The notes beneath the pieces are model-generated. The model saw only the letters and a program-made list of their open reading frames with translations, made no database searches and had not been told where the DNA came from. A stretch of 64,000 nucleotides of DNA from Eledone cirrhosa (taxonomy: Eukaryota): positions 50,716,001-50,780,000 of the forward strand of contig OZ024750.1 of the NCBI GenBank assembly GCA_964016885.1. The letters run 5' to 3'. Each line of letters opens with the position of its first letter. Position 1 is the stretch's first letter. The position numbers and the translations under genes were made by a program. Shown here in pieces: positions 1 through 64,000 of the stretch.

Positions 1-13476: not shown

Positions 13477-13685
13477 GCTGTCTGTGATTTTGAAAACAAA
13501 ATATAAATTGTTTTTAAACTTAAATGTTTGCCCCTGGGGCAAAAATTGAATGGCCCACTCGCTGACAATTCAGACGGGGGATCAATCTACAAAATGGTCT
13601 ATTTTTTAACAAAAAATGTTTGTTTTTTATAAGCAAAGAGGACAAAAACTTACCAGCGAGACTGGCACAGGTTTTCCTATCTAAG

Positions 13686-13733
<48 letters not shown>

Positions 13734-13947
13734 TTCTTTATTTACCATAAAGGCATAAAAAGAAGGGACAAATACAAAGGGGGAGTTTACATATAATCGA
13801 GTAAAAAAGGTGTAACATGAAAATAATCGAAAATAACCTCAAAAGGGAGGGGACGTGATGGGGGTTGCACACACCCCCGAAAAAGTGTGCAATCCTTTGC
13901 CCGGGGAGCACATGGAGAAGGTGCTCCCCTCTCCTTTACTTCTTTAC

Positions 13948-16900
13948 CTACAGGATGGTATACAGAGAAGGCCCATTTACACGAGCCATTCTCGCCACTA
14001 TCACCCACCTTTCATAAAACTGCCTGTGGCCAAGCACCTCTCTCTCCATTCTTATCCTTCTTCCGAAGTGATATCGGAAGAAGTAGACCAGACTATGGCC
14101 AGAGAGGAAGTTGCCTGACCTCAGATCTTTCAATCGTGTCCACCAAACAACCTCTTTCAACATGGCTATTACGCACAGAAAAACCGCCTTTGCTTCCTTT
14201 GTGAAGAGGGGAGGCGGTTTGATTGTCATCACGGACTCGGCGGTCAATTTAATCGGCGCCACCCGCGACAGCAGTTGTTCGGCGTAGCCCCACAGATCAG
14301 CCACGCCCGGACATTGCACCAATGCGTGCGCTACGGTTTCTTCGTGACGCACGCATCTAGGGCAAATATTTTTTGAGGGATCCCTGCCCGGGCGCCCGTG
14401 TCTGTAGAGCCTCTCTCGAACGGGTAGAGCCCCTCGGTAGCACTGCCAGGCCAGTGACTTCTGGAAGTTGTCCATTGGTCCTGGGCCGAAAGTCCTACCG
14501 AACAGGCTGGCCAGTTCGTCTTCTTCCATGTCCAGCGACTCTCCAAGGGTGTCATCGCCCCTGCTAGCCACCAGCCCTCTATAGATTGATGAGGTGGATT
14601 CTCCACCGATGGCCTGGCCCGCTTGCCAGAGAGCCCTGAGCGCCTGAGCACACTCAGTGTGCCAGTCTCCCAGTTTTCCGGATTTTTGCTTGACCCAGGA
14701 CTGTAGCTCGGTGAGTGAGACGAGTCTCGGAAAGGCTCGTTTCACGAACGGAGCCCACACCGGTTGACCAGTGAGGAATACCTGTAGGTGCCGTAGCCTT
14801 AATGTGTGCCTACGCATCATCAACCACGGCATCCCCAGCCCTCCTTTCGAAGGTTGTTGGCAGCAGATGGATCTTCTCACCATAGGAGGACGCTTCTTCC
14901 AAAGAAATTGGAAGAGCATGCGTTCCATGGTGGTGAGTGTTTCCTTAGGGCAAGGCACGACAGTCAGGCGGTAGTAAGTGACGGACGCTATGTAAATGTT
15001 CGCCACCTCCGCCCGGCCTTTTAGGGACAGCTTACACTTGGCCCATTTCTGGGTTAGTGCAAACACCTTGTTCGTAACCTCGTTCCAGTTCTTTTCCACC
15101 TGGAGGTCCGGTCCAAACCAGACCCCAAGCAACTTTACCGGGCCCTCCGTCCAGTGTCCGACGACACCGTCAGGAGGCATCGGTTTGCCTCTCCACGTTC
15201 CGAGTTGCAGCCCGATGGATTTTTCCCGGTTCAGTTTCGCTCCTGACAACCTTTCGTACTCCTCCAGTAAGGTACCGATCGCCTCGATCTCCGAGTCGGT
15301 TGATACCATTACTGTTACGTCATCGGCGTAGGCCGACACCGCTTTGCTCAATCCTGGTTCCAGGGGGAAACTCTGCAACAACTCCAACTTCCTCAGTAAA
15401 GGCTCGAGAGTCAATACGTACAGAAGGGAGGAGAGAGGGCACCCCTGTCGAATGGATCGTGTGATTTCGAACGGCTTCGAAAGGTAGCCGTTCACCTTGA
15501 TCCTAGAACAGATGTGGTTGCTATGTAGGGCAGTGATCCAGCCTCTGAAAACAGGACCGAACCCAGCCGCCGCTAGCACCGCATCCAGCTAACCATGGTC
15601 GACCCTATCGAAGGCCTTAGACTGATCCAAGTTGATCAGGGCCCCACCGAAGCCGGGTTTATTGCCAACCCTCTCTATGATGTATCGCATGAGGTGGAGG
15701 TTATCGTGAATGGACCTGGATGGAATAGCACATGTCTGCGCATCTCCCACCAGGCCACCCACGACAAGCGCCAACCTCTTTGCTAACACCTTGGCCAAAA
15801 TCTTTAACTCTGTGTTTAGCAGGGTTATGGGCCGAAAATTATTTATACTATCCCCCTTGTTCTCGTCCTTCCTCACCAGCGTGACTACGCCCTTGGCTAC
15901 AGAACAAGGAATTCTCCCGTTCTGCTGCCAATTGCAGTAGACCGCTTCGAGGAGTTCGGAGAAGAAGACCGGCATTGCTAAATAAAGTTCGTAAGGTATA
16001 CCATCGAGACCTGGAGATTTTCGTCTGCTGCATTGGCTCAGCGCATCTCCGATCTCATCAGCCGAGATTGGTCCCTCGCAGGACTCTGCCTCTTTGTTCG
16101 AGAGACGCGGCAGGCCGTCGAGGTATGGACCGAAATCCACGCCCCGGCCCGGACCCTCGCCTCCCCCGAACAATCGGGCAAAGTGCTTTTGAAAGGCCTC
16201 GCACATCTGCTTAGGCTCCCGGATCACTCGTCCATCTTCGTCTTGCAACGACCGGATGGTGGATCGATTTCCACTCTTAGCTTCTGTCACGCGGGCCCAT
16301 CCAACGGCTTTGGCCCCCTCATTACCTAGAGCACGTATTTTACTTCGAATGACGCAGCCTTCATGCTTTGCATCGAAAAACTGGTTCAAGGCCGTCCTCG
16401 ATGCCAGCACTCTGGCCACATCTTCGCTCTTGATTGCCTCTTCTAATTTACCTGTTAATTCTTTCTCGTTTCTATTCCTATCGGCAGCTAACATCTTGCT
16501 ATAACTTATTGATTCTGTTCTAATCTCTCTTTTGAGAGATGCCCACCATCGGTTGTTGACGATTGCACCCGTCAACCTCTCCTTAACTAATCTGCTAATC
16601 CGGTTTCTGTAAGTCTCTTTTGCCGGTAAAGACAAATTAAGTTTCCAGTAACCTGGACCCTGTCTATGTGTTTTCTCGAGATTCACCACGCAGGTCACTA
16701 ATTTGTGATCCGTGTAGCCAACCGTGCGCATTTCTGGACAGCTTAATATGTCCCTTTCCTTACTTCTAACTAAGAATCTATCTAAGTACGATCTAGATTG
16801 ACCACTGTGGTTTCTCCAAGTCCAGGTAGGCACAGTTGGAAAATCTAGTCGATATCTATCGACCAAGTTAAAACGGTCGAGTAACCCCTTGAGGCTGTTA

Positions 16901-17385
16901 CACCCCCCTCTATTAGGACATGCTCCTGCATAGTCCCAACGTGCATCCAGGATGTCATTCCAATCCCCCGCTAGAAGCAGGGAACGCGACGTTCCCAGAA
17001 AAGTCTCCAAACGCTGGAAGAAGTCGGGCCGTTCAGCTCCGAAAGGGGAGTAGACGGCGACCAGTCTCAAGGCCGCACTTTCACTACTGCCAACGCCTAG
17101 CACCAACAAACGACCCTCCGGGTCCGAGTGCACAACCTGTACGGCAAGACCCAGGTGTTTTTGCAGCAGTACAACAACCCCACCCCCACCTCCAGGTTGA
17201 CAGAGAGATGCATGCACCTCAAAGTCATCGAAGGTGGGGGCCAGCTGCCGCATGACGCTGATTCGAGTCTCACAGATAACCATTACATTTATACTACATG
17301 ACCTGAGGTCATTTAGAAGCTTTGCTTGCTTCCAAGTTGAGCCCAGGCCACGTGCATTCAAACATCCTACTCTTAACACATCCAT
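13948..17385 (-). pseudogene. E3 ORF2 (EN-RT-zinc finger) with a single in-frame nonsense codon
   Basis: ORFs 15589-17385 and 13948-15579 are in the same frame. TAC (Tyr in HGYLDA) is TAG at 15589-15591. Motifs NARGL, GDWN, TDH, QGCPLS, YADD and CPRC..H...C are present. Confidence 0.93.
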
Positions 17386-17418
17386 GTGGGCGGCAGAGCC
17401 AAAGGAGAGTGTAGAGAC

Positions 17419-19218
17419 CTACCTTTCCGCTTCCCGGGGTTCGGGTTGCACGACTTCCATGGGGTCGGGGGTGTTGGGTGAAGGGGTGTCTTGTGGTGGT
17501 GTGGGGTCGTCAGTGTGTGGTGGGGTTTGGGTGTTTGGAGTTGTGTTGGGGAGGGGAAGGGGAGGGGAAGGGGAGGGGGAAAGCTTTTTAGTAGGACGCG
17601 GTTTATGGGTTTGACAGAGGGTGGTCCTACGTCCTCCTTAAAATCCTTTTTTAGTTTTTGGTAGAGGTTCATTGGGATTTTTATTAGTTTTAAATGTGGG
17701 TGGTTTTCTGACGAAACAAAGTTTACACCTTCGGTTTGTACCGAAGGATTATTGTATATGAGTTCATTTAATTTATTATTGTTTCTGTTGATGTAAGTAT
17801 AGTGTAATGTCTTTTTTTCCGATGGTGTGAGTGTTTCGAAGAGGGGAGGGGCAGGTTTGGTTTTGTTTGTTGCTGGAGGGGTGTTTTCTGTTTTGTTGGA
17901 TTGTGTTGCGATTTGGGTGGGGGTTGTTTGTCCTTGTGTGTTTTGCACATGTTTTCTTTTTTTCCTTTTAATCTGTCTGTAGGACTCCGTTTCTTCCTCC
18001 GAATTCGTTGGGTTATCTTCAGTGTTGGAGGGAAGAGGTATGTTTGCTGGTAATGTTTCCGTGTTGGTTTTCTTTGTGGGGGAGATGGATGTCACTATGT
18101 TAGACTGTGTTGTGTGTTGTGTCTGCGGTGGTTGTGTTGTTTTATTGAGTGAGAGGTTGGGTGGGCCTGTATTTTGTTTTGGGGTAATGTGTTGTGACTA
18201 TTTGTGTTGTGGTGGTGTTGTGGTTTTACTGAGGGACGGGTTGGGTGGGACTGAGTTTTGTTGTTTGTTTATCTGTTGTGGTGGTGGTGGTGGAGCTGGT
18301 GTTGGTAGCAGGGTTTTCTTTTTGTTGAGTTGGGGACAAGCGGCCTTCAGGTGCCCTCTGCCTGCACAGATATGGCAGGACGGCCTTCTTCCTCTCCACG
18401 CTAATGTTTATATACCCGTGGTCCTCTAATAGGATTCTGTCGGGTATTTGGGCGATGCGTTCAGGCTTCATTTGTACTACCAGCTCTATACCTGTTCCAC
18501 TGAACGCATTGCCTGTGGTTTTCCCAATGGAAATCACGTTGTCATTCACTGGATCGATGAAGCCAGCTATGAGCCAGCAGTAGTCCACATCTGGCATCAT
18601 TGCATCCAGCCATATGCGTTGAGTTTTTTTCCCCATATAAGATGGATAAAAGGTGAAATTTTTCGAACGAATCGGTGACAAAGCACATTTTTTTGCCGCC
18701 GATTCGTTCTTCGTGATAATTGCTAGGCTTCCATACAGTCTGTCTTTTCTTATGAAAGTTGTTTCATTCAGTACTTCTGTGAGTACTGTTTTGATATCTG
18801 CTTGAGAAGGCTGTTCAGGTTTTTTTGTACTGTTGTTGATGGTCCGAAACTTGACCGTTCGGCTTTCAATGTCTTTCGTGAATTCTTGAGGCATTTTTAC
18901 CAATAAAATACCATTCTCACCTTCACTTATGTATTGTTTGGCGTCCGTGATCCTTCGTACCACATCTGAAATGTTTTCCGCTATATAAGTCAAAGATTTC
19001 TTTGTTTTCTGTGCAAATGAAATCTTGTCGTCTGCTTTGTTTTCTGATATGGTGTTATTTTCAACTGTTATTTTTTTGTTTGTTGTGTCTTTGTTTGTGT
19101 TATTAGTATTGTCATGCAATTTTTCAAATTTTTTTTTTTCGTTGTTGGAATCCAAGTCCAGATTTATGTTTTCGTCATTTAATTTTTTCTCCGCAGATTC
19201 GTCCGTTTTTATTTTCAT
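17419..19218 (-). pseudogene. E3 ORF1, frameshifted
   Basis: Removing one base near 18393 restores GRRPSCHICAGRGHLKAAC (CCHC). The true end MEVVQPEPREAER* has its stop at 17419-17421. Confidence 0.85.
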
Positions 19219-19559
19219 TTTTCCTTCCTTCTCTATGACGTTAGTTGGGAAGGAAGGACTAAAGCGTGCGAGCTTACAACTCTTACCGCTGTCTCCCCAC
19301 CACTATTTTCGTTCGCTGCGTTTAACATTTCTGTTAGACGATTGAAATTTTTTTACACAAAATTTTTTAAAACAGGTTTTTCACCTCTAGGAGGGGTAAA
19401 GATGAGCTGACCCACCGCCTGACAGTTCAGACGGAGGGTCAAGCTACACAATTGTATCAAAATTAAGTTTGAACTCACAAAATTTCCTCAATAAATTTGA
19501 ACAAAACTTCTGTGCGAAGTGAATGACATCCACACTGTAGAACAGACGACAGCTAGATT

Positions 19560-19591
<32 letters not shown>

Positions 19592-19592
19592 T

Positions 19593-20509
19593 ATTTCTTT
19601 ATTAGCCACAGGGGCACAAAAGAAGGGGACAAATACAAAGGGGGAAGTTTACATACAATAAAAACGTGTAAAATGTTATCACAGATGGAATTTAAAAGTT
19701 AGTCGATTTTCCCCAATAGAGGGAGACAGTTTATATGGGTAACACATACCCCCGAAAAAAATGTGCAACCCTCATCTCCAGGAGTACGAAGAGCTTGTAC
19801 TCCTTTCCTCTCCTCCTCCTTTTCCTCAATCTACAGGCTGATATAGAGAGAAGGCCCATTCACTCGGGCCATTCTCGCCACTTTCACCCACCTTTCATAA
19901 AACTTGCTGGGGTACAGCACCTCTCTCTCCATCCTGATTCTTCTTCCAAAGTGGTATTTGAAAAAAAGAATCAGTTGTTGGCCGGAGAGAAAGGTGTCTG
20001 ACCTCAGCCCTTTCAACCTTGTCCACCATACAACCTCTTTCGCCATAGCTATCACACAAAGGAAAACCGCCTCTCCTTCGTTTTTGAAGGAGGGTGGCGG
20101 TTTGATCATGACAATGGACTCGGTGGTCAACTGGATTGGTCCCACCCGCGACAATAGTCGTTCTACATATCCCCACAGGTCAGTGACGCCCGGGCAGTGT
20201 ATGAATGCGTGCGCGACGGTTTCTTCGTCTCGCACGCACCTCGGACAGATCTTTTTTGCAGGGTCCCTGCCCGGGCGCCCATGTCTGTAGAGCTTGTCTC
20301 GAACTGGTAGAGCTCCTCGGTAGCACTGCCAGGCCAGGGACTTTTGGAAGTTGTCCATCGGTCCCGGGCGGAAGGTCCTACCGAACAGACTGGCCAGTTC
20401 ATCTTCCTCCACGCCCAGAGTTTCACCGAGCGCGTCGTCGCACTTGCTGCGGACCAACCCTCTATAGAATGACGAAGTGGAGTCTCCACTGATCGCCGGG
20501 TCCGCCTGG
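19593..20509 (-). mobile_element. L1/Tx1 copy E4, 5'-truncated
   Basis: Open ORF2 C-terminus 19831-20457; GATA on both sides. Confidence 0.92.
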
Positions 20510-20551
20510 GGTAGTATATAGATAGATAGGTAGATATAGATATATATATAT

Positions 20552-20608
<57 letters not shown>

Positions 20609-20609
<1 letters not shown>

Positions 20610-20951
20610 TTCTTTATTTACCATAAAGGCATAAAAAGAAGGGACAAATACAAAGGGGGAGTTTACATACAATCGAGTAAAAAGGGTATAAAATGAAAAT
20701 AATCGAAAACAACCTCAAAAGGGAGGGGACGTGATGGGGGTTGCACCCCCCCCCCCCCCCCGAAAAAGTGTGCAATCCTTTGCCCGGGGAGCACATGGAG
20801 GAGGTGCTCCCCACTCCTTCACTTCTTTACCTACAGGATGGTATACAGAGAAGGCCCATTTACACGAGCCATTCTCACCACTATCACCCACCTTTCATAA
20901 AACTGCCTGTGGCCTAGCACCTCTCTCTCCATTCTTATCCTTCTTCTGAAG
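20609..20951 (-). mobile_element. L1/Tx1 copy E5, short 3' fragment of the E3 subfamily
   Basis: 3' UTR and ORF2 tail nearly match 13733-14068; preceded by a GATA run. Confidence 0.9.
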
Positions 20952-21118
20952 AGATGTGGGGTGGGGGGCATCAGCAGCAGGGGCAACAATGAGAAGGAGT
21001 AAATACAAGGACAACAATAACAGCGTTAATACAATTAGAATGTAATCTCAACTAGAAATATATATGGTAATAGATTAATATATGTATATAGCACCATACC
21101 ATAATAGTTTAGTGAGTG

Positions 21119-21187
<69 letters not shown>

Positions 21188-24044
21188 TGTTTCTTTTATT
21201 TGCCACCAGGGCATCAAAAGTGGGACAAGTACAATGGAGGGAGTTTACAAAACAAGGCGTCCTCAATAAGGAGGAGGCAATAACAAAATATAAAACTAAA
21301 ATAAAATATAACATAATAAAATTTATAACAAAATCCTCAATAGAGAGGAGGCGCCTTGGGGGATCGCACACACCCCCGAAAAAAAGTGTGCAACCCTTTT
21401 CCTCAGGAGTACAGGGAAAGGGTGCTCCCTTGGTCTTTCATATTCCTCACCTATAGTCTGATGTAGAGTGAAGGACAATTCACACGGGCCATTCTCGCCA
21501 CTTTCACCCATCTTTCACAAAAACGGCTGGGGTGCAGCACCTCTCTCTCCATCCTGATCCTTCTTCCGAAATGATATCGGAAGAAACGGACCAGTTGTTG
21601 GCCAGAGAGAAAGGTGTCTGACCTCAGTCCTTTCAGACGCGTCCACCATACAACCTCTTTCGCCATGGCTATTACGCACAGAAACTCCGCCTCTCCTTCG
21701 TTTTTGAAGAAGGGAGGCGGCTTGATCGTTACAATAGATGCGGTGGTCAACCGGATCGGTCCCACCCTTGACAGCAGTTGTTCGACATAGCCCCACAGAT
21801 CGGCAATGCCCGAGCAGTGTACCAATGCGTGTGCAACGGTTTCCTCGTCGCACACGCATCTGGGACAGATCTTTTTCGAGGGGTCCCTACCCGGGCGCCC
21901 GTGTCTGTAGAGCCTTTCTCGAACGGGCAGAGCCCTTCTGTAGCATTGCCAGGCCAGGGACCTCTGGAAATTATCCATGGGTCCCGGGATGAATGTCCTA
22001 CCGAAGAGGTTGGCCAGTTCGTCTTCCTCCATGCCTAGGGCATCTCCGAGGGCGTCGTCGCACCTGCTAACCACCAGCCCTCTATAGAAAGACGAGGTGT
22101 ATTCTCCACTGACAGCCGGGTCAGCATGCCAGAGAGCCGTGAGCGCCTGGGCACACTCGGTGTGCCAGGCGCCCAGTTTTCTCGGTCTTTGCTTGACCCA
22201 GGATTGCAGCTCGGTGAGTGAGACGAGTCTGGGAAAAGGCTCGCCTCACAAACGGGGCCCACATCGGTTGACCGGAGAGGAATACATGAAGGTGCCGTAG
22301 CCTTAATGCGTGTTTACGTATCATTAACCACGGCATCCACAGCCCTCCTTTCGAAGGGTATTGACAGCAGATGGATCTCCTCACCATAGGAGCCCGCTTC
22401 TTCCAAAGGAATTGGAAGAGTGCGCGCTCCATTTTGGCGAGCGTTTCCCTTGGGCAAGGCACAACGGTCAGGCGGTAGTAGATGACGGACGCTATATAAG
22501 TGTTCTCCACCTCCGCCCGACCTTTCAGGGACAGTTTGCACTCGGCCCACTTCTGCGTCAGTGCAAACACCCTGTTCGTTACCTCACCCCAGTTCTTCAC
22601 CACCTGGAGGTCTGGTCCGATCAGACCCCGAGCAACTTCACCGGGCCCTCCGTCCAGCGCCCGACAACGCCATCGGAGGGCATCGATCTGCCCCTCGACG
22701 TGCCGAGTTGCAGACCGATCGACTTGTCCCGGTTCAACTTAGCCCCTGTAAACCTTTCGTACTCCTCCAGTAAGGTGCCGATCGCCCCGATTTCCGAGGC
22801 CGTCGACACCATTACTGTTACGTCATCGGCGTAGGCTGACACCACTTTCCGCAATCCCGGTTCCAACGGGATGCCCTGCAACGACTCCAACTTCCGCAGC
22901 AGTGGCTCTAGAGTCATTACATACAGAAGGGAGGAGAGAGGGCACCCCTGTCGGATGGACCGCGCGATTTCGAACGGCTCCGAGAGGTAGCCGTTCACCT
23001 TGACCCTAGAGCAGATGCGGTTGCTGTGCATGGCATTGATCCAGCCCCTGAAAACGGGTTCGAAGCCTGCCGCCGCTAGCACCGCATCCAGGTAACCATG
23101 GTCGACCCTATCGAATGCCTTAGATTGATCCAAGTTGATCAGGGCCCCACCAAAGCCGGGTTCGTTCCCAACCCTCTCTATGATGTATCGCATGAGGTGG
23201 AGGTTGTCGTGGATGGACCTGGACGGGAGTCTATCCTTCTGAATGAAGGTGATGTCCTTCATGACGTCTTTTAAAACCAGCTCTATCTCGCTCTGTGATG
23301 GTTGAGCTGGTTTTTTGCTTTTATTTGAGATTGTCCTAAACATGACTGTGTTTAGGAGTCTCTGGCATTTTAGTTCCGGGGGGGGGGGGATCGTGACTGA
23401 ACCATTTTCCCCTTACACTATATATTTTTTGGCATCTGCCAGTAGCTCCTTCGCTTTGGTTATATCTACTGGCAGATAGTCGAGGGTTTTCCTTGCCGTC
23501 TCGGCGAATGAGAATTTTTTTTTGTTTGTGTTGCTGTTGTAGTTGGTGGTGTTGTTGTTATCACAGTTATTGGTCTTGTTGTTGTTGTTATTGTTATTGG
23601 TGTTGTTTTTGTCCGTCGCATTGTTGTTGTTGTTGCTGCTGGTGCCGCTGGTTCTTTGGTTTGTTGCCATGGCAACGTCAAGTTGTCGGTCAACAGGTGG
23701 AAAAATCCTTCCTCTGGCTGACCTTTCTTTTTGACCTCTGCTACTGTGACAGTGGCAGGGGGAAGCTGTAAGCTTATCTTCCCCTTTCCTCCTTCGAATT
23801 TTGGTGAAGATGCTTCAGCCATTTTTATCAAAATAGATTTTTCGAAATTTTTCGAAAGATAAAATTTTTACAACACTATTTCGCCTAAAGGCGTAGAATA
23901 TTTTGAGAGACTGACCAGATCAAAATTTGACCTGGCAGTCTCTCTACAAAATGGTACAGAAATGAAATGAAAGTTTACAGTTCACAATTTCCAGATAAAT
24001 TTAAACGAAACTTACCGAGCGAGCTCAGCACATGTGTCTATCCC
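21188..24044 (-). mobile_element. L1/Tx1 copy E6, both ends intact with an internal deletion of about 2.9 kb (E9 subfamily)
   Basis: ORF1 ...ITFIQKDRL is joined in frame to ORF2 PSRSIHDN... at about 23228. GATA runs at 21118-21187 and 24045-24074. Confidence 0.92.
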
Positions 24045-24074
24045 AGATAGATAGATAGATAGATAGATAGATAT

Positions 24075-24897
24075 ATTTCTTTATTAGCCACAGGGGCACA
24101 AAAGAAGGGGACAAATACAAAGGGGGAAGTTTACATACAATAAAAACGTGTAAAATGTTATCACAGATGGAATTTAAAAGTTAGTCGATTTTCCCCAATA
24201 GAGGGAGACAGTTTATATGGGTAACACATACCCCCGAAAAAAATGTGCAACCCTCATCTCCAGGAGTACGAAGAGCTTGTACTCCTTTCCTCTCCTCCTC
24301 CTTTTCCTCAATCTACAGGCTGATATAGAGAGAAGGCCCATTCACTCGGGCCATTCTCGCCACTTTCACCCACCTTTCATAAAACTTGCTGGGGTACAGC
24401 ACCTCTCTCTCCATCCTGATTCTTCTTCCAAAGTGGTATTTGAAAAAAAGAATCAGTTGTTGGCCGGAGAGAAAGGTGTCTGACCTCAGCCCTTTCAACC
24501 TTGTCCACCATACAACCTCTTTCGCCATAGCTATCACACAAAGGAAAACCGCCTCTCCTTCGTTTTTGAAGGAGGGTGGCGGTTTGATCATGACAATGGA
24601 CTCGGTGGTCAACTGGATTGGTCCCACCCGCGACAATAGTCGTTCTACATATCCCCACAGGTCAGTGACGCCCGGGCAGTGTATGAATGCGTGCGCGACG
24701 GTTTCTTCGTCTCGCACGCACCTCGGACAGATCTTTTTTGCAGGGTCCCTGCCCGGGCGCCCATGTCTGTAGAGCTTGTCTCGAACTGGTAGAGCTCCTC
24801 GGTAGCACTGCCAGGCCAGGGACTTTTGGAAGTTGTCCATCGGTCCCGGGCGGAAGGTCCTACCGAACAGACTGGCCAGTTCATCTTCCTCCACGCC
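24075..24897 (-). mobile_element. L1/Tx1 copy E7, 5'-truncated, apparently identical to E4 over its length
   Basis: Identical ORF translations at a 4482-bp offset; followed by GATA at 24898-24982. Confidence 0.92.
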
Positions 24898-24982
<85 letters not shown>

Positions 24983-25017
24983 GTGGGGATGCGTATTCTA
25001 AAACTACTGTCTGTCGT

Positions 25018-25066
<49 letters not shown>

Positions 25067-25559
25067 GTGGGGATGCGTATTCTAAAACTACTGTCTGTCG
25101 TTGGCAGGTGACCTTAACATTAGACTTTCAATTTGTCAGTTTTATATTTGCATCGACAAAACTTTACTAACAAGGCGTTTGTCAATACGAGGCTATATCA
25201 ACCGAATGTAGTGTGACTGCGGGACAGTGGAGTTGGATGAGGACTCCGCAAATCCAAAGCCATACCAGGGATTATGTTTATATGTAAGTATTGTACATAG
25301 TGTCATATACGTTTTTACATCTGTTATGTCTTCCGCCATTTCATTTCTTATATAATCACACTATTTAATTCTCTGTAATGTCTTATTTTGCAAGACTAAT
25401 CTGTGTAACTATAGTTCGTTATGTACTGACACTTTTCTATATTAAAGCGATTCTTATTGGGAATATATACGTTTTAATATTTGTATGAATCTGCAATAAC
25501 TGTTCAAGTGATTTGCAGAGTCTTTAGAATTTCTGATAGAATACTTTGAGGTATTCGTT

Positions 25560-25645
25560 ACGGATCTCTACTCTGTGAGTTCAAATCCCGCCGAGATCAA
25601 CTTTGCTTTTCATCATTTTGAGGTCGATAAAGAAAACCTACCAAT
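25560..25645 (+). mobile_element. SINE fragment
   Basis: GAGTTCAAATCCCGCCGAG..AACTTTGCTTTTCATC..GGTCGATAAA. Confidence 0.7.
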
Positions 25646-26569
25646 CTAGTTCTCTCTCTCTCTCTATCTCTCTCTCTCTCTCTCTCTACTTCTGAGGAAG
25701 AAATCTGCTGTATTCAGACTTGGCGAGGGATGGGCTCCACCGGTCTTTAGAATGCCCAAGAAATGTTGTATGCCGCTGCAGTGCCCCTACGACACCGTTA
25801 GGAGTTAATGCAACCATACCATGAAGATGATAGTAATATTTATAGAACATGAACTTGTCTTTGCAGAATTGTAAAATATACTTGATAAAATCTGTATGTT
25901 CATAGGAAAGTTTATGGGAAAGTTCAAATAAATTGATTACCGAATTTTAGCCGATGTATATCTTCACCATTTTTTCCGGATACCTGATTTTACCTATAGT
26001 CTGTAAGAATTGCAATAATTGTTTATGGATATGGAATTCAAACATATTAGTTTGTCTCACAGATCAATGAAATACGGGCTCATTAAATTCGTTCAGATGT
26101 CACTATATCAATCTAGTTGTCATTTCTTTCCACTCCCGTGATTGATAAATGTTCCACTAACGATATCCCAAGGAAATTATAAAATCTCAATATTTAAATC
26201 ATTAACTCTATACGAAACGTTTAGAGAAAGCAATTTAGCGGAATTGTTGGATATTCTTTTATTCTTTTATAGTTTTATGTGTTGGTTTCAGTCATTGGTC
26301 CACCATCTTGATGTTGCCATGGTTTGCTCGACCACATCAACCCCAATATTTAGTTTTTAGACTTCATTTTTGTCGAACCATTAACAAGAGTAAATGCTGA
26401 CACAGACTCCTATATATATATATATAAACAGACAAACACAAACACACACACACACTCTCACACACTTACACCACACTCAGACACACACACTATCTCACAC
26501 ACTTACACCACATACAGACACACACACACACACACACAGATACACACACATACATACAAAAGGTAACTA

Positions 26570-26720
26570 GCCGAAACCGCTGAATTCGTGGTTGATCCTC
26601 TAATTTTACTAGTATACCCACTCTGCATCGTACCGTATATTGAGTACTTCTTTGCTTTGTGGTTTTCCCGGTGCCAGTACCGTAGCCTATCAACATATGA
26701 ATAAATAAATAAAGATACAT
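26570..26720 (+). mobile_element. Penelope-pLTR-like fragment with the 3' half of a hammerhead
   Basis: GAAA-CCGC-tgaattc-GTGG-TT followed by the TATTGAGTAC motif shared with other pLTR-like ends. Confidence 0.45.
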
Positions 26721-27547
26721 GTGTATGTGTGTGTGTGTGTGTCTATAAATGACTGTTAGAATTGGATGATCATTTTATGGTTCAGGATTTTCGTAATAAT
26801 GAAGGAGTGTTCTCTGTTCTCACAGATATTTGGAATGGAATAGAACTCAGATTCGGCGATAAGTATTCCAGTTGATCAAACAACAGAACGGATCACTCGT
26901 AAAACTTACATGCATGTGGTTCAGCGTGAAAATTAATGTAATCCTCAAGGAGATACCTGACACTGTGCAGAGGTGGTTACTTCCATGAAAGAAGGGAGCA
27001 AAGTATATGTGTGTCAGAGAGAGAGAGGGGTAGTGGTAGAGAGAGTGGGAGATAGCGAGTGAGAGAGAAACATAAAAAGAGGGAGTGAACGAAAGAGAGT
27101 GATAGCGAAAGAGAGAGAAAGGGAAAGAGAGAGATAACGGCCGAGCCAGACACTGAACTGCTTACTTTATATATCAATCTCGAAAAGATGAAATGTAAAG
27201 TTGACCTGAATGAGACCTGAAATACGACGAACCATTCCCCCTGATCTCCTAACGACTTTACCAATTCACTGCCTTATTAGACGGATTACAATTAAGTAAT
27301 GGAAAACATTGCTACAGGTAACAGGGCTGGATATCTCAACAAGATGAATTTAAGATGACAATAATGAGGTATACAACAAAGGAAGATCTTGTAATTATAT
27401 ATGGAAACTTGATGATATTTTTGTCGGAGTTACGTTAGATAATGAGAATATGCGAGATTCTAACTACGTAAGTACCGTACCCCTGGTTGTTATAACATAT
27501 ACATAGACACATATATACATACATACACACATACATACATATATATG

Positions 27548-28220
27548 TAGCTTCTCGCTACAACAATGTCTATACTTTTCATTTATATATATATACTCGG
27601 ATTTATTTCTTAGAGTGCTTAAATTATTTGTGACTAATCCCGGTATTTTTTTTGGAAAAAGACCGCGATGATATTGCTTTTTGCTGAACTCCTTTTATAG
27701 AGTTTTCTTTCGGAATGTTTTTGACTCTTGTTTCATGTAAACATACATTTGTCTCATTCTGACGTCACCAGCCCTGTTTTTCCACATGTGCGTTTATTTT
27801 AATAACCACGCATGATGTTAAACTAGCCTGCTTTTAAATTCCCTTTTTGGCATATTACCAGTGAGACATTGGTTACCATGTTGAGCTCTGCTGAGGAACG
27901 AAATCCAACCATTACCATCTCCACTGAAAGTTTTCGTGGAGATGGTCACGATGGTCAAGGCTATACAGAGCATTTGAGGTTGTCCCAAATAGAAGGTTGA
28001 GTACTTTAGACTTTGTTTTATCATGAGTTAAGGCTCTATTGATTTTTCCCTGGATTTCTCTAAATTCGGTTGGATAAATCTATATCCTGATTCCTTTTGA
28101 ATTGAGTCTGAATTATTTTTCCCATATCTTATGTTAACTATTTTCCCATTTTGACGCTATAGTCGCATATATGTTATGGAATACTGTTAGCTTCTCGCTA
28201 CAAAAATTTCTATACTTTTC

Positions 28221-28230
<10 letters not shown>
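27548..28230 (+). mobile_element. Decayed pLTR-like unit with a terminal direct repeat of about 43 bp, between microsatellites
   Basis: TAGCTTCTCGCTACAA..TCTATACTTTTCATTTATATAT occurs at 27548 and 28188. Confidence 0.5.
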
Positions 28231-28263
<33 letters not shown>

Positions 28264-28780
28264 TACATTAATAAAAATAATGAATAAACAAAGAAACAGT
28301 TCCTTATATTAAAACATTCATCATTTTATCACCTTGGAAGTCAAGACGTGCTGATATCAACACGACCCTTTGTGTTGTGGGTTTAAAAGCTTTGCCTTTC
28401 ATCATTAAGAGGTTGATAAAATAAAGTACCATAACGCACTCGTGTCGATTTTAAGGTATGTTTCCTTCCATTCATACAGCTGGCCTCGTGCCAAAAGTAG
28501 ACGTAATTATTAAAAGTAGGAACAACCTTATTGTGCTTTGTACCACTGCATGTATATCTCATATCGGGAATCATCGGGTGTAAATTGGCTTTTTAACTAA
28601 TCCAATGAAAGTACAGTATGAAAGATTGATACGTCCAATGAAATATAACAAACTTGAGTATGTGTTCCTGTGGATATATATTCACACATACGTAAATACT
28701 AGGAAAAATTGCAATTTATATCTTGAGACATTTAAATATAACATTGTATGATATATTCATGTGCCATTAATTTGTCTATT

Positions 28781-28895
28781 TGAGTTCAAATCCCGCCGAG
28801 GTTGACTTTGCCTTTCATCTTTACGGGGTCGATAAAATATAGTAGCAGTAATGCACTGATTAATTGCTGGCCTTGTGCCTAATGTAGAAACAATT
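28781..28895 (+). mobile_element. 5'-truncated SINE
   Basis: B box through the GTAGAAACAATT tail. ATTAATTTGTCTATTTG is repeated at both ends, a possible target site duplication. Confidence 0.75.
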
Positions 28896-29129
28896 AATTT
28901 GTCTATTTGTGTATAAAGAAAAAACACTATTAAAAATCCGGAATATCAACAAATTAGAAATCAAAAGCGCAACAACAAAGAAGGAAAATTATATTGGCTA
29001 AACATGTAAGGTAAATATTTGTTTTCCTATTAACTTTGTTCATCGCATCGTGGACAAAGGCAATGACATTATCAAGTAGTAGTAGTGGTAGCAGGAGCAG
29101 TAGTAGTAATAGCTGTAACTGCAGCAGGA

Positions 29130-29515
29130 GCAGCATGGTTCACTGGCGTTTATGCAAACTGAATAATTTACCTCGTGGAGGTGATGTGGGATTTCAGGAT
29201 ACAAAGGACAAAGAATCAGAACTCAATAGGACTGACATGATGGTTTTTGACAAGGAAAAAATACCGTGCTTGATTACAGATGTAGCTTGACCCTTTGACA
29301 CAAGAGTGCAAAGAAGGATGAAATTGACCGGCACCAGGATCTAAAGTGGGAACTGAGAAGCATTTGGGGGATGTCCCCATCGTCATAGGAACTGTAAGTG
29401 CTATCTCGAAGAGTTTCCAAGGCTGGTTAAAGAACATTAGCTCAGTCCCCTTCTTTGGAACACTTCGGAAAACATGATTACTGGGAAGAGCAAGGGCTCT
29501 CTGATACGTCCATAA
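29130..29515 (+). mobile_element. Decayed R4/Dong-like non-LTR 3' end (RLE domain)
   Basis: VHWRLCK...NRTDMMVFDKEKIPCLITDVA*PFDTRV...VPIVIG resembles the RPDIV..DK...IDVACPFD RLE motif. Preceded by (AGT/AGC)n. Confidence 0.6.
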
Positions 29516-29549
29516 TATAACATCAATGACTGAATTATTAAAGTAATAA

Positions 29550-29662
29550 TGTTTCTACGTTTGGCACAATGCCAGCAATTACCCCAGTGCATTACCGGTA
29601 CTTTATTTTATCGACCACGTAAGAATGAAAGGCAAAGTTAACCTCGGCGGGATTTGAACTCT
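29550..29662 (-). mobile_element. SINE fragment
   Basis: GGCACAATGCCAGCAATT...TCGACC..GAAAGGCAAAGTTAACCTCGGCGGGATTTGAACTC. Confidence 0.75.
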
Positions 29663-29664
29663 AT

Positions 29665-31940
29665 AGTTGACAATACAAAAAAATAAGAACGATAGGGATT
29701 TTAGAAACAATCGCATAAAAAATAAAAGACAATAAGAATTACAATACGAATTCCCCAATAGGGATAGAACAACCGAGGAGACGACTCAGGTAACCCGCCG
29801 ATTACGACCGACTCGACGCTTCGAGAGAACCCGAAGAGCACACGCTTTTCCTCTACAAATCAACTAGTCTACAGGCGCATGCTCAGAGTTTGAGCCATTC
29901 TCGCTACATTCACCCACTTTTTAACAAATGTACTTGGGGAAAGCCCTTCCATCTCCACCCTCATCTTCCTTTCCATGAGAAACTTGAAAACGTTGATGAG
30001 AGATTGGCCGAAAAGTCCTTTCAGCATCATACACCACAAAACCTTTTCGCTCCGGCCACTAGACAGAGGAAAACTGTCTACCCTTCGCGACCTAAAAAGG
30101 CGGTGGAGCGATGTTCACTATCTCCTACAAGCGACAACAGCTATTCATCATAACCCCATAATGCACGGATCATGGATGAGTGCGTACAAAATGGCTTCGT
30201 AGTTCTGTGCGCATTTCAGCGACATTTATCTGAAAGCATTTCCGTGCCTGTGGAGATTAGTGCCCCCTCCCCAGTAGTGTTACCGGTAACACTGTCGAAA
30301 GATGGATTTCTGGAAATTATCCATAGTTCCCGGCTCAAAAGTCTTCCGAAACAGACTGGTCAGTTCGATCTCCGAAAGAGTCGTCGTAATTGCTCACCAT
30401 TAATCCTCTATAGAACTTAAGAATAGAATTACCACTGACCACAATGCCCGCCTGGTAGATGGCAGTGGACACCTGACAACTTTCCAGATGTCAGGCCCTA
30501 AGTCTCGGTCTCTTCTTCACTCAGGACTACAGCTCAGTCGACGAGACGAGCTACGGAAAGGCCTGTCTCACAAATGGTGACTACACATGTTCAACGTTTA
30601 AGAATACCTGAAGAAACCGTAGTGTCAGCGTATCATCAGTCGCGGCATGCCCATCCCTCCGCGTAGAGGGTGCTGGCAGGAGATTGGCTGATCAGTAATG
30701 GAACCCGACCCTTCACATAAAGTTGAAAAGCAGATATTCTAATTTGGTGAGGTGCGAACGGGAGAAAGGCACGAAGATCTGGTGGTAGTAAATGACGGAC
30801 GCTATGTACGCGTTTGCCACGTCCACCCGACCTTTAGGGAATAGCTTCCTCTCGGTCCATTTTTCGGTAAGAGGGGCCACCCTGCTCGTTACCTATCGCA
30901 ACTTCACCGATCCGTCCGTCCAGCGTCCGACGATGCTGTTGAACGGTAGTAAAAACTCGAGTCAATATGTACAGAAGGGAAGAGAGAGGGCACCCTTGAT
31001 GGACCGATTGTGTGATCTGAAACGCTTCTGAACGCGACCATTTACTTTGACCACCAATCAGATACCGTTGTGCATTGCATTGATCCAGCCTCTAAAGATG
31101 AGGCAGAAATCAGTTGCTTTGAGGACAGCCTACAGGTATCTATGGTTGATCGAATACTTTTGATTGATCTAAATTGAGTGTTACCCCTCCCCCACCGAAG
31201 CCATATTTACACCCTACCTTCACTGTGATGTATCGCATAAGGTGGACGTTGTTGTGTGTATACCTGGTCGGGAGAGTGCAAGTTTGCGCCTCCCCTACCA
31301 AACCTTCAACAATAAACGCCAGCCTCTTCGCAAACACCATGCCCAAAATCTTAAACTCAGTGTTTAGCAGAGTTATGGGCCGGAAATTGATTAAGGTATC
31401 TCTCTTGCTCCCATCTTTCCTCATCAGCGTTACTACGCCTGTGCTCACATAACTGGGAATACTGCCGTTCTTCTTCCACTTGCAGACCATCGAGGTAAGA
31501 ACTTAAGTCCGTCATCTTCTCCGACCTCCTCCCTGCTTCCCCCGAAGAGCCGAGCAAAGTCCTGGCAAAAGGCCACACACATCTATTTGGAATCATTATG
31601 CTCGCGTTTTAATAACCAGGTCCTAGCCTATATGTTCTGTCTAGGTGAAACATTCAGATCACAAATGTGAGATCTGAATGGCTGATTGTTCGGCAAAGGG
31701 GACAACCTATACTATCCAGTCTACTGATGTAATAAAATACTCCTGTTCGGCTGCCAGTTGCAATAAAGCGCTTCAGGAGATCGGAGAACAAGTCTGGCAT
31801 ATCTAAATAAACCTCGTAGGGCAGACCATCCAGTCTGGGTGGCTTGAGCCTCGTGCAGCCGACTTGAGCTTCCCAAAACTCAGCTGAAGTTGTCGGACTT
31901 TTGCAGCGCTCAACACCTGCTGGAAGTTGTTCCTTCACCG
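29665..31940 (-). mobile_element. Old, heavily decayed L1/Tx1 copy
   Basis: NFRPITLLNTEFKILG...QTCTLP...LDQSK and LDGLPYEVYLDMPDLF are homologous to the E3/E9 ORF2. The 5' side ends in a degenerate GA/GATA tract. Confidence 0.8.
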
Positions 31941-32582
31941 TAAGATAGAATGAGAAAGATAGAGAGAGGGAGAGAGAAAGAAAAAAAGAGAGAGATAGAG
32001 AGAGCGAGAGAGATAGAGAGAGAAAGAGAGAGAGAGAGGAAGGATGAGAGGGAAAGAGATTAAGAAGAAAAAATAGAAAGACGGGAGTAAAACAAGTAAA
32101 TTGTGTGCGTTTGTTATAGCAAAGATTCGAATATGTATATTTAACTGTCACATGGAAATTCATTTTTAGTTATATCAAAACCGAGAAGAATGTTTATCCA
32201 TATGTAACAATACTATTTCATATGTCAGACGATATTCCTTTCTTTGAATGACTTAAACTATATTTGTAAGATTTCCAACAAGGTGGATCAGAAAATGAAG
32301 TCGATTTGCATGGGAGGCTTTGACACTAGAGCTGTAACGACATGGAGTTGTCTTTTAGGGTGATCTAAAATTAGTATTCTACAGATATTACTGAGGGCAA
32401 AGGAAGGTACCTTATCCCATGGTGACAACATCCGTGCAGAAACCATATGGGATGTTCAATATTCATACATTCAAGTCATAAAACAGGTTTGCTTTTGTTA
32501 GGTCCCTAGTTTAGGAATTTGTTGTAATTTCCTCAGATCTAGACACTTGTATAACCAAATATACATATACGCATGTGTGTGG

Positions 32583-32648
<66 letters not shown>

Positions 32649-32661
32649 GCATATATATACG

Positions 32662-32841
32662 TTATTCCGGGTTGAATCGGAGGTAACCACAGTAAGTAAG
32701 GTACTCAATACATTGCAGAGTATAAAAGTTTTAATATAGATGAGATTCTACAGCACTAGAACTGTTTCATTCTTTAGAAATCATCAGGAGATTCCTGATG
32801 ATTTCTAAAGAATGAAACAGTTCTAGTCCTGTAGAATCTCA

Positions 32842-32847
<6 letters not shown>
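32662..32847. mobile_element. Fold-back pLTR-derived element with hammerheads on both strands
   Basis: Inverted arms 32735-32788 and 32794-32847; family shared with 43806-43960. Confidence 0.75.
32788..32840 (+). ncRNA. Type I hammerhead ribozyme
   Basis: Stem I GAGATTC/GAATCTC; CTGATGA; stem II TTC-TAAA-GAA; GAAA; stem III ACAG/CTGT; GTA triplet. Confidence 0.75.
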
Positions 32848-32875
<28 letters not shown>

Positions 32876-33234
32876 CGAAGAGATAACCCTGTTCCATCAA
32901 TAGATGCGTCACTGACCTGCATATAGATTATGCAACTTGGAATGTATGTCCCCGGAATCCAAGAATCCTATCAAAGATTGTATCGATCTTTAACGATCCA
33001 TGTACACTCGAGATGTTGCAGGTCAGTGACCGACCTGTTTGTATATATCAATGTTGTATTGTTCTAGAAACATGATTCTGGTAGCCTTAACCTGGGTATC
33101 ACACTTCATTAACCTGTTGTGTTCACTCAGGGTCAAAATGTATCAATGTATCATATCATTGAGTGCTTTCGTGACTACCTGTTATAATTATGCTACAATG
33201 CAGCTGCAGCTTCGATTGTACTCATTATATATAT

Positions 33235-34311
33235 AACGAGGAGACTTGTCCATTGAATAACGAATGTTTGCATTCAAACCTAGTGTACAGGTGCTCGGTT
33301 GAGTCGGACAACCAAACCTGGCACTATATAGGCAGCACTGCAAACACCTTCAAAATTCGTTGGTGCACGCATCGTTACGCAATAAAGCACCCCCAACACC
33401 GTTACGTAACGACCCTCTCCGACAAAATTTGGCACTTAAAAGGGAGTAACCGACAATACACCCTTAAATGGACCAAACTCTCACATGCTCCTCCATACCG
33501 GAGTGGGATGAAAACGTGCCCGTTGTGTAATAATGAGCTCTTCCATATCCTAAGCTCAGGCCACCAACTACTCAACAACAAAATTGAAAGGTCAATATTT
33601 TGCCAGCATAAACTAAAAGCGAAGTTATCACACTTCAAACCTTCAACTAAATCTTAACACTACTTTTCTACCCTAAATAACAATTCTACACTCCTAAAAA
33701 TAGACTATATATGAAATTTAATACTTTCTTCCTTCATCTTTTCTCTGGTAAGACTTTCGCCTGTCCACTACCAACTGCCACTTAAAATTCTATCTTCCTT
33801 CTCTCTCCCTCTACTCATCACAACTTTTAGCACACAACCTTCCTCCCCCTCCCTTCTTGTAACTTAACTATATTCTATACAAATCCTCTCACACCACCCT
33901 ATCTCTTTCTCTTTCTCTCCCTACCTCCGTCCCTTTTCTCTCTCTCTCTCCCTCTCTTTTGCCCCCCTCTCTCTCTGTTCCTCTATCTTACACTACTACC
34001 CCTTATTTCATTTCCTAAGGTCATTTCAACCTTGTATTTTGAAAATTCGGATGCCACAGTATCTTCCTTGATTGCCTATTATTACATAGTATAGCAATAA
34101 TGGACTGAAATTCTGATGAAACAATTGTTAATACGTGGATTAAATCCTTTTATAACTGTTTACCTTCGTCCTATTTCTCTTTTTTGATTACACTCCTCGT
34201 TTGTTCGTGTTTCCACTACAGAATCCCTACCAACCTGTCGAGTCACCTTAACGTATGTTGATAAATTTCCTCACAACTTGTTCTACCAAGCTTTGGAATA
34301 TTCCTATTTAC

Positions 34312-34315
<4 letters not shown>
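33235..34315 (+). mobile_element. 5'-truncated Penelope-like element: GIY-YIG endonuclease C-terminus (Naiad-like) plus 3' region
   Basis: CPLNNECLHSNLVY...YIGSTANTFKIRW..H...TTLSDKIWHLK...CPLCNNE...LN...CQH, with stop at 33657. Confidence 0.8.
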
Positions 34316-34366
<51 letters not shown>

Positions 34367-34998
34367 CATACATACTTACATTTAAGTATCAGCCGTACCA
34401 TGAGTGAGAAATGAAATTTCGTTTCATTCTTTTCCATTTATATATATATACATTAGTTAAAAAGGCCATACAAAACTGAGACGATGGTTAAGAAGCCATT
34501 AACCACCCAAGTCAAAAAAAGCGAGCAAGCTAGGTGGGTCAGAAAAAATAAGATATGATTGAAATATTTACCCGGACCTTGGAAATGATGGTAAAATCCG
34601 ATACAGGGTTTCTGCGACACATTAATCAATAATACTGTCTGCTTAAGAAAATAATAAGCTTTTGGTATAATGTTTGAACAAGGATATCACTTTCTCAACA
34701 GGCGTTTTGCGAGGATCTCACAGTGTTTTGAAAGCACATGTGAACTCCAAAGGGGAGAAAACCCCTAGATTTGGCAAGTGAATTCGGTATGTGTAGTCAT
34801 TGGAAAAATTTGCAAAAATAGTACAACACGAATTAAGCTCTCGACCGAGTAGTTTTTAAAATAAACTTAAGGGATTAATCAGTCAATGTTTATTGCTCTA
34901 GTATCTTCGTATCCCTTGAACGCTTGCCAACACAAATTGGAAGTTGCGTATCGCTAATTTCTACTCGCCGAAATGCGATTCTCGTTAAATTTATATTT

Positions 34999-35114
<116 letters not shown>

Positions 35115-35160
35115 AGAGAGAGAGAGAGAGAGAGAATTTAGAGAAGTGACACACGAGTTG

Positions 35161-35465
35161 ATATATATAATAATAAAAAAGAAATTAACAGTAGAAAAAG
35201 CTAAAGGATTTTCTCTCAGAATAACAGCAAAACGATTATTTACAAAATAGGAATTTCCGCATTATTCGTACTGGTTTCAGCTTGTAGTTTTCCTTCTTTC
35301 TCTCTTAGTGTTGACTTTAGTATGTCACTATTAAGGGTGAAACATCTAAGGTCAGCACCAAGAGAGAAAAGAGGAAAACTACAGAGAAAAATGTGAACTA
35401 TTCTCTATATATATATATGTATGAAAGAAATGTTAGCATTTTCTACTGTAATATTTCTTTTTTAC

Positions 35466-35475
<10 letters not shown>
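35161..35475. repeat. Imperfect palindromic element (MITE-like or PLE fold-back) in TA/GA microsatellite
   Basis: Outer inverted arms of about 45 bp and inner arms 35283-35320 / 35346-35382. Confidence 0.55.
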
Positions 35476-35527
<52 letters not shown>

Positions 35528-35799
35528 AGACTTACCACTTTCCTGTAAACAAGTGCTATTATGCCTCATATCATGTTACCTTATTTTATTTGATGAGAAC
35601 ACAATTTTTGTCCTAGGATGATTTTGTATTCGAAATGCGCATAATAAAATATATGGAACACTTTTAACCATCTTTTAATTTCTTCTTTATTATATATAAT
35701 CCAGTTCTACCAATTGTTGAGTGCTACTTTTCTGATATATGCATAGTCTTATTGTTCTACAATATTACTCACCTTCTACACATATATATATATATATAT

Positions 35800-37705
35800 G
35801 GAGGAGATAACAATGGATCCAGGAACCAACCTGAGACCTGATTGACGTACAGAAGAAGGCGAAAGTTGAGCGAGATTCGGCCAAATCGGAGAAAGACCAA
35901 AGGAAAAGAAGTGCCGCATGCCGCCAAATCGACCGACTAGTAAAGTGAAGCTGCCGGTGGGACAAAGTCGTCTGGCTGAAAAAAAAAGGTGCCGAGGCAA
36001 AGGAAGCTGCTGCTCGCAACGACGCGAAAACATTGTTCCACGTCGTGAGAGAGTAGAGTGGCGCTCGGTCGTGTGGTGCCAACATGCCAGCGAAGGAAAA
36101 ACATTGCAAGACAGTGTCCACTGCAGTAGAACAGGACCAGAGATGGATGGAAATCATTTGGGAGACGTTGAACCAACCAGATTCATTTGGCCTATTATAT
36201 TTGACCGCAGAGACGCCAGCAACTGCTGCAGTACTCAAGGTCTGCGACGACCAAATCACCAGGAAGGTTATGAAAGATGTGATCAGTGACTTGAGCAACG
36301 GCAAAGCAGGTAGGCTGGATGAGATCTCTACAGAGTTAATCAAATTCGGTGAGGATAGCATGATAACGAACGGCCTCGACAAACTTGATGAACCATTGCT
36401 GGAGGGTTAGTCGGGTTCCTCTTGAGTGGCAACGCGATGTCATCTTCAAACTGCCGAAGAAGGGAAACCTGGCCAACTGCAACAACTGGCGTGGTATCAC
36501 ATTGCTGTCAGTCCCAGGCAAGGCGTTCTAAACTCTGCTGCTGCGTTGACTCCGGTAGGCTATCGACGCTGTGTTCCGGAAAGAACAGGTCGGTTTCCGA
36601 AACAATCGAGTTTCCACCGAACAGATCTTCACACTACGCAACATCCTCGAAAATTGCGTTGATCTCCCGCACCCTTTGGCGGTCATCTTCATTAATTTCC
36701 AGAAGGCATTCGACAGTGTGCATTGGGAACCACTGTGGAATATCAAGAACTCGTACGGCATTCCTGGGAGATTCATTGTCATTTTCAAGGCCCTGCACGC
36801 AAACTCTAGCTGCTGCGTGCGAACTGAGTCCGGTGAGACGGAGTTCTTTAACATTGTCTCCGGAGTCAGACTAGGTTGCATTCTCTCTCCGCTGTTGTTC
36901 CTGTTGGCAGCTGATTTTGAGCTAAGGAGAACAGAGGAATCCCATGGACAGGCCAGTCGAGGCTGATGGACTTGGCATTCACCGACGACATCGCTTTGAT
37001 TGTTGAAGACAGTGCAGACCTGCAAACCCTAACATCCATGCAAGAGAGTGCAGAAAAGATCGGCCTGAAAATCAACACAAAAAAGATCAAGGTGATGAGA
37101 ACAGTCAACAACGCAGGTCCGGTGATTAGAGTCAACCAATATGACCTGGAAGAAATCGATCACTTCATCTATCTAGGCAGCATCCTGGCAAACAATGGCG
37201 ACGCTGAGCTCGACATCAACTATAGGATCGGCAAAGGAGCCGCAGTTTTCCAGCGGTAGCGCCCAGTCTGGTCGTCTTCATACATCAGCACCAGGAACAA
37301 ACTGCGCCTATACAAGAGAATCGTGCTGTCGACAGTGCTTTACGCGAACGAAACCCGGAAGAGCACGGCAAAGATAGAGAGACGGCTGAAGACCAGCGGT
37401 GCTTGAGAGCGATCCTTCGTGTGATCTGGTGCGACCGAGTGCTAAACGACGAAATACTGCTGAGAGCCAAGTTGTGGACCCTACAAAGAAGCACCGGTAC
37501 CACCTGGCTGGCCATATTCTGCACCTGCCTGACGAATTACCTTCCAAAACAGCAATGAACTTGACTCCACATGGCGACAAACGGAGGTGGGGTTGCCTCA
37601 GGATCTCCAGGCGATGAACATTCCAAAAAGAACTGATGGCAGCCAACATCACTTGGCACGGACGCGAAAAGGCCGCCGCTGATAATGACCGTTGGCGATT
37701 ACTTA
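35800..37705 (+). mobile_element. Decayed RTE-clade LINE (RT and 3' end)
   Basis: KLPKKGNLANCNNWRGITLLSVPGK, EQVGFR...EQIFTLRNILE, FQKAFDSVH, GVRLGCILSP, FTDD, RYHLAGHIL. Confidence 0.85.
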
Positions 37706-39086
37706 CTGTAGTTGCTGGTGTTAGAGAGATCTCTCTTTGGCACTGGGATGGTATTACTGATCCTCCACTGATTCAGAGCAACCCCTCTCCCAGTGCCTGG
37801 TTACAGAACTACAGGATGATATCAAAATCACACCTCTTAATCACCTCTGATACAACTACATCTTCTCCATGAGCCTTACCCTCCTTGACGTCATTTGTGG
37901 CAAAGACCCTCAACAGGATGATTCTTAACAGGATCCAGCCTGAGATGGAGAAGAAGCTCAGGGACAACCAGAACGACTTCTGAGAGGGAAGATCAACTAC
38001 CAGTCACATCCTGATGCTGAAGAAGATATTAGAGGGAGCTAGGGAAAAGAGCCTTCCTTCCGTCATGGTTCTCATTGACTTTAGGAAGGACTTTGATTCT
38101 GTTGACCGTCACTGCCGGATAAGGATCTTAAAGGCTTATCGAATCCCCAACAAGATAGTGGACCTGATATCACTGCTTTACATCAACACCACAGCTCAAG
38201 TCATTACATCTGATGGGATGACGGAAAACTGTGAGATACTGGCTGGAGAGCTCCAGGGAGATACATTGGTTCCCTAACTATTCATCATCGCAGTGGACTA
38301 TTGTATGCGCCTTGCGCTGGAGAAACACCAGGACTCTGGCTTTACTGTATCACTGGCTCGAGCAGGAGAGTTAAGGTGAAAAAGATATCAGATGCTGAAT
38401 TTGCTGACGACATAGTTCTGGTGACAAACACAGTTAAGGAGGCAGAGGATTTAATGCAGGGGGTGGAGACTGTGTCGATTAGTGTGGGGCTGAGAATGAA
38501 TGAGATTAAACGAAGTATCTGGTAGAGAAAATTAATAAGACAGAGAAGACTATGAATGTAGGCGGGAAGCCGCTAGAATCAGTTGAGGACTTCCTGTATC
38601 TGGGAGCAAATATTGGGAACACAGAGGATGATGTGATTGAGAGGAAGATCAAAGCCTGGGCGGCGTGCCGCAGTTTATGATCGATGTAGAAGTCGGACCA
38701 TCGTAAATACCAGAGGAGTCTGTGCTACTATATGGGTCTAAGACTTGGACGCTGACCAAGAAACTCACTCAGAAGGTGGATGGATGCTACACGAGAATGC
38801 AAAAGATGGCTCTGAACATTAATCAGTATACAACGAGGATAAAGAACTCAGAGGTGTACCGGAGCCTCTCAAAAGTCGGTTCGAAAGTAACAACGAATTT
38901 ACACTGAACTCGGTGCTCCTGTGGGAGCCCCTGCATGGACACACTGGAAGAGGGAGACCGTGAGTGGCATATGTTGATGCCGTAAGGACAGACAGTGGTC
39001 GCTGGGAGACGCAGGACATAGCGGTGATGATGAAAGACAGAAACCACTGGAGAGAACTCGTCCATGGTTCTTGGGAATTTTACCCG

Positions 39087-39088
<2 letters not shown>
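37705..39088 (+). mobile_element. Second decayed RTE-type LINE with an inverted 5' segment (37705-37870)
   Basis: Plus strand: NRIQPEMEKKLRDNQN, DFRKDFDSV, LQGDTL, FADD, LLYGSKTWTL. Minus strand 37705-37870 encodes the preceding region QWRISNTIPVPKRDLSNTSNY. Confidence 0.8.
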
Positions 39089-39141
<53 letters not shown>

Positions 39142-39142
<1 letters not shown>

Positions 39143-40036
39143 GAGGTGGGTCAGAAAAATTCCAGGACTGATGTCACAAAAGATTTATTTCTAACCCAAA
39201 CTTCACACCAAGTGTTTGCACCTTCAAAGTAATCCCCCTGGAGTCTAATTCACATTTTTATCCTTTTCTGCCACGCTTGCATGCACTCCTAGAATGATTC
39301 TACCGAGATCCTCCGCAGTTACGTCGTCACGGCCTTTTTGATGTTGTCCACGTCTTCAAAACGGGTCCCCTCCGGGTCGTACTCGAAGATTCATTACTCA
39401 TCACCGGTGATAACTGTCCCTAGAAAGTCTGGTACGGTTTCAAGACGCTCGAGGATGTCCTGGCACACTTGCATGCATCGATCCTTCTGGTCATCGTTCA
39501 GCAGTTTTGGCACCATATTCGCGCAGACTTTCCGCATGTCCAAATCTTCAGTAAGAATCTTCCAGACGCTGTCCTGATTCATGGCCAGCTGATTTGCCAT
39601 CAGTTGAACAGTCAGCCGACGATCGCTACGCATCATCTGCCTGACGCGCTCAACGTTGACCTCAGTCCTGGTCGTTGAGGGCCTTCCGCTCCTGTAGTCA
39701 TATTCCACGTCCTCGCGTCCTTCTTTAAACCTCTTGCGCCACTCCAAATCACGTGAGCGTGAAATCGTCTCATCTCCATACACTTGCCGCATCAATCACA
39801 GTGCTTCTGACGGAGTTTTCAAGTTTGTCCGTTGCTCTGTGCTCATTGTTTGACGACCTGAAACAGAGGACATGTATATAAAAGTATGAAGAAAAAAGTT
39901 TGATCGCTGCAGAGAGCTAAGATTACAGTTATATACTCCAGGGGGATTACTTTGAAGGAGAAAACTCTGAGTGTGATGTTTGGGTTTGAAATAATTATTT
40001 TGTGACATCAGTCCTGGAACTATTCTGACCGACCTC

Positions 40037-40037
<1 letters not shown>
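39142..40037 (-). mobile_element. Internally deleted Tc1/mariner DNA transposon inserted in (TA)n
   Basis: Imperfect TIRs of about 100 bp (CGAGGTGGGTCAGAAAAATTCCAGGACTGATGTCACAAAA / reverse complement). Transposase HTH, GRPS, (W/M)VPKLL and ITGDE motifs at 39394-39846. Confidence 0.92.
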
Positions 40038-40080
<43 letters not shown>

Positions 40081-40561
40081 TATGAATAACGAGTTCTGAA
40101 CTCAAACAGTCCTTTACAATGAAATACCTCAGAGAAAGAAGTATTTCTGAGCCGTTTAATACAAGTTAATATAAATTAATATATTTGATAAACACTAATA
40201 CCAACATATAAGTGTTTGTATTGTAAATGACTAAGTTAGCTAGATTGAAAAAATACTAATTATAATAATACAGTTTGCCTGTCTCGATTTAAACTAATAA
40301 ATCAATAAAAACAAATCATATTGGCAAATGCCCGTGGTACTTGGACAAATTTAAATTTCAAAATCCAAACCTGCTCCGTAGATAAGTTTAAACCTTAAAA
40401 TCCAAATATGTTTCGATAAATGAAAAAATGAAAAAAAATACCAAATTCAGATCTCTTCAGCAAGTACCCTGAAAATTGGTATGTTTCACTTCAAAATATT
40501 TAAGAAGACTGAATAACGCACATGGTTTTTCAGTGTCTATATATATATCTATATATATATA

Positions 40562-41395
40562 TATCTTAGTCTTAGTTCTTCCAGTCCCTTGTGGAACATT
40601 GGACGAGGAGCTTCCTCCACTTGATCCTGTCACTAGCGGCCCTTCTAGCAGCTCTCCAGGTAATTCCCATCTCCCGCAGGTCCTCCCTGAATGCGCTCCG
40701 CCATATTTTTCGTGGTCTTCTCCGTTCTCTCCTGCCACCTTCTGGTACCCAATCCATGGCAATATAAGCAGGTCGATCTGCCGGCAAACGAAGGATGTGG
40801 CCTGCGAACCGCCGTCTCCTTTTCCGGACAATGTCCCTTAACCTCTCCAATCCTGACCTCCTCATCACTTCCTCGTTGCTCATTTGGTCTCTCCATGAAA
40901 TGTTCAATATGGTCCGAATGCAATTACGGTGGAATACATCAAGCTTGTTACATACACTTTCCGTACTCTACTATGTCTCACAGGCATATATCGCTGTTGG
41001 TACTACAATGGACATGTAAACACGGAATTTGACGGCGTTGCTGATGGAACAGCTGGACCATACCGGACGGAGTCACTGGAAGACCGCCTCTGCTTTTCCC
41101 AGCCTTGTGCTCACATCCACCTCAGCATCCCCATCTTCAGAGATGTTGCTGCCAAGGTATTGGAAGTGGTTTACACATTCAATGTTACGCTGACCAACCA
41201 TGATGGGAGGATTTGGAGGGTCACCTGTCGACATGGTCTTGGTTTTTTCACAACTGATGCGCAGGTCAATTTTCTCTGCATTGTCATTTCGAACGTATGT
41301 CATCTCTTGCAGGTCTTCTCGGGCATAGCCTATCACTGCGATGTCATGGGCAAAGTCCAGGTCGCTTAATCTCCTTCCATCCCAACTGATGCCAA
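40562..41395 (-). mobile_element. 5'-truncated RTE LINE 3' end
   Basis: DLDFAHDI...FQYLGS...RRRRFAGHILR...WVPEGGRR; short CTAAGA repeat tail. Confidence 0.85.
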
Positions 41396-41419
41396 AAAAT
41401 ATTATGTATATATATACAT

Positions 41420-43783
41420 ATTTGTCCTGGATCCCTGATTTACAAACAACGCAGTGCTCATCCACAATGTAAAGGTGACATCAACGTTGTTTTTGGATCA
41501 TAACTTAGTAGAACTAATGATATGTGGTCCGAGAGAGTCAACAGAGTAACAACCATCAAGAAGCACCGGGAACTTATCCAACCTTAACTTCTGCAAGACT
41601 AACTGGAAAAAGATCAAGAAAGAGATCCGGAAGCAAATATGGAGCGCCAACATCACCACACAAGACACCAACACACATTTTCGACATTTCATGACAACAA
41701 TACAAACTATATGCCATAAGTTTGTCCCGGATAAAAAGGCGAACGGATACAAAACTGTTATTCCCCGAGACAGGAAAATCCTTATGAGACGAAGAACTAA
41801 GCTCTCAAACCACTTGAATGCAAAACAAGACAACAAGAAGGAATCATATTTAAAACGTGCACTCAAACTTTCCCATGAAAGGGAGAGGGCAGAGAGAGAA
41901 ATTAGGGCCATAGAATATGTTAAAACAAACACTAAGGCCTTCTTTAAATTTGCAAAAGAGACTGCCTCAGTACACTGCATGATTGGGCCACTTTTCCATA
42001 AAGATGGTTCATCAACCGAGGATCTCCAAGGGATAAGTAAAATACTGAATGAACCGTACAATAGTGTGTTCACACGTCCACTGAGGCACATGCACACATC
42101 AAAAACACAGAGAATTTCTTTGATGCCACACCACTCCATGAAGAAATGGTGACCATCAACCACATAGACATAACGGAGGAAGATGTGGTATCCGCCATAG
42201 ACGAAATTAGAACAAACTCAGCTGTTGGACCTGATGGATTACTAGCAGTCCTCTTAAAAATATGTAAACGGGCCTTAACAACTCCACTGACGACCCTCTT
42301 CAAAAGCTCGTTGGCTAGCGGTAAACTACCCATAGAGCTGAAAGAAGGCACAATATGCCCTATCCATAAAGGAGGAAGCAGAGCGGAGGCCAAAAACTAC
42401 AGGCCAGTCTTCATATTAGTGTAATCATGGGGCGAATCATCAGAAAGAAACTGATCATGTCCCTCGAGGAGAATGACCGTCTGACGAGCACGCAGCATGG
42501 CTTTCACCCAGCAAGAAGCTGCCTTACACAGCTGCTACAACACTACGAATGGGTACTGAAACAACTGCTAGACAGCGCACGTGTGGACTAGATATAACGT
42601 GACTTTTCGAAGGCTTTTGACAAGGTCGACCACGGAATGATATGTCACAAATTACACAGACTCGGCATAACTGGAAACGTAGGTGAGTGGCTGCATTACT
42701 TCTTAACAGACAGAAGCCAGACAGTTGCAGCAAATGGGCCGCTCTCAAAGAAAACGTCAATAACAGGTGAGGTGCCCCAGGGCACAGTCTTGGGACCACT
42801 ACAGTTTTTAGTGGCTCTCACAGACATGCCCTCTGTAGTACATACAACATCCCTCACTAGCTATAATGATTACACTAAGGTAGCACAGGCAAACAAAAAC
42901 CCGGCTGATGCTGCCCTTTTACACAAGATGTGGATGCCATATACAAATGGGCTGACGACAACAACATGCACTTTAATGCTGGAAAATTTCAATACCAACC
43001 TGCACACACAAATACAGTACAACACAGCTACACTGGACCAGGAGGGATCGAAATTCCCGTGTCGAAATTGATACGAGACCTGGGAATATACATGAGCGAT
43101 GATGCATCTTTTTCCTCATACATCATAAAGGTGGCGACAATGTACAGACGACTAGCTGACCGGATCTTGAGGACTTTCCGGACAAGAGACCGAGAGACCA
43201 TGTTGATACTATGGAGGACATTTGTCCTAAGCCGCCTGGACTATTGCTCACAAACATAGTATCAGACTAACTACGGTGCTTGAGGCAATCCAACGAAGCT
43301 ACACCAAGAGGATTGCGACGACGATGAAGGAGATTAGCTACTGCGAGAGGCTAAAAGTACTGTACCTCTATTCCTTGGAACGAAGACGGAAAATCCTGGA
43401 GGGGCTAGCACGAAACTTTGGCATTGGGAGCTGGACCAACCTCCAAAGGTCAAAGGTCCCATCTTCCACATCTAGAATAAGGAGCAGATATTGCAATAGC
43501 CTTGGGTTCAAGGCCCTCAACTCTTCAACAATCTGCCAAGGGATTTGAGAGATCTGCATGGTGTTGACGTGGATGTTTTCAAGACACATCTCGAAACCCT
43601 GCTATCCAGGTTTCCGGATGAGCCCACAACACGGTACGAATGTAACCTAAGAGCAGCAGCAAAGAACTCCCTCTTGCATCAATGGCCAGTCAACACAGGC
43701 TGGAGACAGTATGTGTAGGAGCAAGGGTGGTGCTCCAGCATGGCCTCAGCTGGATGGCTTGAACGGGTAAAAGAGTAAAAGAG
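41420..43783 (+). mobile_element. Decayed CR1-group LINE ORF2
   Basis: SAVGPDG...PIHKGGSRAEAKNYRPV, QHGF..SCLTQLL, DFSKAFDKVDH, VPQGTVLGP, RDLGI, YSLERRR; 3' tail GTAAAAGAGTAAAAGAG. Confidence 0.85.
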
Positions 43784-43889
43784 ATATACATATATATATA
43801 TATAAGTTATTATGGGTAGAATAGGAGGTAACCACAGTAAGTAAGGTACTCAATATAGGGCAGAGTATAAAAGTTTTAATATAGAAGAT

Positions 43890-43936
43890 CTTCTACAGGA
43901 CTAGAACTGTTTCATTCGTGAGAAATCATCAGGAAG
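43890..43936 (-). ncRNA. Type I hammerhead in a pLTR fragment (43806-43960)
   Basis: CTTC-CTGATGA-TTTCTCACGAAT-GAAA-CAG..CTG-TA-GAAG. Confidence 0.7.
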
Positions 43937-44149
43937 CTGGCTGCCCAAGTAAATGGTAGTATTTATGTCTTTCCTTATCTGGTGGGAGGAGGAGGTGGGG
44001 ATTGGGATGGTTGTAGGTCATTGGTTGAAGGATTAAAAAAAAGGGAGTTCATTAAAAGCTAATTCTTTAAAGCTATAATATTAACAAAGGCAGAAAGGAT
44101 ACTGTAAACAAGTTCAACATTGGAATACCAATCCTGGTTTATCACTTAA

Positions 44150-45690
<1,541 letters not shown>

Positions 45691-45844
45691 TTTTATTCAA
45701 ACCACACACAACCCCCCCCCCCCACACACACACACATACACACACGTGTGTGTATTGCTAAAGGACTGTGACAGACATACTGAAAAACCCCCACACACAC
45801 GTATATTGTTTTATATACACCCTCACACACACACAGACACACTA

Positions 45845-45923
<79 letters not shown>

Positions 45924-46393
45924 CCTCCCTAAAACCACATTCCAATAATTGAATTTCCCCTGCACTCCTGCTGCCTCCACAGCTCTAACATGCAATTCCC
46001 CATCCTGTTTTGAACTCTTCACCAGTCAATTAACACAATCAGATATACACACTGGATGTTTTCAAAAAACAACTTTATTCTGTGAAGAAACACAGCTACT
46101 GCTATCTTCTCTTACCACCGAATTTTGAACATTTGATTTTAATTCTAATTATTTAGTTTTTAACTCCTATTAATTTGTTTTTATTTTTATTTCAATACTC
46201 AACATTTGATAAGATGAATTTTAATGACACATCGAAACCGGTAATATTTTATATACTTTATATACATTATAAAACTTTTTTTTAAAAAGAATTGTCCCTC
46301 TAATTTTTTCAAAAATGTTATATTTTCAAAAAAGGAAAACAGACCCTTAAATATATTATCCGTGGTATATCCAGCTTCACCTTTTCTATATAT

Positions 46394-46478
<85 letters not shown>

Positions 46479-46554
46479 ATTGGTGCTGGATGCTTAAAGC
46501 TTCCGTATGCGGCAGGCCGTATGAGCACTCGATGCCCTCGTAGAGCAGAGTATG

Positions 46555-46875
46555 ATATCACAGAAAAAAAAGAGAATCAGTGTTGCGACGAAAGGTATTT
46601 ATTGGACATATTACAATTGTATCTGCGGCGACCAGCTGGAGGCACGATCAATATGGTGATCAAACCTGACTCTGAAATCGCGCGGTCATCGGATACGTCT
46701 CTATTCTAGGAAAATCTGCTTCGTAGAATCGAGACGTATCTGAGGACCGCACGATTTCAGAGTCAGGTTTGATCACCATATCGATCGTGCCTCCAGCTGG
46801 TCGTCCGAGAAACAATTGTAATATGTCCAATAAATTCCTTTCGTCGCAACACTGATTCTCTTTTTCTGTGATATA
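46555..46875. mobile_element. Fold-back palindrome (arms of about 155 bp) carrying a hammerhead
   Basis: Plus-strand hammerhead 46733-46827: GACGTAT/ATATGTC stem I, CTGAGGA, long stem II, GAAA-CAATTG-TA. The mirror arm is decayed. Confidence 0.75.
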
Positions 46876-47177
46876 TATATATAGGGGGTGCGTGTTTGTG
46901 AGTATGTAAATATATGTGTGTGTAAATAGTTCATATTTATATGTTTCAGTAAAATGTGAGGGCCATACCACCATGCACATACAATAAAACATAGTATATT
47001 ATCCAATAGCAGGCATAACTTGTACAACACATAGGCGATAACATCCTTACAAGATATGCTTTTTAGGAATACATATATTGGTTATCCTCTTTGAGAACAT
47101 TCTCGACATTGTATGTAGTTGCAGATTTGTGTTTGATAAGAAGAAATAGGCTAGAAAATAATCTTCAGAATTACGGA

Positions 47178-47252
47178 TTGCAATTAGTATTTAGTCGAAT
47201 GCAATTAGTATTCGGTCGATTGTAATTAACGTTTTGTTGATTGCAATTAGTG
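47178..47252. repeat. Degenerate minisatellite, period about 21 bp, 3-4 copies
   Basis: TTGCAATTAGTATT.GTCGA repeated. Confidence 0.6.
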
Positions 47253-47511
47253 TATGATGTGTGGTGAATAGATATCGATGTATCTGTGTCAGGAGTGAAT
47301 AAAATATAGACAAACTGTCTAGGAAAAATAAAACAAAGTTAAGAAAGAATCAAATGTTGGTATCACATTAATATTTCCTTAATGTGGAGAAGGGAAGTTG
47401 TTGATCAAGAGTCATTTGACGTTTGAACATAAAAATGTTACATCAAAGGTTCAACATTTTATATATTAAAAACATCAATGTATATTTTTGTTATGCATAT
47501 CTGTGTTATGC

Positions 47512-47760
47512 AAGTGGCTTAGTGTTAACGTTGTTGGACGTAGGAACATGTGGTAGGTTTGATTCTTGGACTGGGTTGTGAGATGTTCTTGAACAAAATA
47601 CTGCAATTCACATTGCTCCAATATTCTCAACAGAAAATGAGTACCAGTAATAGTTGGGGGTTTAAGTTTGTTCAGCGGAGAGGACTGTCAACTATTATCA
47701 GTCGCTTAATTTCAGGGGAACTGGGATAAGCCCCGGCCTGACTCTGGTTCGAGACAAATT
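47512..47760 (+). mobile_element. Decayed SINE, second family
   Basis: GTGGCTTAGTG (A box), GGTTTGATTC (B box), TGTTCTTGAACAAAATACT; homologous to 59945-60209. Confidence 0.65.
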
Positions 47761-48581
47761 TAGACTTAGATATATATATTCTTTTCTTTTATATTGCAGT
47801 TTTGTGATAGGTTTATGATGATGGGTTTATTATCGAAACGTCGTGTGTTCGATTCATGAACCGATTGAAGCGTTATGTTCTTAAACTAAACACTTTATTT
47901 CTGGTTGCTCCCCCTCCCCCCCCAAAAAATCAATCAGCTGTAAATAATTACCATCAGCGGTTGGGGGTGAACTTTAATTTACTGGTGTTCTGTTCGGGGA
48001 AGATTTTTGTAAACAGGGATGGGCTCTGGCTTGGTGAGCCCCCAGTTTTAGGACAGACATTTTGATATTCATACTAGGATACACCATTGACGTTCTCTAT
48101 AATATTCTATGCAGCCAAGGGGGGGGGGAGAAGTTATACCAACAGTGGGGATATAGAATAAATACTCGAAAGAGATGGACTCTATGAGAAACAACGCAAA
48201 GCCAGGTTGAGGTATACACACACACACACTCACTCACACACACACACGCACACACATACACACATACACACTCACTCACTCACTCACTATATATATAAAA
48301 TTACAAGAAACGAAATAAGCTGTGTCGTTGCTGTAAACAAACTTTAAGATGGTAATATGGACGAAACAAGAGAAGAAATCATTCATCAGCTGTAAATCGA
48401 TGATCATAGATGTTTCGGCGCCTAAAGCAGGACATCAAAAGCGATAAGTGGCGCGCCCAAGGCCTTTTATCGATCAAAAGACCAGGAGGGAAAGAAAAGA
48501 AAAGAGAATGAAGAAGGAAAAGTAATGAGGAGAGAGGAAGAAAGAAAAGTTGGTAAACAGACCGAATGGACAGGACAATGG

Positions 48582-49021
<440 letters not shown>

Positions 49022-49849
49022 ACTTGATATTTGCTCCTCGCGTCTTCTCTCTGCAATGGAGCACGATATATTGAATAGTATAGGCTGCCATCTCTGGCAG
49101 CGTGTTCTGTTCATACCACTGGTCACTGCCTCGCCTCTGGATTTCTCTCTATTCACACTTGTTTCAGGTCAGTTACTATAGTTATCTTTAGTAGTGGGAA
49201 CAATATGAGGTTGAGCACTTGCTGATGGTCCAAGAGCTGAGTTTGAAACCACTAATACGGTGAAACAATCTCTTAGTGAGTTTGTACAAGTGCGATTTAG
49301 TTATGAGGTAGGTTTTTCATTTTGATTTATCCTTTTAATTATTATGTTTCTCCTCTACCTCTCTTAGCTTCTATTCTCTTCACGTTGGTGGTTAAAATCC
49401 TGTAAATCGAACTTTAGCTTCAGTACAGCAAGTAGTATTCGATTGGTTTTGAAGCAATCACAAATCATTCAATGGATCGAAAGTTAAAATCAAACATTAA
49501 TTCCAAAGATAAACACCGTAGCTATAAAATGTGACACCAACAAAACCGACTGAAGGACGGTGTCACAGAATGCATTATCTATTTCAGTGAAATCGAACCA
49601 TTTTCTTTTTTACACACAGTTATATTTCTGTTCTTCATGTTTAATTGGTCAGAAGTGTACAAATAGCCCATTCTTCAGAAGTATCTGTAAAAGATATTAC
49701 CTACCTAGCAGTGTTTCAAGCCCCAGCTTATTGATGATGAAATCCTTGGTAATGTTGTTTCAACAACATGGAACACAATGTCATTATGATCTAGATGTTC
49801 AAGAGTAGCTATATATTTTAATAAACATTAGCTCTACGGGGTTTTAATG

Positions 49850-49907
<58 letters not shown>

Positions 49908-50327
49908 GAGAAGAAAGAAGAATACTGCGTAGTTGCACATGGGTTACATATTATAAAAATAGTCCTTCGTCAGTGATTTTCCAACCATCATTGGTATTTC
50001 ATCGCATTAAAAATCAGATACCTCAGGTTGGTGCGAGAAATAACTAAAAAAAGGTATTGGGACCAGTAAATCGCGTAAAGCGAGGGGGACAAGTAAACAA
50101 CATAGAAGGATAAAAGCAAACCAAAGATGGGAAGAAAACAAGCAACATGGTGGTCCGATCAGCATAAGCTGGGTGGATTTCATGAGCGAAAGGTACAGAC
50201 CGTGCCTCGTGAGTGAGATGTAAGCAAGAATAGACCCACTGTAAGCGAAACGGGAGGAAGTGAGCAGGGGAGAAACAGAGAGTGAGTGAGTGGAAGTGCG
50301 AGGAAGCGGTCAGATATATATATATAA

Positions 50328-50370
<43 letters not shown>

Positions 50371-50371
<1 letters not shown>

Positions 50372-50787
50372 AAGTATGTACACGTACATACATATATGTA
50401 TACATACGTACAGTAGTATGTATATATATATACATACATGCACACATATATATATGTACGTATGGATTCACCGAACATTTATTATAATGCTCGGTGTGTT
50501 TGTAAGCAAAAATCCCGAATTAAGCAGTACAGTGTCTAGCAACCATCGTTGCTCATTTGTTCAACACTGACAAAGGAACGCCTCACTAGTTTTAAGCCTA
50601 TTAGCCATCGTCAGCAACGTATACCTTCCTGCCAGATGATTGAACGTCTGAAAGTATATACTTTCCTTATGCACATTAACGGCTGAGCAGTCTAATTTGC
50701 ATATCGAGTGAGTTACTCGGCCGGGGTACCTAAGTAACAGCCGTACTGAGAGTGAGAAATGAAATTTCGTTTCATTTTTTCCGTTTA
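50371..50787 (-). mobile_element. pLTR-like element of the 6823-7371 family in (TA)n
   Basis: Direct homology; CTGACGA core on the minus strand near 50607-50613. Confidence 0.7.
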
Positions 50788-50889
50788 TATATATATATAT
50801 ACACAAATTTTAGTACAGCATCAACGAAGGTTTTGGCAACAGCCAAGCTAACGAATTCAAATTCGGTGTGCAGCTAAGCACTCAATGGA

Positions 50890-50928
<39 letters not shown>

Positions 50929-50931
<3 letters not shown>

Positions 50932-51554
50932 TTAGAAACACACAGATACATGCGGACACACACATATATACATGAATGCATCCGCACCCAACTGTGAGTT
51001 AAGGGTGCCAACTTCACCGATGTTGCTCAATGAATGACTGGGACAGACCAATTCAGTTTGAACCAGACTGAACCAGTATCAGAGTTAAAAATACATTATG
51101 AAGAGAGAAGAAACATTTAGATATAATTAGTAATAAAATGTATCATACCTAAACTGTTCCTAAATTCCTCGACTACGTAGTTTCGTGGCATAAACAAAAA
51201 CAATATATCAAAGATATAGAGTCCTTGCGAGGTCTGCCGACTTATCAAGAGGATACCTCATTTTACTAGTCTCAAGAACGCGTCTACATGACGTGAGAAA
51301 GAATCCCAAAAGGCGGAGGGGGAGATAGTCACGCGATATAACGGTCGAGAAACAGAGCTAAGCCTCTTATAACCACGAAAAAAATACCACGGAGGCGGAG
51401 GGGGTATTCATATCGAGGCCGTAGAAGAGGTAGTGAAGAAGGCGAGAAGTATGAGTAATGGAAGCTTTCCAGTTGTCCCCACACTTCAAAAATTGCTCGA
51501 CCAGAGGGAGTTATTAATACATTTAGAAACACACAGATACATGCGGACACACAC

Positions 51555-51564
<10 letters not shown>
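50929..51564 (-). mobile_element. Single 591-bp hammerhead unit plus about 45-bp terminal redundancy, in (TA)n
   Basis: Near-identical reverse complement of the 1731-3569 unit; hammerhead at 51166-51253. Confidence 0.85.
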
Positions 51565-51637
<73 letters not shown>

Positions 51638-51799
51638 CCTTATCGAGCCATCTTCTGATTTTAGTCTTCACATTCATTATTACCATATATATCGCGATAT
51701 ATGTAGTAGAAGAGATCACGATATTTATCGTCATTGAAATATATCAATTAATAAAGGACTCTAAGATATTCAACTTCGCATTTTCATCTTTATTATAGA

Positions 51800-51931
51800 G
51801 TTAGTCCCTTTACGATCTGAGTTCAAATCCCGACGAGGTTAACTTTGCCTTTCATCTTTACGGGGTCGATGAAATAAAGTACCAGTAATGTAGTTGGTAA
51901 TTGCTGGCCTTGTACCAAATGTAGAAACAAC
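51800..51931 (+). mobile_element. SINE (5'-truncated)
   Basis: GAGTTCAAATCCCG..AGGTTAACTTTGCCTTTCATC...GTAGAAACAA. Confidence 0.8.
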
Positions 51932-51954
51932 TATATATATAAATAGAGAGGGAG

Positions 51955-52015
<61 letters not shown>

Positions 52016-52394
52016 TGTTTCTTTTATTTGCCACCAGTGCATCAAAAGTGGGACAAGTACAATGGGGGGAGTTTACAAAACAAGGCGTCCTCAATAGGGA
52101 GGAGGCAATAGCAATATATAAAAAAAATAAAATATAACAAAAAATAGAATTATAACAAAATCCTCAATAGAGGATTTTGTTATAAAATATAACAAAAAAT
52201 AAAATTTATAACAAAATCCTCAATAGAGAGGAGGCGCCTTGGGGGGTCGCACACACCCCCGAAAAAAGTGTGCAACCCTTTTCCTCAGGAGCACAGAGAG
52301 GGGGTGCTCCCTCGTTCCTTCCTCTTTTCCACCTACAGGCTTATGTAAAGAGATGGCCCATTCACACGGGCCATTCTCGCCACTTTCACCCACC
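52016..52394 (-). mobile_element. L1/Tx1 copy E8, very short 3' fragment
   Basis: 3' UTR plus WVKVARMARVNGPSLYISL*; GATA on both sides; small internal inverted duplication at about 52151-52184. Confidence 0.9.
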
Positions 52395-52673
52395 ATAGAT
52401 AGATAGATATATTTCTTTTATTTGCCACTAGGGCATCAAAAGTGGGACAAGTACAAAGGGGGGAGTTTACACAAAAAGGCGTCCTCAATAAGGAGGAGGC
52501 AATAACAAAATATAAAAATAAAATAAGATATAACAAAAAATAAGATTTTTAACAAAATCCTCAATAGAGAGGAGGCGCCTTGGGGGGTCGCACACCCCCC
52601 CGAAAAAAGTGTGCAACCCTTCTCCTCAGGAGCACAGAGAAGGGGTGCTCCCTTGGTCTTTCATCTTCCTCAC

Positions 52674-55600
52674 CTATAGTCTGATGTAGAGTGAAGGCCC
52701 ATTCACACGGGCCATTCTCGCCACTTTCACCCATCTTTCATAGAAACGGCTGGGGTGCAGCACCTCTCTCTCCATCCTGATCCTTCTTCCGAAATGATAT
52801 CGGAAGAAACGGACCAGTTGTTGGCCAGAGAGAAAGGTGCCTGACCTCAGTCCTTTCAGACGCGTCCACCATACAACCTCTTTCGCCATGGCTATTACGC
52901 ACAGAAACACCGCCTCTGCTTCATCTTTGAAGGGGGGAGGCGGCTTGATCATTACAATAGACTCGGTGGTCAACCGGATCGGTCCCACCCTTGACAGCAG
53001 TTGTTCGACATAGCCCCACAGATCGGCTACGCCCGAGCAGTGTACCAATGCGTGTGCAACGGTTTCCTCGTCGCACACGCATCTGGGACAGATCTTTTTG
53101 GCGGGGTCCCTACCCGGGCGCCCGTGTCTGTAGAGCCTTTCTCGAACGGGTAAAGCCCCTCGGTAGCACTGCCAGGCCAGGGACTTCTGGAAGTTGTCCA
53201 TAGGTCCCGGGCTGAATGTCCTACCGAACAGGCTGGCCAGTTCGTCCTCCTCCATGTCTAGGGCTTCTCCGAGGGCGTCGTCGCACCTGCTGCGTACCAG
53301 CCCTCTATAGAATGTTGCGGTGGAGTCTCCACTGATAACCGGATCCGCCTGCCAGAGGGCGGTGAGCGCCTGGGCACACTCAGTGTGCCAGGCGCCCAGT
53401 TTTCTCGGTCTTTGCTTGACCCAGGATTGCAGCTCGGTGAGTGAGACGAGTCTGGGAAAGGTTCGTCTCACAAACGAGGCCCACACCGGTTGTCCGGTGA
53501 GGAATACGTAGAGGTGCCGTAGCCTTAATGCGTGTTTACGCATCATTAGCCACGGCATCCCCAGCCCTCCTTTCGAAGGGTGTTGACAGCAGATGGATCT
53601 CCTCACCATAGGAGCCCGCCTCTTCCAAAGGAATTGGAAGAGCGCGCGCTCCATCTTGGTGAGGGTTTCTCTTGGGCAGGGCACTACGGTCAGGCGGTAG
53701 TAGATGACCGATGCTATGTAGGTGTTCGCCACCTCCGCCCGACCTTTCAGGGATAGTTTGCAACTGGCCCACTTCTGGGTCAGTGCAAACACCCTGTTCG
53801 TAACCTCCGCCCAGTTTTTCTCCACCTGGAGGTCCGGTCCGAACCAGACCCCGAGCAACTTCACCGGGCCCTCCGTCCAGCGTCCGACGACGCCATCGGA
53901 GGGCATCGGTCTGCCCCTCCACGTGCCGAGTTGCAAACCGATCGACTTGTCCCGGTTCAGCTTAGCCCCTGTGAACTTTTCGTACTCCTCCAGTAAGGTG
54001 CCGACCGCCTCGATTTCGGAGGCCGTCGACACCATTACTGTCACGTCATCGGCGTAGGCCGACACCGCTTTCCGCAATCCCGGTTCCAAAGGGATGCCCT
54101 GCAACAACTCCAACTTCCGCAGTAGTGGCTCGAGAGTCAACACATACAGAAGGGAGGAGAGAGGGCACCCTTGTCGGATGGACCGCGCGATTTTGAACGG
54201 CTCCGAGAGGTAGCCGTTCACCTTGACCCTAGAGCAGATGCGGCTGCTGTGCATAGCAGTGATCCAGCCCCTGAAAACGGGTCCGAAGCCTGCCGCCGCT
54301 AGCACCGCATCCAGGTAACCATGGTCGACCCTATCGAACGCCTTAGATTGATCCAAGTTGATCAGAGCCCCACCAAAGCCGGGTTCGTTCCCAACCCTCT
54401 CTATGATGTATCGCATGAGGTGGAGGTTGTCATGGATGGACCTGGACGGGATAGCGCATGTCTGCGCATCTCCCACCAGGTTTCCCACGACAAGCGCCAA
54501 CCTCTTTGCTAGCACCTTGGCCAAAATCTGTAACTCTGTATTTAGCAGTGTTATGGGCCTGAAGTTACTTATTTCGTCCCCCTTGTTCTCGTCCTTCCTC
54601 ACTAGCGTGACTACGCCCTTGGACACAGAACAGGGAATTCTCCCGTTCTGTTGCCAGTTGCAGTAGACCGCCTCGAGGAGATCGGGGAACAAGTCCGGCA
54701 TAGCTAGATATAATTCGTAAGGAAGACCATCGAGACCCGGGGATTTGCGTTTGCCGCATTGGCTCAGCACGTCCTCTATCTCAGCGGCCGAAATCGGCTC
54801 CTCGCAGGACTTCGCCTCCCTGTCCGAGAGGCGCGGCAGGCCGTCGAGGTATGGACCGAAGTCCACGTTCCCAACCGGCTCCCCGCCCCTCCCGAACAGT
54901 CGGGCAAAGTGCCTTTGAAAGGCCTCACACATCTGCTTAGGCTCAAGAATCGCCCGTCCATCCAGGTCTCGCAAAGACCGGATGGTGGATTTAGTTCCAC
55001 TGTTGGCCTCTGTCACGCGGGCCCAGCTAACAGCTTTGGTCCCCTCGTTCCCTAGAGCACGTATTTTACTTCGGACAACGCAGCCTTCGTGCTTCGCGTC
55101 GAAAAACTGGCTCAAAGCCGTTCTCGACGCTAGCACTCTGGCCACGTCGCCGCTTCTAATTGCCTCTTCTACTCTATCTATTAGCTCCCTTTCCTTCCTA
55201 TTCCTATCCGCAGCTAGAACCTTACTAAATTCTATCGAGACTACTCTAATCTCTCTCTTTAGAGATACCCACCACCTGCTGTTGACGATCGCTCCAGTCA
55301 ACCGTTCCTTAACTAACGTACTAATCCGATTCCTGTAGGCTCTACTTGCCGGCAAGGACAAGTTGAGCTTCCAGTAACCGGGGCCCTGTCTATGAGTTCT
55401 GTCAAGGTTGACCATGCAGGTCACTAATTTGTGGTCTGAATAGCCAACCATGCGCATTTTTGGACAACTTAAAAAGTCCTTATCCTTAATTCTAACTAAG
55501 AACCTATCTAGGTACGACCTAGATGATCCGCTACGATTTGCCCAAGTCCAGGTTGGCGCAGTCGGAAAATCTAGTCGATATCTATCGGCCAGGTCAAATC

Positions 55601-56111
55601 GACCGATTAACCCTTTGAGGCTATTACACCCCTCTCTATCGGGGCAGGCCCCTACGTAGTCCCAGCGTGCATCTAGGATACCATTCCAGTCCCCCACTAA
55701 TAGCAAGGAGCGGGACGTCCCTAGAAAAGTCTCCAGACGATGGAAGAAGTCCGGCCGCATTGACCCGAAAGGGCCGTAGGCGGCTACCAACCTAAACGCT
55801 CCGCCTTTACCACTGCCAAGGTCCAGAACCACTAGTCGACCCTCCGGGTCCAAATGTACCATCTGTGTTGCGAGACCCAGATGTTTTTGCAGCAAAACGA
55901 CAACTCCACCCCCACCTCCGGGCTGACAGAGAGATGCGTGCATCTCAAAGTCATCAAAGGTGGGGGCCAGCTGTCGCACGTTGCTGATCCGGGCCTCGCA
56001 AATAACCATCACATCTATACGTTGTGACCTGAGGTCATTTAGAAGCATTGCTTGCTTCCAAGTTGAGCCCAGGCCACGCGCATTTAAACAGCCTACTCTT
56101 AGCATAGCCAT
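52674..56111 (-). CDS. ORF2 polyprotein, 1145 aa: APE endonuclease, reverse transcriptase and C-terminal CX2CX8HX4C zinc-binding domain (L1/Tx1 clade)
   Basis: Uninterrupted frame from ATG at 56111. Motifs LNARGL, ICE, GDWN, SYLDR, SDH, GYWKLN, NFRPITLLN, LDQSKAFDRVDH, QGCPLS, YADD, LLGV, GGLG and CPRCVCDEETVAHALVHC. Confidence 0.95.
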   Translation of the reverse strand: MAMLRVGCLNARGLGSTWKQAMLLNDLRSQRIDVMVICEARISNVRQLAPTFDDFEMHASLCQPGGGGGVVVLLQKHLGLATQMVHLDPEGRLVVLDLGSGKGGAFRLVAAYGPFGSMRPDFFHRLETFLGTSRSLLLVGDWNGILDARWDYVGACPDREGCNSLKGLIGRFDLADRYRLDFPTAPTWTWANRSGSSRSYLDRFLVRIKDKDFLSCPKMRMVGYSDHKLVTCMVNLDRTHRQGPGYWKLNLSLPASRAYRNRISTLVKERLTGAIVNSRWWVSLKREIRVVSIEFSKVLAADRNRKERELIDRVEEAIRSGDVARVLASRTALSQFFDAKHEGCVVRSKIRALGNEGTKAVSWARVTEANSGTKSTIRSLRDLDGRAILEPKQMCEAFQRHFARLFGRGGEPVGNVDFGPYLDGLPRLSDREAKSCEEPISAAEIEDVLSQCGKRKSPGLDGLPYELYLAMPDLFPDLLEAVYCNWQQNGRIPCSVSKGVVTLVRKDENKGDEISNFRPITLLNTELQILAKVLAKRLALVVGNLVGDAQTCAIPSRSIHDNLHLMRYIIERVGNEPGFGGALINLDQSKAFDRVDHGYLDAVLAAAGFGPVFRGWITAMHSSRICSRVKVNGYLSEPFKIARSIRQGCPLSSLLYVLTLEPLLRKLELLQGIPLEPGLRKAVSAYADDVTVMVSTASEIEAVGTLLEEYEKFTGAKLNRDKSIGLQLGTWRGRPMPSDGVVGRWTEGPVKLLGVWFGPDLQVEKNWAEVTNRVFALTQKWASCKLSLKGRAEVANTYIASVIYYRLTVVPCPRETLTKMERALFQFLWKRRAPMVRRSICCQHPSKGGLGMPWLMMRKHALRLRHLYVFLTGQPVWASFVRRTFPRLVSLTELQSWVKQRPRKLGAWHTECAQALTALWQADPVISGDSTATFYRGLVRSRCDDALGEALDMEEDELASLFGRTFSPGPMDNFQKSLAWQCYRGALPVRERLYRHGRPGRDPAKKICPRCVCDEETVAHALVHCSGVADLWGYVEQLLSRVGPIRLTTESIVMIKPPPPFKDEAEAVFLCVIAMAKEVVWWTRLKGLRSGTFLSGQQLVRFFRYHFGRRIRMEREVLHPSRFYERWVKVARMARVNGPSLYIRL

Positions 56112-56135
56112 GTTGGTGGTGAAGAGAAAGGGCAC

Positions 56136-57929
56136 TTACCTCTCTGCGTCCCGGGTATCGGGCTGCACAATTTCCATTAGGGAGGGGGACGGGTTGTTGG
56201 GTGGGGTGGTGGTTTGTGGAAGTGTGGGGGCATCAGTGTGTTGTGTGGTTGGGGAGCTTGGAGTTGTGTGGGTGTTTGGGGAGGGGGTGGGATAGTTTTT
56301 TAGGAGGACGCGGTTAATGGGCCCGACGCAGGGGGGACCCACGTCCTCTTTAAAATTGTTTTTTAAAGTTTTATAGGTGTCCTGTGGGGCCTTAATCATT
56401 TTGAGGTGGGGGAAATCCCCTGCCTGGGTGAAGTTAGGCCCTTGTGTGTTTTATTAGATTGTTGTTGTACACAATGTTTAACAGTTTTTTGTTTCTTGTA
56501 TTTATGTATGTGTATGCATGTTTTTGTTTTTGTGTGGTGTTTTTTGTTTGCTGTTGTTGTGAGCTCTTTTGTGTTGGTGTCAGTGTTATGTTTTGGGGAG
56601 GGTTTTTTTTCATTTGTGTGTCTGAGGTGTGTTTTCTTTTTTTTCTTTTGATTGTGTGGAAGTGCTCCTCCTCGTCTGACGACGAACTAGGGTCATCTTC
56701 CGCGTTGGAGGGGAGGGGTATATTTTCGGGTTGTGTTTGCGGTACGGGTGTTTTGGAAATTGTTTTTGTTTTTTGAGTGGAGGGGATGGGTTGGACATTG
56801 TTTTGTTTTGGTTTGAGCTGTGGTGGTTGTTTTTGTAGTGGTTGTTGTGGTGATTGTGTTGGTTGTGCAGTTGTTGGTGGTGTAGGCAGGATTGGGGTTT
56901 TCTTATTAAGTTGGGGACAGACAGCCCTCAGGTGACCTCTGGTTCCGCAGAGGTAACACGAGGGCCGTCTACCCTCAACGGTAATGTTGATGAAGGTTAG
57001 ATCATCCAGTATGACGCGTTCAGGGATCTGGGCGATCCTTTCGGGCCTCATTTGAACTACAAGTTCGAGGCTCGTTCCACTGAACGCGTCACCCGATGCC
57101 TTTCCCATGGACACCAGCATGTCATCCTCCAGGTCCAGAAAACCTGTCAAAACCCACCATATGTCCATAATCGGCAGGATGGTGTGGATTTTTATTTTTT
57201 GTGTTCTTCTACCCATGTACGTAGGGTAGAAGGTGTATGCGGTGGATGTGATTGGTTTGATGGACAGTTTCACTGCTGTGTCCCTGTCCTTCATGAGAAT
57301 GGATAGACTCCCGTAGAGTCTATCCTTCTGAATGAAGGTGATGTCCTTCATGACGTCTTTTAAAACCAGCTCTATCTCGCTCTGTGATGGTTGAGCTGGT
57401 TTTTTACTTTTGTTCGAGATTGTCCTAAACATGACCGTGTTTAGGAGTCTCTGGCTTTTTAGTTCCGGGGGGGAATGGATTGTGAATGAACCATTTCCCC
57501 GTACACTATATATTTTTTCGCATCCGCCAGTAGCTCCTTCGCTTTTGTTATATCTACTGGCAGATAGTCAAGGGTTTTCCTTGTCGTCTCGGCGAAGGAG
57601 AAATTTTGTTTGTTTGTGTTGTTGTTGTCGTTGGTGGTGTTGTTGTTATCATTGTTGTTGTTGTCACCGTTATTGGTCTTGTTGTTGTTGTTATTGTTAT
57701 TGTTATTGGTGTTGTTTTCGTCCGTCGCATTGTTGTTGTTGTTGCTGTTGCTGCTGATTCTTTGGGTTGTTGCCATGGCAACGTCAAGTTGTCGGTTAAC
57801 AGGTGGAGAGAATTCTTCCTCTGGCTGACCTTTCTTCTTGACCTCTGCTACTGTGACAGTGGCAGGGGGAAGCTGTAAGTTCATCTTCCCCTTTCCTCCT
57901 TCGAATTTTGGTGAAGAAGCTTCGGCCAT
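56136..57929 (-). pseudogene. E9 ORF1 (Asn/Thr-rich N-terminus, CCHC knuckle), about two frameshifts
   Basis: Pieces 57459-57929, 56434-57432 (CYLCGTRGHLRAVC) and 56136-56399 (...MEIVQPDTRDAER*). The frameshifts could be real or assembly errors. Confidence 0.85.
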
Positions 57930-59528
57930 TTAAAAAAATATTGACTTTTCAACAAGAAAAAACTTTTTTTTTTGTTTAACTATTTCGCCCAAAGGCGTAG
58001 AATATTTTGAGAGACTGACCAGATCAAAGTTTGACCTGGCAGTCCCTCTACAAAATGGTACAAAAATTAAAGTTATCAGACAAGAATTTCTATAGAAATT
58101 TAAACAGAACTTACTCAGCAAGTTATACGCGTGTGTCCATCCCAGATAGATAGATAGATCAAACAATATATTAATATGATCGATCCTCCGAAACGATCGT
58201 AAAGCAATGATAGGAATAAGTAAAGTAACTTGATTTCACTGGATTACTCGCCATCGGATTACATTGAGTTCTATCTCACGGTACGCACCCTACCACTAGA
58301 GGTATACCATACTGAAATATATATATATATATCTATATATATAATTCCCGTTCTGTGTGTGTGTGTAAAAGAGTTTCACTTGGAAAATATTCCATCGATC
58401 TCTGTCAAATTAAACACATAGCCAAAATAGGTTTGTAACATCAAGAAAAAATTATTTCATAATGATTAATTTCGAAGTCACAAACTTCGATTTTATAATC
58501 TTATAGACTTTTGCACTAACAAATTCCATGACGGCCATAAACAGAGAGAGCGTTCCTTTTACACACTTCTTAACTCTCCCCCTTCCACAACACGACGTTA
58601 TGGGATTGTATGTGTATGTGCGTGTGTATATGTGTGTGTATGTGTTTGTGTGTGTATGTGTGCGTGCATGTGTGTGTGTGTGTAATTTCCATAACGGCCA
58701 GAGAGAGAAGGATGTGTGAGAGGGAGATAGAAAGAGAGGAGTGAGAGATAGAGAGAGTAAAATAAAGAAAGAGAGGAGTGTGTGACGCGAATATGATAAA
58801 TACAGCGTTTATAATTTTAACTTATTTATTACACATCTTAACTCTCCCCCTTCCACAACGTCACGTCTTGGGATTGTGTGCGTATGTGTGTGTGTGTATG
58901 TGTGTGTGTTTGTGTGTATGTGTGTGTATGTTTGTGTGTGTATGTGTTTGTGTGTGTGTGTACATGATGGATGTTTTAAAATACACATTGTTCAACCGAC
59001 ACGGCTAACGATACATTTCTCTATGTTCACATTTTAATGACACATATCTGTAAATAAAACTTGCTCTTTTTGAATACCGTCTCATTTTTTTTTATTGAAA
59101 GAGTTGATCAGGTAAAATTATCCTCCAAGTTAAACATACAACACGGAAATTGACCATTAACATTGCAGCCTTACCAAGAACTGACACCGTCCAATGGACG
59201 GGGGTCATTTGCTAGTATATATATAATTCTTATTACTCTTTTACCTGTTCCAGCCATCCGGCTGAGGCCATGCTGGGGCATCGCCATATATATATATATA
59301 GATATATATATGCATATACATTCTCAAATAGTATACACAGTACATGAGAATTGTTTGAAGGGCAAACATGGCTGTGGAATGCTCAGTTATTTGCGCACAC
59401 AAACTGTTCTATGTATCAAACGACGGAACCCCAACATGGCGACGATTCTGTGTTGATGAATTTATTTTGAATGTAAAGTGAAGTCAATACACATACATTA
59501 CGTTATTATTTAGCATATCACGGTGAAA

Positions 59529-59722
59529 GGGCGGTGGATTGGCAGTATCGGTAGAGGGTCGGACGCCATGCTTTGAAGCATAGAGTTACCTCCCTGATTA
59601 ATTTCGACGAGTTCAAATCCCGCCGAGGTTAACTTTGCCTTTCATCCTTACGGGGTCGATAAAATAAAGTACCAGTAATGTACTGGATAATTGCTGACCT
59701 TGTACCAAATGTAGAAACAATT
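59529..59722 (+). mobile_element. Full-length tRNA-derived SINE
   Basis: A box TGGCAGTATCGG, B box GAGTTCAAATCC; 13-bp direct repeat ATTATTTAGCATA at 59505 and 59720. Confidence 0.85.
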
Positions 59723-59944
59723 ATTTAGCATAAAACGAGTGTTGCTGAGCGCATGCGTGTTCAGAGACACACGTGAAACTCTGAGTAGTAACAGAGCAAT
59801 ATTAACGATAAGCTACAGCACATATCGTCAACGGATCATTTACAGTACACTTTTTTTCATTTAATGTGCACTAACATATAAACATATACGTATTTGTATG
59901 TGTATCGATGTATAAATGTTTATAGACATATATCTAAAGGTCTG

Positions 59945-60209
59945 TCTTAAACCAGAAGGCTCATTTGGCCGGTGCTTATACGATTTCCTGGCATGAAGCG
60001 ACTGAGTGTACAAGACTCCCCCCTGGATAGGACGCCAGCCCATCGCAGGGTTAAATTCCAAGCTACTGCTGGTACTCATATTCAGCGGAGTATACTGGAG
60101 CAACGTGAAATGAAGTGTTTTGCTCAAGAACACAACACGCAGCCCAGGAATCGAACCCACGACATTATGATAGTAAGTCCAACACTCTTACCACTAAGTC
60201 ACGCACCTC
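59945..60209 (-). mobile_element. tRNA-derived SINE, second family
   Basis: TGACTTAGTGG (A box), GGTTCGATTCC (B box), TGTGTTCTTGAGCAAAACACTT central domain. Confidence 0.8.
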
Positions 60210-60239
60210 TACATGTACATATATATGTACACACATATA

Positions 60240-60297
<58 letters not shown>

Positions 60298-60538
60298 CAC
60301 ACACATCATATATATATTTATATATGGTTGATTGAATAAACACTTGTGTTTCTGAAAGAAATTGTTTTCCGTCCGTTCCTCTTCTTTCTATTTCATCTTT
60401 TATTTCTTATTCTATCGTATGATGAAAGTCTGATGTCCGATACTTAAGGCTCCTTTCCTACTATATCGAGCGTTAAACTACTACATTTCCTCGTAGTGAC
60501 CAAAGCAACGAGAAAACTTACTCAGGAAAATATGACAA

Positions 60539-60605
<67 letters not shown>

Positions 60606-60611
<6 letters not shown>

Positions 60612-61010
60612 CAATATGTATAAATATTTCGTATCTCCAAAGAAATACGGTTTTAGGCAGCCGTAGCTATGCAAACACCGTGGGCTAACGGCCTCTGGTG
60701 ATGTCCAGCAGTAGCAAGGGGGACAACCGTCTATGCATTTCAGGCTTAACTGGCCATCGTCAAGGCGGTCGCTCCCACTGCTTGCGACTGCTGGACTAGA
60801 AGACAGGCGAGAATATATAGTTTTCTCATCTGTGTAAATGAGGTGATTAATCTGACGATGGCCAGTTAAGCCTGAAACGCATAGACGGTTGTCCACTTTG
60901 CTTCTGCTGGACATCACCAGAGGGCGTCAGCTCCCCGGTGTTTGCATAGCTACGACTTCCTAAAATCGTATTTCTTTGGAGATACGAAATATTTATACAT
61001 ATTGAATAAA
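60606..61010. mobile_element. Fold-back pLTR-derived element (arms of about 157 bp, spacer about 90 bp) with a minimal hammerhead
   Basis: Minus strand 60723-60772: GCGACCGCC-TTGACGA-stem II-GAAA-TGCA-TA-GACGGTTGT. The right arm begins at CTGACGA. Confidence 0.75.
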
Positions 61011-61440
61011 ACTATGCGTGAAGCGAAAACCTGTCAAGGCAGAATTCTAGGAGAAGGAAAACTCTGATATAACACCTGCAACCCTGATGGTGTCCAATGA
61101 TGTTGACTTGTTCTTCTTTTTGGTAAATATCATCTTGGTTAAGAGAGTGGGACTGGCTTTGTGCAGTGCCTTTGCTCACTATAAAAGCTTCACGGCACAG
61201 GCATTGCTTTATATCTGGAGATCTCTCTGCGCTTGTCGTCGCATGATACCATGGGCCCAGCACTATGTGTCAATGGTTGTCAGAAGTGTAGTGTTTGTAC
61301 CAGAGTTTTCAAGTCGCTGGCTGGACTAAAAGGTCACACTCGTTCAGCGCATCGGTAGGGGTTCTCCTACATGGATATAAAGTAGTGGCCGTACTCGAAA
61401 ACGAGTTGGCAGCCACCATATATATATATATATATATATA

Positions 61441-61641
61441 ACGAAGGAAATGTAGTAAGGAACCAGGTGGACCGTAACGCACCAAAGTACTCAATACTTA
61501 GGGTAGTAGAGGGGGTAATAGGAACAAGTAAGACCCGACGGCTGAGCTCAAGCCGTTTCGACGGCTAATTCTGGACTACTAATTCAGTCCAGAATTAGCC
61601 GTCGAAACGGCTTGAGCTCAGCCGTCGGGGTCTTACTTGTT

Positions 61642-61698
<57 letters not shown>

Positions 61699-61853
61699 CG
61701 AATAAGTACTCAATACCTAAGTTAGTAGAGTGGGTAATAGGAAAATCTATGACTCCGGTGGCAGAGCTCAAGCCGTTTAGACGGCTATTTCTGGACCAGA
61801 AATAGCCGTCGAAACGACTTGAGCTCTGCCGTCGGGGTCATACATTTTCCTAT
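61441..61853. mobile_element. Two adjacent fold-back mini-elements (61441-61645, 61697-61853) of the 48702 family, separated by (TA)n
   Basis: Each is a long palindrome centred on GACGGCTA.TTCTGG..CCAGAA.TAGCCGTC. Confidence 0.78.
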
Positions 61854-61877
61854 ATATATATGTATATATTGTTATAC

Positions 61878-63305
61878 TTTGGGAGGGTCATGTTGCCAAT
61901 AGGAAACACGCGCACCAGCTGTTTTCACTCCAATTTATTACAAATTACATTTATGAATTTAAGAATTTATAAATTTCCGGTTGGTTGGTTGGTTCCACAA
62001 CCGGACGGTTGTTCATATATTGTCAAATTTCTTTCGTCACACATCCTTTGTTCTGTCATACGCCATCTTGTTTTTGTGTGTGTTGTGTGTTTCGTTTGCG
62101 CATGTGTTACAACCAGGTGTCTGTGTGTGTTTATATTTGTTTATTTATTTGTTTATTTACATGTTACTGTTTGGTTGTATGTTCTATGTGTGTGTGTTTT
62201 CATTTTGTCCTTAATTGTGAGTTGTGATGTTGCTATTCCATTCATGTTTTCTATTTAATTTTGGTTGGAGTTCATTTATGTTTATTGCTTCTGTGATTTG
62301 TCTAAACATTGCGTCTTTTCTGTGTGTAGATTTTATTTTTATTTCTATGTTCTCTAATTTGCCCTTATGTTCTATTTTAGCATGTAGGTGGAGTACTGAT
62401 GAGACTTTTCTATCTTGAAGCTCTCGCCAGTGTTCATTTAATCGTTCTCCTATACTACGAGCTGTCTCACCTATGTACACTATATTCTTATCTTTACATT
62501 GTCCTTCAATACATCTTATGCTATATACTATGTTTCTAGTTTTACAGTTAATATGGTGCTTAATTTACAGATTATGCATTTCTTTATCTATACAGGGAGG
62601 TCTTTGAAAAGGTCATATATTACTAATAAGTGTTTTTTATGGAGGTAACTGGTCTTTCTACTAGCTTTATATTTAGTTTAAGTTTATCTAGGGCCCTTCT
62701 AAATTTGTAAGCTAATTCACCTCTAGGGGTTGTATTGATGAACATTACACTCTGGTATTTATTGCTATCATACCATCAGATTATTCTATTAACCTTATTC
62801 CTATTTCTTTCTATTCTATTCCAAAATGTGCTCCTATACAAGGGGCAGGTCCCATTTAAATCTTTATTTACAATTGTTTCCCATTTGCTTCTGGCTCCTC
62901 TATATACTCTGATTGTATCTCTCTGATTGTAACCAGAGAACACACATAGAACAAACAACCAACCAGTAACATTTAAATAATCAAATAAATAAACAAATAA
63001 AAACACACGCAGACACCCGGATGTAACACATGCGCAAACTAAGCACACAACACACACAAAAACAAGATGGCGTAGGACAGAACAAAGGAGATGCACAAAA
63101 CAAAGAGAAGAATCCCCAGTCACTGAAGAGGTCACAGAATGTGTGACGAAAGACATTTGACAATATATGAACAACCGTCCGGTTGTGGAACTAACTAACC
63201 AACCGGAAATTTATAAATTCTTAAATTTATAAATTTAATTTATAATAAATTGGGGTGAAAACATCTGGTGCGTGTGTTTCTTATTGGCAACATGACCCTC
63301 CCAAA
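61878..63305 (-). mobile_element. 5'-truncated Penelope-like element (GIY-YIG C-terminus, possibly Hydra-clade-like) between inverted pLTR copies
   Basis: NIVYAIRC...YIGETARSIGERLNEH...DAMFRQITEA...LNRKHEW with stop at 62211. Inverted repeats about 61878-62200 and 62940-63305. Hammerhead-like GTCA-CTGAAGA-GGTCACA..TGTGAC-GAAA..TT-TGAC at 63119-63161. Confidence 0.8.
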
Positions 63306-63371
63306 TTATAACAATATTGGTTTCAACACACGTTTTCAGATATATAATCTTGCTAAACAAATTCAGAAACG

Positions 63372-63409
<38 letters not shown>

Positions 63410-63829
63410 GTATATGTATAAATATATATAGATATAGATGTAGATATATACATACGTGCATACGTGTTGATATCTACATGTTACTGTGTTCATCATACAT
63501 TACGTCGTAGTATAGATTCTACTGTAAAGAAAATAAATATTTGGAGCAGATAAAATTGAGAAAAATATGGAAACAATACTACAACAAACACCAAAAAATT
63601 TAAAAGAAGGCCTCCCAAAAATCATTATTCAGTTAAACAGTGTTGTATGCATTTTTTCTATTTTGTCGAGTCGTGTTTAAGCTGGCAATATTAGTTTGGT
63701 CGTTATATTTAATAGTTTCTTACTCAGCTATTTAAAAGCAACAGACATTTCAGAGATTACATTTAAGAAGTATTTTCAAAGGAGTTACATTCACTCAAAT
63801 GTATTTCCTTTCTTTTGGTTTCTTTTATG

Positions 63830-63862
<33 letters not shown>

Positions 63863-63871
63863 CTGCGCGTA

Positions 63872-63954
<83 letters not shown>

Positions 63955-64000
63955 GTATTTTTGTATTTCTTCTCCCACTTTATTTACTTCTTTTTCTGCT

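Follow-up and report, generated by a model that had tools for sequence, protein, structure and literature searches.

The end of ORF1 in a group of L1/Tx1-type LINEs of Eledone cirrhosa carries a real, selected and working 5' splice donor. These elements were analysed in a window of 64,000 nucleotides (contig OZ024750.1, positions 50,716,001 to 50,780,000) and in their copies elsewhere in the genome; all features given below lie on the minus strand. The likeliest purpose of the donor, as against U1 binding without internal splicing, is an ORF1-only spliced mRNA, and we tentatively propose that it splices ORF2 out of part of the transcripts, leaving this mRNA beside the unspliced genomic RNA. 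A wider and slightly less probable reading is that of a LINE lineage, present in thousands of young copies, whose whole reverse-transcriptase gene is an alternatively spliced intron. The host spliceosome would then set the ORF1p:ORF2p ratio, the acceptor would have been re-tuned upon loss of the stop-codon AG, and thousands of live donors capturing host exons would be a side effect.

Element E9 (52410–58143) is a full-length L1/Tx1-type LINE lying between (TATC)n repeats. Its family is young, the best 40 genome matches being 99–100% identical, with 1,577 candidates at first look. ORF1 (56136–57929) has two frameshifts in the E9 copy; in the intact copy L224 it encodes 597 amino acids with one CCHC knuckle. 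Four copies with intact ORF1 specify 587–697 residues and each has one C-x2-C-x4-H-x4-C motif, the zf-CCHC match (E = 0.05) falling under the Pfam cut-off. A pyrimidine-rich spacer of 24 nt (56112–56135) separates the ORF1 stop from the ATG of ORF2, which is intact (52674–56111) and possesses APE endonuclease, reverse transcriptase and zf-RVT domains (PF03372, PF00078 and PF13966); ORF2 of E3 contains an in-frame stop. The closest relative of the E9 ORF2 among solved structures is human L1 ORF2p (E = 3e-48). The 3' UTR, which would form exon 2, extends to AATAAA (52417–52673).

Placement in the L1/Tx1 group is based upon ORF domain content and target preference, the homologs of the elements being mostly unnamed. 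ORF2 comprises an N-terminal APE, the RT and a C-terminal cysteine-rich region, and is preceded by a separate ORF1 with a nucleic-acid-binding motif. Eight element ends in the window adjoin (TATC)n, a target preference of the Tx1 kind, and the P-type and Q ends inspected run into (ATT)n. The Tx1-clade families Kibi, Koshi and a crocodilian family are likewise two-ORF APE-RT elements sitting in simple repeats, but their targets are (TC)n, (TTC)n and (TTCC)n, respectively (PMC4494074). Relatives of the element were not found in a scan of viral contigs.

The donors that the sequence-only reading had pointed out are all present: GAG|GTAAGT in E9 (56134–56142, first intron base 56139), AAG|GTAGGT in E3 (17417–17425, G at 17422) and AAG|GTGAGT in E2 (11696–11704, G at 11701). 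The E9 donor occurs in 903 copies in the genome. The claim that three different stop codons serve as donors stands for the motifs in the window, but the TGA of E2 is mostly private to that copy, since other E2-family loci have GTAAGT in 16 of 19 cases and GTGAGT in none. Similarly, the donor forms the ORF1 stop codon in E9, E3 and E2 but not in lineages F and O3, where it lies in phase 0, or in O, O2 and P3, where it lies in phase 1; E9, E3, E2, G, H, P1, P2 and Q have it in phase 2. In F and O2 the phase is fixed by a long open ORF1 frame (614 codons in F, at least 487 in O2), and the ORF1 stop shifts relative to the donor by up to 12 codons among lineages. Since all three codon phases are represented, the motif cannot simply result from the stop codon.

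All 11 lineages compared have the donor at the end of ORF1, and the divergence between them reaches about 55% at synonymous sites. Positions -1, +1, +2, +3 and +6 are invariant among the 11 lineage representatives, and -2, +4 and +5 agree in 10; flanking positions agree in only 4–9, and deep lineages share 42–47% identity at four-fold sites. (The Q representative is a deleted copy, and Q was excluded from the tree.) Among 2,000 dinucleotide shuffles, five produced in the same 75-nt interval a donor matching at least eight letters of a nine-letter consensus taken from general knowledge. The ORF1-end donor is the best or joint-best of the element in every representative scored but E3. A candidate donor-less family was rejected, most matches with a changed +6 position (13 of the 19 fetched) being a look-alike in the RT region of lineage O.

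Passive inheritance of a donor-like stop context that arose by chance in one ancestor fits the common ancestry of all the lineages and the distant L1/Tx1-like loci, which do not have the pattern (donor-like motif in 1 of 14, TAG in 7 of 32). It is largely refuted by the five invariant positions, kept despite the divergence of four-fold sites and the three phases; moreover, a useless strong donor that captures host exons should have been lost. We consider it the least probable of the explanations. A translation signal for termination and re-initiation at ORF2, with the likeness to a donor and its use both accidental, is also improbable, if somewhat less so. The pyrimidine-rich spacer always comes next, the motif lies 45–70 nt before a conserved endonuclease motif, and in lineage F an ATA replaces the ORF2 ATG and overlaps the ORF1 stop, which suggests coupled translation. 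However, conservation picks out precisely the letters of a 5' splice site, independently of the moving stop codon, and the spacer varies in length (23–33 nt in G, E9, E2 and E3) and in frame. The variable frame of the spacer was also the ground for rejecting in-frame readthrough past the ORF1 stop. Since neither deep divergence nor shifts of phase have removed the strong donor from the end of ORF1, the lineage must gain something from U1 or the spliceosome.

That the E9-family donor works in RNA was observed in run X4, a single run of assembled contigs classed as RNA from its spliced joint alone. In one contig, an E9-family donor is spliced precisely onto a coding exon of RRP36 (PF06102, E = 4.5e-4), a host gene, and the contig graph branches exactly at 56140. 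The non-element letters of this chimera are single-copy and begin directly after a T-rich acceptor ending in ACAG; an E9-type donor precedes the exon on the same strand, the two being separated by a GT-AG intron of 2,187 nt, and the joint is not present in the genome assembly that was searched. A search for the normal upstream exon of RRP36 did not find it. Within the intron is an element-type ORF2 end with AAG instead of TAG, so this locus is no test of acceptor skipping.

The sequence-only reading had placed the whole of ORF2 within a spliceosomal intron; for E9 this predicted intron would span 3,466 nt (52674–56139). Its donor is conserved and used in RNA, whereas neither an X4 contig nor a retrocopy joins that donor to the ORF2 stop. 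No contig with an ORF1-to-3' UTR junction was found in X4, where a contig covering 56049–56169 is unbroken, nor was such a joint among the 15 listed of 232 X4 joints; this is weak evidence because contigs drop rare variants. The X4 depth in bin 56122–56139 is wholly accounted for by two unspliced contigs; contig depth along the element cannot rank parts of the gene in this run and was left unused. The matches listed for runs X1, X5 and X6 contained no information about the junction. A genome search for retrocopies lacking exactly the predicted intron, which had been suggested as a check, yielded none among 907 E9-type donors, 2,449 E9-type ORF2 ends and 4,477 P1/P2 donors.

The same region bears on a further explanation, that the donor opens a mini-intron of 42–59 nt whose removal fuses ORF1 and ORF2 in frame. 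An AG of compatible phase is found in the first ORF2 codons of the phase-1 and phase-2 lineages, and Q has a branch-point-like motif, a pyrimidine tract and a TAG ahead of the ATG. The phase-0 lineages F and O3, however, are without a compatible AG, in Q the join would break the frame, and X4 contains no joint across 55960–56480. As the resulting RNA would encode ORF2p it should be copied in cis, but no intron-less copy was found in the genome. We regard a mini-intron as very unlikely.

Judged from its letters, the acceptor at the ORF2 stop would be the weak part of the proposed intron. TAG|G was confirmed on the minus strand at 52674 in E9 (52674–52697; a weak candidate with 4 T and 10 pyrimidines in 16 nt), at 13948 in E3 (13948–13971) and at 8514 in E2 (8514–8537). 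Four further ORF2 ends belong to truncated or deleted copies (19831–24315; stops at 19831, 20831, 21451 and 24313), all being TAG and two of them TAG|A. The statement that every ORF2 ends in TAG is correct for all 10 ends found in the window (followed by G in seven and A in three) and for 12 of 14 lineages, but not for P1 and P2, which have TAA. Many TAA stops had been named beforehand as evidence against the intron, and this sister lineage is the largest sublineage, with 6,902 copies. P1 and P2 have instead a T-rich CAG in the 3' UTR, about 160–180 nt past the TAA, use of which would add 19 codons and a stop; P3 keeps the TAG and does not have the CAG. The stop-codon acceptors contain 4–8 T in 16 nt and rank first only in F and joint first in E3; for comparison, the count is 9 in each of two RRP36 acceptors of the host. 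Conservation of the final 60 nt of ORF2 extends to synonymous sites, so that the TAG may have been retained as a component of a different RNA element.

Removal of the predicted intron was said to leave ORF1p unchanged. This would be so only in E9 and E3; G, H, E2 and Q would gain 27–100 codons, a range that includes the extension already foreseen for E2. A stop lies within three codons of the predicted junction in 7 of 11 TAG lineages, a marginal degree of phase matching (permutation P = 0.056, with lineages that are not independent), and the phase-1 downstream stop persists in P1, P2, Q and E2, though their donors are in phase 2.

The strongest competitor, to which we assign about one chance in three, is that the donor is kept for binding of U1 snRNP and not for internal splicing. 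U1 would block premature cleavage and polyadenylation or control nuclear retention or export of the full-length RNA, and splicing to host exons would be a side effect. Unlike the acceptor, the donor is found in every lineage, and A(A/T)TAAA occurs about 140–510 nt upstream of the donor in 10 of 11 representatives. The 5' UTR offers a parallel: a 67-nt GT-AG segment of E9 (58048–58114), shaped like a textbook intron, is likewise still present in genomic copies, and one X4 contig reads through its acceptor unspliced. The acceptor G of this segment was found in 808 genomic copies and was missing in three, all by point changes, in a test blind to spliced copies where the first exon of the family ends in G. 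Against this explanation, the 900 nt that follow the donor are free of poly(A) hexamers in all 11 representatives, as is the whole of ORF2 in E9, H, E3 and P1. It also leaves unexplained why every lineage has the site precisely where ORF1 ends, and why TAG prevails with a replacement CAG in the two exceptions.

Under the preferred explanation, splicing of ORF2 out of part of the transcripts, the donor of an intact element would pair with the first usable acceptor ahead of the poly(A) signal. In most lineages this would be the TAG of the ORF2 stop, and in P1 and P2 probably the T-rich 3' UTR CAG. ORF1 would end in the last exon of the product, which would supply ORF1p in excess. As the spliced RNA makes no ORF2p, it would not be retrotransposed. 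A weak acceptor would leave most RNA unspliced, and U1 bound where the donor stays unused may in addition shield the long RNA, as it does in copia elements of plants.

The nearest parallel is the Ty1/copia element EVD of Arabidopsis, in which spliced shGAG RNA gives the structural protein and unspliced RNA is the genome, while U1 at the conserved site also prevents premature termination (PMC5580714), a second role that favours the competing U1 explanation as well. Both systems have a conserved U1 site after the structural gene. EVD, however, belongs to the LTR elements and has a single polyprotein frame, and the removal of its short intron (averaging about 300 nt) is coupled to early polyadenylation (PMC5580714), whereas these LINEs have two separate ORFs and an intron, predicted only, that comprises all of ORF2. 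In LINEs both proteins are held to come from one unspliced bicistronic RNA and splicing is held to be harmful (PMC5860796). Human L1 nevertheless has functional splice sites that give rise to SpIREs and SpORF2; its donors are in the 5' UTR, the 5' UTR or ORF1 is removed and ORF2 kept, spliced genomic copies exist, and spliced RNAs without a protein depend upon low-level trans-complementation (PMC5860796, PMC2896524). In contrast, the donor described here is at the ORF1 end and no spliced genomic copy was found.

The literature searched, mostly open-access main texts and without Repbase, yielded no description of a LINE whose ORF2 is spliced out at an ORF1-end donor. Either outcome, an ORF1-only mRNA or a splicing-independent role of U1, would if true be a new control point for LINEs. 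Intact donors also number more than 5,000 and can rewire transcripts of the host, as seen at RRP36. The L1-Tx1 families of Octopus vulgaris, compared by description, are also recently active in a cephalopod host, and the available text on them mentions neither splicing nor introns (PMC13282606). The non-LTR element TART of Drosophila has subgenomic and spliced RNAs, its introns being short and located in antisense RNA, unlike the predicted ORF2 intron (PMC1636488).

The LINE copies E1-E9 of the window are of L1/Tx1 type. E9 (52410..58143, minus strand) is a full-length element of about 5.7 kb, flanked by (TATC)n repeats, with two frameshifts in ORF1 and an intact ORF2 that encodes endonuclease, RT and zf-RVT domains and has human L1 ORF2p as its best relative of solved structure. 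Its family shows 99-100% identity in the best 40 genome matches, which indicates that it is young. All six proposed splice sites, donors at the end of ORF1 and candidate acceptors at the ORF2 stop, which the sequence-only reading had located were found on the minus strand at the stated positions; in E9 the predicted intron would occupy 52674..56139.

To avoid circularity, copies for the donor survey were picked by a coding motif at the ORF2 start, and the upstream sequence was then read. The first such pattern (3,247 matches) gave G|GTA(A/G)GT in 29/30 loci read, and the second (5,597 matches) G|GT(A/G)AGT in 28/30, the two exceptions being one CAG|GTAATT and one deleted site; all 25 loci from a protein search had an 8-of-9 donor. 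The TGA form reported for E2 is present in E2 itself and proved atypical for its family, with GTAAGT in 16/19 relatives. In a comparison of 11 lineage representatives, no variation occurs at five donor positions and a further three differ in one representative each, compared with agreement in 4-9 at the flanks; four-fold degenerate sites show only 42-47% identity between lineages E9, O and P. Relative to the ORF1 reading frame, eight lineages have the donor in phase 2, three (O, O2 and P3) in phase 1 and two (F and O3) in phase 0; in the last two, ORF1 continues for 9-12 codons beyond it. Since the site is kept across three phases, it is the splice signal, rather than the Arg-stop, that is conserved. 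The suspected conservation beyond coding need is thus borne out for the donor, and these alignments argue firmly that the donor is maintained for its own sake, as a splice signal; that the motif is instead a translation signal, part of a mini-intron fusing ORF1 and ORF2, or a product of chance is unlikely. Distant L1/Tx1-like loci from metagenomes (80 loci, 42 with an ORF of >=700 aa) do not share the pattern, as judged from a donor-like motif in only 1/14 loci with readable upstream context and TAG ends in only 7/32 closed ORFs.

Contigs of sequencing run X4 were aligned over window positions 55960-56480. They branch exactly at the donor, contig 56140-56225 having two continuations: one is the intron (56049-56169), the other a set of unrelated letters with a single occurrence in the genome. 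At that genomic site, the letters are immediately preceded by a T-rich acceptor with a terminal ACAG; they form an exon of 67 nt that has a GT after it and encodes part of RRP36. Two more RRP36 exons lie downstream, and on the same strand an E9-type donor is found 2,187 nt upstream. The assembly does not contain the joined form: in all 14 copies where a letter other than G comes after the exon end, the difference is a point change or the insertion of one letter. Because an exact GT-AG joint with a coding exon of the host amounts to splicing, it follows that X4 consists of RNA and that the donor is functional. The ORF1-end motif does act as a splice donor, as observed in one contig of one run, of which 30 loose letters were read.

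The join to RRP36 is in frame with the ORF1 tail. Beyond the joint the contig extends at least 255 letters, a hint that no competing host exon upstream had been assembled; a normal upstream RRP36 exon was looked for and not found. A sense-oriented cluster of these LINEs (L258, L262) lies just upstream of the RRP36 coding exon (G000:C14:40238814-40244300), and exons that resemble those of a spectrin gene lie on the same strand (G000:C14:40284900-40307800), about 45 kb upstream of RRP36.

The acceptor is the weak end of the proposed intron. The TAG end of ORF2 holds for 10/10 ends in the window (7/10 followed by G) and for 12/14 lineages, and fails in P1 and P2, the most numerous lineages found, which end in TAA (6,902 ends). 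The acceptor at the stop codon contains 4-8 T in 16 nt, two host acceptors contain 9, and when downstream AGs are ranked by a crude pyrimidine score, its AG comes first only in F and E3. Furthermore, across 13 lineages the final 20 codons of ORF2 (window 52674-52736 and homologs) are conserved at synonymous positions too, so TAG could be a passenger in an RNA element that serves another purpose. In the 3' UTR, GC-rich inverted repeats come next, and together with the conserved ORF2 end they likely form a cis-acting RNA element. The 3' UTR of P1 and P2 contains, at 158-179 nt, a T-rich CAG, use of which would extend the reading frame by 19 codons up to a stop; P3, which keeps TAG, is without this CAG, and both occur in Q. 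A stop occurs <=3 codons past the predicted junction in E9, E3, F, O, O2, O3 and P3, and after 27-100 codons in G, H, E2 and Q (7/11 versus 4.4 expected, P = 0.056, related lineages being counted separately). The ORF2 stop of E9, E3, F and O, TAG|GTRRG (window 52671-52676 and homologs), is also donor-like, a context that looks like a recursive splice site.

Spliced E9 RNA should branch at 56137, GT being common with the intron start. No such branch was seen in X4, where contig 56049-56169 runs on without a break and the two unspliced contigs together account for the depth (65.8) of bin 56122-56139. Assemblers remove short low-depth links into high-depth sequence; this null is weak because contigs drop rare variants and the ORF2 junction would be such a link. 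Retrocopies lacking exactly the ORF2 interval, for which the sequence-only reading had proposed a search, did not appear: the joined form was found at 0/907 E9-type donors (903 + 4) and 0/2,449 E9-type ORF2 ends (2,441 + 8) in the genome, and none of the 49 matches to a wider pattern (E9, G, H, E3; 19 fetched) equalled predicted exon 2. P1/P2 have 4,477 intact donors, and their variant searches gave 64 (20 read), 72 (25 read) and 6 (6 read) matches, none spliced. The lone F match is an insertion. An RNA lacking ORF2 would depend on trans-complementation, reported to be low-level in the case of human L1 (PMC5860796), so the missing retrocopies lower the model only slightly. Of the proposal that ORF2 is an intron between two stops, use of the donor in RNA stands, and the donor-to-ORF2-stop junction was not seen in X4 contigs.

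We tentatively favor, at somewhat below even confidence, a scheme in which the donor would pair with an acceptor at or beyond the ORF2 stop to give an ORF1-only mRNA, most element RNA staying unspliced. The main rival, only somewhat less probable, is that U1 binding at the donor protects or routes full-length RNA with no splicing inside the element; 10/11 representatives have poly(A) hexamers shortly upstream of the donor, but none was found <=900 nt downstream in the 11. The two would be compatible rather than exclusive, and both are described for EVD (PMC5580714).

If the ORF2 splice is real, its working principle is that of the copia subgenomic gag RNA, here in an L1/Tx1-group LINE with two ORFs, a putative member of Tx1 in the strict sense. 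In human L1, by contrast, splicing as described in the sections seen of PMC5860796 and PMC2896524 removes the 5' UTR or ORF1 and keeps ORF2, which here is the predicted intron. No description of a LINE with ORF2 spliced out from an ORF1-end donor was found in the literature searched; supplements with repeat libraries could mention one. This analysis contributes the RNA joint, a survey of donor phases, counts of retrocopies across the genome and the lineage that ends in TAA.

Several further features were noted. The E9 5' UTR contains a 67-nt GT-AG intron-shaped segment (window 58048-58114), with similar segments in E2 and E3; genomic copies retain it, and its acceptor is read through unspliced in an X4 contig. 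Lineage F (L154, L156, L157 and others; 10/30 loci read) has intact ORFs, but where the ORF2 ATG would stand it has ATA, which overlaps the stop of ORF1 (A-TAG), and AUG-independent, coupled translation of ORF2 is possible in this young lineage. In lineage Q (L236, L285, L215) the spacer between the ORFs has a branch-point-like motif, a pyrimidine tract and a TAG 6 bases before the ORF2 ATG, possibly an acceptor for an ORF2-only mRNA. Window 22121-24060 holds an E9-family copy whose big internal deletion fuses early ORF1 to mid ORF2, the break lying away from the splice sites, and open frames at 35765-37772 and 41550-43071 resemble other retroelements (RT-like frame, 42598-43071). At L280, L281, L282, L286 and L290, the copies stand in tandem stacks spaced at about 6 kb; P lineages end in (ATT)n, versus (TATC)n in E9-type lineages, which suggests that the target switched within one clade.
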